Source of the DNA: Candidatus Giovannonibacteria bacterium RIFCSPLOWO2_01_FULL_46_13
Lineage (GTDB): Bacteria > Patescibacteriota > Minisyncoccia > JACPKW01 > UBA11713
NCBI GenBank assembly: GCA_001778785.1
Contig: MFIE01000019.1
Coordinates: 1,072 to 61,374, forward strand
Direction: 5' to 3'
DNA length: 60,303 nucleotides
In this document: piece by piece, positions 1 to 60,303 of the stretch
How positions within the stretch are numbered: position 1 is the first letter of the stretch
Layout: each line of letters opens with the position of its first letter
Notes under the pieces: generated by a model
What the model saw: only the letters and a program-made list of their open reading frames with translations
Databases searched by the model: none
What the model was told of the DNA's origin: nothing
Made by a program: the position numbers and the translations under genes

Positions 1-1066
1 ATAGCCCCTCCCCTTAAAAGCCGCCTGAATTCCGAGGAAGAAGAAACCAAGTGCTCCCGAAGTAAGATATCCGACAATTTAGCGTCATTAGACTTAACCG
101 CGGGGATTTCTCCCGGCAATTTTTTCTCGCGGAAAGTTTCTTTGAAAAAATCCCTAGCTTCGTTGGCTCGCTTCTCCCCGTGATATATTTTTACTATTTC
201 GAAAGCGAGGCGTTCCTTGGCGTCTATCGGCCGGAGCTTGTTTAGTGCGTTTATTTCCTCGCGGCCCAAATTCGTCGCAAGAAAAAAATATTTAGAGATC
301 AAATCGTCCTTGAGCGACATAACTTTGCCGAACATATCGCGCGGCTCATCCGAAATATTTATCACGTTCCCCCAGGAAGTGGACATTTTCCGTCCGTCCG
401 TCCCTTCAAGCATTTCTGTCGTCAAAATTTCCTGCGGTTTCATCCCGTGAAATTCCTGGATCTTCCTTCCGGCCAAAAGATTAAACAACTGGTCCGTCCC
501 GCCGATCTCGACGTCTGCTTTTACGGCAACCGAATCGTATCCCTGCATTATCGGATAGAACAATTCGCGCAAACTTATTTCTTTATGCGCTTCGAAGCGT
601 TCGCGAAAATTCCGCCGTTCGAGCATTTGGCCTACGCTGAACATTTCGGCGTGCTTCATCAAGTCTCCGAAGTTTAATTTAGAAAGCCACTTGGAATTAT
701 AATGCACTTCCGCTTTTTTCAAGTCGATTATTTTTCCGAGCTGGGGCAGGTAATTTTTTAAATTTTTCTTGATCTCGTTTTTCGTAAGCATCGGCCTTTT
801 CTCGAGCTTGTCCGAGGGGTCTCCGATCTCCGCCGTAAAATCGCCAATGATCAAAACTATCTTGTGACCCAAGTTCTGAAAATCCCTCAATTTCCTTAAG
901 GCCACCGCCCGCCCAATGTGTATGTTGCCTCCGGTCGGGTCAATGCCGAACTTTATCCTTAATTTTTTGCCGGAAGAAAGTTTCTTTTCAAGGCTCGCCT
1001 TATTAATAACAGCCTCAACGTTTCTTTCTAATATACCCCTCGTTTCAATGTTTGAATTTTTGGTCA
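1..1066 (-). CDS. tyrS: Tyrosyl-tRNA synthetase, C-terminal end cut by the window edge
   Basis: Absent from the ORF track because it runs off the edge. Manual minus-strand translation from the ATG at 1066-1064 gives MTKNSNIETRGILERN...GIDPTGGNIHIGRAVAL (HIGH-type motif), GTDGRKMSTSWGN (KMSKS-type motif) and an S4-like tail SSSEFRRLLRGG. Confidence 0.85.
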
Positions 1067-1102
1067 TATCGTATAATAATAGGATACCTTAAAGAGTAAC
1101 TT

Positions 1103-3643
1103 ATGGTAAGAATCTGGCGCAAGCGCAAATTAATACTGTGGACCTCGGCCGGAGTGTTTGCGGTCCTTATTTTAGGTACGGTTGTCTACGCTACGACTTC
1201 GGTGCCTAATTTTGGCTCGCTCGAAGACCGCAAAATCGTCCAATCCACCAAGATATACGACCGCACCGGCAAGGTGCTTTTATACGACATCCACGGGGAC
1301 ATCCAGCGCACTGTTATCCCCTTCGAAGAAATACCGAACTACGCCAAAAACGCCACAATCGTAATTGAGGACCAAAATTTTTACCGCCACGCCGGAGTAA
1401 GCCCGACGAGTATCCTGCGGGCGCTCTTGGTAAACATGCATCTTAAAAGCGGGATCATCGGCCAAGGGGGGTCCACCTTAACCCAACAACTCGTTAAACA
1501 ATCCTTTCTAACCCCGGAGCGATCTCTCATCCGAAAAATACGCGAAGCTATCTTGGCGCTAAAAGTGGAAGCGAGTTATTCCAAAGACGAAATACTTGGT
1601 TTTTATTTAAACGAGATGCCATGGGGCAGAAGCGCCTACGGGATTGAAGCGGCAAGCCAGACCTATTTTGCAAAGCCCGCTAAAGACATTACCGTAGCCG
1701 AGTCCGCTTATCTAGCGGCGATGCTCCAGGCGCCAACGCGCTATTCCCCTTACGGCTCACATACCGACGAACTCGAGGGCAGGAAAAATTTGGTTATCGA
1801 TCGGCTCCACGAAAAGAATTTAATCACCGAGGAAGAATACAACGCCGCAAAAGCAGAGCAGGTTAAATTCGCGGCGCGCGCGGTCGGCGGGATAAAAGCC
1901 CCGCACTTTTCTATATATGTCCGGGAATATTTGGTTGAAAAATACGGGGAAGACGTCGTTGAAAAAGGCGGGCTCAAGGTTACAACTTCCCTAAACTGGG
2001 AGTGGCAGGAAAAATTAGAAGAGCTTGTCCGGACGTCCGCCGAACAAAATGAGAAAAATTTCAGGGCGTATAACGCCGGGATGGTCGCGACGGATCCTAA
2101 GACCGGGCAGATCATGGCGCTTGTCGGCTCGCGGGATTATTTTGCAGACCCGTTGCCGGAAGGATGTTCGCCGGGAGTTAATTGTAAATTTGACCCGCAG
2201 GTAAACATGACGCTTCGCTCGCGACAGCCTGGCTCTTCCATAAAACCGGTTATTTACGCTACCGCTTTTAAAAAAGGGTACACACCAAACACAGTTTTGT
2301 TCGATGCGCGCACGGAGTTTAGCGCATACTGTTCGCCGACAAGCGTACCCGATCCGGGGGTAGATCCGGAAAGGTGCTACCACCCGGATAATTTTGATAA
2401 TGTATTTCGCGGCCCAATGAGCCTCCGGAGCGCTTTGGCCCAATCCGTAAACGTGGTCGCGGTTAAAGTTTTGTACTTAGCCGGGCTTTCGGATTCGCTG
2501 CGAGTAGCGCGCGACATGGGGATCACGACGCTAGATGATCCGGACAGATACGGGCTGACTCTGGTTTTGGGAGGCGGAGAAGTTAAACTCTTGGAACTTA
2601 CGAATGCTTACGGAGTTTTTGCAAACGATGGGGCCTACTCTCCGTCAACTCCGATTTTAAAAATCGAAGACGGTGACGGAAACGCGCTCGAAGAATTTCG
2701 GGAAGCAAAAACGCAGGCCCTCGATCCGAATGTGGCGCGCATGATATCTAACGTCTTGTCAGACGATAACGCAAAGGCTCCAGCATTCACCGAAGCCTCC
2801 GCACCATCTTTGTTTATCCATGAAAGAAAAGTTGCTGTGAAAACCGGAACGACGCAAGACACCAGGGATACTTGGGTAATTGGATATACTCCAAACGTAG
2901 TTTTGGGTGTTTGGGCTGGCAACAACGACAACGCCGCCATGGAAAGACGCGTTGCTGGCTTGATTGTGGCGCCAATTTGGCACAAAGCCTTAACAGAGGT
3001 TATTTTACCGACGCTCCCGCAGGAAAATTTTATCACTCCAGAAATTCCAGAAAGGGATAAGCCGGTTTTAAACGGCGAGTGGCGCGGAGGGCAAGTTTAT
3101 AAAATAGACAAGACCTCCGGAAAACTTGCGAGCGAATTTACGCCCGAAGAACTTATCGAAAAAAGGGTCGTGCAGGAAGTCCACACAATATTGCATTGGG
3201 TAGACAAAAGTAACCCGTCAGGACCCCCGCCTTCGGATCCCTCTAGAGATTCGCAATATCGAAACTGGGAAACATCTGTCAGGGCATGGGCGGCCGCAAA
3301 CGGGATCATGGACGAGACAAGCGGCGTCATCCCCGGAGAGTATGATGATTCGCACCGCCCGGAGAATTTTCCGCGAGCGCAAATATTTTTAGATAGCGCG
3401 GATACGGTTTCCGACGGCACACGCATAATGGCCCGGGTTGAGACTTCGAGCACCTACCCCATCGAACAGGTAGATATTTTCCTCGGTGAAGAATATATCG
3501 GCTCGCATAAATCTGCGCCCTATATATTTCCGATAAGAATACAGGGGGGACCTGGAGAAGAAATAAAAATAACCGCGATCGTCTACGACCAGGTTAGAAA
3601 TAAAACAACCGTAGAAAAAATAGTTAGAATTTCTGAAAATTAA
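1103..3643 (+). CDS. Class A penicillin-binding protein (glycosyltransferase plus transpeptidase) with a C-terminal Ig-like extension
   Basis: N-terminal TM helix. GT51 motifs EDQNFYRHAGV, GGSTLTQQLVK and RKIREA. Transpeptidase motifs SSIKP (SxxK), SVN (SxN) and KTGTT (KTG). About 120 extra C-terminal residues that look like a beta-sandwich. Confidence 0.9.
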   Translation: MVRIWRKRKLILWTSAGVFAVLILGTVVYATTSVPNFGSLEDRKIVQSTKIYDRTGKVLLYDIHGDIQRTVIPFEEIPNYAKNATIVIEDQNFYRHAGVSPTSILRALLVNMHLKSGIIGQGGSTLTQQLVKQSFLTPERSLIRKIREAILALKVEASYSKDEILGFYLNEMPWGRSAYGIEAASQTYFAKPAKDITVAESAYLAAMLQAPTRYSPYGSHTDELEGRKNLVIDRLHEKNLITEEEYNAAKAEQVKFAARAVGGIKAPHFSIYVREYLVEKYGEDVVEKGGLKVTTSLNWEWQEKLEELVRTSAEQNEKNFRAYNAGMVATDPKTGQIMALVGSRDYFADPLPEGCSPGVNCKFDPQVNMTLRSRQPGSSIKPVIYATAFKKGYTPNTVLFDARTEFSAYCSPTSVPDPGVDPERCYHPDNFDNVFRGPMSLRSALAQSVNVVAVKVLYLAGLSDSLRVARDMGITTLDDPDRYGLTLVLGGGEVKLLELTNAYGVFANDGAYSPSTPILKIEDGDGNALEEFREAKTQALDPNVARMISNVLSDDNAKAPAFTEASAPSLFIHERKVAVKTGTTQDTRDTWVIGYTPNVVLGVWAGNNDNAAMERRVAGLIVAPIWHKALTEVILPTLPQENFITPEIPERDKPVLNGEWRGGQVYKIDKTSGKLASEFTPEELIEKRVVQEVHTILHWVDKSNPSGPPPSDPSRDSQYRNWETSVRAWAAANGIMDETSGVIPGEYDDSHRPENFPRAQIFLDSADTVSDGTRIMARVETSSTYPIEQVDIFLGEEYIGSHKSAPYIFPIRIQGGPGEEIKITAIVYDQVRNKTTVEKIVRISEN

Positions 3644-3893
3644 TTTCTTCTGGGGCCTTCGGGCCGAGGGTATCTTTCAACTCGCTTAGTATTTCGTGTT
3701 TCCTTAAAAAAATTTCGTTCTTCAGCGCCGGGCTTAGTTCAGATAAATATAAGACCCGGTTTTTTATTTTAGCCTCGAGTTTGGCGTTCGGAAATTTATT
3801 TTTTATGACGCTAACAGCTTTGGGGCCGAGGTCTTCGGCTTGTGAAAATTTCCGCAGCTTCTGAAGAAAGTTTTCTACCTTAATAAAAGCCAT
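3624..3893 (-). CDS. Small DUF721-like protein downstream of dnaN
   Basis: 89-aa ORF whose start abuts the dnaN stop. Size, basic character and position match the DUF721 proteins usually found next to dnaN. The sequence match is only impressionistic. Confidence 0.45.
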   Translation of the reverse strand: MAFIKVENFLQKLRKFSQAEDLGPKAVSVIKNKFPNAKLEAKIKNRVLYLSELSPALKNEIFLRKHEILSELKDTLGPKAPEEINFQKF

Positions 3894-4990
3894 TACATTC
3901 CGCGCATCGGCATCACCAAGTGGACGTAATCACTGTTATCCGCACCCTTCACCAAGACAGCTTTTTGTGGGCCATTGAAGCCGAGAAAAACTTTTGAACT
4001 CGGCACGGACTGGATAGCTTCGAGAAGATAGTGGTAGTTAAAATTTGCCTCAACCGGAGCTCCTGAAATTTTCGCCGGGTGCGAAGCGTGATATTCCCCT
4101 GTCTCCGAGCTTGCCGATTTTACTTCCAAAATTCCCTTGCCTTCATCCGCAGCGAGCGTTACTTCCGAAAGGCGTGAAGAAAAAATTCCAGCCGCGCGGA
4201 CCGCTCCCAAAATTTGGTCCTTATCGATTACGGCTTGCGTTTCGAAAGACTTCGGCATTATCGTCTGGTACTCTGGAAATTTTCCCTCGGTCAGCCTTGA
4301 TAAAAACGAGATGTTCCGGTTTTGGAATAAAATTTGGTTTTTGTTGAAAACGACTTCAATTTCCTCCGGTGAGTCTTCAAAAATTTTTATCAATTCCTGT
4401 CCGCTTTTCTGCGGCAAGAGGAGGGAGAGAGAAGGATAACTCACCTCCGTTTTTTGTTCGGCGAGCCTAAAAGAGTCTGTAGCCACAAAGGTTAATGGGG
4501 ATTTGCCCTGTGAAAAAACGTAGATGCTGGCCAACTCCGGCTTTGTGTACGTCGTTGCTGTTGCGGGTATGGTGTTTTTCAGGGCTTTAGCTAAAACCTC
4601 CCAAGGGATGGAAAAATAAGTCTCTTTTTTAATTTTTGGGATTGTTGGAAATTCTTCGATCGCAAGGCACTTAATGTTTGAGGTAGAAGTTTTTGAAGTA
4701 ATTTTTAAATTATTATCCTTGCTCTCGAGAGTCACCTCCCCGTCCGGTATGGAATAAAGGATTGGTAAAATTGTTTTTGCTGGCGGCAAAACTTCCCCAT
4801 CCTCTTCGATGTGCGCGGAAAGGCTTCCCTCAAAACCAACGGCTAAGTTTGTGCTTATCACTGCCAGGCGATTTTTTGTCGCGCGCAAGAGAACTGAAGA
4901 TAAAGTTAAGAGCGTTGGATTCTTACTTGTACTCCTTTCTGCCAAACTCACTAGTTTATATAATTCATTTTTATTACAGTTTAATCTCAT
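3893..4990 (-). CDS. dnaN: DNA polymerase III beta sliding clamp
   Basis: 365 aa, three-domain clamp length, located immediately downstream of dnaA. N-terminal MRLNCNKNELYKLVSLAERSTSKNPTLLTLSSVLL is typical of DnaN. Confidence 0.9.
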   Translation of the reverse strand: MRLNCNKNELYKLVSLAERSTSKNPTLLTLSSVLLRATKNRLAVISTNLAVGFEGSLSAHIEEDGEVLPPAKTILPILYSIPDGEVTLESKDNNLKITSKTSTSNIKCLAIEEFPTIPKIKKETYFSIPWEVLAKALKNTIPATATTYTKPELASIYVFSQGKSPLTFVATDSFRLAEQKTEVSYPSLSLLLPQKSGQELIKIFEDSPEEIEVVFNKNQILFQNRNISFLSRLTEGKFPEYQTIMPKSFETQAVIDKDQILGAVRAAGIFSSRLSEVTLAADEGKGILEVKSASSETGEYHASHPAKISGAPVEANFNYHYLLEAIQSVPSSKVFLGFNGPQKAVLVKGADNSDYVHLVMPMRGM

Positions 4991-5146
4991 ATTTATTATT
5001 TATACCTGTATTGGTTGTGGAAAATTTTTTAAAGCCCTTTAAACCTTAGATATTTTTTATTTCTTTTAATTAACAACTTGTTGATAATCTGAAAGTATTT
5101 TTTTATTTATTTTAATCGCTGATTTTTTCAGGGAAGTAATTAACAG

Positions 5147-6511
5147 TTAATTCACAGAACTATAATCATATAGTTCACGGATTCTCTTCATCTCTTCGGC
5201 GAGTTGTCCATTCTTTTTCACCTCTTTGGAAATTTTGTCGAAGGCGTGTATCGCTGTTGTGTGGTCGCGTCCGCCGAAACGTTGGCCGATGTATGGGTAC
5301 GATCCGTTAAAATCTTCACGAAGAAGGTACATTGCGATCTGTCTTGGACGTACTATTTCTTTCTTCCTAGTTTTTTCAAACAAGATTCCCTCCGTTACAT
5401 CATAGAAATCAGCAACGCATTTTATAATCTGGTTCGCGGTAACGATCCTTTTCGGCTGGGTATTTTTATCCAGCATCTCTTTTACCTCAGGTATAGATAG
5501 AATCTTGTCAGAGAGCTTAGACTTTGCAACTACAGCGTTTAGCGCCCCCTCTAACTCCCTTATATTTTTCTGGACAGTAGAGGCTATGAACTCAAGAATT
5601 TCTTGGTTAATATAATTCTCCTTCCCTGCTGATTTCGATCTTAAGATGGCAAGGCGCGATTCATACTCGGGAGCGCCTATATCGGCAACCATTCCTCCTG
5701 CGAACCTGCTTTTCAGACGCTCTTCCAGGTCATTTATGGCATGCGGAGGTTTGTCAGAAGAAAAAACTATCTGTTTACTCATCTCGTAAAGGGAATTAAA
5801 AATATGGAAAAGTTCTTCTTGTGTTTTTACTTTGCCTGCAATAAATTGTACGTCATCGAGTATTAAAAGATCGAAGGAGCGATACTTATCTTTAAAAATA
5901 CTTGCTTCGTTCGACTGCATAGAACTTACGAGCTCCGACGTGAAGCGTTCGGACGTCGTGTACAAAACTTTCAAACGAGGGTTCCCTTTTTTTATTTCGT
6001 TGCCAATCGCTTGCAAGAGATGCGTTTTGCCTAAACCAACCCCTCCGTAGAGGAACAGTGGATTATATGCTTGCCCTAAATTTTTACTGACAGCCACGGA
6101 AGCTGCGTGCGCGAGTTCGTTAAAGGGCCCAACTATAAATGAATCAAATGTATATCGGGGGTTAAGGTTGGTTTCGCGGTCAACTAGGAGCTCTTTAAAT
6201 TCGAGTTGCTCTTCTTGAGGGGAAAGCCCGCGCTCCCTGCGCCTTCTTTGTAATAAAGGAGGGATTTCTGATGAGATTACATACTCTACGTTCCTAATTT
6301 CAGGAACCAGCCCGCGCAGAGATTTCAAAATGAATTTGTGGTATTTATATTCGAGCCATTCTTTGGCAAACGCGTTTGGGACTTTTAGGACCACCACACC
6401 ATCTTGGCGATCCGCTACTGAAGTATTTTGAAACCAAGTTATAAAATTAGCCTTTGAGACCGCGAGTTCTAATTCGTTCAACGCAGCCTGCCACAATTCT
6501 TCGTTCGTCAT
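5147..6511 (-). CDS. dnaA: Chromosomal replication initiator DnaA
   Basis: Walker A GGVGLGKTHLL, Walker B LLILDDVQF, and C-terminal DNA-binding signature GGRDHTTAIHA. Confidence 0.95.
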   Translation of the reverse strand: MTNEELWQAALNELELAVSKANFITWFQNTSVADRQDGVVVLKVPNAFAKEWLEYKYHKFILKSLRGLVPEIRNVEYVISSEIPPLLQRRRRERGLSPQEEQLEFKELLVDRETNLNPRYTFDSFIVGPFNELAHAASVAVSKNLGQAYNPLFLYGGVGLGKTHLLQAIGNEIKKGNPRLKVLYTTSERFTSELVSSMQSNEASIFKDKYRSFDLLILDDVQFIAGKVKTQEELFHIFNSLYEMSKQIVFSSDKPPHAINDLEERLKSRFAGGMVADIGAPEYESRLAILRSKSAGKENYINQEILEFIASTVQKNIRELEGALNAVVAKSKLSDKILSIPEVKEMLDKNTQPKRIVTANQIIKCVADFYDVTEGILFEKTRKKEIVRPRQIAMYLLREDFNGSYPYIGQRFGGRDHTTAIHAFDKISKEVKKNGQLAEEMKRIRELYDYSSVN

Positions 6512-6667
6512 GAGTAAAATTTAATAGGACTTTATAACCAGCTATAACAGTAATCTTAGTCCTCTTATGGAAAATTTACTAATTGACGACAACATTACTA
6601 AAATGTTAATAAACTCTGGATTTCTTGTTAATATTGAAACTAAGTAGATTTGTGTTAGAATGTTTTA

Positions 6668-6802
6668 ATGTCTCAAACATACCAGCCAAAAAAGAGAAAA
6701 AGGAAGAGGAGTCACGGTTTTTTGAAGAGAAAGAAAACTTCTTCCGGTAGAGCTGTCTTGAAGCGCCGAAGAAATAAAAATCGGAAGCGCATTACAATCT
6801 AA
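6668..6802 (+). CDS. rpmH: 50S ribosomal protein L34
   Basis: Not in the ORF track (too short). Manual translation gives [44 protein letters not shown]. It lies directly upstream of rnpA, as in most bacteria. Confidence 0.9.
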
Positions 6803-6811
6803 CACTTAGCA

Positions 6812-7147
6812 ATGCTCCCAAAGCCTCATCGCCTTTCGCGAAAAGACGATATCGAACAAATAGCCAAAGGTAGGGGCGTAAAAAAAGAAGCTCTTCTTTT
6901 GAAATTCTCTAAAAACGGCTTGAAAGAGAGCAGATTCGCCTTTATTATCCCGAGTAAAAAGATAAAAAAGGCCACAGAAAGGAACTTGGTGAAGAGAAGG
7001 GCGCGCAACATAATCCGGAAGAATTTGAAAAACATCAAGGGAGGATCTGATATTCTTTTTATTTTCTCGGCTAATGCCTTAGAATTGGACTACGCGGGCC
7101 TGGAAAAAGAACTGCTTTCGGCACTTTCCCTGGCCAAGCTCCTATGA
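6812..7147 (+). CDS. rnpA: RNase P protein component
   Basis: 111 aa, basic, with LPKPHRLSRKDDIE at the N-terminus. Conserved rpmH-rnpA-yidD-yidC order. Confidence 0.85.
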   Translation: MLPKPHRLSRKDDIEQIAKGRGVKKEALLLKFSKNGLKESRFAFIIPSKKIKKATERNLVKRRARNIIRKNLKNIKGGSDILFIFSANALELDYAGLEKELLSALSLAKLL

Positions 7148-7374
7148 AAAAGATTTTTATATTTCTTATTAACCTCTACCAGAAATTTCTATCCCCCGAC
7201 CAGGGAGCTTTTTCTTCTGGGAGGAAGTATTGCGTTTTTGAGCCATCTTGCTCGCAATACACGAAGGAAGCAATTGAACACGGCGGGGTTTTGTACGGAT
7301 TAATGAAGGGGGGAGCAAGAATTGCGCGATGCCACCCCTGGCAGACTAAACTTGTAGATCCCTTCCGACCATGA
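7144..7374 (+). CDS. yidD: Membrane protein insertion efficiency factor YidD
   Basis: 76 aa with CVFEPSCSQYTKEAIEHGG...ARIARCHPW. Overlaps the rnpA stop by 4 nt. Confidence 0.85.
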   Translation: MKKIFIFLINLYQKFLSPDQGAFSSGRKYCVFEPSCSQYTKEAIEHGGVLYGLMKGGARIARCHPWQTKLVDPFRP

Positions 7375-8108
7375 GTTTTTTCTCTTCCATATATAATGAA
7401 GTCCTCTATCGCCCGCTTTTCAATGCGCTAGTTTTTTTGACCGCTCTTATCCCCGGGCACGACATGGGAATTGCCATAATTCTCTTAACGCTTGCCGTGC
7501 GGGTAATAATATTCCCGCTTACGCACCGGGGCCTCATCACCCAGATAAAGATGAAGCAGCTCGAACCCGTGATAAATAAAATTCGCGAGGAATATAAAAA
7601 TACCGAAGAGCAGGGAAAGAAAATGATGGAACTATATAAAGAGCACGGCGTAAATCCGCTTTCTGGATGCTTCCTTCTTTTGATACAGCTTCCGATTTTG
7701 ATCGCGCTCTACCATTTATTCTGGAAAGGGATAATGGCGGGAGGGGTGGACCTGTATTCTTTCGTGTCCATGCCCAGACAAATAAATATGAATTTTCTCG
7801 GATTGGTTGAACTTTCCTCGCCGAGCTGGGTTTTGGCATTTCTCGCCGGAATTTCGCAGTTTGCCCAAATGAAACTTGCCAACCCCACCATACCCAAGAA
7901 GGGCACGAATGTCCGCGAAGAGATGACTCGCGCCCTCGCTATACAGTCGCTTTATGTCTTCCCAGTCCTAATCTTTTTCATATCGATCCGCTTCCCGGCG
8001 GCGCTCCCATTATATTGGACAGCCTCTAACGTTTTTGCTACTGTACACGAAGCCATAGTGCGCCGACGCGCCAGGCTTCTATATGGGACCGGAGAAGGAA
8101 AAAATTAA
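7371..8108 (+). CDS. yidC: Membrane protein insertase YidC (short form)
   Basis: 245 aa polytopic protein with PLTHRGLITQIKMKQLEPVINKIREEYK and GCFLLLIQLPILIALY, characteristic of the YidC/Oxa1 core. Confidence 0.85.
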   Translation: MSFFSSIYNEVLYRPLFNALVFLTALIPGHDMGIAIILLTLAVRVIIFPLTHRGLITQIKMKQLEPVINKIREEYKNTEEQGKKMMELYKEHGVNPLSGCFLLLIQLPILIALYHLFWKGIMAGGVDLYSFVSMPRQINMNFLGLVELSSPSWVLAFLAGISQFAQMKLANPTIPKKGTNVREEMTRALAIQSLYVFPVLIFFISIRFPAALPLYWTASNVFATVHEAIVRRRARLLYGTGEGKN

Positions 8109-8550
8109 AAAAATTGTTGAAGACCTTCTCGCCGGGATGGGTATTTTTGGCAGCGTTAGCATTTACGAAACAGCCGACAATATCCAGTTTCAAATAAAAA
8201 CTCAGGAAGCCGGCCTTTTGATAGGAGAAAAAGGAGAGAATTTGATTGCCTTAAACCATCTTTTAAAAAGAATCGCCGAAGCGCAGGTTGGAAAAACTGC
8301 CGTACCTTTTTCGGTTGACGTTAACGATTACCAAAGGCAAAAAGCCGAGGAAATAAAAGACTTGGCTCGACTTTCTGCCCAGCGCGTCAGATATTTCAAA
8401 AAAGAAATAGAGCTCCGGCCCATGAGTTCGTATGAGCGGAGGATTGTGCACGCGATTTTGACGGAATACCCAGACATCATGACGCAATCGGTAGGCGAAG
8501 AGCCCAATCGAAAAGTTGTAATAAAACCTTTCGAAGTAAAAGAAGTATAA
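8083..8550 (+). CDS. jag: Jag/KhpB-like RNA-binding protein (KH plus R3H)
   Basis: KH-like GEKGENLIALNHLLKRI and R3H motif MSSYERRIVHAIL. Follows yidC as is usual. The listed start overlaps yidC by 26 nt, so the true start may be the internal Met. Confidence 0.8.
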   Translation: MGPEKEKIKKIVEDLLAGMGIFGSVSIYETADNIQFQIKTQEAGLLIGEKGENLIALNHLLKRIAEAQVGKTAVPFSVDVNDYQRQKAEEIKDLARLSAQRVRYFKKEIELRPMSSYERRIVHAILTEYPDIMTQSVGEEPNRKVVIKPFEVKEV

Positions 8551-8554
8551 CTTT

Positions 8555-9742
8555 TTAGTTTATTTTAAGACGCCAGAGTGAGCCGTCTTTTTTATTTGTG
8601 AAGAAAAGCAAAGTTTCGTCTTCGGACAAAAAGAGGTTTGTGGCGTCGACCGAAGGAAGAATTTCGATGGATTCTATGGCCGAATCTTTTAGGTTTAACT
8701 TAACTATCTCGTCGTTGAAAGATATTTTTCCCTTGTACCAATCGTCCGGATAAACCGCGGGAGAATACGCCAAGGGCAAGGCGCAGAAAATTATGTCTTT
8801 AGACTTTTTTGACCAAGCGCATTTTTCAGGGAGGGTTAACGAAGAGGCCGAACTTAATTTATTCCCGGCAATATTTAAGGAAAGGTTTGAGAGCGCGCGG
8901 TCGTTCGGGTCGGAAGCGGAGAAAAATATGTTTGCGCCGTTTGTGGCGGCGGTTAATCCCAGCGAAGGGCCAAATACTTTTGCGAATGCCCCCGAGCTTA
9001 AAGTTAATTTATACAAAAACCCATCCAGGTACGCCGACGGCGCCGTTAGGAGATAGATGTTTGCTTCTTCCGGCCAAGATATTTTCCATGAAGTTATTGG
9101 CATTTTAAGCCGCACGGTCGGGGTTTTATTTTCAGGAGTCGCGGTTATAACTTGCCCCTCGGATCCCGAAGCGAGCACGTAGGCGACCCTATCTCCCTTT
9201 GGGGAAAAGATTGCTTCACGAACGCCGTCTGGAAGAAATGTTGTCTTGGTCGAGGATCCGCTGAAAACCGCGGAAAGGACGTTGAGTTTTTCATTCGAAT
9301 AATATTTCAAAATGGCGCGATCCCCTTTCGGCGACCAGGAAACTTCAAAAATTCCCGGTATGGTTGTATTGGAAATTAAATTCTTGTTTTTGCCATCCAA
9401 ATCCATTTCAAAAAGATGCCCCGAAGCGCGGTCGATGTACCGTATTTTGCCTTTATATATTGTAGCTCCGGAGACACTTTCTTTTACGAGCTCGAGGAAA
9501 TTTTGTTCGCCTGCGTTTGCTTCGGGCAGATTATTTTCCTCTCCTTCTGGCGAGCCTTCCGAGTCTAAAGGGGCGCCGTCGTTATTTTCAGACTTCGGGA
9601 AAAGATTATAAAATATTTCCGCGATTCCCGCGCGTTCCTGTCCCGCCCCCGTCGGCAGGCTCAAATACCAAATGATCCCAGCGATCAAGATGACTGCCCC
9701 AGCCGCGATTATGATATTTCTTTTTGTGAAATAGTTTTGCAT
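8555..9742 (-). CDS. Membrane-anchored protein with PD40/TolB-like beta-propeller repeats
   Basis: N-terminal TM helix followed by the repeated motifs VSWSPKGDRAILKY and AIFSPKGDRVAYVL. Confidence 0.5.
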   Translation of the reverse strand: MQNYFTKRNIIIAAGAVILIAGIIWYLSLPTGAGQERAGIAEIFYNLFPKSENNDGAPLDSEGSPEGEENNLPEANAGEQNFLELVKESVSGATIYKGKIRYIDRASGHLFEMDLDGKNKNLISNTTIPGIFEVSWSPKGDRAILKYYSNEKLNVLSAVFSGSSTKTTFLPDGVREAIFSPKGDRVAYVLASGSEGQVITATPENKTPTVRLKMPITSWKISWPEEANIYLLTAPSAYLDGFLYKLTLSSGAFAKVFGPSLGLTAATNGANIFFSASDPNDRALSNLSLNIAGNKLSSASSLTLPEKCAWSKKSKDIIFCALPLAYSPAVYPDDWYKGKISFNDEIVKLNLKDSAIESIEILPSVDATNLFLSEDETLLFFTNKKDGSLWRLKIN

Positions 9743-9751
9743 TTTAAAAAC

Positions 9752-10480
9752 TTATTCTGAAACTAAGCCATCCCTTCGACAACAGAATTGCCCGCCGCCA
9801 CATTTTAGCCCAGCGCTCAGGCAGTTTGCTGATGAATCAGGAGTTCCTCTGGCTTCTTCTGTGCAATTAGAATAGTCTGTTCTAAAAAGGCCACGAGCTT
9901 CTGCGCAAAAATAAGTTGATTTGACCCCGCTCCCATCTGCCGGCGTGACCCCACCAGTACAAGTATATGTTTTGAACTTCTCGTCGAGTTGGCATCTCTC
10001 GTTTGTGCGGCAAAAATTAACTTTTTGGTCAGGCGGACAGGCTTGGCCTTTATTTTCTGAATTACTGCCTATGGGTGTCCTATTCGCGGGAGCCGAATCG
10101 CTCCCTTGTTCTACATTAACCCGCAACCCCGCCGTATCGATCCGCAGATTTAAAAGCGCGGGGTTTATTGTATTTAAGATTAGATATATCCCAAGCGCGA
10201 CCGCAAGGCCGAAAAGAGCGTTCTGGATTTTTTCTTTTGCGTCCGAGCGCATCCCTTCCGAAGCCGTCATCATCTCTAGCCCCGCGATTATGAGCATAAT
10301 TACCGAAAGCACTGCCGCCGTGGACAACGCAAATGGGAAAATAAATTTTGCGTAGCTTAACCAGTCGTTCGGCGGACCGCTTCTTGCGCCGACCGTTTCC
10401 TCTGAAGCCGCGCTTGCGACCGCGAAAACTGCCAAGAAAACGGCGAACCAGATAATAATTTTTTTATTCAACCTCAACAT
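9752..10480 (-). CDS. T4SS pilin-like protein (TrbC/VirB2-type two-helix hairpin) with a Cys-rich C-terminal domain
   Basis: Signal/TM segment, then two hydrophobic helices flanking a short polar loop (AGLEMMTASEGMRSDAKEKIQNALFGLAVALGIYLIL). The last roughly 95 residues contain 10 cysteines. Confidence 0.6.
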   Translation of the reverse strand: MLRLNKKIIIWFAVFLAVFAVASAASEETVGARSGPPNDWLSYAKFIFPFALSTAAVLSVIMLIIAGLEMMTASEGMRSDAKEKIQNALFGLAVALGIYLILNTINPALLNLRIDTAGLRVNVEQGSDSAPANRTPIGSNSENKGQACPPDQKVNFCRTNERCQLDEKFKTYTCTGGVTPADGSGVKSTYFCAEARGLFRTDYSNCTEEARGTPDSSANCLSAGLKCGGGQFCCRRDGLVSE

Positions 10481-11450
10481 CGAAGAAATTTACAATTTTA
10501 TTATAAAGATTGTTTATATTGGTTATGCTAACTCCTACGCGCGCTCCCTCGCCTTCCGACCCGGCTATAGTATTTACGGCAAAAGCTCTCGGATCGTCGA
10601 CGTCTTTTTCTACTGAATTCCCGTTAAACGTCCAGACGAAATCAAGGTCGGCGAGCGATAAATAGTTCATGAAAAACGGAACGGCTTCAACTTCGAACCT
10701 TTCCCCGGCCGCAACTATTTTTTTTCGTAAGGCTGCCGAAGTGACTAGCCCCTCGAGAGGCTTTCTTTCATAAAATAATATTTCCGGAGAAAATGCTCGA
10801 ACCGAGGTAGAAACTTCTTTTGCGAGAGTCCCGTCCAGCGAACTTATTTTTACCGATACTTCTTTTGGCGCTTGCCCAACTCCCGGAGCGGCGGTGGTTA
10901 AGCTCTGTTTCCCGCGACCGGAAAAATCAGACATTACCTTGCCATCCACGCGCCAGTTATAAACCAATGAGGAAGCGGCTATTTTTGTTTTTCCTGAAAA
11001 AAAATTGGGGACGGCGATTATAGCCACCCGGTTTTGGGGGCCTGGCAGGGCTGCCCCTTCGTACCAGTGAGGAACTTTATTTTGGGCTTCTATTATAAGG
11101 TCTATGCTTTGGGGCTGGATCGCCGCGACAACCTCGAATCTTTCTAATTCAGGGGTCTCTACTACGGCTTTAAGGGCATTCCCGGAGCCAAGCGCGGCGG
11201 CCGTAAAAGAAACTTCTTTTAGCCCCGCGCCTCTCGCCAAAACTTTTCCGTCGAGCGTCCAGGTTACGGTCGCGCGGTTCAGATCGGTCGAATATGAAAC
11301 CAAAGTCGCTACGACAGGCAAGCCTGGTTCAGGAAATTCTGGAGTCAATTTTATGAAAAGCGAAGTCGCGGGCGAGCCAAACTGGGCATAAGCGCCGGTT
11401 GAGGCCAGGGCTAGAGCTATAAAAAATATTTTTAAAATTGTGGATTTCAT
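10464..11450 (-). CDS. Secreted protein with three internally repeated beta-sandwich-like modules
   Basis: Signal peptide ending in AYAQ. The W-x-(L/V/F)-(D/N)-G motif recurs three times (VTWTLDGKV, YNWRVDGKV, FVWTFNGNS). Confidence 0.55.
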   Translation of the reverse strand: MKSTILKIFFIALALASTGAYAQFGSPATSLFIKLTPEFPEPGLPVVATLVSYSTDLNRATVTWTLDGKVLARGAGLKEVSFTAAALGSGNALKAVVETPELERFEVVAAIQPQSIDLIIEAQNKVPHWYEGAALPGPQNRVAIIAVPNFFSGKTKIAASSLVYNWRVDGKVMSDFSGRGKQSLTTAAPGVGQAPKEVSVKISSLDGTLAKEVSTSVRAFSPEILFYERKPLEGLVTSAALRKKIVAAGERFEVEAVPFFMNYLSLADLDFVWTFNGNSVEKDVDDPRAFAVNTIAGSEGEGARVGVSITNINNLYNKIVNFFDVEVE

Positions 11451-11863
11451 TTTGGGAAAAATTTCTGGAGAGTCTTTTGAAATAAAGCTGTATTTGCGAC
11501 GATAACAAATAAAATGGTTATGGTATGAGCTGGGACGATTGGTATGAAGCCTATCCCCGTCCCGATTAATGGCGCTAATTTCAGGAACCAGGGGCGGTTT
11601 TTATCTAATCCTCTCCTGTTTTGCCAAAGCCAGATAACGCCACCTCCGAATGCGTCAACCGGCCAGCCGATGACTGGTATAAAAGATGATATGTCTATTA
11701 TAACACCGAAGAAGATCATGAATACCGCTTCGACGGAGCCAACTTTCGATACGGTCTCCTTGGATTTTATTTTAGAAATAGGCGTGCGATTTTCTTTGCG
11801 CGCCGCGTTTAAACGCATCCCGTATTCTTCTTGTATGCCGTTGTCGAGCGTTGCCTCTTCCAT
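11447..11863 (-). CDS. Small integral membrane protein (T4SS-like cluster)
   Basis: 138 aa with three hydrophobic segments. Translationally coupled to its neighbours. Confidence 0.55.
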   Translation of the reverse strand: MEEATLDNGIQEEYGMRLNAARKENRTPISKIKSKETVSKVGSVEAVFMIFFGVIIDISSFIPVIGWPVDAFGGGVIWLWQNRRGLDKNRPWFLKLAPLIGTGIGFIPIVPAHTITILFVIVANTALFQKTLQKFFPK

Positions 11864-11865
11864 AT

Positions 11866-13668
11866 CTAAAGATTAGAACTCTTATAATCCTCTTTGGCCT
11901 TTTTAATCGCGAGCAGTTGGGATGGGTCGGAGGTAATTATCTGGTCCTCTGTGTATGAAGCCAAAATTTTAATCGCGACGTGCTTTAACCCCGCAAAGAA
12001 AATTCCTTCCCCGACATCCGATTCAAGCAGCAGGAATTTTTCCTCTTCTGTAAGGTTGAATGTTTCTTTAAGAAGGTCGATTGTCGCGGGAGCCTGTTTT
12101 AATAGAAGCTGGGTAGAGGAGTTTGTGATGATGGCTTTACCGTATTCGGAACTTAAGAAGTCCCCGACATCCTGCGTAACCGTTGCGATCCCTAAATAAT
12201 ATTTTCGTGCCCGCTTGGCGATGCCGAAGAGGAACGAAGCCCCGTCGTCGGATTTCATCAGCCACCAAGCCTCATCTACTACTAATAAGCGTTTCTTTAT
12301 GGAAGTCCGCACCGTGTTCCAGACGTGGTGAATAATAAGGTAGATGGCGATCGGGCGGAGCTCGTCTTCCATATCCCGGACTGAAAACACGACGAGCTTC
12401 TTATTTATATCCACGTTCGTCGGCTGGTTTATAAATCCTGCCCACGTTCCCTGGGTATATTTCTGAAGCCTTTGGGCAAGCGACTCGCCCCCCTCCATAT
12501 TCGCGAGCACTAATTCCAAGTCCGAGAGTATTGGCGGAGTTATTTTGGAAAAATCCGAATCGGGCGTGATGTCGCGCGAGGCGTAAGTTTCGGTTATCGC
12601 GCGATCCAAGATGGAATCTTCTTCCGGGGTGAGCCCGCCGAACATAATCCTCAAAAGGCCGATTAAGTTAATGATGTTAGAGCGAAGTACGTCCGCGGGC
12701 GCTTCGTCTTCCCTAGCCGGAGGCAGGTCGAAGGGATTTATATGGTGGTGTGAGGATAAAGATATATTGAAGTACCGCCCGTCCACCGTTTCGGCGAGAT
12801 ATTCGTATTCCCTTTCCGGGTCGATCACGATTACGTCCGTATCGAACATAAGCGAGCGCAATATTTCCAATTTCATGGCGTATGATTTTCCTGAACCGGA
12901 TTTCGCAAAGATGACCGAGTTGTAATTTTCGAGGCTAAAGCGGTCAAAAAGGACGAGCGAAGAGTTGTGCCGGTTGATCCCGTAAAGAATCCCTTTATTG
13001 GAAGTAAGGTCGAACGAAACAAACGGGAATAGTGAGGAAACCGGAGAAGAATTTAATTTTGTGTTTACTTCAAGCTTGTCCGTGCCCAAGGGAAATACGG
13101 TTTCGAGCCCTTGGCCTTGCTGGAAGAGCGCGGGCTTGGCGTAGACTAATTTTGATTCGAGTATTGAGCGGATCTCCGTCTCGGCCTTGTTGAGCGCGGC
13201 TGGGTCATCGGCGTATATAGTAATGTAGAGGCCGAAAGAGAAAAGGCGTTCCTGGGCCTGCTGGAGATTGTCTCGAAGTTCTTCCAAATCTTGGTGGGCG
13301 GTCTCCAACATTGGGTCGCGCACCATCCCCTTTTTCTCGCGGTCGTGTATTTGGGATTGCACCTCTGCAACTTTTTTCTCGAGCTTCCGCAAAATCGTAG
13401 AAGTTTCTAAGGGATGTATAAAAATTGAAATATCGAAAACTTTATCCAAATTTATTATCGGAGAAAACCAATTCACCGCGAGATAGCGCGGGTATGTGAA
13501 AATGAAAAGGGTGCGCGCAACTTTTTCCCCGAGTTTTACGAAGTTCGAATCTATTTCGAGCGCGGCCGGAGCAACGACGTCTTCAAGCGCCAAGCCCGCG
13601 GACACGGACATGTCCGGTATCGCGGTCATGCTTTCTTCTTCTGGGATTGTTTTTTTGAATAGCGACAT
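11866..13668 (-). CDS. VirB4/TraC/TrbE-family conjugation ATPase (C-terminal ATPase part)
   Basis: Walker A AKSGSGKSYAMK and Walker B LLVVDEAWWLM. 600 aa. Confidence 0.85.
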   Translation of the reverse strand: MSLFKKTIPEEESMTAIPDMSVSAGLALEDVVAPAALEIDSNFVKLGEKVARTLFIFTYPRYLAVNWFSPIINLDKVFDISIFIHPLETSTILRKLEKKVAEVQSQIHDREKKGMVRDPMLETAHQDLEELRDNLQQAQERLFSFGLYITIYADDPAALNKAETEIRSILESKLVYAKPALFQQGQGLETVFPLGTDKLEVNTKLNSSPVSSLFPFVSFDLTSNKGILYGINRHNSSLVLFDRFSLENYNSVIFAKSGSGKSYAMKLEILRSLMFDTDVIVIDPEREYEYLAETVDGRYFNISLSSHHHINPFDLPPAREDEAPADVLRSNIINLIGLLRIMFGGLTPEEDSILDRAITETYASRDITPDSDFSKITPPILSDLELVLANMEGGESLAQRLQKYTQGTWAGFINQPTNVDINKKLVVFSVRDMEDELRPIAIYLIIHHVWNTVRTSIKKRLLVVDEAWWLMKSDDGASFLFGIAKRARKYYLGIATVTQDVGDFLSSEYGKAIITNSSTQLLLKQAPATIDLLKETFNLTEEEKFLLLESDVGEGIFFAGLKHVAIKILASYTEDQIITSDPSQLLAIKKAKEDYKSSNL

Positions 13669-13669
13669 A

Positions 13670-14329
13670 TTATTGTATTTCGGGAGCCCTACCTTTTTCT
13701 ATTTCGCCGGGGTTAAAAAGGCTGTAGTAAAGTTCGACCAATTCATCGGTGTTCAAGGGAGCGACGCGGACGCCGGCCGAAGTTAATCCTTGGGCGACGG
13801 TATCGACCCGCTGGAAAATCTGCGTTTTGTATTCTTCGAATTTTTCGTCCGGAATTTTTTTCACTTCGTTTTTCTTTCCGGAAAAAATTCCCAGGAGCGA
13901 ATCGAGCGCGCCCTTGGGCGTTTCAAAAGCCGGCGGGTCGTAAGGGACGACGGCGTAAAAAGATTTCGTCACCGTATTGGAAGTCTCCACGAAATTTTTT
14001 ATGAATTCGATATATTCGCGCGTCTGGATTTTAAGTAGTTCGTTAAGCTGGTTTTTCTCCGCTTCTTTCAGCGTCTCGAGATACGGCGTTATATTTAATT
14101 TCCTCGACTGTATGAAAAACTGCACGGTGAAATCGAGCGAGTTCAGAAAATTTTGGTACTGATAGATAGTAGCTTCCTGTTCCTCCGCGGACTTTAAGGA
14201 AAAATTTAAAGAAGAAGCCATGAGGATCATGCGCAACCCCCCGTTTTTTAACACGACAATCCCGTCCCGGATTTCCCGTATCGGTACGAATTCCTGCGAA
14301 CTTCTTGCGTTTAATTTAGCTTGGGCCAT
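13670..14329 (-). CDS. Probable detached N-terminal domain of the VirB4-like ATPase
   Basis: 219-aa ORF that stops 1 nt before the VirB4 ATG, in a different frame. 219+600 aa approximates a full-length VirB4/TraC. The N-terminus FVPIREIRDGIVVLKNGGLRMIL resembles the start of Gram-positive VirB4 homologues. Confidence 0.5.
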   Translation of the reverse strand: MAQAKLNARSSQEFVPIREIRDGIVVLKNGGLRMILMASSLNFSLKSAEEQEATIYQYQNFLNSLDFTVQFFIQSRKLNITPYLETLKEAEKNQLNELLKIQTREYIEFIKNFVETSNTVTKSFYAVVPYDPPAFETPKGALDSLLGIFSGKKNEVKKIPDEKFEEYKTQIFQRVDTVAQGLTSAGVRVAPLNTDELVELYYSLFNPGEIEKGRAPEIQ

Positions 14330-14330
14330 G

Positions 14331-14633
14331 TTATTTTTGCTCCCTCTTTTTCCAGATGAATAATCGCGTGGTCGTGTAATGGGTAAGCATGCTTTCCAGG
14401 ATTTTTATGAAGGGCTGTCCGTTAACTTTGTAAAATGCCAAGGCTCCAAAAAATGCTCCGACGGGCGCTATCAACATGAATATTATGAAAAACGGCAGGA
14501 TAGATCTTAAGAGGACGTACATGATGAAAATAATTCCCGTACCCCCGATGACGTACAAAAATTGCTTGAGCGTCAACGGCCCAAATATTTTATCTTCAAC
14601 TTCTATAAATTGTGGTACGTGAAATTGTCTCAT
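14331..14633 (-). CDS. PrgI/VirB3-like small membrane protein
   Basis: 100 aa. FGPLTLKQFLYVIGG followed by two TM helices. Located immediately upstream of the VirB4 parts. Confidence 0.55.
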   Translation of the reverse strand: MRQFHVPQFIEVEDKIFGPLTLKQFLYVIGGTGIIFIMYVLLRSILPFFIIFMLIAPVGAFFGALAFYKVNGQPFIKILESMLTHYTTTRLFIWKKREQK

Positions 14634-15586
14634 ATCTGTTCTCTATAAGGATCAAGTTTTTTCTCTTCTTTTTTGTCGAGAATGGGAAGTTCTGGCGGAG
14701 GCGTCGGCGGTTTTGGGTATGGTTTATCTGTCTGAATGGTTTTAAAATTTTCTGCGGGTGCGGGCTTCTTAATTTCCTCAGGCGAGCCCGGCATCACGCG
14801 TAATCCCCGGTCGCGCTTTATCGAGGAAGAAACATTTTCCGGAGCTTGGACGGGAATTTCTTTTTTAATTTCTTCCTGCGGCGGAATGGTTGCCGTTGGT
14901 TCCATGACTTCAGTAACTTCTTTTTTTATCTCTTGTTTTGTTTCTGGTACAACAGGCGAAGTTTTCGGAGGTTGGGGTGTTCCTGCCTGTATTTTTATCG
15001 GCTTAATCTCGAGCGGCCGCGGTTCCTGCTTGGGAGTTTCCCGCGGAGGAAGGACCCGGAGAACCGGAGGCGGCGCCTTTGATGGCGTTGGCGGAGTTGA
15101 GGGGAGGGGTTTCATCGGGGATTTAAAAATCGGCGTCGGCAACGGTTTCATTTTTTCTTCGCGCTCGGTTTCAACCGCGCGTTCTGCGGCGTCCATTTCT
15201 TCTTTGGAAACTTTCGCTGTGCCCTCCGTAGCCTTTGGCGAAGGAGGGGCTTCCGTGTCCGTGATGTTATGAATTTTCCTCAAACTCACCCGCACTTTCT
15301 GAAAAATTTGTTGGTTTACATCGCTTGCGATCTGTTTTGCCGTTTCCCGGTCGATCTCTAATTTTTCCGAAAGACTCGTAATAAAATCTTTGGGGTGCAA
15401 AACGCCAAGCAAAACAAGGCCAATTTCGTCTGCTAAAATACCCATTTTTTTTATCTCCAACTTGTAATTAGTGGATATGCTCCTTATCGAGTCAGAAGTT
15501 TTTTCACTAAAAATGGAGTCTTGTAAATCTTGAGGAAGCTCTTTGTACTTCTGAATCAGTACTTCTGTTGTGTTTTGTGTAGACAT
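14630..15586 (-). CDS. Proline-rich protein of the T4SS-like cluster
   Basis: 318 aa. Structured N-terminal roughly 100 aa, then a long P/E/K-rich low-complexity tract. Confidence 0.55.
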   Translation of the reverse strand: MSTQNTTEVLIQKYKELPQDLQDSIFSEKTSDSIRSISTNYKLEIKKMGILADEIGLVLLGVLHPKDFITSLSEKLEIDRETAKQIASDVNQQIFQKVRVSLRKIHNITDTEAPPSPKATEGTAKVSKEEMDAAERAVETEREEKMKPLPTPIFKSPMKPLPSTPPTPSKAPPPVLRVLPPRETPKQEPRPLEIKPIKIQAGTPQPPKTSPVVPETKQEIKKEVTEVMEPTATIPPQEEIKKEIPVQAPENVSSSIKRDRGLRVMPGSPEEIKKPAPAENFKTIQTDKPYPKPPTPPPELPILDKKEEKKLDPYREQI

Positions 15587-15589
15587 GGT

Positions 15590-17749
15590 TTACTTGAGCT
15601 TTAATAGTCGCCTCGCTGGCGCAGTCTCGAGCCAATTGGCTGTTCCGGCATTTCCTAATCGACGAAGTTCTGTTGCTATATATTCTGCATCTTCCATCCC
15701 GCTGGCATCATATTTCATAAGCTCTTCGCGATATTTGGCCGAAACATCATCCCCTCTGTTAACAATTTTTTGAATTTGAGATGGCTTGGCACCTTTAACG
15801 ACTCCTGACATTAATATGGAATTAGCCGGATCAAGTAAGTGCTTTGCATCGACTTTCTCGAAGTCAATTTCTTTAACAGCATCTTCTATCGACTTCCCTA
15901 TCGTGGCCCCGACCCTAGTTACTACTCCAGGTATTACGCTTAAGACGTCATTTATCCTGTCTTTTCTTAGGGTGCTAACATCTAAGGCAAAGTCATCCGC
16001 TTTGCCTATCTTATCGAATTCCTTGGCGATCTTTTGTATTTGTTCTTTATTGGCATTTTCTACAACAGAGCGTCGAATATTCGGGTTCTTAATATTACTC
16101 CATTTAGCTGCTAACTCATTAAGTGGCTGTTTTAATTCGTTTTTAGCTCGCTCATCATAATACTTTTCTTTCTTTTCGGTCGACATTCTTTCTATGGCGT
16201 TGTCTATGCTTGCAGCAGCTTTTGGATAGCTTTTTTCTGAAGCGTTGTGCATTTCGGCAAGTTCGCGGGGAGACATATTTTCCGTTATCATATCTTGAAT
16301 CTGGGGGGAGTATCTTTGGAATCGGCGAGCCCTGGCCTCTGGGCTTAAGCTTTTAAGAAAACCTAAATGCGTTTTTGCTACGTCTTCCATTCCGCCTACT
16401 TTGGAGGCACCCTGAAGCCCACGCGAGGCCAATTCTCCAAGCCCGCCTACAACTGGAATAGCTGAGAATTTTTTAAGTCCTCTTCCTATTACGCCAGCAT
16501 ATTTCCCGTCCTGTAAGCGAGAGGCCGGCCTCGCAATAAAGGTTCTAGCAGCTCCTCGTCCTACATACCCCTTGAATGCATTCCCGGCGCTGGTGGCCAT
16601 CTTCATCGCGCCGTCAGCTCCGTAGATGCCAAGAGTTTTTGCGACGATCAGCCCGCCTCCGAGCATTAAGAAGATCATGAGGTTCTGCATTATTAAAAGA
16701 AATAGGAGTTCCGTGGTAGACGTTGTATTCTTAAGTGTTTCTCCAATCTTTAGAAAGTCAGACTGACTTATACGGATTGTTATTAAAATAAAAAACATAA
16801 ATGCTGGAGCGAAGATGGCTTGAGACTGAAGTGCCGACCACCATTTTTGCGCGTATCCTTTTGTCGCGGGCAAAATCAGGAAGACAAATCCGAACGGAGC
16901 CAAAATCATCAAGATCCACAGAAACGCCATGCGCGCGGCAAAGAAGAAAGCGGCCGCAAGAAATATAAATCCTGCGAAGAGCATTATAAAAATTCCTGCT
17001 ACGAGGGTTACTATCACGGCAATACCCGTGCCTATCGCGTCTTGTGGTTGAGATCCTGCTGTGGGGCCAACGTCAAGTGACGCCGGGCTTCGACCAAGAA
17101 TTTTTTGCTGACCCAGCCCCTGCATTAATGCGCCTGTTATATCCTTATCAAATCCTTTTTGCGAAGAGTTTAGTAAATAAGATTTGCTTCCAGTAACTGT
17201 AACCGCGCTGTAAAGCTCGTATGCGAGAGCATTGGTTACAAAAATTATTGCCTGCGTCGCGAGCAAACTGAAATTTACTAACAGCGCGATAATTATCAAG
17301 GTTGATAAAAGTTTTTTAGCTCCGTATGATTCGATCCCAAGTATTGTCGCGATCGCGATAAAGAGTAGCGCGAATATGAAGAATATATTCACAATGTCTC
17401 GAGTGAACGTCCACCCGGCCGTTACTGCTGTAATAGAATCGCCGGTATAAAAGGCATTATTTATAGTCATGCCCAATGCGAAATTCAAAACGTTTCCGGC
17501 AATTCCAACGAACCAGCCAACTATTACAAAAACGTAGTAGGCAACATATGAAAGAAGCTTAAGGGCGCAACCAATTGAAAGCCAACTAAGCCATCCGCAA
17601 CCGCCAATGGTTTCTACAATAGATCTGCCTGGTGCTGGTTTTTCTGTGGCCGCAAAACCTTGCTGGGGCATCAATGCAATAACTAGAATACCCAAAACCA
17701 AAACTCCTATCAAAAATTTTCTGCCGTTTTGTTTTGAGAGAAGATTCAT
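15590..17749 (-). CDS. Large polytopic membrane protein, VirB6/TrbL-like candidate
   Basis: 719 aa. Signal peptide and at least 8 hydrophobic helices in the first roughly 400 aa, then a soluble helical tail. Position and topology fit a T4SS channel component. Confidence 0.5.
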   Translation of the reverse strand: MNLLSKQNGRKFLIGVLVLGILVIALMPQQGFAATEKPAPGRSIVETIGGCGWLSWLSIGCALKLLSYVAYYVFVIVGWFVGIAGNVLNFALGMTINNAFYTGDSITAVTAGWTFTRDIVNIFFIFALLFIAIATILGIESYGAKKLLSTLIIIALLVNFSLLATQAIIFVTNALAYELYSAVTVTGSKSYLLNSSQKGFDKDITGALMQGLGQQKILGRSPASLDVGPTAGSQPQDAIGTGIAVIVTLVAGIFIMLFAGFIFLAAAFFFAARMAFLWILMILAPFGFVFLILPATKGYAQKWWSALQSQAIFAPAFMFFILITIRISQSDFLKIGETLKNTTSTTELLFLLIMQNLMIFLMLGGGLIVAKTLGIYGADGAMKMATSAGNAFKGYVGRGAARTFIARPASRLQDGKYAGVIGRGLKKFSAIPVVGGLGELASRGLQGASKVGGMEDVAKTHLGFLKSLSPEARARRFQRYSPQIQDMITENMSPRELAEMHNASEKSYPKAAASIDNAIERMSTEKKEKYYDERAKNELKQPLNELAAKWSNIKNPNIRRSVVENANKEQIQKIAKEFDKIGKADDFALDVSTLRKDRINDVLSVIPGVVTRVGATIGKSIEDAVKEIDFEKVDAKHLLDPANSILMSGVVKGAKPSQIQKIVNRGDDVSAKYREELMKYDASGMEDAEYIATELRRLGNAGTANWLETAPARRLLKLK

Positions 17750-17750
17750 T

Positions 17751-19043
17751 TTACTGGAGGGTTATGCTTATCGTGGTTGAGCCGATGTTCCCTGCCGCGT
17801 CTCGCGCCCGCGCCGATATTGAATAAATTCCCGGAGATGCCGCCGCCGGATTCCAGCTTACCGTGAATGGGTATGTTGTATCTTCTGCGCCGACCGAGAC
17901 TCCGTTAACGAATGCGCTCACCCCGGTAACCCCGGTGTTATCGATCGCCGAAATAGAGATGTCCATCTGTGTCGTGGTGGAGCGCGTTGTCCCGTTGACC
18001 GGAGAAATAATAATTACGGACGGCGGAGTTCGGTCCGGCTCGCTCGTCGCGCGGTTTATCGCGTTTTCATCTCTGCCGGCAAATCCTCCGGAAGGAGATA
18101 ATAGTTTTCCAACCATTTCTTGGAAAAAGACATTTATTATTTCGTTTATCTCATCCGCGACTTCGAGCTGCCGTATCCATGTTGTCTCAGATTTCTTTAA
18201 TTGATCCTCAACCAACCCTCCGGGAGTTTGTATTTTGCAATGTTTGGTATCTGTATATGTATCTCCCGTGTATTCTCCGGTTTCCGGGTCCACCACTTTT
18301 TCTTTTGGACAATCTTGCCATGAAAGAAATCCTCCGCCGGTTGTCTGCACCTCGGTTTGGCTTCCGTAAAGGGCGGCTGTTTTTGTTTCATCCATCTTGC
18401 TTACCCCCATCAGATATTGGCCCAAAATATTTCCGCTTGGATCGAGCGTTGCAAACCAGGCGTCCCAACCTCCGTGTGAAAAATCGTCAAAATAAATTTG
18501 AACTTGGAAATTCTCGACGTTGCGGACGATGTCCGAAAGTTTGCACCGCGCCTGTTCCGTATAGCTCGGCCGCCTGTGCACGTTCAAAAGAGGGGGGAGA
18601 CTCAACCTGAAGGGTTCGCAGACTAATTTTAAAAGTTCGGAATTTTTCCCAAAATACCTTTCTAGGAAAAGACCCACTGCGTTATCCATTTCACGAGAAA
18701 AATGTTCGAGGAAATTGTCCACGAACAAAGGCCCTCTGGCGTCCCCTGTTTTAATCCAGTTTTGTATTGATGTCGAAATTGTTTTTATTAACGATTTCGC
18801 TGCAAGGCCCGCGATTGTATCGAATATATATTCTTTTTGAACCAGCGCGTCTGTTGCTTGGGATATTAATTTATTTATCCCAGCGGTTAGTGTTGTCTGG
18901 ACTAAATTTTCAGGGTCAAGGACTATGTCCAAGGCGTGCGCAGTTTTAGGAGGGGGCAATGTCAAAGATCCCAAAAATAAACTTATTATAAAAAACCCTG
19001 CGAATATTTTTTGGGTTGTTTTGGAAAATCTAGGCATAATCAA
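17751..19043 (-). CDS. Membrane-anchored/secreted protein with a C-terminal Ig-like domain
   Basis: N-terminal hydrophobic anchor. C-terminal PPSVIIISPVNG...VSAFVNGVSVGAEDTTYPFTVSWNP...ARDAAGNIGSTTISI resembles bacterial Ig-like repeats. Confidence 0.5.
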   Translation of the reverse strand: MIMPRFSKTTQKIFAGFFIISLFLGSLTLPPPKTAHALDIVLDPENLVQTTLTAGINKLISQATDALVQKEYIFDTIAGLAAKSLIKTISTSIQNWIKTGDARGPLFVDNFLEHFSREMDNAVGLFLERYFGKNSELLKLVCEPFRLSLPPLLNVHRRPSYTEQARCKLSDIVRNVENFQVQIYFDDFSHGGWDAWFATLDPSGNILGQYLMGVSKMDETKTAALYGSQTEVQTTGGGFLSWQDCPKEKVVDPETGEYTGDTYTDTKHCKIQTPGGLVEDQLKKSETTWIRQLEVADEINEIINVFFQEMVGKLLSPSGGFAGRDENAINRATSEPDRTPPSVIIISPVNGTTRSTTTQMDISISAIDNTGVTGVSAFVNGVSVGAEDTTYPFTVSWNPAAASPGIYSISARARDAAGNIGSTTISITLQ

Positions 19044-19966
19044 TCAAAAAATTTATAGCCCTTGTCCGTTGGGCTGAAAATAATTCCTTTTTCCGAAAGA
19101 GTTTTCTTAAACTCCTGGTGGAACGCATTTAACTCTTCCTCCATTGCGAATCGGGCTTTGATTACGGCTACTGCCGCGAGCAGATCTTTGTCGGCGTTTC
19201 TTATGATTTCATCCGCGCGTTTCATCCTTGAGAGAATATTTGCTTCCGTCAAAGCAAAATTTTCATATCCCTTTGGTGTGGGAAGGTTCTTGATCGCGTC
19301 GATGCTTTTCCCGAATGCGTTAATTACCGGATCAATTTTTTCCAATTCTCCAGAATTTTCGGTTTCGAGGAATTTTATGAAAGAAGTTATGTCTCCTTCG
19401 GTAATGCCGGCAAAAGCGGACTCGTAGGCGAGGTGATGCAACTCATTAAAATATTTTTTTACCGATGAGGCGTCGTTTTTGTCCGAGATTTTAAGGTCGG
19501 ATGCGCTTATTCGCGCGGTCTCGCCTAATATCGCTTCCGGATTCGGGATAAAGCCCGCGATCCCCTCAAGGTCGGATTTGGAAATATCGGCTAGGCCGTT
19601 TTCCTCAAGAATTCTCGGACCTATGGCGTTCGCGAAGGCCTGCGAAAAAGCCTCGGTGAAGTTTGGAGTCTCGGCATTCTCGGGAGAACCTGTGTTGTTG
19701 TGGCTTGCTTCCTGGCCGTCGGGAATCCCGTCGCCGTCAGTATCCGCGTTCATTGGGTCGGTCTCCCACAGCACTTCTTCCCAGTCTTTCAGCCCATCTT
19801 TGTCCGAATCGAGAAGGGCGGCTTTGTTGGACTGGGCTAATTCCTCGTTTAAATAAACCTCCTCCCCGTTAAAAGCTGAAGAAAAATAGTAAAACCAAGA
19901 AAACATCCCTATGCCTAGGATTATAAAAAAGCTAAATATAAGTCTTGGGCTCAATAATTTCGTCAC
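19040..19966 (-). CDS. Membrane-anchored protein with thrombospondin type-3-like Ca-binding repeats
   Basis: TM helix, then DSDKDGLKDWEE and DTDGDGIPDGQE (DxDxDG motifs). Confidence 0.5.
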   Translation of the reverse strand: MTKLLSPRLIFSFFIILGIGMFSWFYYFSSAFNGEEVYLNEELAQSNKAALLDSDKDGLKDWEEVLWETDPMNADTDGDGIPDGQEASHNNTGSPENAETPNFTEAFSQAFANAIGPRILEENGLADISKSDLEGIAGFIPNPEAILGETARISASDLKISDKNDASSVKKYFNELHHLAYESAFAGITEGDITSFIKFLETENSGELEKIDPVINAFGKSIDAIKNLPTPKGYENFALTEANILSRMKRADEIIRNADKDLLAAVAVIKARFAMEEELNAFHQEFKKTLSEKGIIFSPTDKGYKFFD

Positions 19967-20057
19967 CCTACTTTATTATAGGGGGTTTCCTGTTATAAAT
20001 TTGTGCATAAACCCGCCAATAAATGTTATTGGATGCTGGATAAATGGTGGAAAACTT

Positions 20058-20786
20058 TTATCGGAGTATTTCTTTCCAGTTCTCGAGCGAAAGCTCTTCC
20101 GGTCGCCTCGTCAAATATTTCTCCGGGAGGGAGATCTTCTTTCCGAGCGAGTGGCGGAGCATTTTTCTCTTCTGTCGGAAGGCGTTATGCAAAATTTCGA
20201 AGAATTTTTCCTCTTTAATCTTGTTTTTTCTAAAAAAGTTATCCGAAATGTTTGAAATCTTTATTATCGCTGAGTCTACTTTTGGCGCGGGCGAAAAATT
20301 TCCTTTGGAGATCTTTTTAATGAATTCAACTTTCCCATAAGCCTGCGTACAGAGGGCCAACAAATTCATTTCCGGCGGAGCGGCGGAAATTCTTTTTGCA
20401 ACTTCGTACTGGACCATGAGCACCAAAAGGCGCGGCTTGTTTTTTGCCGAGAGGAAATTTTTTAGGAAGTGTGAAGTGATGTAGTATGGTATGTTCGCGA
20501 CGATTTTTGCCCCTGGAATATTTTCAAATTTCAAAATATCTTCCTGGATGATTTTTACATTTTTAGAGCCCTGAAATTTTTCTACGAGGATGGGGATCAA
20601 GTCGCGGTCTTTTTCGACGGCGACAACTTTTTTCGCCCTTGCGGCGAGGACTTCGGTTAAGCTCCCCAACCCCGGCCCAACTTCCAAAACCGTATCGGCA
20701 CTCCCGACTTCCGCAACCTCCGCCATCTTTTCCAAGATGGATTTATTTTTCAAGAAATTTTGCCCAAATATTTTTTTTGCTTCCAT
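20058..20786 (-). CDS. rsmA: 16S rRNA (adenine1518/1519-N6) dimethyltransferase
   Basis: QNFL start, SAM motif VLEVGPGLGSLT, and NIPYYI. Confidence 0.9.
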   Translation of the reverse strand: MEAKKIFGQNFLKNKSILEKMAEVAEVGSADTVLEVGPGLGSLTEVLAARAKKVVAVEKDRDLIPILVEKFQGSKNVKIIQEDILKFENIPGAKIVANIPYYITSHFLKNFLSAKNKPRLLVLMVQYEVAKRISAAPPEMNLLALCTQAYGKVEFIKKISKGNFSPAPKVDSAIIKISNISDNFFRKNKIKEEKFFEILHNAFRQKRKMLRHSLGKKISLPEKYLTRRPEELSLENWKEILR

Positions 20787-20787
20787 A

Positions 20788-22719
20788 TTACTCCAATGTT
20801 ATTGTCGCCTCCTCGGCCCTTTCTAAAAGCTCTTCCGGGATGTCAAAAAGAAATTTTGAAGGAAGGTTTATTTTTCTCTCGCCGAAAATTGTGCGGAAGA
20901 CAGAATACGAAAGATAAATTTTCTCTTTCGAACGAGTGAGCGCCACGTAAAAAAGTCTTCGCTCTTCTTCCTCACGAAGCTCTGCGTTGTCTCCGGAAAG
21001 TGCGGAGTGCGGGAAGAGGCCTTCTTCGAGCCCAGCGATGAAAATCGCTTTAAATTCAAGGCCTTTTGCGGCGTGCACGGTCATGAGCTTGATGGAATTT
21101 TCTTCTTTTTTTATCGTGTCCTGGTCGGACATCAATGCCGCGTCTTCCAACAATTTTAAAATTCCTTCCGGCGCCGATCCGCCAGCCGGCGGATCGTATC
21201 TTTTTGCGAGCGTTACTAATTCTTGGATGTTTGCCAAGCGCATCTCCCCTTCCTCCGTGCCGTCGTTAAAATATTCTTCTAGTCCGGATTTTTTTATGAT
21301 GGCTTTTATTGCCTCCGAAGATTTTTTTTCTGTAACTTCTTTTTTAACCTCTTCCAATATTTTTTTAAACTCCACGATCTTGTTCTGCTCTTTTGGGCTA
21401 AGTTCCTCTCCTGATAAAATTTTTGTCAATAAAACTTTTCCAATCCCCCGCGGAGGGAAGTTCGTGATGCGCTTCATGGATAAAACATCGTCCGGGTTTA
21501 AGGCCGCGCGAAGGTAAGCGAGGGTATCCTTGATTTCCTTTCTTTCGTAAAACCGGACGCCGATAACTTGGTACGAAATATTTTTTTCAAGCATTTTTTC
21601 TTCGATGATCCGCGACTGGAAATTGGTGCGGTATAAAACCGCAATCTCTCGCGGAGGCATCCCTCCGCCGGCCGGCGGATTTACCAAATGGTTTGCGATC
21701 TCCGCTATGAAAGTCGCCTCCTCTTCTTCGTTGGAAGCTTCGAACAAAGTTATTTTCGGCCCAGATTTTTTCCTGGAAAAAAGATTTTTTGGGACGCGCG
21801 CTTTATTTTTCACGATGACCGCGTTTGCCGCGTCCAAAATTAATTGCGTGGACCTATAATTTTCTTCGAGCGTTATCATTTTCGCATCTGGCCAGTCGCG
21901 TTCGAAGTGCAAGATATTCCTGAAGTCGGCTCCCCTCCAGGAATAAATTGCCTGGTCGATATCGCCCACGACGCAAATGTTCCGGTATTTTTGGGCGAGA
22001 AGTTTTGTCAGGTGGTATTGCACGAGATTCGTATCTTGGTACTCGTCTACGTGTATATATTTGAACCTTTCCTGCCAAAATAGGAGAATTTCTGGGTTTT
22101 TAGTGAAAAGCTCGACCGTTTTCAATAATAAGTCGTCAAAATCAAGGGCTTTTGCGTTGGTGAGCTTTTCTTCGTACTTTCGCCAGGTTTCAAGCAGGAT
22201 ATTGCCGAACTGCCCGCTTCCCGAGGAACTCCAGTCGTTCGGGTTCTCCATTTCGTTCTTTTTCCTGGATATGATGTTCCTTAATTTTTTAGCTTCGTAC
22301 TTTTTCGGGTCGAGGCCCATGTCGTTGAGTGCCTCCTTTATCATGGCGAGGGCATCTTCCTCGTCCATGATGGAAAAACTTCTCGGGATTCCGATCGCTT
22401 TTCCGGAATTGCGGAGGATGTACACGCAAAAACTATGGAAGGTCCCAACCCATGGACCGGGTGCTTGCTCGTCGTATGGGTGGCTTTTCATCGCCGAAAT
22501 ACGGGTCCGCATTTCTTCGGCGGCTTTATTTGTGAAAGTTATGGCCAGTATTGACTCTGGTTTGACACCTTTCTCGATCAAATGCGAAATGCGATGGGTC
22601 AAAACCATCGTTTTGCCGGAACCGGCGCCCGCAACTATCAATACTGGGCCTTCCGATGTCAATATTGCTTCCTCTTGCGACGGGTTAGGGGAAGAATGTT
22701 CAAAATTTTTAGGCATCAA
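20788..22719 (-). CDS. UvrD/PcrA-type ATP-dependent DNA helicase
   Basis: Motif I AGAGSGKT, motif II VDEYQDTN, VLYRTNFQSR, and TVHAAKGLEF. Confidence 0.9.
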   Translation of the reverse strand: MMPKNFEHSSPNPSQEEAILTSEGPVLIVAGAGSGKTMVLTHRISHLIEKGVKPESILAITFTNKAAEEMRTRISAMKSHPYDEQAPGPWVGTFHSFCVYILRNSGKAIGIPRSFSIMDEEDALAMIKEALNDMGLDPKKYEAKKLRNIISRKKNEMENPNDWSSSGSGQFGNILLETWRKYEEKLTNAKALDFDDLLLKTVELFTKNPEILLFWQERFKYIHVDEYQDTNLVQYHLTKLLAQKYRNICVVGDIDQAIYSWRGADFRNILHFERDWPDAKMITLEENYRSTQLILDAANAVIVKNKARVPKNLFSRKKSGPKITLFEASNEEEEATFIAEIANHLVNPPAGGGMPPREIAVLYRTNFQSRIIEEKMLEKNISYQVIGVRFYERKEIKDTLAYLRAALNPDDVLSMKRITNFPPRGIGKVLLTKILSGEELSPKEQNKIVEFKKILEEVKKEVTEKKSSEAIKAIIKKSGLEEYFNDGTEEGEMRLANIQELVTLAKRYDPPAGGSAPEGILKLLEDAALMSDQDTIKKEENSIKLMTVHAAKGLEFKAIFIAGLEEGLFPHSALSGDNAELREEEERRLFYVALTRSKEKIYLSYSVFRTIFGERKINLPSKFLFDIPEELLERAEEATITLE

Positions 22720-22833
22720 TTTAGGATAACACGCAAGTTTGGCACTTCAAATTTTTGGCTAAAAATAAGGGGTTTTGACACTTTTTTAAAAAATAATTGC
22801 TATTTTTTCTGGGGATAAAGTGGGTAAAAATCA

Positions 22834-22862
22834 TTGACCCAAGCTTATTAAAATTGTAAAAT
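22834..22862 (+). promoter_or_regulatory. Sigma70-like promoter for the LysM/M23 gene
   Basis: TTGACC (22834-22839), 17-nt spacer, TAAAAT (22857-22862). Confidence 0.45.
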
Positions 22863-23001
22863 ATATCGGTAAGGTAGTTTCAGAATTTTTCCATCCTTTG
22901 CCCAAAGGTCACACTACCTTTTACTCCTAACTAGACTTTTAACTATTAAGATTACAATTTGGCGCGCTTTTTCTTCTTGGATAGATAAGAAGCGCTGTAT
23001 A

Positions 23002-24027
23002 TTGCTCACCTTTAGGTCCCAGGGAAAGGAAAAATTCCTCCTGGTCTCCTTTTTGCTATCATTTCTTTTCAGCCTTCCGCAGGCCGAGGCAAAGTTTTTT
23101 ACAATGTTCGAAAAGATTTTAGGGAAAACTACAGTTTCAAGTTCGAGCGGGCTTAGCTCGCAGGTCTTGCCTCTGCTTTCCGCCCCCCTTAACTCCAACC
23201 TTTTGGCAGGAACAGGAGGAGGCGAAGTCTCTATTGTCCAGAATTCGGCAATACTCCCCATGACCGGTCCCTTGGGATCGATGGCGGATGTGCAGGAAAA
23301 TAAGTCCGATGCTATTAGCCTTTATCTCGTCCGTGAGGGCGATACCATCTCCGAGATCGCTGAATTATTTGATGTAACGCCCAATACTATCCGTTGGGCC
23401 AATAATTTGAAAGGCGGGGGGCTAATTTCTCCCGGACAGGTCTTGGTGATTCTCCCGGTTTCCGGCCTACAATATAAAGTCCAGAAAGGGGATACGGTCG
23501 CGAGCATCGTAAAGAAATTCGGCGGAGACACTGACGAAATATTAAGTTTTAATGATTTAAGTTCGAGCTCCGGCCTAACCGTTGGGACAACTCTTATAAT
23601 TCCAAACGGCGAAGCACAGGTGATCGTGCAGGCTCCAACAAAACCAAAATCTATCGCTTCCAAAGCTTCCGGCCCTTCGTACCAAGGATATTACGCCCGG
23701 CCGATTTCTGGCGGGATACGCACGCAGGGGATCCACGGATATAACGGGGTGGATCTTGCTAACTCCTGTGGAACGCCTATCGCGGCCTCCGCCGCTGGAA
23801 ATGTTTTGATCGCTAGGTCTTCCGGATGGAACTCCGGTTACGGGCAATATGTTGTCGTTGGCCATCCAAACGGTACGCAAACTTTATATGCCCACATGAA
23901 TGGGATCGTTGTTGCCCCGGGTTGGGAAGTCTATCAAGGCCAAATTTTGGGATACTTAGGCACGACCGGACTCTCGACCGGCTGTCACATTCACTTCGAA
24001 GTTCGCGGCGCCAGGAACCCGTTCTAA
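23002..24027 (+). CDS. Secreted LysM-domain M23 peptidoglycan endopeptidase
   Basis: Signal peptide, two LysM repeats (YLVREGDTISEIAELF, YKVQKGDTVASIVKKF), and M23 motifs HGYNGVDLA and GCHIHFEVR. TTG start as listed; exact start uncertain. Confidence 0.85.
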   Translation: MLTFRSQGKEKFLLVSFLLSFLFSLPQAEAKFFTMFEKILGKTTVSSSSGLSSQVLPLLSAPLNSNLLAGTGGGEVSIVQNSAILPMTGPLGSMADVQENKSDAISLYLVREGDTISEIAELFDVTPNTIRWANNLKGGGLISPGQVLVILPVSGLQYKVQKGDTVASIVKKFGGDTDEILSFNDLSSSSGLTVGTTLIIPNGEAQVIVQAPTKPKSIASKASGPSYQGYYARPISGGIRTQGIHGYNGVDLANSCGTPIAASAAGNVLIARSSGWNSGYGQYVVVGHPNGTQTLYAHMNGIVVAPGWEVYQGQILGYLGTTGLSTGCHIHFEVRGARNPF

Positions 24028-24084
24028 TTTCACGATCTCGCGTTGCATTTTTTACTCAACGCGTAAGTATTGTAGTATTTTGAT

Positions 24085-25545
24085 ATGCTGTTTAATTCGC
24101 GGACTTTTCTAGTCTTCTATATTGTTGTAACAAGTCTTTACTTTTTGATTCCGCATCGCTTAAGATGGCTACTTCTACTTGCGGGGAGCATTGTTTTCTA
24201 TATGGCTTTCGTGCCGGCGTATATCTTGATTCTTGGCTGGACGATAGTCGTTGATTATTTTGCGGGCTTATTCATTGAAAAAGCAACGGGACAGAAAAGA
24301 AAACTCTTTTTGATTGTAAGTCTTGTCTCGAATGTTGGTGTTTTGGCGTTCTTTAAGTATTTCAATTTTCTGAACGAAAGCCTGACTGCACTTTTGGGGA
24401 CTATTGGAATTGCGAATTCCGTCCCGTTCCTGACGATTCTTCTCCCAATAGGGTTGTCGTTTCATACATTTCAGGCAATGAGTTATACGATTGAGGTTTA
24501 TCGCGGCCGGAACGCAGAACGAAACTTCGGTATTTTTGCCCTATACGTGATGTTCTACCCCCAGCTTGTCGCGGGACCTATTGAGCGGCCTCAGAATTTA
24601 CTCCATCAGTTTTATGAAAAGCACGAGTTTGATTACCGGAGAATGTCGGATGGCATCAAGCTAATGCTTTGGGGCCTCTTTAAAAAAGCCGTCATTGCTG
24701 ACCGGCTTGCCATTCTAGTGGACAGGGTATATGCCGACCCATTGAGTTACGGGGGTGCGCATTTTATTGTAGCGACTGTGTTTTTTGCTTTCCAGATTTA
24801 TTGTGACTTTTCCGGCTATACTGATATGGCCAGAGGGGCTGCGCATACGATGGGATTTCGTTTGATGGAAAATTTTCTCCGGCCGTATCATGCCCGCTCG
24901 GTCCAAGAATTTTGGAGAAGGTGGCATATCTCATTAACAACCTGGTTTAGGGATTATCTTTATATTCCGCTTGGAGGAAACCGGGTCCCGCTTACGAGGT
25001 GGTATTTTAATATTTTTATCGTTTTTTTAATAAGCGGACTTTGGCATGGGGCGAGTTGGAATTTTATCATTTGGGGAGCTCTGCACGGCTTATTTTTACT
25101 TATGTCGATTTCTACAAAAAGAATTCGCGAAGCTTTTGTGCGCGCCGTGCGTCTCGATCGCGTTCCAGTGGTTCACAATCTTTTACAGACATTAATCACG
25201 TTTTCCCTTGTAGCATTCGCGTGGATTTTTTTCAGAGCAAGTTCACTTGCTGATGCGCTCTATATTGTTTTCCACCTGCCAGAGGGTGTAGTATCGCTTT
25301 TCGATATTACATCATTGCCGCAAATTTTCGGCGGTTTTCGTCTAAGGGGCGTGGAGCTCACTCTAGCATTCTTCGGACTCGCGCTTTTGGGGATAGTTGA
25401 ATACCTTGAACGTTTCGGAAGTATTCGCGAGCGTATAAAGAGGTATCCGCTATGGGTCAGGTGGTCTATGGCCTATGCTCTGCTAGCGGGCGCATATTTT
25501 CTGGGAGTATACGACGACATCGAATTTATTTATTTTCAATTTTGA
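24085..25545 (+). CDS. MBOAT-family membrane O-acyltransferase (DltB/AlgI-like)
   Basis: 486 aa polytopic protein with FWRRWHISLTTWFRDYLYIPLGGNR and SGLWHGA (conserved His). Confidence 0.85.
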   Translation: MLFNSRTFLVFYIVVTSLYFLIPHRLRWLLLLAGSIVFYMAFVPAYILILGWTIVVDYFAGLFIEKATGQKRKLFLIVSLVSNVGVLAFFKYFNFLNESLTALLGTIGIANSVPFLTILLPIGLSFHTFQAMSYTIEVYRGRNAERNFGIFALYVMFYPQLVAGPIERPQNLLHQFYEKHEFDYRRMSDGIKLMLWGLFKKAVIADRLAILVDRVYADPLSYGGAHFIVATVFFAFQIYCDFSGYTDMARGAAHTMGFRLMENFLRPYHARSVQEFWRRWHISLTTWFRDYLYIPLGGNRVPLTRWYFNIFIVFLISGLWHGASWNFIIWGALHGLFLLMSISTKRIREAFVRAVRLDRVPVVHNLLQTLITFSLVAFAWIFFRASSLADALYIVFHLPEGVVSLFDITSLPQIFGGFRLRGVELTLAFFGLALLGIVEYLERFGSIRERIKRYPLWVRWSMAYALLAGAYFLGVYDDIEFIYFQF

Positions 25546-25548
25546 TTT

Positions 25549-26571
25549 ATGATTAGCCAAGATTTTGTAAAATTTGCAGCTCGCGCGTCTATTTTTTCTT
25601 TAGGCTTTTTGGCACTTTTTGCTCTGGCCTCCCTGCATTTTCATTATCGCATCGTTGCCCGCGACAATGTGTTTATTTTACTAAATGCATTTCGGAACGA
25701 GTCTATACAACCACGTGTCGTGATTTTGGGCGATTCCCATGCTACGTTTGATATTTTGTCTGCCAAATTTCCAAGGGAATATTATAATTTTGCTTACCCG
25801 AGCGAGAATTGGAGAAAATTTGTCCTCCGTGCGCGGGCCACCATAAATTTGAAAGATTCGCTAGAATACATAATAGTGCCCTTGGATTATTATCAATTTT
25901 CACCGACGCGTGCCAGGCATGTTTTCTTTACAGACTATCTTTTTTTCTCGCCAATAGAGGATATAAGAGACGTTTATCATCCTTCGCTTTTGGAGCTATT
26001 CAAGGCAAAAGTTTCTTCCGTCCTCCCGCTTGTGAGCCCGTCCAATCGCAATACATACCGACGCGTGCTCGGGGAAGATATATACAAATTTTTTGGCGGA
26101 AAGGAAAAAGGAAAAATGATTTATATCGGAGAACACAATGAGTTGCGATGGGAAGGCGAAAGTGTCGTGTGGAGCGAGTTGCCTGGCGAAAAAAAGCGGT
26201 TTGCGATATTTGATCGCGAAAAAGAGCAATTTCTAAAACCGTTTATTGATGGCGATTTGTACAATGTTTTCGAGGAATTTTTTTCGTTTGCCCAGGCTCA
26301 TGATGTAAAAGTTATCGGGGTTTTTTATCCGACTACCCTAGAATATAACGAAGTTCTTTCGCGTTTTGATAAGGAAACCGGCAATATCACGGCGCTTGGG
26401 GAAAAATATAAAAATCTTCCCTTACACGCAACGCTCGATTACCGGAATGTTTTTGATGATCATCAGGAATATTTTAGCGACACTGACCACCTAAATCGAA
26501 ATGGTGCAGGAATATTTACGGAAATCATTCTTCGGGATTTGGAGAAGATTATAGAAAAAACGGAGCCTTAG
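25549..26571 (+). CDS. Membrane-anchored SGNH-like partner of the MBOAT (DltD/AlgJ/AlgX-like)
   Basis: N-terminal TM helix, VVILGDSHA (GDS block), and C-terminal DTDHLNRNGA (DxxH block). Starts 4 nt after the MBOAT gene. Confidence 0.55.
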   Translation: MISQDFVKFAARASIFSLGFLALFALASLHFHYRIVARDNVFILLNAFRNESIQPRVVILGDSHATFDILSAKFPREYYNFAYPSENWRKFVLRARATINLKDSLEYIIVPLDYYQFSPTRARHVFFTDYLFFSPIEDIRDVYHPSLLELFKAKVSSVLPLVSPSNRNTYRRVLGEDIYKFFGGKEKGKMIYIGEHNELRWEGESVVWSELPGEKKRFAIFDREKEQFLKPFIDGDLYNVFEEFFSFAQAHDVKVIGVFYPTTLEYNEVLSRFDKETGNITALGEKYKNLPLHATLDYRNVFDDHQEYFSDTDHLNRNGAGIFTEIILRDLEKIIEKTEP

Positions 26572-28828
26572 CCCTCTGTTTTGCGATATACGAGGCGAGG
26601 CCGCCTGGACGGGAATAAGCGTATACATTTTTTATTCCCAGATCGTGGGCGATTAAAAATATCGCTTCAATTAACTGGTGCGCGACCGGCGAGCCACTTG
26701 TTATAACTGGAACGTTGGAGATCGGCGGGTATTTAAGCAGCATATTGTACCCGAGGGAACTTTTATCTTCTGGCCGGCCCTGCGGAATTACGTCTACGAA
26801 TTCGGCTCCACGGGCAAGGCCACCTTTTGGCTGCTGGTGAAATCTAAATACCGGATCGTGCCCTCCCTGCAGATAATCTCGCACTTCCTTATCGGTAGAG
26901 ATAATATTTACTTCCGGCACAGGATCGGGTTTATAGTCTCGACTTGAAATTGATGTGCAGACCAAGGCTGCGCCGTCAAGATCAACAATTTCGTCCGTAA
27001 ATAATTTGTTGTACGGTGTGCGCAATAGTTCGTTGCTTGAGAGGCCGCTACGGATGAAAGCGACTTGGCCTGCGAGATCCCCTGCTTTATCGATAGCAAG
27101 GAGAATAAATTGTTTGCTAATATTCTTTTTAAAAGTTTTGTGATCAAGAGTGAGGGGAGCCCACGCATTATTGTGTAATTTAAATGAGGCCTCCGTGTAT
27201 GGAGAAGGTTCGGTGAGCAATATGAAACGATAAGGTTCTGTTGGTATAAGGTCAAAGACTAACTCGTAGCGCGTGATTGGCAACGCATCCTTGAGGACGC
27301 CGCGCTGAATTTTTCCAGTTGAGGTTACGGGGAGGGCGTCGAGAGAAGAAGTGGCAATATATTTTGGCCTCTCGTATGCGCTGAACGCGGAAGCGCCTGA
27401 ACCAAAAAGCATGGCGCATTTTAATCGGCGCATAGCGTTTTCTGGATTCGTCCCCTTTTTCCAGCACACTACCACGGCTACCTCTTCGCCGTATCGCGCG
27501 TCGGAAAGCCCGACCGCATATGCCTGTTCGATATCCGGGGAGATTTTTTGGAGACGATTTTCTATCGCAACAGGAGAAATATTAATCCCCCCCTTTATAA
27601 TTATTTCGTGCTTCCTTCCCTTCAGGAAAAAATATTTTTCTCCCAGAATGATTCGAAAAAAGCCCAAGTCTCCGGTCAGAAAATAACCATCGCGAAATGC
27701 TTCTTCTTCGCCGACGTATCCCTCCATAACTGCGGGGCCCTTAACCACGAGTTCCCCCTCTTTTTCTTCTTCCAGGAAATTCCCTTCCGCGTCGGCAATT
27801 TGAATATCCGCCCACGGCATAGCGCTGCCGATGGAATTTTCTTCAATAAGTTCGTCATAGATATCTTGCGGCAAATCAATGCCCACGCCGGTTACCCGAA
27901 GTGCTGTTTCGGTTTGTCCGTATCCCTGGTAAAGCGGTATGCCGAACTTTTTCCTGAATTCCTTGACGGATTCAGCGATGACGGGAGCCGAGCCTATCTG
28001 CATGCGCGTTAGTACAAGATTGTCTTTTTCCGCGAAATATTCTTTTTCGCGATGTAATTGATCGAAAACAATCGACTGCACAATTGAGCTTAGCGTCGCC
28101 TGCATTTTTGCGGCTTGCTGCCAGAAGCGCGAGTTTGAGTAATTGGGCGGAATAGCGATTGATCCGCCCGCGAGCAGGGCCGCAAGACAGAAGGTCGTAG
28201 AATTTATGTGATGCAGTGGGAGATTCACGAGAAAGCGATCTCTGTCGGTGATACGAAGCCAATTTCGAATATCTTCGGCGTTGACCAGTAGATTTTCCAA
28301 ACTAAGCTTAGCCCCTTTTGGATAAGCAGTTGTCCCTGAAGTAAATAAAATAAGCGCAATATCGGAGATCCCTTGCTCCCATGGGAAATTTTTCTTATCT
28401 CCTGGCGCTTGCGGAAGTCCAGAAAATTCATGCACGGTTGTCCCTTCAAGATATTTTGCCTTTATATCGGCAAGCATATTTTTCTGGGCGATCATGGTCG
28501 GCGCGCGTGTCAATTGTAGCTTATATCGGTATAGTTCTTTGGTGTCTCGCTTAACGTCCATCGGGATGCTCGTTATGCCCAAACTCCATGCCGCCCAGCT
28601 CAAGATGAGAAGATCCGGAGAATTGTTAAATGCCAGGGCTACCCGATCCCCCTTTTTGACGCCAAGATTTTCAAAATAATAAGCGGCGGCTTCGATTTTT
28701 TCGACCAATTCCCGGTAGCAGATCTCTTGAACAATAGTCCCATCTTCGCCGCAGGCCATAATCGCAATTTTCTCGGGATCTTTCTCCGCTAGGCCAACGA
28801 TAAAATTGTACAGGTTTTCAGGTTTCAT
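26549..28828 (-). CDS. AMP-forming adenylating enzyme (acyl/aminoacyl-AMP ligase) fused to a roughly 240-aa GNAT-like C-terminal domain
   Basis: ANL motifs LFTSGTTAYPKGAKLS, GYGQTE, GDLG and KGGINISP within residues 1-520. The extra C-terminal domain carries VAHQLIEAIFLIAHDLGIKNVYAYSRPGG. Confidence 0.75.
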   Translation of the reverse strand: MKPENLYNFIVGLAEKDPEKIAIMACGEDGTIVQEICYRELVEKIEAAAYYFENLGVKKGDRVALAFNNSPDLLILSWAAWSLGITSIPMDVKRDTKELYRYKLQLTRAPTMIAQKNMLADIKAKYLEGTTVHEFSGLPQAPGDKKNFPWEQGISDIALILFTSGTTAYPKGAKLSLENLLVNAEDIRNWLRITDRDRFLVNLPLHHINSTTFCLAALLAGGSIAIPPNYSNSRFWQQAAKMQATLSSIVQSIVFDQLHREKEYFAEKDNLVLTRMQIGSAPVIAESVKEFRKKFGIPLYQGYGQTETALRVTGVGIDLPQDIYDELIEENSIGSAMPWADIQIADAEGNFLEEEKEGELVVKGPAVMEGYVGEEEAFRDGYFLTGDLGFFRIILGEKYFFLKGRKHEIIIKGGINISPVAIENRLQKISPDIEQAYAVGLSDARYGEEVAVVVCWKKGTNPENAMRRLKCAMLFGSGASAFSAYERPKYIATSSLDALPVTSTGKIQRGVLKDALPITRYELVFDLIPTEPYRFILLTEPSPYTEASFKLHNNAWAPLTLDHKTFKKNISKQFILLAIDKAGDLAGQVAFIRSGLSSNELLRTPYNKLFTDEIVDLDGAALVCTSISSRDYKPDPVPEVNIISTDKEVRDYLQGGHDPVFRFHQQPKGGLARGAEFVDVIPQGRPEDKSSLGYNMLLKYPPISNVPVITSGSPVAHQLIEAIFLIAHDLGIKNVYAYSRPGGLASYIAKQRAKAPFFL

Positions 28829-30332
28829 ACACGAAGAAATTTTTGCGTGGACGATATTGGAGCGCCTCGAGTAGGTGCTCTTTTTTTATGTCTCGCTCGC
28901 CTTCGAAGTCGGCGATGGTCCGCGCGAGTTTAATTATACGGTGATAGGCGCGCGCCGAGAGGTCCAATTTTTTCGCGGCTTCGTGCAAAATATTTTGCGC
29001 ATCGGAAGATAGCGGGGCAAACTCTTCCAAATCTTTGGGGCGCATCTCGGAGTTTAAAATTTTCCTTTCTTTCTGGATTAATCGCGCCCTCTCTACTTTT
29101 TCCCGGATGCCTGCGCTTTCTTTTGTGGATTTCTCGCTCATTTTTTCGTGTTCGAAATGCGGGACCTCGAGCCAGATATCAATGCGGTCTGCTATCGGCC
29201 CGGAAACTTTTCTTTGATACCGGTATAAAGTTTGCGTCGAGCAGAGGCAAGCTTTTTTATCCGAGCCGAAATTTCCGCACGGGCAGGGATTCATGGCAAA
29301 GACCATCAGCGAGCGCGCCGGAAAAGTTATGGTCCCTTTGGCGCGGGAGACCGTTATGTCCCCGTCTTCAAGCGGCTGGCGCAAAGATTCCAAGACTCGC
29401 CTTTCGAATTCCGGAAATTCATCCAAGAACAAAACGCCGCGGTGCGCCAAAGTTATTTCTCCCGGCCGCGGCGTTTGCCCTCCTCCGACGAGCGCGACAT
29501 ACGAGGCGGTGTGGTGGGGATTCCTAAAAGGACGCTCGGCTAAATATGGTTTTCGTAAATTTCCTGAGACGGAATGAATTTTTGTAACTTCCAAAATTTC
29601 GTCAAAATCCATCGGTGGAAGGATGGAGGGAAGGGATTTTGCGAGCATGGTTTTTCCGGTTCCGGGCGGGCCGACCATCAAAACGTGGTGCCCTCCCGCG
29701 GCCGCAAGGGCGAGTCCCCTTTTTGCAATCTCCTGCCCTTTTATTTCCCCGAAATCGAGCGGGTAGGCGATTTCATTTTCTATATGTATCCTTTCGTGAG
29801 CAGGAATTCTTTCTTCACCTTTCAAGTGTTTTAAAACCTCGACTAAATTTTTTGCCCCGTAAACTTGGACACCCTCAACCAAACTTGCCTCCGGGGCATT
29901 TTCTTCCGGCAAAATTATTTCTTTAAATCCTGCCTCCCGCGCGGACATTGCGAGGGAAAGCGCACCCTTAATTTTTCGGAGCGTGCCATCTAAGGCAAGT
30001 TCTCCCAAGAAAAGTTTCTTGTCCGGATTAAATTCCAATTGCTTCGAAGCCATCAAATATCCAATCGCGATCGCAAGATCAAAAAGCGGACCCTCTTTTT
30101 TAAGGTCCGCCGGCGCAAGTGATACGACAACTCTCTGGTTTTTCTTCTGGGGATGGCGCAGTCCGGAATTTTTTATTGCCGAAGATACGCGTTCTTTTGA
30201 TTCGTCGACCGCTTTATCCGCGAGGCCGACAATTGAAAAATGAAAAAGGCCGGGGGCAAGATCTACTTCCACGTCTATTATTTCTCCCCCAAGACCTAAT
30301 ATTTCTGCGGAATGAGTCTTTACCGAGCCCAT
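28818..30332 (-). CDS. comM: Mg-chelatase-like ATPase ComM/YifB
   Basis: Lon-like N-terminal domain, Walker A VGPPGTGKTM, LFLDEFPEF, and the CPCG zinc motif. Confidence 0.9.
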   Translation of the reverse strand: MGSVKTHSAEILGLGGEIIDVEVDLAPGLFHFSIVGLADKAVDESKERVSSAIKNSGLRHPQKKNQRVVVSLAPADLKKEGPLFDLAIAIGYLMASKQLEFNPDKKLFLGELALDGTLRKIKGALSLAMSAREAGFKEIILPEENAPEASLVEGVQVYGAKNLVEVLKHLKGEERIPAHERIHIENEIAYPLDFGEIKGQEIAKRGLALAAAGGHHVLMVGPPGTGKTMLAKSLPSILPPMDFDEILEVTKIHSVSGNLRKPYLAERPFRNPHHTASYVALVGGGQTPRPGEITLAHRGVLFLDEFPEFERRVLESLRQPLEDGDITVSRAKGTITFPARSLMVFAMNPCPCGNFGSDKKACLCSTQTLYRYQRKVSGPIADRIDIWLEVPHFEHEKMSEKSTKESAGIREKVERARLIQKERKILNSEMRPKDLEEFAPLSSDAQNILHEAAKKLDLSARAYHRIIKLARTIADFEGERDIKKEHLLEALQYRPRKNFFVYET

Positions 30333-30701
30333 TTAGATTATTTTTTTGGAATGATTGATGCAGGTTGTCGCGAGGGGATTTGCTTCCAATCTTTTCTCCT
30401 CGATATCTTCTCTTCCTTCCGAACACTTTCCATATGTCCCATTTTCAATCCGATCTAAGGCGGCGATAACTGCCTTAAATCTTTCTTCGAGCTGCATCTC
30501 GAGCCCCGTCTGGGTTTCTAATTCCTCAAACATGTCGGCTAGCTCCGATTGGTCGGAAACCATCGTATTCATTTCCGGCGCTTTCACATCCCATTCTCCC
30601 GGCTTCTCCGGATCGGGATTTTTTCGCGCGATTTGAGAGAGCTCTCTTTCGAGCTTTGCCTTTTCTTCGAGTAGGATCGATTTGTATTTTTCAAAAGCCA
30701 T
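30333..30701 (-). CDS. DksA/TraR-like protein with a degenerate zinc finger
   Basis: Coiled-coil N-terminus and C-terminal GTYGKCSEGREDIEEKRLEANPLATTCINHSK. Only two of the usual four Cys remain. Confidence 0.5.
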   Translation of the reverse strand: MAFEKYKSILLEEKAKLERELSQIARKNPDPEKPGEWDVKAPEMNTMVSDQSELADMFEELETQTGLEMQLEERFKAVIAALDRIENGTYGKCSEGREDIEEKRLEANPLATTCINHSKKII

Positions 30702-30740
30702 AGTCTTTATATGGTAAGGAAAATTTGGTTCAAGCGCAAT

Positions 30741-32936
30741 CTAGCGCCTGAAGTTCCTTCCCCCACCGCCCCCTCGTCCTCCGTGGCCCCCGCGGTCTTG
30801 TCTCGGGGCTTCTTCGGGCGGCGTCCAGCCCTCTGGCCTTTCTTTGACTTTAAGTTCGGTTACGGCTTTGATTGAAAGATTTAATCTTCCGAGTTCGTCA
30901 ATGCCTACAACTTTGACCGGAACTTTATCTCCCACGTCCACAACGTCCGTAACTTTTCCAACCCTGAAGGGTGCAAGTTCGGATATGTGGACCAACCCCT
31001 CTTGCTTCGGCCCAATTTCAACCATCGCTCCGAAGTCGAAAATTCTCGATATGGTTCCCTGGATAGTCTCGCCGACTTCAAATTCGTGCGTGACTTCTTT
31101 TACTCTCTCGAGCGCTTTCTGTGCGCCTTCGGACGTCCCGGTTATAAATACTGTTCCGTCCTGTTCCACGTCGACGGTAGCGCCGGTCTCGTCGATTATC
31201 GCGTTTATCATTTTTCCTCCCGGCCCGATTAAGTCGCGGATCTTCTCCGGATTTATTTTAATGGTGAGTATCCTCGGCGCGTATTGCGAGAGTTCTTTCC
31301 TTGGCTCGCTGATAGCTTTGGACATAACTTCCATTATTTTTATTCTGGCTTCCCGCGCGTCGCGAAGGGTCTCGGCTAAAATTTCAATCGTAACTCCGGA
31401 AACTTTTACGTCCATCTGTATCGCGGTAACCCCGACGCTCGTGCCGGCGGATTTAAAATCCATGTCTCCGTAGTGGTCTTCCGGACCCTGGATGTCCGTC
31501 AAAACTTTAAAGTTTTTCTCGTCTTTCATTATTAATCCCATGGCGATTCCGGCGACTTGGCGCTTCAAAGGAACTCCCGCGTCCATCATCGAGAGGACCG
31601 ATGCGCAGGTTGAAGCCATCGAAGTTGATCCGTTTGAGGATAAAACTTCAGAGACAAGGCGGATGACGTAAGGGAATTCCAAGATGTCTGGCAGGACCGG
31701 CAAAAGGGCGCGTTCCGCCAAAGCTCCGTGCCCGATCTCGCGCCGTCCAGGGTTCCCCATTCTTCCGGTTTCTCCCGGCGCAAACGGCGGGAAGTTGTAG
31801 TGATGGAAGAACCTCTTTTTCGTGGAAATGGACATGCCTTCGATCAATTGCGTGTCTCCCGGCCCGCCCAAAGTTGCCGCGGACAAAACGTGCGTCTCCC
31901 CGCGATAAAAAACTCCGGAGCCGTGCGTTCTCGGCAAAATCGAAACGCCCGCCCAAAGTTTTCGAAGTTCCTTAAGTCCCCTGCCGTCCGGACGCTTTTC
32001 AGATTCCAATATATTTTTGTGCACTATCTCGTCTATCCTTTCTTCATAAAATCCGTCCGAAAGGGATTTATATCCCTCGCCGACTTCAGCTTTGATTGCT
32101 TCGCTCCACTCCTCTTTAATTTGCGAGAGCGAAGAATTCCTCACTTTCTTTTCTTTTATATAAAGCGCTTCTTCTAAGCGCGCGCGGAAAGTAGCTTCGA
32201 ATATTTGAGAAATTTTTGCGGGCTCTTCTTGCAACTTCGGAATAATTTTTTCTTTGCCGATCTCCGCGATTATTTTTTTCTGGAATTCTTCGATCTTGGA
32301 AATTTCTTTTTCGGCGAATTCGAGCGCTTGGACCATTTCCTCTTCGGGAATTTCTTTTGCTCCCGCTTCAACCATATTTATTTTCCCGCCTTTACCGGAG
32401 ACGATCATATCAAAATCCGATTTTTCGAGTTCCGTGTGCGTTGGGTTGATTATAAGTTTTCCGTCTATCCTTCCGACGCGAACGGTCCCGATCGGCCCGT
32501 CCCACGGCACGGAAGAAGTTCCCAAGGCCAAAGATGCCGCAAGGGCGGCCGGAATGTCCGGCTCGTTTTCCTGGTCGAAAGATAAAGCTAGCGCTACAAC
32601 GTGTACCTCGTTCCTAATTTTGTGGTTGAAAAGCGGGCGCAATCCCCTGTCGATCAAACGCGAAATTAAAACCGCTTCCTCCGAAGGCCTGCCTTCCCTG
32701 CGCACGAAGCGAGAACCCAAAATTTTACCAACGGCGTAAAAGCGCTCTTCGTAGTCAACCGAAAGAGGGAAATAATCTATGCCTTCGCGCTTGCCATGCG
32801 ACATTACGGCCGTAGACAAAATGACCGTGTCGCCGAAGCGAACCATCGCGCTGCCGTGGGCCTGCTCCGCTAAATCCGGAAACTCGACGGTAACTTCTTT
32901 ACCGCCGATCTCGGTCGTAAATTTTTTAGTATCCAT
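30741..32936 (-). CDS. pnp: Polynucleotide phosphorylase
   Basis: Two RNase PH domains, KH (IGPGGKMINAI) and S1 (GTISRIFDFGAMVEI), plus a Gly/Arg-rich C-terminal tail. Confidence 0.95.
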   Translation of the reverse strand: MDTKKFTTEIGGKEVTVEFPDLAEQAHGSAMVRFGDTVILSTAVMSHGKREGIDYFPLSVDYEERFYAVGKILGSRFVRREGRPSEEAVLISRLIDRGLRPLFNHKIRNEVHVVALALSFDQENEPDIPAALAASLALGTSSVPWDGPIGTVRVGRIDGKLIINPTHTELEKSDFDMIVSGKGGKINMVEAGAKEIPEEEMVQALEFAEKEISKIEEFQKKIIAEIGKEKIIPKLQEEPAKISQIFEATFRARLEEALYIKEKKVRNSSLSQIKEEWSEAIKAEVGEGYKSLSDGFYEERIDEIVHKNILESEKRPDGRGLKELRKLWAGVSILPRTHGSGVFYRGETHVLSAATLGGPGDTQLIEGMSISTKKRFFHHYNFPPFAPGETGRMGNPGRREIGHGALAERALLPVLPDILEFPYVIRLVSEVLSSNGSTSMASTCASVLSMMDAGVPLKRQVAGIAMGLIMKDEKNFKVLTDIQGPEDHYGDMDFKSAGTSVGVTAIQMDVKVSGVTIEILAETLRDAREARIKIMEVMSKAISEPRKELSQYAPRILTIKINPEKIRDLIGPGGKMINAIIDETGATVDVEQDGTVFITGTSEGAQKALERVKEVTHEFEVGETIQGTISRIFDFGAMVEIGPKQEGLVHISELAPFRVGKVTDVVDVGDKVPVKVVGIDELGRLNLSIKAVTELKVKERPEGWTPPEEAPRQDRGGHGGRGGGGGRNFRR

Positions 32937-32947
32937 TTATTTATTTT

Positions 32948-33457
32948 TTATCTTTTCAATATATATCTCGCTGGGTCCTCTGCCAAGTCTATGAATTCAT
33001 CCACGACTTCGCGGAGTTTTCCTGAAGCCGAAGGCCCGAAAGCCATAGCCTCCACCCTCCTTCCCTGGTTTTTCAAATATTCCACGAGCGGAATAAAGTC
33101 GCCGTCGCCCGAAGCGATTACGACCGCATCCACTACGTCCGCCGTCCGGATCGCGTCGACCGCAATCCCGACGTCCCAGTCCGCTTTTTTGGCTCCTCCG
33201 AAAAATTCCTGCAAATCTTTTTCGCGCGATTCAATCCCGATCGACAAAAGCGCGTCGATAAAGGGTTTTTCTTCGCCGGTCTTCGTGCGGATGACGTATC
33301 CAAAAGCTCGGATCAATTGCCTCCCGGCAACCGCCGTCTTTAGGAGTTCCTTAAAATTCACCCGCCCGCCAAAAAGGCTTTTAGCGGAGTGGTACATGTT
33401 TTGCGCGTCGATAAAAACAGCGACGCGCTGGTTCTTATGCTTGATGATGTTTGTCAT
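32948..33457 (-). CDS. NYN/LabA-like PIN-fold domain protein
   Basis: VAVFIDAQNMYHS at the N-terminus and ASGDGDFIPLVEYLK. Confidence 0.75.
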   Translation of the reverse strand: MTNIIKHKNQRVAVFIDAQNMYHSAKSLFGGRVNFKELLKTAVAGRQLIRAFGYVIRTKTGEEKPFIDALLSIGIESREKDLQEFFGGAKKADWDVGIAVDAIRTADVVDAVVIASGDGDFIPLVEYLKNQGRRVEAMAFGPSASGKLREVVDEFIDLAEDPARYILKR

Positions 33458-33524
33458 TATAAAAATGGTTAGCTTTTAAAAAATTAAATTTTAGAAATTA
33501 GAAATTCGGGAATTAGAAATTTTA

Positions 33525-33794
33525 TCACTTGACCTTAAGCCCGAGTTTTTTGGCAACCTCGGCGTAAGTTTCCTGGTTTTGGCGGGCAAGATAGCTCAAA
33601 AGAGTTTTTCTTTTGGCGACCATCTGCAAAAGTCCGCGCCTGGAGTGTTTGTCCTTTCGGTGAGTCTTCAAATGTTCGCCAAGGCGGTTGATTTCTTCGC
33701 TTAAAATGCCAACCTGAACAGCCGCAGATCCGGTGTCTTTGTCGTTTACCTTGAATTTATCTATCACCTTGGCTTTTTCCTTTGCCTTAAGCAT
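33525..33794 (-). CDS. rpsO: 30S ribosomal protein S15
   Basis: 89 aa with DTGSAAVQVGILSEEINRLGEHLKTHRKDKHSRRGLLQMV. Confidence 0.95.
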   Translation of the reverse strand: MLKAKEKAKVIDKFKVNDKDTGSAAVQVGILSEEINRLGEHLKTHRKDKHSRRGLLQMVAKRKTLLSYLARQNQETYAEVAKKLGLKVK

Positions 33795-33839
33795 TTTGGG
33801 AGAATATCATATTTTCCAAGATTTTGCAAGTCCGATATT

Positions 33840-34742
33840 GTGCGACATAATTCAGGTATGGGCCTAAAAGAACTGCACAAAGAGTACCTCGAGTACCTCG
33901 AAATTGAGCGCGGCAGGTCGCTAAAAACCGTAGAAAATTACGACCGGTACTTGAAGCGTTTTTTCGGTTTCGCCAAAATCTCTTCCGCCTCTGAAATAGA
34001 TGACGAAATACTCAGGAAATATCGACTCGACCTAAACCGCGGCGGCTTAAAAAAGCGCACGCAAAATTATTATTTGATCGCGTTAAGGAATTTTTTGAAA
34101 TATCTGGCGTGGCGCGGCATCGGAAGCTTGTCTCCGGAAAGGATTTTATTGGCCAAGGCTCCCGAGCGCGATCTGGATTTAATTTCCGTTGAGGAATTGG
34201 ATCGCTTGTTTAAATCCCCAGAGGGGGACGGCATAAAATCCCTTCGCGACCGCACCATGCTTGAACTTTTATTTTCGACCGGCCTTCGCGTTTCGGAGTT
34301 GGCCTCACTCGACCGTGATTCGGTCGACCTGAAAAAGGACGAATTCTCCGTTCGCGGAAAGGGCGAAAAGGTGCGCGTGGTTTTTCTCTCCCCTTCCGCC
34401 AAAGAAGCCATAAAAAAATATTTGGACAAGCGCGAGGACGTTTCGGAAGCCCTTTTTATAAATTACAAACCACACGCCAAAGAGGCCCTGCGCCTAACCC
34501 CCCGCTCGATAGAGAGGATAATAAAATTTTATGCGATAAAGGCGGGCATTTCTAAAAAAGTAACCCCGCACGTCCTGCGGCATATGTTCGCGACGGATTT
34601 GCTTACAAACGGGGCGGATTTGCGCTCGGTCCAGGCGCTTTTAGGCCACTCCAGCATCACGACCACCCAAATTTACACCCACGTAACCGACAAAGCCTTA
34701 AGGGATATACATAAAGCATTTCACGGCAAACGCAGACAATAG
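33840..34742 (+). CDS. Tyrosine recombinase XerC/XerD family
   Basis: SAM-like N-terminal domain and catalytic motifs HVLRHMFATDLL and LGHSSITTTQIYTHV. GTG start as listed; the ATG at 33858 is the more likely start. Confidence 0.85.
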   Translation: MRHNSGMGLKELHKEYLEYLEIERGRSLKTVENYDRYLKRFFGFAKISSASEIDDEILRKYRLDLNRGGLKKRTQNYYLIALRNFLKYLAWRGIGSLSPERILLAKAPERDLDLISVEELDRLFKSPEGDGIKSLRDRTMLELLFSTGLRVSELASLDRDSVDLKKDEFSVRGKGEKVRVVFLSPSAKEAIKKYLDKREDVSEALFINYKPHAKEALRLTPRSIERIIKFYAIKAGISKKVTPHVLRHMFATDLLTNGADLRSVQALLGHSSITTTQIYTHVTDKALRDIHKAFHGKRRQ

Positions 34743-34777
34743 CCTATTTATAAGGCTTTTTCTCCAAACCCCATCTA

Positions 34778-34806
34778 TTGACTAATCTCTTCTTTTTTGC
34801 TATAAT
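34778..34806 (+). promoter_or_regulatory. Near-consensus sigma70 promoter of the ORFan three-gene operon
   Basis: TTGACT (34778-34783), 17 nt, TATAAT (34801-34806). A leader hairpin TCCGGCA/TGCCGGA follows. Confidence 0.55.
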
Positions 34807-34896
34807 AGCACTCAAATGATCCGGCAAATTTTTATGCCGGATTTGAAAACTGAATAAGGAACAAAAAAGATATAACAAAGGAAAGGATGGTGAATT

Positions 34897-35739
34897 ATGG
34901 CAGAAGACCAAGGACGTAGAGATAATCGGCCGCCCTTCAAAATAACCTCCTTTGAGGTTGCTATGGAGCCGCGGTTCATTGAGGGAATTCCTGGAAAGGA
35001 AGACCCACTCAACAAAGATCGGTATGAATTTGATCTGTCGGTTATCGTTGCGCATCGCTCGGGCGGAGCGCCGCGAGAAATACAGCAGGTTGTGTGCGAC
35101 ATGGGGTCGCACGTTTCTCAACATGGTACTGGGCCAGGAGGAAAAATAATTTTTCCTATGTATTCCCTGTTGCCTGGCATTTTTGTTGCAGGTGCCCGTC
35201 TGGCGAATGACCCACCAAATAACAGGATTACTATTCCTGTGGTCATTCGTGAATTGACTGAGCAGCAAAAAGAGATTGCTGCTCTCGAGCATCGTAAGCA
35301 TGTCGCCGGGCTTAGGAGGGACGTGGAGAAGGCCGAGAAGGGGCAAGAAGAAGAAAAACCAAAACTCAAAAAGCTTGCGCCGCCAGCGGTCGAAGCCGCA
35401 GGGGACGAAGGAAGTTATAAAATTTCTGTCTCTATATCTTACGATGACGGTGAAAGTGCGAGTGACATTCCAGTGAGGTTTCTTATTTCGAAGTTGGGCA
35501 AGCCCGCAGAAATTCATGACGAGGCAACAGATGAGCGGGGCTTCGCAACTTATGATCTAGAGTTCAAAGAGAAGGAGTGTGATGTCGTCGTACAAATTAG
35601 GAGCTACGAACACAAAATCGATAATTTGTACGGACCGTCGCGATATAAGAGAATAGAAATCCCCGAGCCCTCAGAGAAGGGTTTGTCGGGATCGTTTTGG
35701 CAGATAATAAAACGCGCCTGGAAAGGAGAAGGGGTATGA
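34897..35739 (+). CDS. Hypothetical soluble protein (two beta-rich halves joined by a charged linker)
   Basis: 280-aa ORF with an SD-like AAGGAAAGGA upstream. Its stop overlaps the next start (ATGA). The antisense ORF 34744..35517 has unnatural composition. Confidence 0.6.
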   Translation: MAEDQGRRDNRPPFKITSFEVAMEPRFIEGIPGKEDPLNKDRYEFDLSVIVAHRSGGAPREIQQVVCDMGSHVSQHGTGPGGKIIFPMYSLLPGIFVAGARLANDPPNNRITIPVVIRELTEQQKEIAALEHRKHVAGLRRDVEKAEKGQEEEKPKLKKLAPPAVEAAGDEGSYKISVSISYDDGESASDIPVRFLISKLGKPAEIHDEATDERGFATYDLEFKEKECDVVVQIRSYEHKIDNLYGPSRYKRIEIPEPSEKGLSGSFWQIIKRAWKGEGV

Positions 35740-36281
35740 AAAGATGGGTTTGGAGATATGTGTACGCGCTCCGGCGCGACAACAATACCAGAATGAAAAC
35801 CCTCTGGGTCTTTACAGGACTTTTATTGGTTTTCAATCTAGGAGTGCTCGGATCAGGATCAGTATCCTGGCCTGTTCACTCCGATGAGGCACAACGTTAC
35901 TACAACGCGTACTTTCAGGGTAAATTTATGACCGACCAGGAGCTTCTGAGCACCTACGAAGTGGTCACTGGAAGTATAGGCTTATTCTTTGGGTGGATGT
36001 TTGGTTGGATACGATGGTTCATGTGGCGACTGTGGCTCGTTCTATTTGTGGCGACTGTGGTATATACGCCCCTCGCCTACAGAGATGAGTTTACCAAACT
36101 GAAACTAGGGATAAGCAGAAGTTTCCGCGAACAACGTGGAGCAGAAGCTACTGGTGGTCCGCGGGTACCTCTTTCAGGAGGGGTTAAGGCAGGCAACGAA
36201 GGTGGCCTCACTTTCTGGCAGTATATGAAGGGCGAAATCATCTGGGATATTCTCAGAGATTTTGTTTTCAAAAGGAGGTAA
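35736..36281 (+). CDS. Hypothetical membrane protein
   Basis: Start set at the internal ATG (MKRWVWRY...) preceded by GGAGAAGGGG. Three hydrophobic helices. Confidence 0.55.
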   Translation: MKRWVWRYVYALRRDNNTRMKTLWVFTGLLLVFNLGVLGSGSVSWPVHSDEAQRYYNAYFQGKFMTDQELLSTYEVVTGSIGLFFGWMFGWIRWFMWRLWLVLFVATVVYTPLAYRDEFTKLKLGISRSFREQRGAEATGGPRVPLSGGVKAGNEGGLTFWQYMKGEIIWDILRDFVFKRR

Positions 36282-36287
36282 TTGACA

Positions 36288-37460
36288 ATGAACGTTACAT
36301 TCCAACAGTTGTTACCCTGGTCAGTAGGAGCAGTATTGGCGGTGTTTGCGATGTGGATGGGTGGGATTGTGAGTAGTTTCTGGGCAACACTCGGAATCCT
36401 TGGGTTTCTGGTAATTCTAGGGTCGCTATGGCTATTGCCTGCTTTTAGGCGATTTGCGGCGATTGTCTTCGTTGGCTTGGTGGTGGTGTGGTTTGTTGCC
36501 CCTGGAATCGCATACTGGTTTAGAACCAGCTGGCCAATTTTGGCAGACACCCTGACCAGGCGATCTATAGACGGCGAATTAAAGCTGTCGGAGTTAGGCG
36601 ATCCCTCTGCGCTTGTAGCTAGGATGGGCGTGGCAAAATATTGTCGCGAACTTGATAGGTTGCAGGGAGAGTGGGTCGCTAACCGTCTCAGTCATGAATT
36701 AGATAGTGTAAGACAGGTGAACCCCCTTGTGTTTGAGAAGCCTCCCCTCCCCAACTCTAAGAATGAGAAGAATATTCTCGCGTGGGTTAAGGTTATAGAA
36801 GCACGTCGTGCAGAATGCGCAAAACTAATTCTGCAGACTGGCCAGAAGACGACGGGAGTTTCAACGTCACCTGCACCAAGAAGATGGGTGGAAGGTTTCA
36901 GGGACTTCTTCATGGATAACCTCGAACTCGCGGTTTGGGCTATCGCTCTTCTGTTGGTAGCTGGTGTTGCCATCGCTTGGCTTAAAGGTCAAATGCCGAC
37001 CTGGCCAGCCGCAAAAACGGCGGCCATTATAATTGCGGTGGCGGTGGTTGTGACTATACTTACGCCAGAAGTTAAGGCAGCGTATGTCGGCTGGAAGGCT
37101 GGTTCGCCTCTGCCTTCGACATCGGAGCCGACGAGACCAGAGCCGGTGCTCATGCCAAATGGGGCGTTATACTTACCCCAAAGGTCCGAGTTTGTTCTCG
37201 GTGCGGGTACCGAACAGCGTTTCAGATTTGATTCGCTTGGTTTTGTAGCGATAGAGGGGAATCACACTATAATATGTGATCCACTTTGTAGGGACGAGAG
37301 CGGTATTATGGTTCATGAGTTGCCAGTTAGGACGGCGGAGTGGAAACAGCGGCGGGGTGGAAAGCCGTGTTTGAAGGACAAGGAGGCGTTCTACGTTACT
37401 ATACGTGGAGACGAAACTACTACCCTAAGAGCCCGCACCCCGAATGACAACCCATGTTAA
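36288..37460 (+). CDS. Hypothetical polytopic membrane protein with a C-terminal soluble domain
   Basis: ATG at 36288 lies 9 nt after AAAGGAGG (the track lists a TTG at 36282). About 6 TM helices, then a Cys-containing tail of roughly 110 aa. Confidence 0.55.
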   Translation: MNVTFQQLLPWSVGAVLAVFAMWMGGIVSSFWATLGILGFLVILGSLWLLPAFRRFAAIVFVGLVVVWFVAPGIAYWFRTSWPILADTLTRRSIDGELKLSELGDPSALVARMGVAKYCRELDRLQGEWVANRLSHELDSVRQVNPLVFEKPPLPNSKNEKNILAWVKVIEARRAECAKLILQTGQKTTGVSTSPAPRRWVEGFRDFFMDNLELAVWAIALLLVAGVAIAWLKGQMPTWPAAKTAAIIIAVAVVVTILTPEVKAAYVGWKAGSPLPSTSEPTRPEPVLMPNGALYLPQRSEFVLGAGTEQRFRFDSLGFVAIEGNHTIICDPLCRDESGIMVHELPVRTAEWKQRRGGKPCLKDKEAFYVTIRGDETTTLRARTPNDNPC

Positions 37461-37506
37461 AAGTATAATTGTTCCTTTTTCAATTGCACCTTGGTTAAAT
37501 CATCTC

Positions 37507-37549
37507 GGGGGCGGCACAGAGTTTACTCTGTTTCGCCCCTTTTTGTTTT
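37507..37549 (+). terminator. Rho-independent terminator
   Basis: GGGGGCG...CGCCCC stem with an inner ACAGAG/CTCTGT pairing, followed by TTTTTGTTTT. Confidence 0.6.
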
Positions 37550-37565
37550 CTGATATCCTTTATAT

Positions 37566-37955
37566 ATGAGGCAGATTTTAAATATTTTTTTATTCATATT
37601 AGTTTTAAGTAGTTTTTTAATATTTCCAGCAGCAATAGCGGCGCCTGAACAAGGTAATCAAATTGATGCTCCTCAGCAAGGAACTCAAGGTATTACAAAC
37701 ATTCCCAATCCAATACAGTGCGATAAGGCTTCGAGTTGTATGGCGAGGATTGCACAGATCGTTGCGCAGATTGCCTTGCCTTTGGTTGTTGTTTTCATAA
37801 TCTACTCCGGATTCCTTTTTGTGTCCGCCCGAGGGAACGAGGAACAGCTCGAGAAAGCCAAATCCACCTTCTTCTGGGCGGTGATTGGGGCGATTCTTGT
37901 GGTGGGGGCGTACGCTATCGCCACCGCCATTGAAAATTTCGCCAAGCAGTTGTAA
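37566..37955 (+). CDS. Second T4SS pilin-like protein (TrbC/VirB2-type)
   Basis: Signal peptide, then two hydrophobic helices around SARGNEEQLEKAKSTF. Same architecture as the N-terminal part of 9752..10480. Confidence 0.6.
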   Translation: MRQILNIFLFILVLSSFLIFPAAIAAPEQGNQIDAPQQGTQGITNIPNPIQCDKASSCMARIAQIVAQIALPLVVVFIIYSGFLFVSARGNEEQLEKAKSTFFWAVIGAILVVGAYAIATAIENFAKQL

Positions 37956-37992
37956 TATTCGCTCGCTAATCCTTTTAAGACGCTAGGTTATG

Positions 37993-38064
37993 GCGCCCTT
38001 AGCTCAATGGATAGAGTACTAGTCTTCGGAACTAGTGATGGGGGTTCGAATCCCTCAGGGCGCA
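37993..38064 (+). tRNA. tRNA-Arg (anticodon TCG)
   Basis: Manual cloverleaf: acceptor GCGCCCT/AGGGCGC, D arm GCTC/GAGT, anticodon stem CTAGT/ACTAG with loop CTTCGGA, T arm GGGGG-TTCGAAT-CCCTC. No encoded CCA. Confidence 0.9.
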
Positions 38065-38074
38065 CAACTATATT

Positions 38075-39529
38075 ATGAAGAAAATTCCCGCAGAGGTTCT
38101 CGGGGTTGTCGAAAAACTTCGGGAGAATAATTACGAAGCATATCTGGTCGGCGGGTGCGTCCGGGATTTTTTGCGCGCCAAAAAGCCGAAAGACTGGGAC
38201 GTGACGACCAACGCCCGCCCGGAAGACATCCAAAAGATTTTTCCGGAAACTTTCTACGAAAACCAATACGGGACCGTCGGCGTAAAAACAGAATCGGAGG
38301 ATCTTTCTCTCGCGGTCGTGGAGGTTACCCCGTATCGCATCGAGGCCAAATATTCCGACAAGCGGCACCCGGATAAAATAGAATTTGCGAACGAACTTCC
38401 GGAGGATTTGGGCCGCCGCGATTTTACGATAAACGCGCTCGCCTATGACATCGAGAAGAAAAAAGTAATCGACTTGGTTGAAGGTGAAGAAGACCTCGAT
38501 AAAAAAATAATTCGCGCGGTCGGAGAGCCGGACGAGCGCTTCAAAGAAGACGCCCTGCGCTTGATGAGGGCCGTGCGCCTTTCGTCCGAGCTTGGGTTTA
38601 AGATTGAAAAGCGAACGCTCGAAGCGCTTAAGAAAAACGCGGGACTTTTGAAATTTGTATCCAAGGAAAGGATCCGCGACGAATTCCAAAAATTAATTTT
38701 ATCCGAAGGCGCTGCCCAAGGCGTTGAACTTTTACGCGAAACCGGTTTATTGAAAGAATTTATTCCAGAACTTTTGGAGGGGTATGGCGTGGGGCAAAAC
38801 CTACATCATATATATAGCGTCTGGGAGCACAACACAAAATCGCTTGAATACGCGGTGAAGGAGGAATGGTCGCTCGAGGTTCGTATGGCGGCTTTATTGC
38901 ACGACGTCGCCAAGCCGCGAACCAAACGCGGCGAAGGGAAATTCTCCACTTTCTACGGGCACGATGTTGTCGGCGCGAAAGTCTCGCGCGAAATTTTAAC
39001 CCGCCTGCGTTTCCCAAAAGATTTTATTGAAAAAGTTTCCAAGCTTGTCCGCTTCCATCTTTTTTATTACAACGTAGACGAAGTTACGGAATCTTCGGTG
39101 CGCCGTTTGATCGCGAAAGTTGGGATAGAAGACATGGAAGATTTGATTCGCGTGCGCATCTGCGACCGCATGGGTTCGGGCGTTCCCAAGGCCGAGCCTT
39201 ATAAATTAAGGCATTTTCGCTTTATGGTGGAGAAGCTTCAGCGCGACCCTATCTCCGTTGGCATGCTAAAAGCCCGCGGGGACGAGGTCATGAAAACATG
39301 CAAAATCGAACCAGGTCCGAGGATTGGCTGGATCCTTTCTATATTATTGGACGAAGTTCTGGACGACCCAAAGAAAAATTCGAAAAAATATTTAGAGGAA
39401 AAAATCTCGCGCTTGTGTCCCCTCTCGGACGGTGAGCTTGCCGAACTGTCGAAAAAAGCCGAAGAGAAAAAAGTCTCGCTCGAAGGGCAGGAGGTTGAAA
39501 AAATCAAGAAAAAACATTACGTTAAGTGA
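38075..39529 (+). CDS. cca: CCA-adding tRNA nucleotidyltransferase with HD domain
   Basis: GGCVRDFLR, DWDVTT, RDFTINAL, and HD motif LLHDVAKP. Confidence 0.9.
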   Translation: MKKIPAEVLGVVEKLRENNYEAYLVGGCVRDFLRAKKPKDWDVTTNARPEDIQKIFPETFYENQYGTVGVKTESEDLSLAVVEVTPYRIEAKYSDKRHPDKIEFANELPEDLGRRDFTINALAYDIEKKKVIDLVEGEEDLDKKIIRAVGEPDERFKEDALRLMRAVRLSSELGFKIEKRTLEALKKNAGLLKFVSKERIRDEFQKLILSEGAAQGVELLRETGLLKEFIPELLEGYGVGQNLHHIYSVWEHNTKSLEYAVKEEWSLEVRMAALLHDVAKPRTKRGEGKFSTFYGHDVVGAKVSREILTRLRFPKDFIEKVSKLVRFHLFYYNVDEVTESSVRRLIAKVGIEDMEDLIRVRICDRMGSGVPKAEPYKLRHFRFMVEKLQRDPISVGMLKARGDEVMKTCKIEPGPRIGWILSILLDEVLDDPKKNSKKYLEEKISRLCPLSDGELAELSKKAEEKKVSLEGQEVEKIKKKHYVK

Positions 39530-39575
39530 GTCGGCTAGAGTTAAGCGGGCCTGCCCGCCGAAGCTTTAGCGTAGG

Positions 39576-39646
39576 CGGGCTGTAGTATACCGGCAGTACG
39601 TGCCCTTCGGGAGGGTAAAGACTGGGTTCGATTCCCAGCAGCCCGA
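39576..39646 (+). tRNA. tRNA-Pro (anticodon CGG)
   Basis: Acceptor CGGGCTG/CAGCCCG, anticodon stem TGCCC/GGGTA with loop TTCGGGA, T arm CTGGG-TTCGATT-CCCAG. Confidence 0.85.
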
Positions 39647-39661
39647 CTTAAAAATTTAATA

Positions 39662-39732
39662 GGGCCCATAGTAAAGTGGTATTACGCGGCATTCGCATTG
39701 CCGAGGCTGGAGTTCGATTCTCCATGGGTCCA
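39662..39732 (+). tRNA. tRNA-Ala (anticodon CGC)
   Basis: Acceptor GGGCCCA/TGGGTCC containing the G3:U70 alanine identity pair. Anticodon loop TTCGCAT. T arm TGGAG-TTCGATT-CTCCA. Confidence 0.9.
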
Positions 39733-39834
39733 CTACTACGCTCCTTGTAGCTTCGAAGTGCGCAGCACAAACGAAAAACCCCCCTTCCGTGGGAGGGAAA
39801 AAGTAAATGATTTACTTTTTTTAGGTTGAATCTA

Positions 39835-40038
39835 TCACACGCTCTCGTTCTTATTATCCTGGCCGCCTCGACTACTCTGGCCGCCTTTTTTTCCTGCTTC
39901 GCGAGCTTCCTCGGAGCTAAACTCGTGGGCGCGTCCGCTTTCGTGAGCGGCCCTCCCGCCCTTGGAAGCTATTTCGCGACGACGCTCTTCGTCCATACTT
40001 GCGAAGCCGCGATTTTCAGTCCCCCTATTTTGTGCCAT
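39835..40038 (-). CDS. KGG-repeat general stress protein (YciG-like)
   Basis: 67 aa with SKGGRAAHESG and AGKKGGQSSRGG repeats. The overlapping plus-strand ORF is low-complexity antisense. Confidence 0.75.
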   Translation of the reverse strand: MAQNRGTENRGFASMDEERRREIASKGGRAAHESGRAHEFSSEEAREAGKKGGQSSRGGQDNKNESV

Positions 40039-40145
40039 ATTATTTAAAATTAATTTTTACTAACCGACCTTTTATACTAAGACGAGGGGGCGCCAACCAT
40101 ATTTCGTAGATTTTTTCATCAATTTGTGGGAAGATAAAAGTTCAA

Positions 40146-40691
40146 ATGAAAGGAAGAGAATTTGATCCGAAAACAGCTCCGATATCTTTTATCGACCTAG
40201 AGATGACTGGTCTGGAATCTTCAAAGCACGAGATTGTAGAGATTGGATTGGTTAAGGTCTCCCAGCCTAATCTGGAGGTTATTGAGCGATGGGAGATTAA
40301 GGTTAAGCCTACCCGACTCGAGACCGCCGATCTTGAAGCCCTAAGGATAAGCGGGTACGACGCTGAAAAGTGGAAGGATGCGATAAGCCTGAAGGAAATG
40401 ATGGAAATGTTAGCCCCCAAGGTACAGAACACGATATTGGCTGGCTTTAACGTTTCAAGCGATTACTCCTTCCTCGATGTAGCCGTCACCTCAACGAGTA
40501 TTCCACTGGATTTCCACAGGCGTGTTTTGGACATTAATCCGTATGCGGCGGCTAAATTAGGATATGTTTTCGGAGAAAAAGGACTCGGTAGTTTATCCAA
40601 GGAATATGGCTTAGAGTTCGAAAACCACCATACAGCTTTAGCTGATGCAATGGCCTCTTTTGAACTGTATAAGAAGGCCAGATTAAGCTAG
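40146..40691 (+). CDS. DEDDh 3'-5' exonuclease (DnaQ/epsilon-like)
   Basis: ExoI FIDLEMTGL, ExoII GFNVSSDYSFL, ExoIII HTALADA. Confidence 0.8.
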   Translation: MKGREFDPKTAPISFIDLEMTGLESSKHEIVEIGLVKVSQPNLEVIERWEIKVKPTRLETADLEALRISGYDAEKWKDAISLKEMMEMLAPKVQNTILAGFNVSSDYSFLDVAVTSTSIPLDFHRRVLDINPYAAAKLGYVFGEKGLGSLSKEYGLEFENHHTALADAMASFELYKKARLS

Positions 40692-40693
40692 GA

Positions 40694-40812
40694 AAAGTTT
40701 CGCGTGAAACATTTGTAAATAAAGATAAATTTGTAAAACGTTTCACAGAGATATAAACATCGTTGTAAAACTCCGTAAAACGTAATTATTGGTTAAAGTT
40801 TCGCGTGAAACA
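40694..40812. repeat. Two exact 18-nt direct repeats (AAAGTTTCGCGTGAAACA), each containing a GTTTC/GAAAC palindrome, plus GTAAAAC sub-repeats
   Basis: Copies at 40694-40711 and 40795-40812. An inverted GTGAAAC half-site lies at about 40740-40746. GTAAAAC occurs three times in between. Confidence 0.7.
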
Positions 40813-40817
40813 CCATA

Positions 40818-41198
40818 ATGCCTTCAGATAAGAGGAAATTTGGGGATGTTTGCGAAAAGCTAGCCGCTAGGCATCTCTCTAGTAAGGGGTTTAAAATTTT
40901 GGAGAGGAACTACCTCAGGAAGTGGGGTGAGATTGACCTAATTGTTAGTGGAGAAAATGAGCTACATTTTGTAGAAGTTAAGGGATCTATTTTCAACTCA
41001 AAATTTGACCATAAACCGGAGGATAACGTCCATATGTGGAAAACTAAGCGTCTTTGGCGGGCCATCCAGACTTGGTTTATGGAGCATCCCGACTACGAGG
41101 ATTATGAGTGGCAAATCGACGTGATGGCGGTATTCCTTGATTTAGAGGCTAAAAGGGCTAAAATACGCTGGACAAAGAATGTAATAATAGAACGGTGA
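40818..41198 (+). CDS. YraN-family (UPF0102) endonuclease-like protein
   Basis: GEIDLIV...HFVEVK core typical of YraN. 126 aa. Confidence 0.75.
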   Translation: MPSDKRKFGDVCEKLAARHLSSKGFKILERNYLRKWGEIDLIVSGENELHFVEVKGSIFNSKFDHKPEDNVHMWKTKRLWRAIQTWFMEHPDYEDYEWQIDVMAVFLDLEAKRAKIRWTKNVIIER

Positions 41199-41269
41199 CG
41201 GGCTGGAGTATGGTGGCAGTACACCTGCTTTGGGAGCAGGTAGACTGGGTTCGATTCCCAGCAGCCCGA
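41199..41269 (+). tRNA. tRNA-Pro (anticodon TGG)
   Basis: Acceptor CGGGCTG/CAGCCCG, anticodon stem CCTGC/GCAGG with loop TTTGGGA, and a T arm identical to tRNA-Pro(CGG). Starts at the base after the yraN stop codon. Confidence 0.85.
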
Positions 41270-41322
41270 CAAGTTAGCAGTAAGAAAACCCTTATTTTAA
41301 CGTCTTACTATCGACCCAGTAC

Positions 41323-41820
41323 ATGAAAGAGAAAGATTTCCTGGCGGCATACGAAGCATATTCTGAAGCGCTTTTCCGGCATTGTTACTTTCGTATTTAC
41401 GATAGGGAGAAGGCCAAAGATATGGTCCAGGAGACTTTTATTCGAACCTGGGAATATATCCTGAAGGGGGAGAAAGTTGAGAACATCCGCGCTTTTTTCT
41501 ACCGCGTCTTAAACAATCTTGTCGTAGATGAAATAAGAAGGAAGAAGTCCCTATCTTTGGAAGAGATAACCGAAGGCGGTTTTCAGGCGAGCGATAATAA
41601 GGTAGGCAAGCTTCAGGTTGAGCTTGGCGCGGAGGCGGTAAACCTAATGAGATCGATGGAAAAGATGGAAGAAGAAAAGAAACAGCTCTTGATCATGCGC
41701 TTCATAGACGGGTTGGGCCCGAAAGAGATAGCAAGTGTGGTGGGGGAAAGCGAGAACGTAATTTCTGTGCGTCTGTCTCGGGCATTAAAAGAATTAAGAG
41801 AGATTTTCAATAATGGATAA
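41323..41820 (+). CDS. ECF-type RNA polymerase sigma factor
   Basis: Region 2 DMVQETFIRTWEY and region 4 HTH GPKEIASVVGESENVISVRLSRALKELRE. Confidence 0.85.
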   Translation: MKEKDFLAAYEAYSEALFRHCYFRIYDREKAKDMVQETFIRTWEYILKGEKVENIRAFFYRVLNNLVVDEIRRKKSLSLEEITEGGFQASDNKVGKLQVELGAEAVNLMRSMEKMEEEKKQLLIMRFIDGLGPKEIASVVGESENVISVRLSRALKELREIFNNG

Positions 41821-42940
41821 TTTAGAAAAAATTTTCGATAAAGCCAAGGAAGGAGTTAAATTGAGTCAGCAGGAAAAGGAAAAAATGAAGGGCTTTATTT
41901 TGTCGGTAACTAAAACCCCAGAAGCTCCTGTAAGAGATGAGGTTTTTGAACGTCGTACTTTCAAGCGACTTTTAACATATGCAGTTTTTTCTTTCTCGCG
42001 CCCGGCGGCCGCGTTTGCGGTTTTAATGCTAGTTATTGCGTCTGGCGCGGGAATTTCCCTCGCTGCGGAGGGCTCTTTGCCCGGCGATATTTTGTATCCC
42101 ATCAAGATTGAAGTGAACGAGGGATTTAGGGAGCACTTAGCCCGTTCTGACGAAGCTAAGATGGAATGGTTCGTTTCTGTTGCGGAAAGGCGAATGGAAG
42201 AAACGGAGCGCCTTGCTTCGGAAGATCGCCTGGACGACAAAGCGCGAGCCACCATCGAAGCTAACTTCGCAAAGAATGCAGAGAAAATAAAAACTCGCCT
42301 TAGCGCTACCGCTACGGGCGGAGAGGTAAAACTTTCCATCAACGCGGACGTAACTTCTCGGCTTGAAACCTCGCTCATGGCCCACGAGGAAATTCTTTCA
42401 AAACTTGCTGAAAAAAATTCTGGATCGAAAAAGGAAATAACTTCCGTTTTGGTCGAAGTTAAATCCATAAGCAAATCCGTGAAAGAAGTCCGCAAAAATT
42501 TTGAAGATGATGTCTTTGAAAAAAGGAACAGCCGCTTGGAGGAAGCGACAGCCCTGCGCCTGAAGGCTTCATTGGAAGCAATCGCAGAGGCCAAAAAAGC
42601 CCTTGAAAAATCTGGGGATTCCATAGACGAGGAAGTCCGTAAGAAGGCAGAAGAGATGATAAAGGAGGCCGAGGAGATAGTTGCGGAAGTGAAGTTGGGA
42701 AAGGCTGCTGAACAGGAGGACCAGAGTATCATGAGCTTGAAATCTTCTGCATCTTCCACAACCGAAGCGCTGACAAGACTGCACGAGGCCGTAAAACTCT
42801 CGAGCCAAGCTAAACTCATGCTCGAAGCGCAGTCTCGATTAAAATTAAAAGTCTTAGAATTTCCCGCAACAAGCTCCAGGGTTGAGATAGAAGAAAAAAT
42901 CGAAGAGAGAAATGAAGAGGAATTAGAAATTAACCTATAA
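41813..42940 (+). CDS. Single-pass membrane protein with a long coiled-coil ectodomain (anti-sigma / DUF5667-like candidate)
   Basis: Overlaps the sigma gene by 8 nt. One TM helix (AAFAVLMLVIASGAGISLAA), then a helical E/K-rich region. Confidence 0.5.
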   Translation: MDNLEKIFDKAKEGVKLSQQEKEKMKGFILSVTKTPEAPVRDEVFERRTFKRLLTYAVFSFSRPAAAFAVLMLVIASGAGISLAAEGSLPGDILYPIKIEVNEGFREHLARSDEAKMEWFVSVAERRMEETERLASEDRLDDKARATIEANFAKNAEKIKTRLSATATGGEVKLSINADVTSRLETSLMAHEEILSKLAEKNSGSKKEITSVLVEVKSISKSVKEVRKNFEDDVFEKRNSRLEEATALRLKASLEAIAEAKKALEKSGDSIDEEVRKKAEEMIKEAEEIVAEVKLGKAAEQEDQSIMSLKSSASSTTEALTRLHEAVKLSSQAKLMLEAQSRLKLKVLEFPATSSRVEIEEKIEERNEEELEINL

Positions 42941-42941
42941 C

Positions 42942-43478
42942 ATGACAAAAAAATATATTACCGTGATTCTTGTGATGACAATTCTTTCGGTAGGCCTATT
43001 TTCTCCGGCCTACGCCGATAACGACAACGGGCGATTCAAAAATTTATTTAAAAGGATAGACAAATCGATACAGAAGTTAGAAAAAGTGCAGAACTTCAAC
43101 ATCTCCCAATCTTTCTCTGTTGAAGGGGGCGGCGAAGCCAGGATTAGGGGCGGAACAATTTCCAACACCGCTTCGAGCACGATCACCGTAAAAGTTTGGG
43201 GACTCGACATCGATGTAAATACGGTAGGGGCGAAAATAACCCACAATGATAACGCGACTACGACTTTGAAAGTCGGGGACAAGGTGAACGTTAAAGGAAA
43301 AATGGAGACGGGCGGAATCTTGAAAGCTTCTTCTATCGAACTGCTTTTGTCCGGAAATACCAATCCACAGATTACAGAAAAAATTAGGAAATTAATCGAA
43401 CGCTTACGGGAAATCGAGCGAAGGGCCGGTTTACCTCTGACACCATTCCCGTCGGCAACATCCACATCAAGCAATTAG
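42942..43478 (+). CDS. Secreted small beta-rich protein (DUF5666-like candidate)
   Basis: Signal peptide ending in AYA, and a GDKVNVKG motif. Third gene of the sigma module. Confidence 0.45.
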   Translation: MTKKYITVILVMTILSVGLFSPAYADNDNGRFKNLFKRIDKSIQKLEKVQNFNISQSFSVEGGGEARIRGGTISNTASSTITVKVWGLDIDVNTVGAKITHNDNATTTLKVGDKVNVKGKMETGGILKASSIELLLSGNTNPQITEKIRKLIERLREIERRAGLPLTPFPSATSTSSN

Positions 43479-43502
43479 CTGGAAAGAGTAAAACCTTTGG
43501 GC

Positions 43503-43547
43503 AAAAAGTCAGCTCCGCTAGCCACAATGCGGGGCTGACTTTTTTTA
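43503..43547 (+). terminator. Rho-independent terminator
   Basis: AAAAAGTCAGC...GCTGACTTTTTTT. Confidence 0.6.
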
Positions 43548-43574
43548 TAGGACAATTTCGCATATAATTACCCA

Positions 43575-44315
43575 ATGCCACCAGCCTTAGAAGTCCAAAA
43601 CCTCATCAAAAAATATAAAAGCAAAGGCTTCGAGAAGGTCGCGGTAAACGACGTTTCTTTCGAAGTGAAGAGGGGAGAGTTTTTTGGGTTCCTGGGCCCG
43701 AACGGCGCGGGAAAGACTTCAACAATCAGTTGCATAACCGGAACGGCCAAGATTACTTCCGGGACGATTAAAGTTTTTGGGTACGACGTCGTGGAGGATT
43801 ACCGCGAGGCCCGGAAGAAAATCGGCATCGCCCCGCAGGAATTTAACATAGATATTTTTGCGAAACCAAAAGATATTTTATATTTTGTTGCCGGATACTT
43901 TGGCATTCCCAAGAAAGAGCGCCTCGACCGGATCGACCAGGTTATAAAAGACTTGGGTCTCGAAAGTTATACTGACAGAAAATTCATGGAGCTTTCCGGA
44001 GGGTACAAGAGACGAGTGATGCTGGCACGAGCCATGGTGCACGATCCGGATCTTTTGATTTTGGACGAGCCGACCGCGGGGGTGGATGTCGAACTGCGGC
44101 ACGACCTTTGGAGAATTTTGACGGAGTTGAATAAAAAAGGAAAAACAATTTTGCTCACGACGCATTATTTGGAAGAAGCCCAGCGCCTCTGCGACCGGAT
44201 CGGGATAATCTTCAACGGCAAAGTCGTCTCGCTCGAATCCAAGGCGGAATTAATTAAAGACGGCAAATCCATCGAGGACCATTATTTAGCGCAGGTAGGG
44301 GCTAAACCTAACTGA
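43575..44315 (+). CDS. ABC transporter ATP-binding protein (ABC-2 type)
   Basis: Walker A GPNGAGKTS, signature LSGGYKRR, Walker B LLILDEPT. Confidence 0.9.
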   Translation: MPPALEVQNLIKKYKSKGFEKVAVNDVSFEVKRGEFFGFLGPNGAGKTSTISCITGTAKITSGTIKVFGYDVVEDYREARKKIGIAPQEFNIDIFAKPKDILYFVAGYFGIPKKERLDRIDQVIKDLGLESYTDRKFMELSGGYKRRVMLARAMVHDPDLLILDEPTAGVDVELRHDLWRILTELNKKGKTILLTTHYLEEAQRLCDRIGIIFNGKVVSLESKAELIKDGKSIEDHYLAQVGAKPN

Positions 44316-44322
44316 GGTTAAG

Positions 44323-44586
44323 TTACAAGTCTCTATAAACATCTCGGCGATGATCTATCTCGAAGAAGATAGCTTCGTCGGCATCTTGAAAGTAAAATAA
44401 TACCCGCCAACTGCGGGTTACGCGAAAGGAAAACGCATGTTCTAATCCTTTTATCTTCTTTATGTGAAGTCTTGGGTCGCGCCAATTTTCCATAAAACGT
44501 TTTTCTTGAATGTCATAGATATGTCTAATTGGCTTTGGAACCGCTCGAAAAGACTTTATGAAGTCTTCAGTTTTTATTATTTCCAT
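44323..44586 (-). CDS. RelE/ParE-superfamily type II toxin
   Basis: 87 aa with HAFSFRVTRSWRVLFYF...AIFFEIDHRRDVY. Overlaps the upstream small ORF by 10 nt. Confidence 0.6.
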   Translation of the reverse strand: MEIIKTEDFIKSFRAVPKPIRHIYDIQEKRFMENWRDPRLHIKKIKGLEHAFSFRVTRSWRVLFYFQDADEAIFFEIDHRRDVYRDL

Positions 44587-44768
44587 GCAGAAGCTGGCGG
44601 ATATTTCTTAGTAGCCTTTTTATAGGAATTTTTAATACGCGCTGGGTTAGAGTAATCTTTAATATCTTCCCGCGGAAGCAATAAATCAAGCTTACCGCGC
44701 ATTAGGCGAAGCTCTTCTAGAACTGCAGTGAGTTTCTCGTTATTTGAATTTTGCTTTACTCGATTCAT
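44577..44768 (-). CDS. Cognate antitoxin candidate
   Basis: 63-aa ORF immediately upstream of, and overlapping, the toxin gene. Confidence 0.45.
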   Translation of the reverse strand: MNRVKQNSNNEKLTAVLEELRLMRGKLDLLLPREDIKDYSNPARIKNSYKKATKKYPPASAWK

Positions 44769-44799
44769 ATGTCCAATTGTACATTATGACGTTTGTATT

Positions 44800-45021
44800 T
44801 CAAGTTTGTTTCTTTGCCCTTAGGGCTGCCCAACTTTTCTCCTCTTCTTCGACTTTTTTCCACCAGCCATTCTTTTTTATAAAATCAAGAATTGATTTAC
44901 CGCATTTCTGACAAAGATCTTTATATTGGCGCATAGAATTTTTACTCGCATAGCTTAAGGAAATTTTTTCACGGCCGATTACTTTTCTGCAGATGTCGCA
45001 CTTCTCCACATTCATAGACAT
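44800..45021 (-). CDS. Small zinc-ribbon protein
   Basis: CDIC...CQKC pairs in 73 aa. Confidence 0.45.
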   Translation of the reverse strand: MSMNVEKCDICRKVIGREKISLSYASKNSMRQYKDLCQKCGKSILDFIKKNGWWKKVEEEEKSWAALRAKKQT

Positions 45022-45205
45022 TCAGTATAGAATTTTAGTTTAAATATTCAAGGAGTGAATAAATAATGGATATGATACAATTATCCAGCTATAGCACAAT
45101 AAATGTATCATCTGTATTCACAAACAAAAAAGCCCGTCGGTATTTCTACCTCGGGGCTTTTGTTTTTGGGATTTTTCAGGTTCAATCTCGTAACCTTCAA
45201 AGGTA

Positions 45206-45595
45206 CTAAGCGACTATTTTGAGAAGCTCAAATTTTGCGAAATCGCGGTGTCCAAGATGGCTCTTGGCTCCGAATCGCTTATCGCAATAGCTTTGGGTAA
45301 AGCTTGAGCTCGTCCCAATAAGCTTTGATCGCTCGATGCCCAGTTTGTAAGCCACCTCATCGCCCTTGTACGGCATGTCTAGCGAGTGATCCAGAAGAAC
45401 TTTATCCGGACCAAACTCGTTTACCATGGAGCAGATTTCTTCCAAAGTCTCAACATACTTGAAGTCGTTCCCTTCTTTTTGAAGCCGTAAACGGTTGCAG
45501 GGGACAAGCGCTAAAACTTCATGTCCTTCAGCCTTGAGTACCTCAAGCAGTCCAAATAGATCACCGATATCATCTTCAATAATTGCGATCTTCAT
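45206..45595 (-). CDS. Stand-alone receiver (CheY-like) domain protein, atypical
   Basis: MKIAIIEDD start and LLDHSL at the phospho-acceptor position. No output domain. Confidence 0.45.
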   Translation of the reverse strand: MKIAIIEDDIGDLFGLLEVLKAEGHEVLALVPCNRLRLQKEGNDFKYVETLEEICSMVNEFGPDKVLLDHSLDMPYKGDEVAYKLGIERSKLIGTSSSFTQSYCDKRFGAKSHLGHRDFAKFELLKIVA

Positions 45596-45744
45596 GTTTT
45601 TCTCCTTTTTTTGTGGAAGTCGTTATTTAAGGTTCCGCACTTTCTTAATCCCATCATAACAGGGAATCGTCAAGATGTCAATGATGAGTGGAATTGAATC
45701 CGCCAAAATAGCATGAAAAGCTTATACAATATAGATAAATTTCT

Positions 45745-45774
45745 GTTGAAACAAATTCAACAACATGCTAATAT
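45745..45774 (+). promoter_or_regulatory. Promoter with an overlapping inverted repeat upstream of the TrmB-like gene
   Basis: TTGAAA (45746-45751), 17 nt, TAATAT (45769-45774). Inverted repeat GTTGAA-ACAAA-TTCAAC at 45745-45761. The ATG is only 6 nt after the -10 element. Confidence 0.5.
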
Positions 45775-45780
45775 GAAGTC

Positions 45781-46560
45781 ATGATTAATCAGATTCTTTT
45801 GGAATTAGGCCTAAATGAAAAGGAGATCGAAGTCTATTTAGAGGTCCTGAAGCGAGGTAAGGCTCTCCCGACCAATATCGCCCAGGCGACTGGGATCAAT
45901 CGAGCTACTGTATATAGCGTTTCACAAAATCTTATGGAAAAGGGGCTTATCTTGGGTGATTTGACGGCTAAAACATTGGAACTAACCGCTTTACCCGCCT
46001 CAGAACTAAATAATTTAATCGAAAGAGAAGCGAGAAAATTGGAAGAAAAAAGAAAACTTGCTACCCAAGCTATCGAGGAGTTGTCGCAATTGCCGCTCAA
46101 TACTAAGTACTCGATACCGTCTATTAAATTCATAAAGGAAAATAATGTGGAGGAGTTTATGTACAAAAGAATTGAAGAATGGAACAAGAGCCTAAAGCGA
46201 ACAGATAAAATCTGGTGGGGGTTCCAAGACCATACATTTGTTGAGAATTTCAAAAAGTGGATGAGGGATTACTGGGAGCAAGAGAGCTCTCGCGGCATTA
46301 AAGTAAAACTATTGAGCAATATTTCCCAAATAGAAGCTACGATGGCAGAAGAAGCCTGGGAAGATCGTGAGATAAGGTTTTGGAAAAAAGAAGTTAAATT
46401 CACCTCGACTTTGTGGATCGTAGGCGAATACATTGTCATGGTTTATACCAAGGACAAGCCGTTCTATTTGGTTGAAATAAACAACTATGTCATGTCCCAA
46501 AATTTACGCGAAGTGTTTAAAAATATTTGGGATGAGGTTGGAGGTGAGGCGACTAGATAG
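45781..46560 (+). CDS. TrmB-family transcriptional regulator
   Basis: N-terminal wHTH LGLNEKEIEVYLEVLKRGKALPTNIAQATGINRATVYSVSQNLMEKGLI. Confidence 0.7.
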   Translation: MINQILLELGLNEKEIEVYLEVLKRGKALPTNIAQATGINRATVYSVSQNLMEKGLILGDLTAKTLELTALPASELNNLIEREARKLEEKRKLATQAIEELSQLPLNTKYSIPSIKFIKENNVEEFMYKRIEEWNKSLKRTDKIWWGFQDHTFVENFKKWMRDYWEQESSRGIKVKLLSNISQIEATMAEEAWEDREIRFWKKEVKFTSTLWIVGEYIVMVYTKDKPFYLVEINNYVMSQNLREVFKNIWDEVGGEATR

Positions 46561-46591
46561 AAACCATGAAAACGGCTATAATCTAATATCT

Positions 46592-47359
46592 ATGAACGTG
46601 AACTGGATCGGGTTACAAACATTTGTTATGCAAGAGCTTTTGCGGATAAAGCGCGTTTGGATACAGACGCTTGTTACACCGTGGATTTCGGCCCTGCTCT
46701 ATATTTTAATTTTCGGGCAGATTGTTGGGCGGAGGATCGGGATGATAAGCGGTGTTACTTATATCGATTTCGTTGTGCCGGGGCTCCTGATGTTGAATGT
46801 CATGCAATCTGCTTTCGGGCATTCTTCCTCCTCGCTTTATTTCCAGCGCTTTGCGCGGCATATCGAGGAAATTTTAACCGCGCCACTTTCGTACATGGAA
46901 ATAATCATCGGGTATGTGACTGGAGCCGTGGTGCGCGGGCTCTCGGTTGCCGCTGGAGTGTACGTTATCGCGCTTTTCTTTACGGTAACGACCGTCGAGC
47001 ATCTTTTCCTTTTCGTTTTTTATACGATTTCCGTGGCGCTGATCTTTTCTCTCCTGGGCCTTCTTGTCGGGCTCTGGTCCGAGGGCTTCGAGCAGTTAAC
47101 AATCCCGCAGACGTTTATAATCATGCCCCTAACTTTCTTGGGCGGGCTTTTTACATCTATCCATATGTTTCCGGAAAATATGCAATGGTTTGTGCGCATA
47201 AATCCGTTTTTCTATTTCGTTGACGGCCTCCGCTATTCGATGATAGGCGTATCCGAATCCAACCAAACAATCGGGCTTATCCTGATAATTGGCCTTGTTG
47301 TGGGGCTCGGCTTCTGGGTCTGGTATTTATTCAAAACTGGATATAAAATAAGAACCTGA
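46592..47359 (+). CDS. ABC-2 type transporter permease
   Basis: Start moved to the internal ATG (MNVNWIGLQTF...). Six TM helices. Typical ABC-2 length. Confidence 0.8.
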   Translation: MNVNWIGLQTFVMQELLRIKRVWIQTLVTPWISALLYILIFGQIVGRRIGMISGVTYIDFVVPGLLMLNVMQSAFGHSSSSLYFQRFARHIEEILTAPLSYMEIIIGYVTGAVVRGLSVAAGVYVIALFFTVTTVEHLFLFVFYTISVALIFSLLGLLVGLWSEGFEQLTIPQTFIIMPLTFLGGLFTSIHMFPENMQWFVRINPFFYFVDGLRYSMIGVSESNQTIGLILIIGLVVGLGFWVWYLFKTGYKIRT

Positions 47360-47401
47360 GCAAAGGTCGTTTTTATTAAGTTTAATTTAATCTAAAATTT
47401 T

Positions 47402-47590
47402 ATGGCGCAGCGCAAAGCGGCAGATTGCAGATTGTTTCCGAGCGAGAAGAATTGTTCGCTTTATATTTCCGGGACAGAGGACGAGGTGATGGACGCATCT
47501 ATCCAACACGCGGTTTCGGCGCATGGACACCAGGATACTCCGGAACTTCGCAAGGAACTTCAGGAGTTTCTCAAAGACGCAAGCGACTAG
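47402..47590 (+). CDS. DUF1059-family small protein
   Basis: 62 aa with C...CSLYISGTEDEVMDASIQHAVSAHGH, matching the DUF1059 pattern. Confidence 0.65.
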   Translation: MAQRKAADCRLFPSEKNCSLYISGTEDEVMDASIQHAVSAHGHQDTPELRKELQEFLKDASD

Positions 47591-47623
47591 TAAAAACACC
47601 TCCCGGGAAACTTCGGGAGGCAT

Positions 47624-47695
47624 GCGGCTGTCGTATAGTGGCTATTATGGCTGCCTTCCAAGCAGCAGATGCGGGTTCGACTCCCGCCAGCCGCA
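47624..47695 (+). tRNA. tRNA-Gly (anticodon TCC)
   Basis: Acceptor GCGGCTG/CAGCCGC, anticodon stem GCTGC/GCAGC with loop CTTCCAA, T arm GCGGG-TTCGACT-CCCGC. Confidence 0.88.
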
Positions 47696-47705
47696 CAAAT
47701 TTTAC

Positions 47706-47744
47706 AAAACCAGCTCCGGCATTGCGCCGGAGCTGGTTTTGTCT
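47706..47744 (+). terminator. Rho-independent terminator after tRNA-Gly
   Basis: CCAGCTCCGGC-ATTGC-GCCGGAGCTGG followed by TTTTGTCTT. Confidence 0.7.
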
Positions 47745-47863
47745 TAGGCTTGGTTTAAAATCTGTTTCATTGAAAGGGGAAAGCTTCATGAATGGAGTGA
47801 TTTGGATCTTCGCCGTGGCTTTGGAAATCCCATTGGCTGGATATGATTAACTCACAAAACCCG

Positions 47864-47893
47864 AAAGGCGGTCCGTAAGGACCGCCTTTTTTT
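47864..47893. terminator. Bidirectional terminator
   Basis: AAAGGCGGTCC-GTAA-GGACCGCCTTTTTTT, with an A-run on the 5' side. Confidence 0.7.
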
Positions 47894-47896
47894 GTT

Positions 47897-48655
47897 TCAC
47901 TGTTTTGCTAACGTCCAAAGAGTTTCAAAAAATCCGGCGTAACTTTTTGTTACCAACGGATTCCAAATTGTAAAATGCGTCACGGGTTCGGAGAAAATAT
48001 TAAACGCGAGCGCGTCAGGCCAGATGTTTGTATTAACTTCTGCTGTAAATAATCCCGGCAGATACCTTACTTCAAATAATTCTCTTTTTCCGTGCACGCT
48101 TTCCATTGCCTCCCTCTGTCCTTCTGACCCGATGTATCTCATTTTAATTCCTCGCTCGATTTGTCTTTTTGTATAATCTTTTAATCTCACCCCCATCGTC
48201 TCATTGAATTTATCTCCTGTCCCACCGATGATCAAAACTTCACATTTTTCTTTTGCATACTCGAGCATATCGAATTCGTGCGCGACGTATGATTCCTTCC
48301 CCTGAAAGACTTCGAAATGCTGTTCCAGCGGCAAGACAATTATCTCATTTAACTTAGTAACCAAATTTTCCGCGAGTATTTTTTTCTCCTCGGCCAAGCG
48401 CGAGAGCATATTTGGATTTTTTGCCGTGAATTTTTTACGACCCCTTTTGATTACATGCTGAACTAGTCCCCGCCGTTCCAATTTATCGAGCGATTGATAT
48501 ACGTACTGCCCGTGCAGGTCGGTGTCTTTGATGATCTTGGAGCTCCCGACCTCGCCCAATAGAAGGAGAGACATGTAGACCCGCGCCTCCTTAAGGTCCA
48601 TCCCAAGGCTCAAAAGCCCGTCCAAAACCTCATCTTTTTGATTTTTATCAAACAT
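47897..48655 (-). CDS. Second TrmB-family transcriptional regulator
   Basis: wHTH LGMDLKEARVYMSLLLLGEVGSSKIIKDTDLHGQYVYQSLDKLERRGLV. Confidence 0.7.
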   Translation of the reverse strand: MFDKNQKDEVLDGLLSLGMDLKEARVYMSLLLLGEVGSSKIIKDTDLHGQYVYQSLDKLERRGLVQHVIKRGRKKFTAKNPNMLSRLAEEKKILAENLVTKLNEIIVLPLEQHFEVFQGKESYVAHEFDMLEYAKEKCEVLIIGGTGDKFNETMGVRLKDYTKRQIERGIKMRYIGSEGQREAMESVHGKRELFEVRYLPGLFTAEVNTNIWPDALAFNIFSEPVTHFTIWNPLVTKSYAGFFETLWTLAKQ

Positions 48656-48724
48656 TTTTGATAACTATTAGATAATCTCTTGTTTTATATACTTATTCTA
48701 TCATATTTTCATCATCAAGAATCA

Positions 48725-48753
48725 TTGACAAGATATCCAAGCCGTGGTATGCT
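48725..48753 (+). promoter_or_regulatory. Sigma70-like promoter sharing TTGACAAGATAT with the island promoters
   Basis: TTGACA (48725-48730), 17 nt, TATGCT (48748-48753), with TGG immediately upstream of the -10. Confidence 0.5.
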
Positions 48754-48825
48754 TTATACAAGATGAACATTGAGATTTGATCCATAAGCCCTGACCGCAA
48801 GGCAGGCAGGATTAAGGAGATACTA

Positions 48826-49212
48826 ATGTCAGCTTTAACTCAATTTCGTTCTATCGAAAAAGAACTGCAAGTTGCCTGCGGTAAAAACTACGGAAGTGAT
48901 TTTCGTCACTGCATTATCTGCGGGCGATTAGTTAAAGAACACAACCAGATGCATTTCGCAGATTCTCCTCTCTTTGAAATTGATAGAGTTCTGGGAAATA
49001 ACCAAATTTCTCAAGGAAAACTCCTCCAAGCTTTGAAAGCGAGGGGTAATGGAGAAGCCTTGAGAATATTCCGCTCTGGATACTATCCTCGGGATCCTTC
49101 CGGATATCTCGGCGGACATCTTGTTGCAGGAAGGATTGACATGGATAACCCAACAACTCTTGAAGAAGTACTCGATGCAATATGCGATATCATCGAGAGC
49201 CGTAACCGTTAG
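48826..49212 (+). CDS. Hypothetical protein
   Basis: 128-aa ORF with a strong SD (TAAGGAGA) 6 nt upstream. No recognisable motif apart from a CIICG...H cluster. Confidence 0.55.
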   Translation: MSALTQFRSIEKELQVACGKNYGSDFRHCIICGRLVKEHNQMHFADSPLFEIDRVLGNNQISQGKLLQALKARGNGEALRIFRSGYYPRDPSGYLGGHLVAGRIDMDNPTTLEEVLDAICDIIESRNR

Positions 49213-49280
49213 GCTTAAAACGAGCGGAAAATATAATAAAAACCCTTACGATTTATCGTCGGGGTTTTTTATTGTAAACG

Positions 49281-49311
49281 AAAAGCTCTCCGATTTGATC
49301 GGAGAGCTTTT
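49281..49311. terminator. Bidirectional terminator between the hypothetical gene and hup
   Basis: AAAAGCTCTCCGAT-TTG-ATCGGAGAGCTTTT, a perfect 14-bp stem. Confidence 0.75.
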
Positions 49312-49329
49312 CTAATATCTGTCGTAATC

Positions 49330-49617
49330 TTATCGAACCGCGTCTTTTAAGCCTTTGCCCGGTTTGAATTTCGGGACTTTCATCGCTGGGACGTTTACGG
49401 CCTCTCCGGTCTTCGGGTTGCGGGCTGTTCTCGCTTTGCGGTGTTTAACCACAAATGAGCCGAATCCCGCTATCGATACCTCGTCGCCTCTCTTCATCGT
49501 GTCCGCGATTGTGTCGAAAACAAAATCTACGACCTCTTCTGCGTGCTTCTTGGAAACCTCAACTCCCTTCTTGGAGTGCAGGTCCCATACTTTTTGAGCT
49601 AAGTCTGCTTTATTCAT
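49330..49617 (-). CDS. hup: HU/IHF-family DNA-binding protein
   Basis: MNKADLAQKV...GFGSFVVKHRKARTARNPKTGEAVNVPA. Confidence 0.9.
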   Translation of the reverse strand: MNKADLAQKVWDLHSKKGVEVSKKHAEEVVDFVFDTIADTMKRGDEVSIAGFGSFVVKHRKARTARNPKTGEAVNVPAMKVPKFKPGKGLKDAVR

Positions 49618-49694
49618 TTGAAACTAAATAATTGCTAGCAAACGACCTTTTATACGGGTATAAAAAGGATTATATCACAAGGAATTTTCGTCAA

Positions 49695-51224
49695 CTACCT
49701 TGCGTATTCCACAACCCTGTTTTCGCGTATTACGTTCACTTTTATCTCTCCTGGGTATTTCAATTCCTGTTCGATGCGGTTTGCGATATCCCGGGCGAGG
49801 TTTTTCATCTCTAGGTCAGAAATTTTCTCTGGCGTCACAAAAACCCTTATTTCTCGGCCTGCTTGGATAGCATAAGCCTTATCAACGACCGGGAAGGAAC
49901 TCGCGATGCGTTCCAAATCCTCAAGCCTCTTTAGGTAATTTTCTACTGAATCGCGCCTGGCGCCAGGGCGGGAAGCGGAAATTGCGTCCGCGGTTTGCAC
50001 AATTATGGATTCCAGTGTCTCGTATGGGTACTCCTCGTGGTGGGATTGCATGGCCTGTACCACTTTATTGTCCACATTGAACTTCTGGAGGATCCTGCGG
50101 CCAATTTCGACGTGGGTTCCCTGGATTTCATGGTCGACGGCCTTGCCGATGTCGTGCAGTAAGGCGCCTTTCTTCGCGACTGCAACATCCCCGCCCAATT
50201 CAGAGGCGAGCATTCCGGAAACGTGGGCCATTTCTATCGAATGCTGAAGGACGTTTTGTCCGTATGACGTTCGGAATTTCAAGCGGCCCAAAAGCATGGA
50301 GAGGCGAGGGTCGATGTCGAAGACCCCAACTTCGAAGGCGGCCTTTTCTCCGGCGTCTTTGATCATTTTTTCAACTTCGTTCTTGGCTTTATCTACCGTC
50401 TCCTCGATTTTCGCGGGTTGGATCCTTCCATCCAGGATCAAATTCTCTAAAGCGATTCGGGCGATCTGCCTTCGGACCGGGTCGAAACTCGAAATGATGA
50501 CCGATCCCGGAGTATCGTCTACGATGACCTCCACTCCTGCGGCGCGTTCAAGGGCGCGGATGTTCCTCCCTTCTTTCCCGATTATTTTTCCCTTGATGTC
50601 GTCCGAAGGAATATTTACAGACGTCGTCGTTACGTCCGAAGCGGTCGAAGAGGCGATGCGCTGGATGACGGTCGCCAAAATATCCCGGGCTTTTTGCTCG
50701 AGTTTATCCTGCCCGAAGATTTCTACTTTCTGTATCCTCGCAAGCACGTCCGTTTCATATTTTTTCTCTACGGAATCGAGAAGCGCCTTTTTGGCTTCTT
50801 CTTCGGAGAGGTTTGCGATCTTTTGCAGCTCCTCCCGTTTTTTAGCCTCGATGTTTTCCGCTTCCTCCCTTATTTTCTTTATTTCCTCGGCTTTTTTCTT
50901 GAGGCTTTCTATTTCCTCATCAAAAGTCTTCCTTCGTTTTTCGAGGGCCTCATCTTTCTCTAGGACTTTTTCTTCTAATTTTCTTAGCTGATTTTCGCGC
51001 TCCTTCGTCTCTTTTCGGGACTCTTCTAGTACGCCCTCGGCTTTCTTTTTCGCCTCCTCTACGGTACCAGCTGCTTGATCTTTAGCATCGAGCAGGATTC
51101 TTTTTATCTGGACTTCGAGAGAATTTTTGCGATACTGCGCAATTACTTGGCGAAGTACATAGCCGACTGCCGTTCCGACAATTAACGATACGAGCGCCAC
51201 CAGCAATGGTGACGTTAAAATCAT
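49695..51224 (-). CDS. rny: Ribonuclease Y
   Basis: N-terminal TM helix, coiled coil, KH (GKIIGKEGRNIRALE), and HD (LLHDIGKAVDHE). Confidence 0.9.
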   Translation of the reverse strand: MILTSPLLVALVSLIVGTAVGYVLRQVIAQYRKNSLEVQIKRILLDAKDQAAGTVEEAKKKAEGVLEESRKETKERENQLRKLEEKVLEKDEALEKRRKTFDEEIESLKKKAEEIKKIREEAENIEAKKREELQKIANLSEEEAKKALLDSVEKKYETDVLARIQKVEIFGQDKLEQKARDILATVIQRIASSTASDVTTTSVNIPSDDIKGKIIGKEGRNIRALERAAGVEVIVDDTPGSVIISSFDPVRRQIARIALENLILDGRIQPAKIEETVDKAKNEVEKMIKDAGEKAAFEVGVFDIDPRLSMLLGRLKFRTSYGQNVLQHSIEMAHVSGMLASELGGDVAVAKKGALLHDIGKAVDHEIQGTHVEIGRRILQKFNVDNKVVQAMQSHHEEYPYETLESIIVQTADAISASRPGARRDSVENYLKRLEDLERIASSFPVVDKAYAIQAGREIRVFVTPEKISDLEMKNLARDIANRIEQELKYPGEIKVNVIRENRVVEYAR

Positions 51225-51310
51225 AGTAATTTATCTCTTTTAATTGGGTCTCCAAATTAAATGCAAAAGGAATAATAACCAAATAGTAACAGAGGTGTTA
51301 CAATAAAGCA

Positions 51311-52867
51311 ATGGTTGTGCTTATTATTTTGGATGGGTTCGGGGTTTCACAGGATCCGGAATCGACCTTCTGGGTCGCGCGAAGAAATAACTTCGAACGC
51401 TTCGAAAAGTCCTACCCATTTACCACCCTTCAGGCCTCCGGCATCGCCGTGGGGCTCGCTTGGGGAGAGGAAGGCAATTCTGAAGTTGGCCACTTAATTT
51501 TGGGCGCGGGAAAAACCATCTACCACCACCTTCCGCGAATTTCCATCGCGATCCAGGACGGGACATTTTTCAAAAACGAATCTTTCAAGAAAGTTTCGGC
51601 TAAAATCAAAGAGAATAACGGCGCCTTGCACTTGATGGGCCTTTTTTCTTCGGGCTCGGTGCACGCCTACCCGGACCATCTGTATGCGCTTTTAGAATTT
51701 GCCAAGCGGGAAAATTTAAATAAAGTTTATCTGCATCTTATTACGGACGGCCGCGACGCGCCTTCGAGGGAAGCCAAGAATTTTGTCGCCTCGCTCGAGG
51801 AACGCATTTCCAAAGTTTATCCCTTCGCCAAAATCGCCTCTATCGTCGGGCGGGATTACGCCATGGACCGCGACAACGATTGGGACAAGATCGGAAAAAC
51901 TTACAATCTTTTTGTAAAAGGGGAGGGAAATAAATTCGAATCAGCTTCGAAATATTTGGATGAAGAATATAAAAAAGAAATCACGGACGAATTTATCGAG
52001 CCGGGGTACGACGGAAGCGAAGAGTCCCGGATAAAAAACGGGGACGGCGCCATCTTTTTTAATTTTCGGGAAGACTCCGCGCGAGAACTTACGCAGGCGT
52101 TCACGCTCCCGAGCTTTGATAAATTCCCGCGCGAGAAGTTGTCCGATTTGTTTTTTGTAACCATGACGGAGTACGAAGCGCGCTCGCCGGCCTTGGCCGC
52201 TTTCGGCCCCTTGGATGCGTTTACCCCTTTTGCAAAAGTCCTCTCGGACAATAATATTAAACAATTCCACATCGCGGAGACGGATAAATACGCGCACGTC
52301 ACATATTTTTTCAACGGCGGGAACGAAAGCCCTTTTCCGGGGGAAGACCGCTTTTTGGCGCCCTCTTTGCCGAGCTCGCATTACGACCGGACCCCCGAAA
52401 TGTCCGCGCGGAAGATTACGGAGGAAGTCTTGAGGCGTCTCGACGACTACCAATTTATACTTATAAATTTCGCCAACGCCGATATGGTCGGGCATACCGG
52501 AAGTTTTGAAGCGACGGTAAAAGCGCTCGAGACTTTAAACGACGAGGTCGGAAAAATCGTCGACCAAGTTTTGGAAAAAGGCGGGACGGTACTTATAACC
52601 GGGGACCACGGCAACGCCGAAGAAAAACGGTACCGCGTTACGGGTGAGAAAAAAACCAAACACAGCTTGAACCCCGTGCCGCTTTTCCTGCTCGACAAGA
52701 AATTCGAACGGGACAGGCCGCGCGAGAAAGAAGAAATTTTGAAAGACTACGCCAAGGTCGGCGGAGTCATCTCGGACGTCGCGCCAACGATTTTGGAATT
52801 GATGAAGATCCCCAAACCACCGGACATGACCGGCATCTCCCTCCTAGAAAAAATTACCAAGAGATAA
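51311..52867 (+). CDS. gpmI: 2,3-bisphosphoglycerate-independent phosphoglycerate mutase
   Basis: ILDGFG, GNSEVGHL, ITDGRD, NFANADMVGHTG, and TGDHGNAE. Confidence 0.9.
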   Translation: MVVLIILDGFGVSQDPESTFWVARRNNFERFEKSYPFTTLQASGIAVGLAWGEEGNSEVGHLILGAGKTIYHHLPRISIAIQDGTFFKNESFKKVSAKIKENNGALHLMGLFSSGSVHAYPDHLYALLEFAKRENLNKVYLHLITDGRDAPSREAKNFVASLEERISKVYPFAKIASIVGRDYAMDRDNDWDKIGKTYNLFVKGEGNKFESASKYLDEEYKKEITDEFIEPGYDGSEESRIKNGDGAIFFNFREDSARELTQAFTLPSFDKFPREKLSDLFFVTMTEYEARSPALAAFGPLDAFTPFAKVLSDNNIKQFHIAETDKYAHVTYFFNGGNESPFPGEDRFLAPSLPSSHYDRTPEMSARKITEEVLRRLDDYQFILINFANADMVGHTGSFEATVKALETLNDEVGKIVDQVLEKGGTVLITGDHGNAEEKRYRVTGEKKTKHSLNPVPLFLLDKKFERDRPREKEEILKDYAKVGGVISDVAPTILELMKIPKPPDMTGISLLEKITKR

Positions 52868-52875
52868 GAGAGAGT

Positions 52876-53097
52876 TTATTTAAAATATTCCTCGGTGAGT
52901 TGAGATTGGCGCAAGATCGAGCGGAATGTTCCGACAGGTATTTCTTTTCGATTTGCTGGGACGATGACAGTTAAATTCTTCTTTCGAAATTTAACATGGC
53001 TTCCACGCTGTGAAATATAAAGAAAGCCCTCCCGCTGAAGGACTTTTGTTATATGATTTGATGAATAAAGTTTAGGCACGGCTAATCGAAAATTCAA
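52876..53097 (-). CDS. hicA: HicA-family toxin
   Basis: GSHVKFRKKN...VPANRKEIPVGTFRSILRQ. A GTG at 53079 (VPKLYSS...) is a plausible alternative start, 8 nt into hicB. Confidence 0.75.
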   Translation of the reverse strand: MNFRLAVPKLYSSNHITKVLQREGFLYISQRGSHVKFRKKNLTVIVPANRKEIPVGTFRSILRQSQLTEEYFK

Positions 53098-53302
53098 CCA
53101 ATTCAGGTTTTATCACTTTCGTTATGTGTTCCCTTGGTTTGGCGTCTTCGAAATATAATTCGAGGGCCTCATTTAAATTTGCGAGAGCTTCCTTTTTTGT
53201 TTTACCAAAGCTGGAAATATCAACATTAAGACACTGGGCAACGTACTGTTTGCCTTCTTTCCAAACCACAGATTTAAATCCGGAGATTTTCATATGTTTC
53301 AT
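53072..53302 (-). CDS. hicB: HicB-family antitoxin
   Basis: Start trimmed to MKHMKISGF. WKEGKQYVAQCLNVDISSFGKTKKEALANLNEALELYFE matches the HicB/UPF0150 pattern. Confidence 0.65.
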   Translation of the reverse strand: MKHMKISGFKSVVWKEGKQYVAQCLNVDISSFGKTKKEALANLNEALELYFEDAKPREHITKVIKPELVEFSISRA

Positions 53303-53362
53303 TATATAGTGAAGACGCAGCCGGGGCAAATTAATTTCCAAATCAGCCAGAGGCATAAAAAT

Positions 53363-53464
53363 AAAAAACCGGAAGTAGGAGGGGTCTTGGGCACGAGGCC
53401 ATCATCCCCGGAGGGGGCCCCCAAAAGGAGGGATTGGGGGGACTCCTCCTACTTCCGGTTTTTT
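53363..53464. terminator. Long inverted repeat (about 18 bp plus A/T runs) enclosing a roughly 60-nt GC-rich insert, downstream of clpP
   Basis: Left arm AAAAAACCGGAAGTAGGAGGGGTC pairs with right arm GACTCCTCCTACTTCCGGTTTTTT (one G:U). The loop contains GGGGGCCCCC and CCCC/GGGG runs. Confidence 0.5.
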
Positions 53465-53471
53465 ATTTAAA

Positions 53472-54107
53472 TTATCTTTTCTTTTTTTCGTCCAGTGAAA
53501 TAAATCCGTTCTTTGTTTTTATTATCTGGTCGACTATCCCGTATATTTTCCCTTCGTTCGCGTCCATGTAAAAATCGCGGTCGGTATCTTTCTCGATTTT
53601 AGAAAGAGGCTGGTTGGTGTGCCGGGAGAGGATGTGGTTAACTTTGTCTTTGATGTGCAGGATGTGGTCCGAGGTAATTTTCAAATCCGAAGCTTGTCCT
53701 TCCATCGCGCCAAAAACTTGGTGGATCATTATTTCCGCATTCGGCAGGGCCAATCTTTTTCCTCTCATTCCAGAAGCCAAGAGGACGGCGGCGGCGGAGG
53801 CGGCGAAACCGACGCAGATCGTGGAGACGTCCGGTTTCACATATTGCATTGCGTCATAAATCGCAAGAGCCGAAGAGACGGAGCCTCCCGGGGAATTTAT
53901 ATATAGGTTGATGTCTTTTTTCGGGTCTTCGTGCTGTAAAAACAGGAGCTGGGCGATGACGGTGTTGGCGACGGCGTCGTTTATGGGCCCGCCCAAGAAA
54001 ATGATGCGTTCTTTTAGTAATCTCGAATAAATGTCGTACGCCCGTTCCCCGAAACTGGTCTTTTCGATGACGGTCGGTATCAAAACTTGGTTATATTCGT
54101 CGTTCAT
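53472..54107 (-). CDS. clpP: ATP-dependent Clp protease proteolytic subunit
   Basis: [26 protein letters not shown] (Ser), IMIHQ (His), and DTDRDFYM (Asp). Confidence 0.95.
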
Positions 54108-54195
54108 TGGAGTAAAGTGTAATTTATACGGGGACTAAAGTCAATTGTCCAAAAACCCCTTATTTTATAGCCTATTTTAGGCAATCAAATAGTCA

Positions 54196-54238
54196 ATCTT
54201 GTCTATCTCTTGACAAGATATGGTATCCATGCTATACT
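54196..54238 (+). promoter_or_regulatory. Island promoter P1 with an overlapping inverted-repeat operator
   Basis: TTGACA (54210-54215), 17 nt, TATACT (54233-54238). Inverted repeat ATCTTGTC (54196-54203) / GACAAGAT (54212-54219). Confidence 0.55.
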
Positions 54239-54284
54239 AGGAAAATAAGGTGAGCGAAGGGCAGAGGGGAGTGAAACGGGGTAC

Positions 54285-54313
54285 TTGACAAGAATTAACC
54301 ACGGTGGTATAAT
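54285..54313 (+). promoter_or_regulatory. Island promoter P2, perfect consensus with extended -10
   Basis: TTGACA (54285-54290), 17 nt, TGgTATAAT (54305-54313). Confidence 0.65.
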
Positions 54314-54319
54314 AGACAA

Positions 54320-54432
54320 ATAATTGAAAAGTGAATAGGTTAACTACTTTCTTTAGAGGAGAAAGCCGGTAATACGAAAAAAGGCGATTTGGCGTAACTT
54401 CTCTAGGGACTGTGCTAAATCGCCTTTTTTTG
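54320..54432 (+). ncRNA. Candidate short terminated transcript/leader from P2 (about 113 nt)
   Basis: Starts about 7 nt after the P2 -10 element. Internal hairpin CTTTCT/AGAAAG. Ends in terminator AAGGCGATTT...AAATCGCCTTTTTTT (54377-54432). No ORF inside. Confidence 0.4.
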
Positions 54433-54555
54433 TTGCTACGCACTTCGTAGCCTTGGCGAAGTAGTGAGTCGAGATGGAGTGAAGAACAAAAATCATATAC
54501 AGTGTCTTCCTCCATCTGGGCTCATTTAGAAAATTATATAGAAGGAGGTGAGAAA

Positions 54556-54669
54556 ATGGTCGAGGAATCTGGGAAGTTTGTTCTCGTCGATGGCTTCGTG
54601 GCAAGCGCGAAGCCGATGACGAAGAGGGAGATCGCGGATCTGCGCGAGCAGGTTCGCGAGAGTAAGTAG
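54556..54669 (+). CDS. 37-aa hypothetical protein
   Basis: GAAGGAGGTG SD 6 nt before the ATG. MVEESGKFVLVDGFVASAKPMTKREIADLREQVRESK. Confidence 0.45.
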   Translation: MVEESGKFVLVDGFVASAKPMTKREIADLREQVRESK

Positions 54670-54815
54670 GCAAAAAACAGGAAAGGAGGTGCGTATGTCT
54701 TGTACATATTGCACCTCCCGACCTCAACCCAGCGCTCGAAGTAATTTCGAGAATTGAGTTGAGGGTGATCTTTGGAAAAAATAGTGTGCGAAACAAATTG
54801 AAAAGGAGAAAGAAA

Positions 54816-55046
54816 ATGGATTTTAAGGACTATCAGAAGCTAGAGGAAAGGGTGGGGGTCGCGGTGGTTTTTATTTTTTCCTCGGTTGCGTTGTCGGCCC
54901 TTTATATATGGCCGACTGGACTTACCTTTGTTCTCTGCTTCGCGGCCGCTTTCGCGGTTGGCGAGGCGACAAAGATTTGGCTGGGAGGAAAGTATGACCT
55001 CGTGACGAAGAGGATGGCGGAGGAGAGGATACGATTTATCGTATAA
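54816..55046 (+). CDS. 76-aa hypothetical membrane protein
   Basis: Start set at the ATG after AAAAGGAGAAAG. Two hydrophobic helices. The 3' end lies inside the 75-nt repeat. Confidence 0.5.
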   Translation: MDFKDYQKLEERVGVAVVFIFSSVALSALYIWPTGLTFVLCFAAAFAVGEATKIWLGGKYDLVTKRMAEERIRFIV

Positions 55047-55096
55047 CCTCTCCCCTCAACTGAGCTGACGAGAGAAATTTTCGAAGGCTCTGAGAG
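55022..55096 (+). repeat. 75-nt hairpin module, copy A
   Basis: GGAGAGGATACGA-TTTA-TCGTATAACCTCTCC followed by CCTCAACTGAGCTGACGAGAGAAATTTTCGAAGGCTCTGAGAG. Repeated at 57138-57211. Confidence 0.8.
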
Positions 55097-55115
55097 TTTG
55101 GAAGTTCTTTGAAAA

Positions 55116-55319
55116 TCAAATATCTTCGGGTGAAAGGCCAGCTTGTTTTAGGATTGATTTCAGCGTACCTTTTGGAATGTCTTTGTTGTGATAAGGCACA
55201 ATTGCACGTTTGCCATCGCTATTCCTATAAATAAAATGGCTTCCTTTGGAGCGTACGAAGTGGAAACCATTTTGCTCAAGCAGTTTGATGACTTGCTTTG
55301 GCGTTAGGGATTTAGGCAT
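55116..55319 (-). CDS. hicA: HicA-family toxin (second copy)
   Basis: MPKSLTPKQVIKLLEQNGFHFVRSKGSHFIYRN... Confidence 0.8.
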   Translation of the reverse strand: MPKSLTPKQVIKLLEQNGFHFVRSKGSHFIYRNSDGKRAIVPYHNKDIPKGTLKSILKQAGLSPEDI

Positions 55320-55608
55320 GAGTAAACGAGGCTGTTTTTCTAGGAAGGTCTATTGTGACTTCTCCGGTGTATGTTGGAGATTCATTGGGAATAGGCTCGC
55401 CCCGTTCAATCATATCTTCAAGATAGAGCTCAATAGCTTCTTTAGCCATTTTTTGAGCTTCATCAATGTCTCTTCCAAAGGTTATGCAGCCTGGTAACGC
55501 TGGAACGAGCACGGTAAAGCCGCCTTCCGGTTCTTTGCGTAGAATAATTGGAAATCGCAACTGACCATCAAATTTAGTGCGCTTTATTTTGTGAGTTTTC
55601 TTGACCAT
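55312..55608 (-). CDS. hicB: HicB-family antitoxin (second copy)
   Basis: FPIILRKEPEGGFTVLVPALPGCITFGRDIDEAQKMAKEAIELYLE. 8-nt overlap with hicA. Confidence 0.75.
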   Translation of the reverse strand: MVKKTHKIKRTKFDGQLRFPIILRKEPEGGFTVLVPALPGCITFGRDIDEAQKMAKEAIELYLEDMIERGEPIPNESPTYTGEVTIDLPRKTASFTHA

Positions 55609-55760
55609 AGCGCTATCTTACTATGACGAAACGGATGAATCAATGTTTCCGCCAGCTGGCGGAGAGTCGAGACGAGGTTAGAAGATAAAATTGTAATCTC
55701 ATCTCGATTCAATAGTGAATCGAACTGTTCTTCGAAAAAAAATTGAAAGGAGGTGCCAAA

Positions 55761-55934
55761 ATGGCCCCAAAAATAAAGTGCGACACATGCGGTCAGGAAG
55801 CCGCATGGGAGTGTCAGAATCTTGATGGTGCGCATGATGGGGATCGCGAGATCTTCGCGTGTGCTTCGTGCAGCTGGGAAAATCATGCCAGCTGCAAAAT
55901 GATTCCGGTCTCAACCCAGGGCGCCGAGGGCTAA
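55761..55934 (+). CDS. 57-aa Cys-rich (zinc-ribbon-like) hypothetical protein
   Basis: ATG after GAAAGGAGGTG. CDTC...C...CASC...C pattern. Confidence 0.5.
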   Translation: MAPKIKCDTCGQEAAWECQNLDGAHDGDREIFACASCSWENHASCKMIPVSTQGAEG

Positions 55935-55999
55935 ATCGGCAGGAGCGGACGAAACTCCTCATAGAGGAGTTCTTCGAAAAAAATGAAAGGAGAATTATT

Positions 56000-56269
56000 A
56001 TGGGCGTTTTTACGCTCGATAAAACGGCCCAGGAAGAGTTGAACGATCTCTTCCGCAATGAGGATCATTGGTCCTCTGAGGGAACTCCTGGAGAAGGACA
56101 TTCTTCATTGGTGCGGTATGTTTCTAATCTCATTATCGCCGCACTTATGGCGAGTGGTAAGGTGGAGATCCCCGCGCCACTTGGGACCGAAGAGGTTTTG
56201 GAGACAGAAGTCATTGAATTGGCAGCTGTACTCCGAAGGAGGGCCGACCCTGACACACCGATGTCGTAA
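56000..56269 (+). CDS. 89-aa hypothetical protein
   Basis: ATG after GAAAGGAGAA. No recognisable motif. Confidence 0.5.
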   Translation: MGVFTLDKTAQEELNDLFRNEDHWSSEGTPGEGHSSLVRYVSNLIIAALMASGKVEIPAPLGTEEVLETEVIELAAVLRRRADPDTPMS

Positions 56270-56409
56270 AACTCGGGAACCTGCCGGGCGCTGGCAGAAG
56301 TCGCAAGACTTGAAACGGCGCAAGTCCGATGCAAGGTCGGACGACTCCATCTGAAGTTCAACAAAAAAAGAACTACGATGGTGATGTTCTTTAATCAAAA
56401 AAATGCAAA

Positions 56410-56445
56410 GGGGAGAAGAATGCAAAATATTGCATTCTTCTCCCC
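56410..56445 (+). other. Perfect 16-bp hairpin with a 4-nt loop
   Basis: GGGGAGAAGAATGCAA-AATA-TTGCATTCTTCTCCCC. Confidence 0.8.
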
Positions 56446-56447
56446 GA

Positions 56448-56517
56448 ACGCTCGCGAGATGTGTGTCTCGCCTGATGAGCCCGCCAAAGGCGGGCAAGTC
56501 CAAAAGGACGAAAGCGT
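56448..56517 (+). ncRNA. Candidate type III hammerhead ribozyme (variant with an extra hairpin)
   Basis: ACGCU-C17, stem I GCGAGA/UCUCGC, CUGAUGA, stem II GCCCGCC/GGCGGGC, extra GUCC-AAAA-GGAC, then GAAA-GCGU closing stem III. Confidence 0.55.
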
Positions 56518-56524
56518 GTGTTCT

Positions 56525-56639
56525 TTGAATTAAATATTATAGATTTCTGGTTGCCGTTTTGATTCTGATTTTTCGGAGTTGAAGCGGCGGCCGGAAAATC
56601 TAACCATTTCGGTTCGACCAAATAATTTCAATCCGGAGG
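56525..56639 (+). repeat. 115-nt leader repeat, copy 1 (upstream of 56646 gene)
   Basis: 111 of 115 positions identical, with no indels, to 57224-57338. Ends in the SD TCCGGAGG. Confidence 0.9.
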
Positions 56640-56645
56640 CATGAG

Positions 56646-57092
56646 ATGAAAAAAGTAATTTGGCTGTCCCGACATGATTTGTCGGCAGCCCAAGTTAAGG
56701 CCCTTCGTGAACTCCATGGGGAGGACGCGGAGATTGTGAAAGAATCCCCGTCGCTTAACGGCCCGGAAGGTTTACTCGATTTCATCGAGAAGACCGATAA
56801 GGCTGGGTACGGTAACACGTTTGTGTACGCCGTGGCCGCCGCCGTGCATTACATTTCGGCGACGATCAGAGGAAAGCCGTTCGGAATTTTCGAAAACCAT
56901 CCGCAAAAGCGGATGGATGGAAGCTTCGGACTAGCGGCAGTGTACTGGGTAAACGTTAATCGTAACTACCCATGCACGGACGAACGGATGCCGGCGGGAC
57001 ATGACTCTCTTCGAAAGGTCTGGGTTAACCCAGACCCAATGACTGATTTCGGGGAGACTTTAATCCCCGTTGTCCGAGACGCTAACATATAG
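56646..57092 (+). CDS. 148-aa hypothetical protein
   Basis: ORF preceded by a GGAGG SD. No recognisable motif. Confidence 0.55.
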   Translation: MKKVIWLSRHDLSAAQVKALRELHGEDAEIVKESPSLNGPEGLLDFIEKTDKAGYGNTFVYAVAAAVHYISATIRGKPFGIFENHPQKRMDGSFGLAAVYWVNVNRNYPCTDERMPAGHDSLRKVWVNPDPMTDFGETLIPVVRDANI

Positions 57093-57137
57093 TTCTTTTT
57101 TGAAGGTTTCGAGATTGAACCTGAAAAATCTCACAAG

Positions 57138-57211
57138 GGAGAGGCTACGATTTATCGTACAACCTCTCCCCTCAACTGAGCTGACGAGAGAAATTTCGAA
57201 GGCTCTGAGAG
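57138..57211 (+). repeat. 75-nt hairpin module, copy B
   Basis: Differs from 55022-55096 by 2 substitutions and 1 deleted T. Confidence 0.8.
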
Positions 57212-57223
57212 GTAGAAAGTTCC

Positions 57224-57338
57224 TTGAATTAAATATCATAGATTTCTGGTTGCCGCTTTGATTCTGATTTTTCGGAGTTGAAACGGCGGCCGGAAAATCT
57301 AACCATTTCGGTTCGACCAAACAATTTCAATCCGGAGG
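57224..57338 (+). repeat. 115-nt leader repeat, copy 2 (upstream of 57343 gene)
   Basis: See copy 1. Confidence 0.9.
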
Positions 57339-57342
57339 TGCG

Positions 57343-57963
57343 ATGAAGAAAATTTTTCTCTCCGATGAGGAGAAAGGATGGTCAATTCCCAAGTTGGCCG
57401 AGAAGTACGGCGTGTCTCGTGCGACCGCGTGGCGCGCCAAAAAACGGGGCTGGCTTGTGCCAGCATATCTCGAGAAGAAAATGATTATTTCTGATGACGG
57501 GATTCCGGTCTCCAAAGAAGAAATTATCAGAGATGCCAAGACGGGAGTCTTCGGTTTCTTGAAGAGGGTTTTAGCTGGTAAGAATTTCAAACAGGCTATA
57601 GCCCCCTTTTCAACGGACGATATGGTCCAGGAGGCCACAAAAAGGCTTTATGAATTAACTGGCCATGAAAAGTTTACAGACCGCAGCTGGCGAATCAATG
57701 TCGCATGGGTTGCGGCGAGGGATTTTATTCAGGGGTCTGTGTGGAAGCATGGACTCGTCGATAGAATCCCGGATAAATGGGAACTTCCAGAAGAACCAAG
57801 AATCTTTGGGGAAAATAGTGTTTTTCTGGCGGAGCTTCGGTGGAGATTGGGAGAAAGGAGGTGGGAGTTATTGTGGGATTGGGCTAAAGGAAGTAGTAAT
57901 CTCAAACCGCCGCAGGATTTAATTCGTGCGGCACGAAAGGAGACTGGACTATGTCCCTCCTAG
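57343..57963 (+). CDS. HTH-domain protein with weak sigma-70 region-2-like segment
   Basis: N-terminal HTH IPKLAEKYGVSRATAWRAKKRG. The mid-region DDMVQEATKRLYEL...RINVAWVAARDFI is reminiscent of sigma region 2 (weak). Confidence 0.5.
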   Translation: MKKIFLSDEEKGWSIPKLAEKYGVSRATAWRAKKRGWLVPAYLEKKMIISDDGIPVSKEEIIRDAKTGVFGFLKRVLAGKNFKQAIAPFSTDDMVQEATKRLYELTGHEKFTDRSWRINVAWVAARDFIQGSVWKHGLVDRIPDKWELPEEPRIFGENSVFLAELRWRLGERRWELLWDWAKGSSNLKPPQDLIRAARKETGLCPS

Positions 57964-58742
57964 TTTCAATCATCTGTAGATTGTGTGGGTCGGATTTCCA
58001 GGTCGACCCAAAAACATTCGGGGCGCTCGGTTTACGGGGCGTCCCGAAAAAATGCCCCTCCTGCTGCGATAAAAAGCAGGAGCGGCCCCCGGAGGCGACG
58101 GTGATCAATCGCCAGTGCCTCCAGGATTTTCCGGCAGTGCGAGTGTGCTTGCCGGAAAATCTCTTCGCGCCTTTCAAGGCGCAGAATGATGATCGTCCGT
58201 GTTTGCGGGCGGTTATAAAAGGAAGCTCTCTTGGCAGAGGAGCTTCTTGGTCAGGTCGGCTCGATATTTATTGTCTAGCCGAAAAGTTGCCCTCCGTTGC
58301 CCGTGTACGGGTGATGGAAGTAACCCATGTCTCCGGCCAGCGTCGCATGGAGCGGCACAAGGATGCGGAGGGGGCGGTACCAGGAGTATCGCTTTCGCAC
58401 CCCGGCCAGCCGACGAGAACGGTGGAGGTGGAGTATTCACCCACCTATACCTATCTCGTTTTGGAGCCGACGGGTGAAGAACCTTTGGCGGCCCTGATCT
58501 TCACGAGCGTGAATTACAAAACCACGCTCAAGGGGTTCGGGAGGCAATGGTATGCCTCATTGGATACCTCGGCGGCCCTCTGGGTGCGTGAACTTTCAAG
58601 CTCAGCACGCTCCGGTCGCTTCGGTGCTTATGGCGCCGTGGCAGTGGTTGACGAAGGTCATCTCGTCATCGCTAAGCAGTGGGGTGACATCGAGTCGCAC
58701 ACTGCTTTCTCCGGTGATAAAAAGGAGGTTGTTGAGGGGTAA
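57951..58742 (+). CDS. Hypothetical protein with an N-terminal zinc ribbon (CxxC...CxxCC)
   Basis: CRLCGSDFQVDPKTFGALGLRGVPKKCPSCCDKK. Overlaps the upstream gene by 13 nt. Confidence 0.55.
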   Translation: MSLLVSIICRLCGSDFQVDPKTFGALGLRGVPKKCPSCCDKKQERPPEATVINRQCLQDFPAVRVCLPENLFAPFKAQNDDRPCLRAVIKGSSLGRGASWSGRLDIYCLAEKLPSVARVRVMEVTHVSGQRRMERHKDAEGAVPGVSLSHPGQPTRTVEVEYSPTYTYLVLEPTGEEPLAALIFTSVNYKTTLKGFGRQWYASLDTSAALWVRELSSSARSGRFGAYGAVAVVDEGHLVIAKQWGDIESHTAFSGDKKEVVEG

Positions 58743-58777
58743 GTTCTTTGAAAGGAGCTATGGTTGGTTAAAAAATT

Positions 58778-58992
58778 AGCGTTCTGAAGACGCTCATGTT
58801 GCAACTTAATGTTGCATTAGGAAACCGTAAGGTTTCCAGGAGAGCCGATGCTCTGCCACATCCCAGGGGTGCTAAGAACACCCGGAAATGTGGGAGCTAG
58901 GTCTCCAAATAAGCACAAGCGAACTCGATTAATTCGAGCCCACCGCTTGTGCTTCCCCCAGAGTTTTTAATTAAATTTGAAATTTCTGGGGG
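58778..58992 (+). ncRNA. Candidate structured non-coding RNA of unknown class (eight consecutive hairpins)
   Basis: Includes GGAAACC-GUAA-GGUUUCC, an 11-bp stem AAGCACAAGCG/CGCTTGTGCTT, and CCCCCAGA/TCTGGGGG. No ORF longer than 3 codons. Confidence 0.4.
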
Positions 58993-59129
58993 AGATCTTT
59001 GAATTAAGTTAAAAAAAATAATACGAAAGGAGTAAATAATCTATATGTGGCTGGTGGTTCGGTATATGAGAGAAGTAGAAATACTTTTCTCCCTCTAATA
59101 TCAAGCCATCAGCCATATGAAGATTAACC

Positions 59130-59155
59130 AAAAACCCGCCTCAGGCGGGTTTTTG
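59130..59155. terminator. Bidirectional terminator downstream of the H+-PPase gene
   Basis: AAAAACCCGCC-TCA-GGCGGGTTTTT. Confidence 0.75.
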
Positions 59156-59173
59156 GTTTGCTTTTAAATTTTT

Positions 59174-60303
59174 CTAGAGAATGCCGACGAGGAGGAGGGC
59201 GACGATGTTTACGATTTTAATCATAGGGTTTATCGCCGGGCCCGCTGTGTCTTTGTACGGGTCGCCAACGGTGTCGCCGGTTACTGCGGCTTGGTGCGCG
59301 GGAGATTTCTTCCCGCCAAAATTTCCTTCCTCAATATATTTCTTGGCGTTATCCCAGGCCGCTCCTCCCGAAGTCATGGCGAGAGCTTGGAAAAGTCCGG
59401 TTATGATCACTCCGATCAAAAGTCCTCCCAAGGCTTCTACTCCGAAGATGAAAGCGACGAGTATGGTTATTGCGATCGGAAGGATCGCCGGCAAAATCAT
59501 TTCCCGGAGCGCGGCTTTGGTTACGATATCAACCGCGCGGGCGTAGTCCGGCTTGTCGATCCCTTCCATTATTTTTTTCTCGCGGAATTGCCTGCGGACT
59601 TCTTCAACGATGGAGCCCGCGGCTTTGCCGACGGCGAGCATGGAGAGGGAAGCGAAGATGTACGGAAGGATGCCGCCGATAAATAATCCGAGAAGGACGG
59701 AAGGGTCCTGGAGTTCGAAGGTTGCCGGTTTGCCAAGCCTTTCTAATTCGGAGACGAACGCGCCGAAGAGTACGAGTGCGGCGAGTCCGGCCGAACCGAT
59801 CGCGTATCCTTTGGTGACGGCTTTGGTCGTGTTGCCGACGGCGTCCAGGGCATCGGTAACTTCGCGGACGTTTTCCGGAAGCCCGGCCATCTCGGCGATC
59901 CCCCCGGCGTTATCCGTTATCGGTCCGAACGAATCTATCGCGACAATTATTCCCGCCAAAGAAAGCATGGACGTTGCGGCGATGGCGATCCCGTACAGGC
60001 CCGCGAAATAAAAGGCGAGGTAACTTCCCATGGCGATCGTGAAAATCGGGAGCGCGACCGCTTCCATGGAAACGGCGAGGCCCATGATTATATTTGTCCC
60101 GTGGCCAGAGGTGGAAGCGGCCGCAATATTTTTAACCGGGCGGAATCTTTTTGAAGTGTAGTATTCGGTGAAGATGACCATGAAGATCGTGACGATGATC
60201 CCGATCAATGCCGCGATGTACAGGTTAACGGGATCTCCGGGAATGGTTTGGATTTCATTTCCGAGAAGGTCGGCCGAGACGCCCATGGGGTGGACGAATA
60301 TTT
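59174..60303 (-). CDS. hppA: Membrane-bound H+-translocating pyrophosphatase, N-terminus beyond the window end
   Basis: [19 protein letters not shown] and [22 protein letters not shown] signatures. The reading frame stays open to the window edge. Lys in GNTTKA is the signature reported for K+-independent enzymes. Confidence 0.9.

Follow-up and report, generated by a model that had tools for sequence, protein, structure and literature searches.

A mosaic accessory island probably occupies a hypervariable hppA-clpP junction in a Candidatus Giovannonibacteria genome

The window, a stretch of 60,303 nucleotides from Candidatus Giovannonibacteria (CPR), carries between clpP and hppA about 5 kb of DNA (~54172-59173) encoding a series of small proteins. 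Features are on the plus strand unless stated otherwise. The series begins with p37, a 37-aa ORFan (54556-54669) with the SD sequence AAGGAGGTGA, and p76 (54816-55046), a small SD-led ORFan with two hydrophobic segments that read as transmembrane-like. These are followed on the minus strand by hicA (55116-55319) and hicB (55312-55608), a type II toxin-antitoxin pair of low GC content and without SD; this reversed pair, already noticed in the earlier note, was confirmed by matches to HicA_toxin (7.9e-24) and HicB_lk_antitox (1e-14). Further on lie p57, a Cys-rich zinc-finger-like ORFan (55761-55934), the acidic ORFan p89 (56000-56269), the ORFan p148 (56646-57092), and p206 (57343-57963) and p263 (57951-58742), which overlap by 13 nt. 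An SD-led mini-ORF of 17 codons (59045-59098) is located in the non-coding tail. Another short ORF, of 20 codons (54695-54757), lies inside a conserved RNA hairpin and, since the homologous hairpin of the relative L042 has no ATG, is probably not a gene. In searches with Pfam, PHROGs, NCBIfam and PADLOC, the island yielded neither a gene for integrase, transposase, capsid or replication nor any enzyme family. The earlier description of a locus without such genes or a recognisable enzyme, and neither a standard prophage nor an IS element, is thus borne out.

The two consensus promoters reported at the start of the island were both found, as predicted sigma-70 promoters P1 (54210-54238; 11/12 matches) and P2 (54285-54313; 12/12), each with a TG extension. 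Such TTGACAAGAT-type promoters also occur in L048 and upstream of an ORFan at 48826. The 235-nt leader includes a bidirectional terminator-like structure without assigned strand (54374-54433), composed of an A-tract, a hairpin with 20-nt arms and a T-tract. On the minus strand, a promoter-like site of clpP (54116-54144, TTGACT-17-TACACT) ends 8 nt from the clpP ATG, suggesting a leaderless or near-leaderless clpP mRNA. At the opposite end, a bidirectional terminator predicted at pattern level (59126-59158) could serve both hppA and the island.

A GGAG or GGAGG sequence precedes all eight plus-strand starts listed in the earlier note (54556, 54695, 54816, 55761, 56000, 56646, 57343 and 57951), with a spacing of 4-8 nt. 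Among the remaining called genes of the window, a GGAG/GAGG/AGGA core at -18 to -4 was detected in 7/57 (Fisher's exact p = 1.3e-6); SD here means a sequence match, as the 3' end of the host 16S lies outside the window. The anti-SD motif was detected in just 48% of Parcubacteria 16S sequences (PMC9297842). The contrast in translation signals therefore stands, but it is not unique to the island, since six genes elsewhere (34897, 35736, 36282, 45206, 48826 and 13670), all Pfam-less ORFans, also use an SD. The SD-led accessory ORFans have a promoter 57-90 nt upstream, i.e. long leaders, whereas core genes either have a -10-like hexamer within 0-13 nt of the ATG or belong to tightly coupled operons. 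They therefore appear either leaderless, judging from the hexamer positions, or translationally coupled. SD use thus seems to track a gene class, accessory ORFans with promoter and leader, rather than this island alone, and most of the contrast probably reflects leadered mRNAs against leaderless core genes. The plus-strand genes are compositionally distinct ORFans. Their GC content is 0.48-0.57, whereas host coding sequences average 0.463 (sd 0.031), and in the codon-usage comparison proposed earlier they rank within the top 0.6% of a null obtained by resampling. The higher G+C content suspected by eye holds for these coding sequences but not for 1-kb windows, which at 0.44-0.54 remain inside the contig range.

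The internal repeats and structured non-coding gaps noticed earlier were confirmed by direct repeats (one of 120 nt, 96% identical, and one of 59+38 nt, 87-97% identical) and by folding z-scores of -9.4, -5.8 and -13.6, the last for the non-coding tail (58743-59173). An intact unit of ~200 nt (57138-57342) comprises Element A copy 2 (57138-57213), copy 5 of the 10-nt motif GTTCTTTGAA (57219-57228), Element B copy 2 (57243-57296), AATTTCAAT and the SD of p206. A second unit is split: its left half is Element A copy 1 (55022-55103), with a P1 hairpin, CCTCAACTGAG, a P2 hairpin and CTCTGAGAG, and its right half (56520-56645), which is also the p148 5' UTR, comprises motif copy 4 (56520-56529), the 24-bp hairpin of Element B copy 1 (56544-56597), AATTTCAAT and the SD. 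Element A' (54686-54760), within which the doubtful 20-codon ORF lies, consists of a GGAGG...CCTCC hairpin, CGACCTCAAC and a second hairpin; its L042 homologue has a hairpin with CGACCTAAAC and compensatory arm changes. The other motif copies are found 2 nt from the hicA stop (copy 1, 55104-55113), ahead of p57 (copy 2, 55727-55736), ahead of p89 (copy 3, 55969-55978) and directly after p263 (copy 6, 58743-58752), which makes six occurrences against 0.03 expected. The unit and the motif thus punctuate the cistrons of the island, and neither has a match in Rfam. Copies of the Element B hairpin occur upstream of p148, p206, a LysM-like gene of L042 and the L048 pair. Over its 24 predicted pairs, 4 double compensatory changes and essentially no broken pair were counted, in addition to ~12 one-sided changes that retain the pair, mostly from G.U to Watson-Crick. 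Across three lineages, compensatory change thus preserves an RNA hairpin within the intercistronic unit. Upstream of p148, a region with z = -9.4 (56410-56519) combines a perfect 16-bp hairpin (56410-56445) with an element resembling the type III hammerhead ribozyme (56446-56519; Rfam RF00008). The latter retains the CUGAUGA and GAAA cores, the UC cleavage-site context and stems I and III, but it scores 25 bits, short of the 48.5 set as gathering score, carries an extra hairpin in stem II that gives a four-way instead of a three-way junction, and is not conserved in L042.

In p206, an N-terminal HTH (SRATAWRAKKRGW) is followed by a middle part that resembles sigma-70 region 2 and, at the C terminus, by a W..LW.WAKG motif. 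Among its 98 relatives, 13 of 52 match Pfam Sigma70_r2; p206 itself stays below every sigma model, which its relatives alone reach, weakly. Sigma factors appear among the sub-threshold PDB matches of its profile, at the same profile positions, an hhalign comparison with one ECF sigma was not significant, and a single-sequence AF2 model (pLDDT 55) was unusable. The structure predicted for p263 (pLDDT 89) contains an N-terminal zinc ribbon or treble clef and a conserved all-beta domain that has no fold match in the PDB or BFVD (solved and viral predicted folds); the fold thus offers no hint of function. Its 22 homologues share 31-62% identity. The family extends, with more distant relatives, to Saccharibacteria, Calditrichota, Anabaena and Acaryochloris; where checked, a partner gene lies upstream and either overlaps the p263 homologue or directly adjoins it. 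In Anabaena, this partner aligns with TIGR02937 (sigma70-ECF) along its entire length, at 33 bits (cut-off 42.9). The family is also present in three IMG/VR tailed-phage contigs with tape-measure, terminase, portal, head and endolysin genes, which substantiates a phage connection of the island; in one of these phages (L023), the pair and the terminase-portal-head operon are arranged divergently. The two genes belong to a patchily distributed module found in other CPR, Calditrichota, cyanobacteria and tailed phages. A weak relative of p148 adjoins the p263 homologue in L025. Separately, in L013, L014 and L048 a p206/p263-type pair adjoins a TrmB gene, and in L013 also clpP; this could be an old chromosomal neighbourhood rather than a recent transfer.

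The pair can be compared with phage late activators and with minimal or two-subunit sigma systems, exemplified by T4 gp55/gp33, B. subtilis SigO-RsoA and the ArpU/RinA families. Like these, it combines a small sigma-region-2-like protein with an obligatory partner, its genes overlap, and in L023 it stands beside a terminase/late operon. Unlike them, it shows no detectable sequence relation to these proteins, p206 has an additional HTH at its N terminus and no recognisable region 4, and the zinc-ribbon and beta-domain partner p263 is without counterpart among solved or viral predicted folds. ECF sigma/anti-sigma pairs, which include the CRISPR-associated CalpS/CalpT, present a similar case: the pair is predicted to be co-transcribed, cyanobacterial partners approach the ECF model, and one homologue lies near Cas1, but the zinc ribbon of p263 is CxxC...CPxC and not HxxxCxxC, and the protein has no anti-sigma domain signature, membrane segment or PDB match.

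The history of the site was assessed from the adjacency of clpP and hppA in relatives, the check named beforehand. The order NusA-hppA-[variable]-clpP-gpmI-rny-HU is kept in seven relatives. In L046 the junction is empty, with hppA and clpP 13 bp apart, and elsewhere it holds different cargo of 0.4-2.6 kb: L040/L044 carry only hicB, L042/L047 carry hicBA with genes for 122 and 352 aa, and L041 and L043 have small genes of other kinds. The junction is therefore a hypervariable hotspot; genomic islands have been reported in Patescibacteria (PMC12455944). The closest relatives (ClpP 78-89% identical) lack p37, p76, p57, p89, p148, p206 and p263 at this site. On the clpP side, conservation with L040 extends as far as 54171, and a plus-strand promoter beside clpP is common to L040 and L042. 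HicB of L040 is 82% identical at the same place, so that hicAB is the ancestral occupant. The island is thus no single foreign module; it seems to have several origins, with hicAB an old resident. Collectively, these data show that the 5-kb stretch is a strain-specific accessory island, probably derived in part from phage and probably not self-mobile. A mosaic accessory island filling this junction is the explanation that best joins the observations, with a probability of roughly 0.6. The island resembles core-gene-flanked integration hotspots or genomic islets, including defence or toxin-antitoxin hotspots, in its conserved flanks, the empty site in a relative, the lineage-specific cargo with toxin-antitoxin pairs and the deviant composition. 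It differs by its length of just 5 kb, by the lack of integrase, tRNA target and att repeats, and by its cargo, in which SD-led cistrons follow one another in order with a conserved RNA unit between them.

Several other explanations were weighed against the mosaic island. Anti-phage defence, with p206/p263 as a sensor-effector or CalpS/CalpT-like sigma/anti-sigma pair alongside hicAB as an abortive-infection type toxin, would suit a core-gene-flanked hotspot with changing small cargo and toxin-antitoxin pairs, the ECF-sigma-like partners of cyanobacteria, the many invariant Arg/Lys/His/Asp residues in the p263 C-domain, and relatives of the pair that adjoin HigBA (L048), Cas1 (L018), a polynucleotide kinase-phosphatase (L017) and a serine recombinase (L011). 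We consider it unlikely, given that no PADLOC model matches p263 and the partners give marginal matches, that the ZAS-type HxxxCxxC motif and a fold match to solved proteins are missing, and that phages too carry the module, beside late genes. Somewhat less likely still is that the block, as a degenerate prophage or a phage satellite, moves or formerly moved in one piece, with a helper's integrase and capsid and with p206/p263 to hijack late-gene activation. The family indeed stands next to late operons in tailed phages, the strong tandem promoters and small ORFans resemble a phage early region, p206 weakly matches the PHROG 'late transcriptional activator' (E = 0.003), and in L011 the pair lies between 294-nt inverted repeats beside a large serine recombinase. 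Against this satellite-like module, also proposed in the earlier note, the island lacks integrase, replication, packaging and capsid genes; its only border repeat measures 10 nt, at chance level and unconvincing as att; the internal hicAB is ancestral to the site; and relatives without the cargo share the clpP-side promoter. Furthermore, no empty, rearranged or other structural variant was seen among 10 aligned of 22 contigs with identical p263 (99.9-100% identity over the stretch covered by each; not all reach the junctions).

Two further readings are improbable. Site-specific recombination at the ~200-nt unit and its 10-nt core by a recombinase encoded elsewhere would make the island a cassette array, as in integrons/CALINs or Xer-dependent dif modules. 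It shares with these the co-oriented, promoterless-looking genes downstream of a single promoter region, a structured repeat separating the genes and a reversed toxin-antitoxin cassette; the unit is kept between otherwise unrelated adjacent genes in the window, in L042 and in L048, the hicAB, p57 and p89 segment interrupts one copy precisely at the core, the core also marks junctions in L040, L042 and L048, and the CCTCAAC...GTTGAGG layout of Element A' resembles that of the attC R''/R' boxes. However, no IntI or other recombinase is encoded in the island, the repeat falls outside the attC and dif consensus, the core does not fit GTTRRRY, and the L042 unit lacks it. The 7-8 G.U pairs of Element B make sense only in plus-strand RNA, which argues for an RNA rather than a DNA structure, and since the motif precedes p57 and p89 without any unit, it is as compatible with an expression signal as with a crossover site. 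Equally hard to sustain is vertical inheritance of a fast-evolving, lineage-specific regulon without any horizontal transfer, whose SD usage would be the signature of leadered mRNAs. SD-led ORFans with promoter and leader elsewhere in the window, the TrmB or ClpP neighbours in L013, L014 and L048, the shared clpP-proximal promoter and a locus fixed and invariant in the sampled population speak for it; the absence of the seven ORFans from the closest relatives, the deviating GC and codon usage, and the scatter of the p263 family over unrelated phyla and phages speak against it.

Under the mosaic-island reading, the plus-strand genes would have been acquired horizontally, at least partly from phage-like sources, and the block would be no longer self-mobile, or never was. 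Host sigma-70 holoenzyme would initiate at the tandem promoters, and the resulting long leaders would make translation SD-dependent, while most core genes are probably either leaderless or coupled in translation. An RNA-level role between cistrons, affecting processing, stability or attenuation, could fall to the long hairpins, the 10-nt motif and the hammerhead-like element; RNase III sites play a comparable part in phage early operons, of which the T7 early region is an example. Tandem strong host-type promoters, small strong-SD ORFans and long perfect inter-cistron hairpins are common to both; in the island, the hairpin has 24 bp with many G.U pairs, the location is chromosomal, around a resident toxin-antitoxin pair, and processing is only putative. 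The overlapping p206 stop and p263 start codons suggest that the two proteins form a complex, which may redirect or modulate RNA polymerase, like a phage late-gene activator or a two-subunit sigma, at a locus that hicAB would stabilise.

The gene order NusA-hppA-gap-clpP-gpmI-rny-HU is kept in the relatives of this organism, whose junctions were found through ClpP homologues 78-89% identical, and the content of the gap differs from one relative to another. In L046, only 13 bp separate the hppA stop from the clpP start, which leaves an empty site. L040 and L044 carry a single hicB gene, L042 and L047 carry hicB-hicA together with a 122-aa gene and a 352-aa gene, and L041 and L043 each contain two other small genes. 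Since gap content varies among these relatives, the hppA-clpP junction is a hypervariable hotspot. The comparison favours the proposal of the earlier note that an ORFan island lies here (about 54172-59173): conserved core flanks, an empty site, lineage-specific cargo (L040-L047) and a deviant composition of coding sequences, as expected of a hotspot island, are all found. As a whole, we read it as a mosaic, partly phage-derived accessory island at this hotspot, with a probability of about 0.6. The protein p263 (island + strand proteins are named here by length in aa) occurs in identical form on 22 metagenome contigs; ten such places were fetched and align at 99.9-100% along whatever part of the locus they cover, without a structural variant, and an apparent difference in L009 proved to be one of gene calling only. 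In L041 (8943-9898, - strand in the locus) the cargo consists of a lipoprotein-like 109-aa gene led by a Shine-Dalgarno (SD) sequence and a 138-aa gene, whose product resembles nucleoside 2-deoxyribosyltransferase-like proteins by eye.

The reversed gene pair recognised earlier as hicAB is identified as such by Pfam. The HicA toxin domain (PF07927, 7.9e-24) lies at 55116-55319, and the HicB antitoxin (PF15919, 1e-14) is encoded upstream of hicA with an 8-nt overlap; judging from these domains, the pair is a HicAB type II toxin-antitoxin system. At the same site, L040 has a HicB 82% identical to that of the island, DNA similarity extends as far as 55648, and hicAB is therefore the old resident of the junction. 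Thus the island is not one block, since hicAB is ancestral at the site and SD-led + strand genes lie on both its sides. The CCGCCAGCTGGCGG palindrome (55650-55663) stands exactly where the similarity to L040 stops and recurs in a hairpin of the L042 repeat unit, P2. Moreover, AGCGTGTGTTCTTTGAATT (56512-56531), at the right end of a hammerhead-like element, matches L042 1925-1945 (- strand), within the 3' end of the hicB coding sequence, at 17 of 18 positions; both matches may be traces of past recombination. A second hicA/hicB-like pair is found on the - strand between gpmI and clpP (52876-53356), followed by an inverted repeat with 28-nt arms (53359-53468). Since clpP and gpmI are only ~85-180 nt apart in L040-L047, this pair is another strain-specific insertion beside clpP. 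Both pairs are AT-richer than the host.

The impression that the island is G+C-richer holds for its + strand coding sequences (0.48-0.57 compared with a host mean of 0.463, sd 0.031), but 1-kb windows give no signal. Indeed, the pooled + strand codon usage is farther from the host than that of 99.4% of size-matched host gene sets. The two promoters noted at its start fit the sigma-70 consensus at 11/12 (54210-54238) and 12/12 (54285-54313) positions, with a TG extension on both, and a + strand TTGACA promoter beside clpP is also present in L040 and L042. A bidirectional terminator-like hairpin lies ~60-120 nt past the tandem promoters (54320-54440). Such an arrangement could give rise to a short, abundant RNA or, by analogy with phage late promoters, could call for antitermination downstream. 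The non-coding stretches, described earlier as structured, fold far better than shuffled sequences (z = -9.4, -5.8 and -13.6), and the internal repeats are likewise present: a 120-nt direct repeat, 96% identical (56520-56639 and 57219-57338), and a 59+38-nt repeat (55022-55113 and 57138-57228).

The earlier note had opposed SD-led island genes to SD-free host genes. To check this observation, 52800-59400 was read directly and its ORFs were listed; GGAG or GGAGG is present 4-8 nt upstream of all eight + strand island starts named in that note. Among 57 other genes in the window, 7 carry a GGAG/GAGG/AGGA core at -18 to -4 (Fisher's p = 1.3e-6 against the island starts, with genes called over the whole window by crude longest-ORF heuristics). 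SD-led genes outside the island start at 34897, 35736, 36282, 45206, 48826 and 13670, and all are Pfam-less ORFans. Strong sigma-70 type promoters stand 57-90 nt upstream of those at 34897, 45206 and 48826, and those at 35736 and 36282 follow directly downstream of 34897, forming a three-gene block (34897-37460) with membrane-like products. Together, the spans 34897-37460, 45206-45595, 48826-49212 and 13670-14329 look like further accessory genes with the expression style of the island. Strong SDs are also found on the same-junction cargo genes of L041, L042 and L043, and on the p263 and partner genes of every other lineage examined. The SD style is not, then, a mark peculiar to the island; since SD-led genes also occur outside it, the contrast separates gene classes and not the island from everything else.

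In the core class, 12 of about 22 operon-first genes, clpP included, carry a -10-like hexamer whose end lies 0-13 nt from the ATG, with examples across the window at 53472-54107 (clpP), 51311, 45781, 24085 and 9752, while the remaining core genes start 0-4 nt from the preceding gene. Judging by the hexamer positions only, leaderless mRNAs may be widespread in this CPR genome. The SD contrast is thus real and, on sequence grounds, divides leader-bearing accessory genes from apparently leaderless or coupled core genes. As far as the libraries and literature searched show, such a clean partition has not been described in a CPR genome. In a published survey, just 48% of the 16S sequences of Parcubacteria had the anti-SD motif (PMC9297842).

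Most of the small island proteins stand apart. For p37, p76, p57 and p89 no relatives were found; p76 has two hydrophobic segments, p57 is Cys-rich and p89 is acidic. The sole relative of p148 is weak (31% over 67 aa) and is encoded beside the p263 homologue of locus L025; p148 has no match in the PDB or in viral contigs. Pfam, PHROGs, NCBIfam and PADLOC gave no match for p37, p76, p89, p148 and p263, and only sub-threshold zinc-ribbon/PHD-type matches for p57 (E 0.01-0.06). In these libraries no island ORF matches an enzyme family, as the earlier reading by eye had anticipated. Elsewhere in the window, an 87-aa ORF (44323-44586), RelE/ParE-like by eye and without a Pfam match, shares 57% identity with one of equal length in locus L048, which lies 1.7 kb downstream from the p263 homologue there.

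The last two genes of the island, which overlap by 13 nt, encode p206 and p263, and NCBI labels the identical proteins as hypothetical. For p263 we found 22 homologues (31-62% identity) sharing an N-terminal CxxC...CPxC zinc ribbon, matched by zf_Tbcl in 12 of 21 members and by Zn_ribbon_8 in 6 of 21, and a strongly conserved C-terminal domain with the motifs YKTTLKGFGRQW, SARSGRFG and VDDxHPV. The CxxC...CPxC motif stands instead of the helical HxxxCxxC zinc domain of anti-sigma factors (ZAS/class I ASD), which is absent. The AlphaFold model, built with the family alignment, reaches a pLDDT of 89 and is nearly all-beta after the ribbon. No fold in the PDB matched it (best E = 0.07, TM below 0.2), with local zinc-ribbon matches only; the search against BFVD returned ribbon matches only, and that of the p263 profile against PDB sequences C2H2-type noise only.

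Wherever enough sequence is available, the gene immediately upstream of the p263 homologue, often overlapping it, encodes a DNA-binding-type partner, p206-like in the CPR, Calditrichota and Saccharibacteria versions. The cyanobacterial partner aligns end to end with the sigma70-ECF superfamily model (33 bits, cut-off 42.9) and also matches Sigma70_r2, with a GerE/r4-type C-terminus. An exhaustive HMMER search assembled 98 cluster representatives of the p206 family, whose consensus is an HTH (SRATAWRAKKRGW) followed by eDLiQEA..RLLELSGH..F....WR..VA.NAA; the partners of p263 share a C-terminal FW..vR....EW..lW.WA.G motif. Sigma70_r2 (PF04542) matches 13 of 52 relatives of p206 (best 9.7e-6) and not p206 itself, and the Sigma70_r4 HTH of Pfam is absent from p206 and matches 1 of 52 relatives. 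The family profile retrieves sigma-F, SigL and other sigma factors from the PDB, sub-threshold and at the Sigma70_r2 positions, and hhalign to one ECF sigma gives E = 0.033. The single-sequence AF2 model of p206 has a pLDDT of 55, and a word-index search with p206 returned itself only. As judged from the libraries and literature searched, both families are undescribed, with no Pfam, NCBIfam, PHROG-function or PADLOC assignment.

Distant members of the p263 family come from a Saccharibacteria MAG, a Calditrichota contig, Anabaena azotica and Acaryochloris, and three IMG/VR contigs with the family belong to tailed phages and encode tape-measure, tail, terminase, portal, major head and endolysin proteins. 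The earlier hint of a relation to phages is borne out to the extent that genes are shared with them. In phage L023 the pair comes after the replication genes and stands divergent to the terminase-portal-head operon; in phage L021 it follows the amidase gene and has a promoter of its own. In IMG/VR no match to the p206-type HTH was confirmed, the single alignment being too divergent to use. Among the cyanobacteria, the p263 homologue and its ECF-sigma-like partner lie near a Cas1 gene in Acaryochloris (L018, 6029-8823) and near a polynucleotide kinase-phosphatase gene and an unknown 433-aa gene in Anabaena (L017, 6425-10624). In L011 (8629-11248) the pair occupies a 2,032-bp segment between 294-nt inverted repeats, 99% complementary, adjoined by a large serine recombinase (Resolvase/Recombinase/Zn_ribbon_recom), and in L012 (1-2444), from another sample, this segment has the opposite orientation; either the segment can invert or an assembly is flipped.

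A repeat unit of ~200 nt lies between the island cistrons. The intact copy (57138-57342, + strand) has five parts: Element A, a 10-nt motif, Element B, AATTTCAAT and the SD. Element A comprises, in order, the P1 hairpin, CCTCAACTGAG, the P2 hairpin and CTCTGAGAGG; the motif is GTTCCTTGAA, with its core also noted as GTTCTTTGAA; Element B is a 24-bp hairpin with a UUUU loop. A second copy is interrupted exactly at the motif: the left half follows p76, the right half precedes p148, and hicAB, p57, p89 and a hammerhead-like segment lie between them. The unit is also found between unrelated genes in L042 and L047. In L048, 1.6 kb without a called gene (3275-4867) separate a divergent TrmB gene from the partner/p263 operon; this leader starts with a promoter nearly identical in style to the first island promoter (TTGACAAGAT...ATGCTATAtT) and ends with the core and Element B. 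TrmB is divergent from the pair in L013 and L014 as well. RNAalifold on four Element B sequences retained 24 pairs, 4 with two-sided changes and ~12 with one-sided changes that keep pairing, mostly G.U to Watson-Crick, and essentially none broken, the covariation being drawn from three independent lineages. The abundance of G.U pairing suggests that the structure forms in RNA of the + strand.

The 60-kb window contains six copies of the degenerate motif GTTCYTYGAA (55104, 55727, 55969, 56520, 57219 and 58743), all of them on the + strand, intergenic and within the island, against 0.03 expected for that span and strand. Within the 360 kb of loci fetched, neither nhmmer nor a covariance model detected further units, two scans of IMG/VR for exact patterns revealed none in phages, and Rfam gave nothing relevant for the unit at E <= 5; mir-3156, Phe_leader and similar Rfam matches were set aside as generic hairpin/terminator matches. 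As far as libraries and literature searched show, the hairpin unit and motif are undescribed. Diverged Element A-like hairpins (GGAGG...CCTCC followed by CGACCTMAAC) lie after p37 and after the L042 352-aa gene, and because this form recurs there, the 20-codon ORF at 54695 is doubted. At 56446-56519, the type III hammerhead model RF00008 aligns all core nucleotides (CUGAUGAG...CGAAA and GCUC|G), with 25.0 bits against a gathering threshold of 48.5 and two hairpins in the place of stem II; this segment is a hammerhead ribozyme candidate only.

What occupies the junction is a hotspot island with a resident toxin-antitoxin pair, compositionally distinct + strand ORFans, a patchily distributed two-gene module that phages carry too, and a conserved hairpin unit. 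As such it is of an ordinary kind, a hotspot islet with a TA pair. In line with the earlier note, no island ORF matches an integrase, transposase, capsid or replication protein in Pfam, PHROGs, NCBIfam or PADLOC, and the island is no standard prophage or IS element: recombinase, replication, packaging and capsid-redirecting genes are absent, and neither a transposase nor terminal inverted repeats were found. The only direct repeat at the borders is CCAAAAACCC (10 nt), at chance level and inside the terminator stem. A degenerate prophage or satellite would agree with the p263 family in three tailed-phage contigs, but mobility genes and att sites are lacking and hicAB is ancestral, and we consider this origin quite unlikely. 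A cassette array recombining at the unit is likewise quite improbable. The unit does lie between unrelated genes, with one copy split at the core, but the upstream neighbour of the array is clpP, no IntI or other recombinase is found among the island ORFs, the L042 unit is without the core, and the pairing looks RNA-specific. Integron attC sites are imperfect palindromes of 57-141 nt, RYYYAAC ... GTTRRRY. Element A', the diverged copy after p37, carries CCTCAAC...GTTGAGG 35 nt apart, but the other units do not close so and GTTCTTTGAA misfits GTTRRRY; by eye, a dif-like or attC-like core is a poor fit. Flanking of hicAB, p57 and p89 by GTTCTTTGAA copies was also considered as a target-site duplication, and was dropped as sole reading because six motif copies stand at cistron starts and hicAB is ancestral.

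A defence role for the p206/p263 pair would suit neighbours such as TA pairs, Cas1 and a recombinase; PADLOC was negative, though, and the module is also carried by phages, so that this role is unlikely. It is highly doubtful that the pair belongs to a native regulon: it lies near TrmB or ClpP in L013, L014 and L048, but the closest relatives lack it and its distribution is scattered over phyla. Returning to the accessory island of mixed origin, its + strand genes would have been acquired horizontally, partly from phage-like sources, and would be read from the tandem promoters as leader-bearing mRNAs, which, having leaders, would need SDs. At the RNA level, the hairpins, motif and hammerhead-like element may act between cistrons. 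By analogy with a phage late activator or a two-subunit sigma, p206 and p263 could form a complex acting on RNA polymerase, a specific mechanism that we put forward tentatively. A bolder reading, which we regard as rather unlikely, is that the pair would be an unrecognised two-subunit initiation or reprogramming system of phage origin, combining a sigma region-2-like and HTH subunit with a zinc-ribbon subunit whose beta domain is unmatched in PDB/BFVD; its own conserved 5'-UTR RNA device, the GTTCTTTGAA core plus the 24-bp hairpin, would travel with it and would also mark exchangeable cassettes at hypervariable CPR junctions.

The genomes of CPR bacteria are tiny, and few mobile elements have been recognised in them. 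Here the cargo of a core-gene junction differs between close relatives with no local recombinase, which illustrates the turnover of accessory genes in this group. The split between SD-led and SD-less, apparently leaderless genes offers a simple means of recognising accessory genes in such genomes from sequence and bears on whether Parcubacteria ribosomes still use the anti-SD. Furthermore, the p206/p263 pair connects CPR chromosomes with cyanobacteria and tailed phages, p263 has a confident predicted structure without a PDB or BFVD match, and the pair and the hairpin unit constitute uncharacterised families whose homologues are numerous enough for experimental tests.

Follow-up and report, generated by a model that had tools for sequence, protein, structure and literature searches.

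Among small ribozymes the hammerhead serves as the reference, and the way in which it is defined, searched for and engineered presupposes a three-way junction in which the conserved boxes abut the stems. In the canonical structure, the A9/G10.1 part of the core is kept continuous, and this side of the core contributes a metal-binding site. The sTRSV hammerhead reads ACCGGA-UGUGCUU-UCCGGU, CUGAUGA, GUCC-GUGA-GGAC and GAAA, and forms of its kind (type III) make a tertiary contact between loop I and loop II. Two engineered systems are also relevant here: the sTRSV-derived RiboJ insulators, in which a hammerhead in the 5' UTR cuts away the RNA before it, so that the mRNA begins with a structured 5'-OH end, and the aptazymes, allosteric hammerheads in which modules are grafted on stem II, with its loop replaced or extended.

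Natural hammerheads flanking genes of phages cleave transcripts of about 2 kb in vitro, and the processing of long RNAs into gene-length mRNAs was proposed as their role (Perreault et al., 2011; PMC3088659). At the site between A9 and stem II, known hammerheads carry no helical insertions, with at most 1-2 nt present (Eckert & Weinberg, 2023; PMC10085705).

The element at 56448-56517 and its genomic setting

The window analysed here is a 60,303-nt segment of the chromosome of Candidatus Giovannonibacteria (CPR) that carries the genes for RNase Y, iPGM, ClpP and H+-PPase. Five + strand tRNA genes between 37993 and 47696 (Arg-TCG, Pro-CGG, Ala-CGC, Pro-TGG and Gly-TCC) are ordinary chromosomal content. 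A mobile-looking island of about 5 kb, made of small genes, is located between the ClpP and H+-PPase genes and includes a HicA toxin/HicB antitoxin pair at 55116-55319 (-) and 55312-55608 (-) (PHROG toxin, E = 2e-24; Pfam HicB_lk_antitox, E = 1e-14). The hammerhead candidate lies in this island between two + strand genes, the first a small ORF that ends at 56269 and the second, from 56646, coding for a 148-aa protein, in an intergenic or 5' UTR location co-oriented with the downstream gene, as is typical of its family. The preliminary description of this DNA had placed it in a non-coding gap of an ORFan island, with a duplicated leader immediately downstream, and had likened this to mobile or phage-like surroundings; the gene map and the repeat comparison agree with that setting. 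The features are as follows.

56410-56445, + strand: perfect 16-bp hairpin, GGGGAGAAGAATGCAA / TTGCATTCTTCTCCCC, with no + strand U-run, ending 2 nt before stem III
56448-56452, + strand: stem III 5' arm ACGCU, with U16.1 at 56452 (sequence and MFE fold)
56453, + strand: C17, by motif position; predicted cut at 56453/56454
56454-56471, + strand: stem I, GCGAGA-UGUGUG-UCUCGC, 6 bp with a family-typical loop; all six pairs covary in the family
56472-56478, + strand: core CUGAUGA, C3 to A9 (sequence and covariance-model alignment)
56479-56497, + strand: proposed insert between A9 and stem II, consisting of a 7-bp hairpin GCCCGCC-AAA-GGCGGGC (56479-56495) and an AA linker (56496-56497)
56498-56509, + strand: probable stem II, GUCC-AAAA-GGAC, with G10.1 at 56498 and C11.1 at 56509; near-identical to stem II of canonical members
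56510-56513, + strand: core GAAA, G12 to A15.1 (sequence and covariance-model alignment)
56513-56517, + strand: stem III 3' arm AGCGU, A15.1 at 56513 pairing with U16.1 at 56452 (sequence and MFE fold)
56520-56639, + strand: 120-nt leader starting with GTTCTTTGAA, with a hairpin of about 29 bp at 56540-56602; duplicated at 57219-57338
56646-57092, + strand: gene of the 148-aa protein, with 46 relatives

The coordinates given for the element in the preliminary description matched base for base when the sequence was read again. The boxes follow the order of a hammerhead (stem III 5' arm, H17, stem I, CUGANGA, stem II, GAAA, stem III 3' arm), and the context of the cleavage site is also the expected one, with U56452, a C at 56453 (H17 not being G) and the A15.1-U16.1 pair. 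Folding of the 70-mer gives precisely these four helices as the MFE structure, at -34.4 kcal/mol (z = -5.3; none of 200 dinucleotide shuffles was as good), with a frequency of 0.41 in the predicted ensemble and no competing alternative pairing, and the same four helices were retained when the element was folded within 256 nt of context. The proposed inserted hairpin alone reached z = -6.3 compared to shuffles. In nine same-species contigs from other samples, seven of them spanning the element, the 246 nt before the gene are identical as far as they are covered; therefore, the element is not an assembly artefact.

The 148-aa protein had no match in Pfam or PHROG. The two copies of the leader (56520-56639 and 57219-57338) are 96% identical and precede the 148-aa gene and an HTH gene, respectively; in the second copy, the hairpin of about 29 bp is found at 57239-57301. 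In another contig of the same species (L181), leader copy 1 has the bases of copy 2 at 56538 and 56557, which suggests gene conversion between the copies.

Another repeat (55022-55113 and 57138-57228; 87-97% identical) is formed by a hairpin GGAGAGG...CCTCTCC followed by a stem-loop containing CUGACGA, and occupies the position that the hammerhead holds before leader copy 1; its 3' arm CCUCUC could instead pair with a downstream GAGAGG. This repeat (CUGACGA…GAAA) was considered as a second ribozyme and rejected, as it gave no Rfam match, its GAAA differs between the copies and it corresponds to two plain hairpins. The motif GTTC(T/C)T(T/C)GAA, a TTC...GAA inverted repeat, is present six times in the 5-kb island (55105, 55728, 55970, 56521, 57220 and 58744) compared to twice in the other 55 kb, most of the island sites being about 30-125 nt upstream of + strand starts. 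An operator, a promoter element and an RNA site are all conceivable roles.

The UGUGUG-loop family and its insertion variants

One homologue of the 148-aa protein is encoded on contig L003, which also has a fully canonical type III hammerhead that shares the UGUGUG loop on stem I (ACUGU-C-UCCCGA-UGUGUG-UCGGGG-CUGAUGA-UUCC-GAAA-GGAU-GAAA-CAGU), followed by a similar CTCTTTGAA motif. Canonical relatives were found in CPR contigs, including this one, and in Woesebacteria. A pattern search of IMG/VR gave at least 120 loci and, among the matches listed, about 90 could be parsed as the same family. Its members show a stem III of the form NCUGU, an H17 that is A, C or U and never G, a 6-bp stem I closed by the UGUGUG loop, CUGAUGA and, in the approximately 90 canonical members among the matches listed, a stem II of 4-5 bp with an AAAA or GAAA loop that directly abuts GAAA. 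The search patterns themselves prescribed the UGUGUG loop, the core and the AAAG...YGAAA string, so that conservation of these elements among the matches is by construction. The stem I loop and the A-rich stem II loop of the window element are identical to the family consensus. Of 119 non-redundant members, 88 have, downstream on the same strand, a Shine-Dalgarno sequence and a start codon that opens an ORF of 40 aa or more, with a median distance of 27 nt, whereas the element in the window is separated from the start codon by 128 nt because the duplicated 120-nt leader with its hairpin of about 29 bp intervenes. As in the window, a hairpin or terminator directly abuts the 5' side of the hammerhead in relatives. 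Several contigs carry more than one family hammerhead flanking single genes: two in L160, four in L150, and also L144, L147 and L158. A similar CTCTTTGAA/CTCTTTAAA sequence follows the hammerheads of L003 and L151.

To quantify the relationship, 58 distinct canonical members of 51 nt, from phage and CPR contigs, were aligned without gaps (alignment A1). With members pre-filtered for pairing, 94.7% of the cells were paired, compared to 31-48% when the partners were slid. Thirteen of the 15 pairs changed on both sides, including all six of stem I as covarying pairs, and the A15.1-U16.1 pair was invariant (58/58), whereas the 10.1-11.1 pair was of a non-Watson-Crick type in 34 of the 58. As for the covariation check proposed in the preliminary description, the same-species contigs are identical and give none within the species, and covariation was seen in the family.

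The covariance model built from this alignment (R1) matched the window at 56450-56515 with 35.2 bits (E ~1.8e-9, filters off, all 60 kb). Rfam at gathering thresholds reported only the five tRNAs in the window and no hammerhead. In sensitive mode, Hammerhead_3 (RF00008) aligned end to end at 56446-56519 with 25.0 bits, below its gathering threshold of 48.5 bits (E = 0.004 on 400 nt). The canonical L003 hammerhead itself reached only 29.0 bits with RF00008; thus, this threshold discriminates little for the UGUGUG-loop subfamily, and the low Rfam score reflects model coverage and is not evidence against the element. The lack of a significant covariance-model match had been named beforehand as grounds for discarding the element: this holds for the Rfam model, which also misses canonical relatives, but the family model was highly significant. 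The earlier assignment to type III, with the full core in order, is borne out by the sequence and by the family model, and the membership of the element in the UGUGUG-loop type III family is secure.

The family also indicates which of the two hairpins is the additional one. Canonical members have a short stem II immediately after CUGAUGA, and its A-rich loop and 3' strand run straight into GAAA; the stem II sequences GUCC-CAAA-GGAC (L015) and GUCC-AAAA-GGAC (L153/L165) correspond to the second hairpin of the window. Therefore, by homology, the extra element would be the first hairpin plus AA (56479-56497), between A9 and G10.1, a segment without counterpart in the approximately 90 canonical relatives among the matches listed. 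The preliminary description was right in counting one hairpin beyond the textbook motif, in agreement with the four-helix MFE fold, but it had the two hairpins exchanged: the GUCC-AAAA-GGAC that it named as extra is the standard stem II of the family, and the GCCCGCC-AAA-GGCGGGC that it took as stem II is by homology the insert. The layout that it proposed, with extra material between stem II and G12 of GAAA, had no match in the viral collection, whereas inserts 5' of stem II recur. In the homology-based reading 19 nt intervene between CUGAUGA and stem II, and for this reason the element is rated as a variant and not as a plain member; CUGANGA would directly abut stem II only if G56479 paired with C56509, a less favoured reading discussed below.

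To search for insertions at this site, a pattern was used in which CUGAUGA and an AAAG-N2-3-YGAAA tail had to be 14 nt or more apart; it matched 8 viral, 27 metagenome and 8 genome loci. In most matches stems I and III were paired and H17 was not G, none of which was forced by the pattern, and R1 scores of 33-56 bits were obtained. Three classes were distinguished, as listed below.

Class (a), one extra hairpin 5' of stem II, 7 distinct sequences including the window: window, L160, L151/L154/L170, L142, L155, L138/L157 and L149
Class (a), L160, 1971-2042, - strand: GCCCUGUA-UUU-UGCGGGGC, AA, GUCC-AAAA-GGAC
Class (a), L151/L154/L170: GUUUGUCGC-AAUUAC-GCGACGGAC, AA, GGCC-AAAA-GGCC
Class (b), two extra hairpins, 8 distinct marine-phage sequences: L127, L129, L131, L140, L147a, L147b, L150 and L158
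Class (c), outer stem II pairs that enclose further helices: L143/L166, L164, L167, L139, L144 and L160 (2951-3024), several copies being from MAGs of Saccharibacteria or other Patescibacteria

In every copy of classes (a) and (b), CUGAUGA and GAAA are intact, H17 is not G, stems I and III are paired, and stem II closes with a G-C pair adjoining GAAA. The extra hairpins of class (a) share no common sequence, yet all five basal pairs form in the seven sequences. In class (b), 99% of the cells pair and the first extra hairpin has a compensatory column (AU/CG/UA). One-hairpin inserts folded significantly better than their shuffles (z from -2.4 to -6.3), and for two-hairpin inserts the excess was marginal in three of four cases (z from -1.5 to -2.9). 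The base after A9 is A or C in four of the seven class (a) copies and in all eight of class (b); as neither base can pair with C11.1, there is no doubt that in those copies a complete stem II follows the insert. G follows A9 in the window, L160 and L151, and the AA linker is kept in all three. The insert loops vary (AAA, UUU, UUCG, GNRA), as does the number of hairpins, one or two. Neither an exact 24-mer of core plus insert nor a pattern specific for the window type (…AAGNCCAAAAGGNCGAAA) had a match in viral contigs. A 56-nt class of pattern matches in viral contigs was rejected as insertion variants, being conserved coding sequence without the stems, and L132, L141, L162, L168, L053, L066 and L130 were considered chance pattern matches.

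The closest counterpart was found in L160, a contig from the same aquifer metagenome as L182, one of the window's own contigs. The hammerhead at 1971-2042 (-) of L160 has exactly the architecture of the window element; stems I and III and the insert differ in sequence but stay paired, and stem II and the AA linker are identical. It is located 54 nt upstream of the gene of a 485-aa protein, a homologue (31% identity, E = 2e-27) of the 263-aa protein encoded at 57951-58742 of the window. A second hammerhead of L160 (2951-3024, -) lies upstream of the preceding gene, and its stem II (GUCU/AGAC) encloses a long extra helix. The HTH protein of the window showed no similarity to a 268-aa protein of L160.

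No hammerhead was found in the islands that encode the closest relatives of the 263-aa protein (L171-L178); thus, the element appears sporadic and cassette-like and is not conserved in synteny. The search was also negative at three loci with relatives of the 148-aa protein (L001, L005 and L006), and among the related loci examined only L003/L004 and L160 carried one. In L171-L178, the homologue of the 263-aa protein adjoins a TrmB-family gene, in L175 also ClpP, as in the window, and in L176 a serine recombinase adjoins the island, consistent with a mobile element.

The window contains what appears to be a relic of the family at 22874-22927 (-), which keeps stem III, A17, stem I (AAAGGU-AGUGUG-ACCUUU), a stem II with an AAAA loop and GAAA, with the CUGAUGA box decayed to GGGCAAAGGA (R1, 18.8 bits, E ~1e-3). 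It is intergenic, about 155 nt upstream of the minus-strand gene at 20788-22719.

Possible function of the element and alternative readings

The reading that we favour, to which we assign a probability of about 0.6, is that the element is a genuine type III hammerhead of the phage/CPR-island family, in the form of a four-way-junction variant, that it cleaves itself and that it processes mRNA. The element would be co-transcribed on the + strand with its flanking + strand genes, and read-through past the 16-bp hairpin at 56410-56445 would be expected, as this hairpin has no U-run. The RNA would then fold into the hammerhead core and cut the read-through transcript between C56453 and G56454, yielding an upstream product that would end in the protective 16-bp hairpin with a 2',3'-cyclic phosphate, and a downstream mRNA that would start with a 5'-OH and carry the compact remainder of the ribozyme followed by the 120-nt leader and the 148-aa gene. 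The 19-nt insert between A9 and G10.1 would turn the three-way junction into a four-way junction. As GAAA is still contiguous with the A-rich loop and 3' strand of stem II, the stack of the tandem G-A pairs on stem II and the contact between loops I and II could still form, with the extra helix projecting outward. The sequence, the fold, the membership in the family, the recurrence of the insertion site and the gene context are shown here; we infer the cleavage activity, the accommodation of the insert in three dimensions and the role in mRNA processing, and an insert beside A9/G10.1 could also slow or abolish catalysis.

This last possibility leads to the reading of the element as an inactivated relic, a canonical hammerhead disrupted by a GC-rich hairpin beside A9 that would now be a structured intergenic RNA or part of a terminator or stabiliser. 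In favour of this reading, the insert touches the core where constraint is strongest, islands closely related to this one have no hammerhead, and relics do exist, namely the decayed minus-strand element of the window and the decayed copy L018. However, such actual relics carry core mutations and not tidy helices, whereas in the element at 56448-56517 all the core nucleotides, H17, the A15.1-U16.1 pair, both conserved loops and all the helices are intact, and clean helical inserts at the same site are found in at least 15 distinct phage/CPR sequences with intact cores and a G-C-closed stem II. A relic is thus unlikely; the decayed copy offered as an alternative in the preliminary description loses ground because many independent copies with an insert at the same site have kept their cores intact, and the element is most probably a functional four-way-junction variant. 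That functional copies could be regulated, with the extra hairpin acting as a protein or ligand site or as a folding switch that tunes cleavage and downstream expression, would fit the position of the insertion, where helix geometry controls the core, and the conservation of the AA linker in the window, L160 and L151; regulation of some phage hammerheads has also been speculated upon (Perreault et al.; PMC3088659). Nevertheless, the inserted helices have no conserved sequence or loop and come as one or two hairpins, which favours a structural spacer over a specific aptamer or protein site, and no competing pairing appears in the predicted ensemble (MFE frequency 0.41), so that we consider this kind of control quite improbable.

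A different question is how the helices are connected. The first alternative of the preliminary description was a bifurcated stem II, in which G56479 would be G10.1 and form a single closing pair with C56509, with CCCGCC/GGCGGG and UCC/GGA above it in a three-way junction. It would be a sub-variant, in structure and not in function, of the four-helix hammerhead favoured above. The Rfam model and R1 both align G56479...C56509 as the outer pair of stem II, G follows A9 in all three of the window, L160 and L151, and in L143, L164, L167 and the second L160 hammerhead an outer stem II (GUCC...GGAC) encloses the extra helices. On the other hand, the two-hairpin fold of 7 + 4 bp is the MFE structure, and the A or C after A9 in four of seven one-hairpin and eight of eight two-hairpin variants is unable to pair with C11.1. 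The bifurcated form is therefore possible for the three copies with G after A9, if somewhat doubtful for the window element. Finally, a chance resemblance within a cluster of terminator-like hairpins might be suspected from the fact that CTGATGA...GAAA alone is expected by chance about once per window and from the sub-threshold Rfam match (E = 0.58 on the whole window), but this explanation is effectively refuted by the R1 score (E ~1.8e-9), the presence of both family-specific loops and the near-twin in the related island of L160.

Comparison with described hammerheads

As judged from the alignments, there is about an even chance that the window element and its at least 15 relatives form an undescribed class of natural four- or five-way-junction hammerheads, which would stay catalytic with one or two helices between A9 and G10.1 as long as stem II is closed by a G-C pair and its 3' strand and A-rich loop are contiguous with GAAA. 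They are possibly also the first hammerheads noted in Patescibacteria. Literature searches on natural four-way-junction hammerheads and on hammerheads in Patescibacteria gave nothing relevant, which with incomplete coverage is weak evidence of absence; the novelty of the four-way-junction form is therefore provisional. If this class is real, present descriptors and Rfam models would under-detect hammerheads, as already canonical members of the subfamily score below threshold, and the A9/G10.1 side would tolerate far more than mutagenesis of minimal constructs had suggested. The site would offer a natural attachment point for sensor or scaffold modules, and cleavage might be regulated through the extra helix as a natural handle. 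The proposed role would also bring mRNA processing by hammerheads to the mobile islands of CPR bacteria, a group in which RNA biology has hardly been studied.

Compared to the hammerheads surveyed by Eckert & Weinberg (PMC10085705), the window element has the same conserved blocks that are used there to define the class, and the insertion copies described here differ in the helical insert of 17-28 nt that parts CUGAUGA from the stem II strand. The resemblance to the phage and prophage hammerheads of Perreault et al. (PMC3088659) concerns the setting and the proposed role, the cutting of long transcripts into mRNAs the length of a gene. The element is intergenic, co-oriented with and just upstream of a gene, in surroundings like those of a mobile element, and several copies per contig are possible in both cases (two in L160, four in L150). 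In contrast, the host of the window element is a CPR bacterium, and a whole helix inserted beside the core is not among the variations reported for the phage hammerheads.

With the sTRSV-like form represented by RF00008, the window element shares the core, the open stem III, a 6-bp stem I, a UGUG-containing loop and a stem II of the type GUCC-NNNN-GGAC, and it differs in the 19 nt of hairpin and linker between A9 and G10.1, with four helices instead of three. Its proposed action would be similar to that of RiboJ, an inferred analogy in function; RiboJ is engineered and the element is natural. As in the aptazymes, the extra structure is on the stem II side of the core, but here it would be a helix placed beside an intact stem II, with a sequence that is not conserved.
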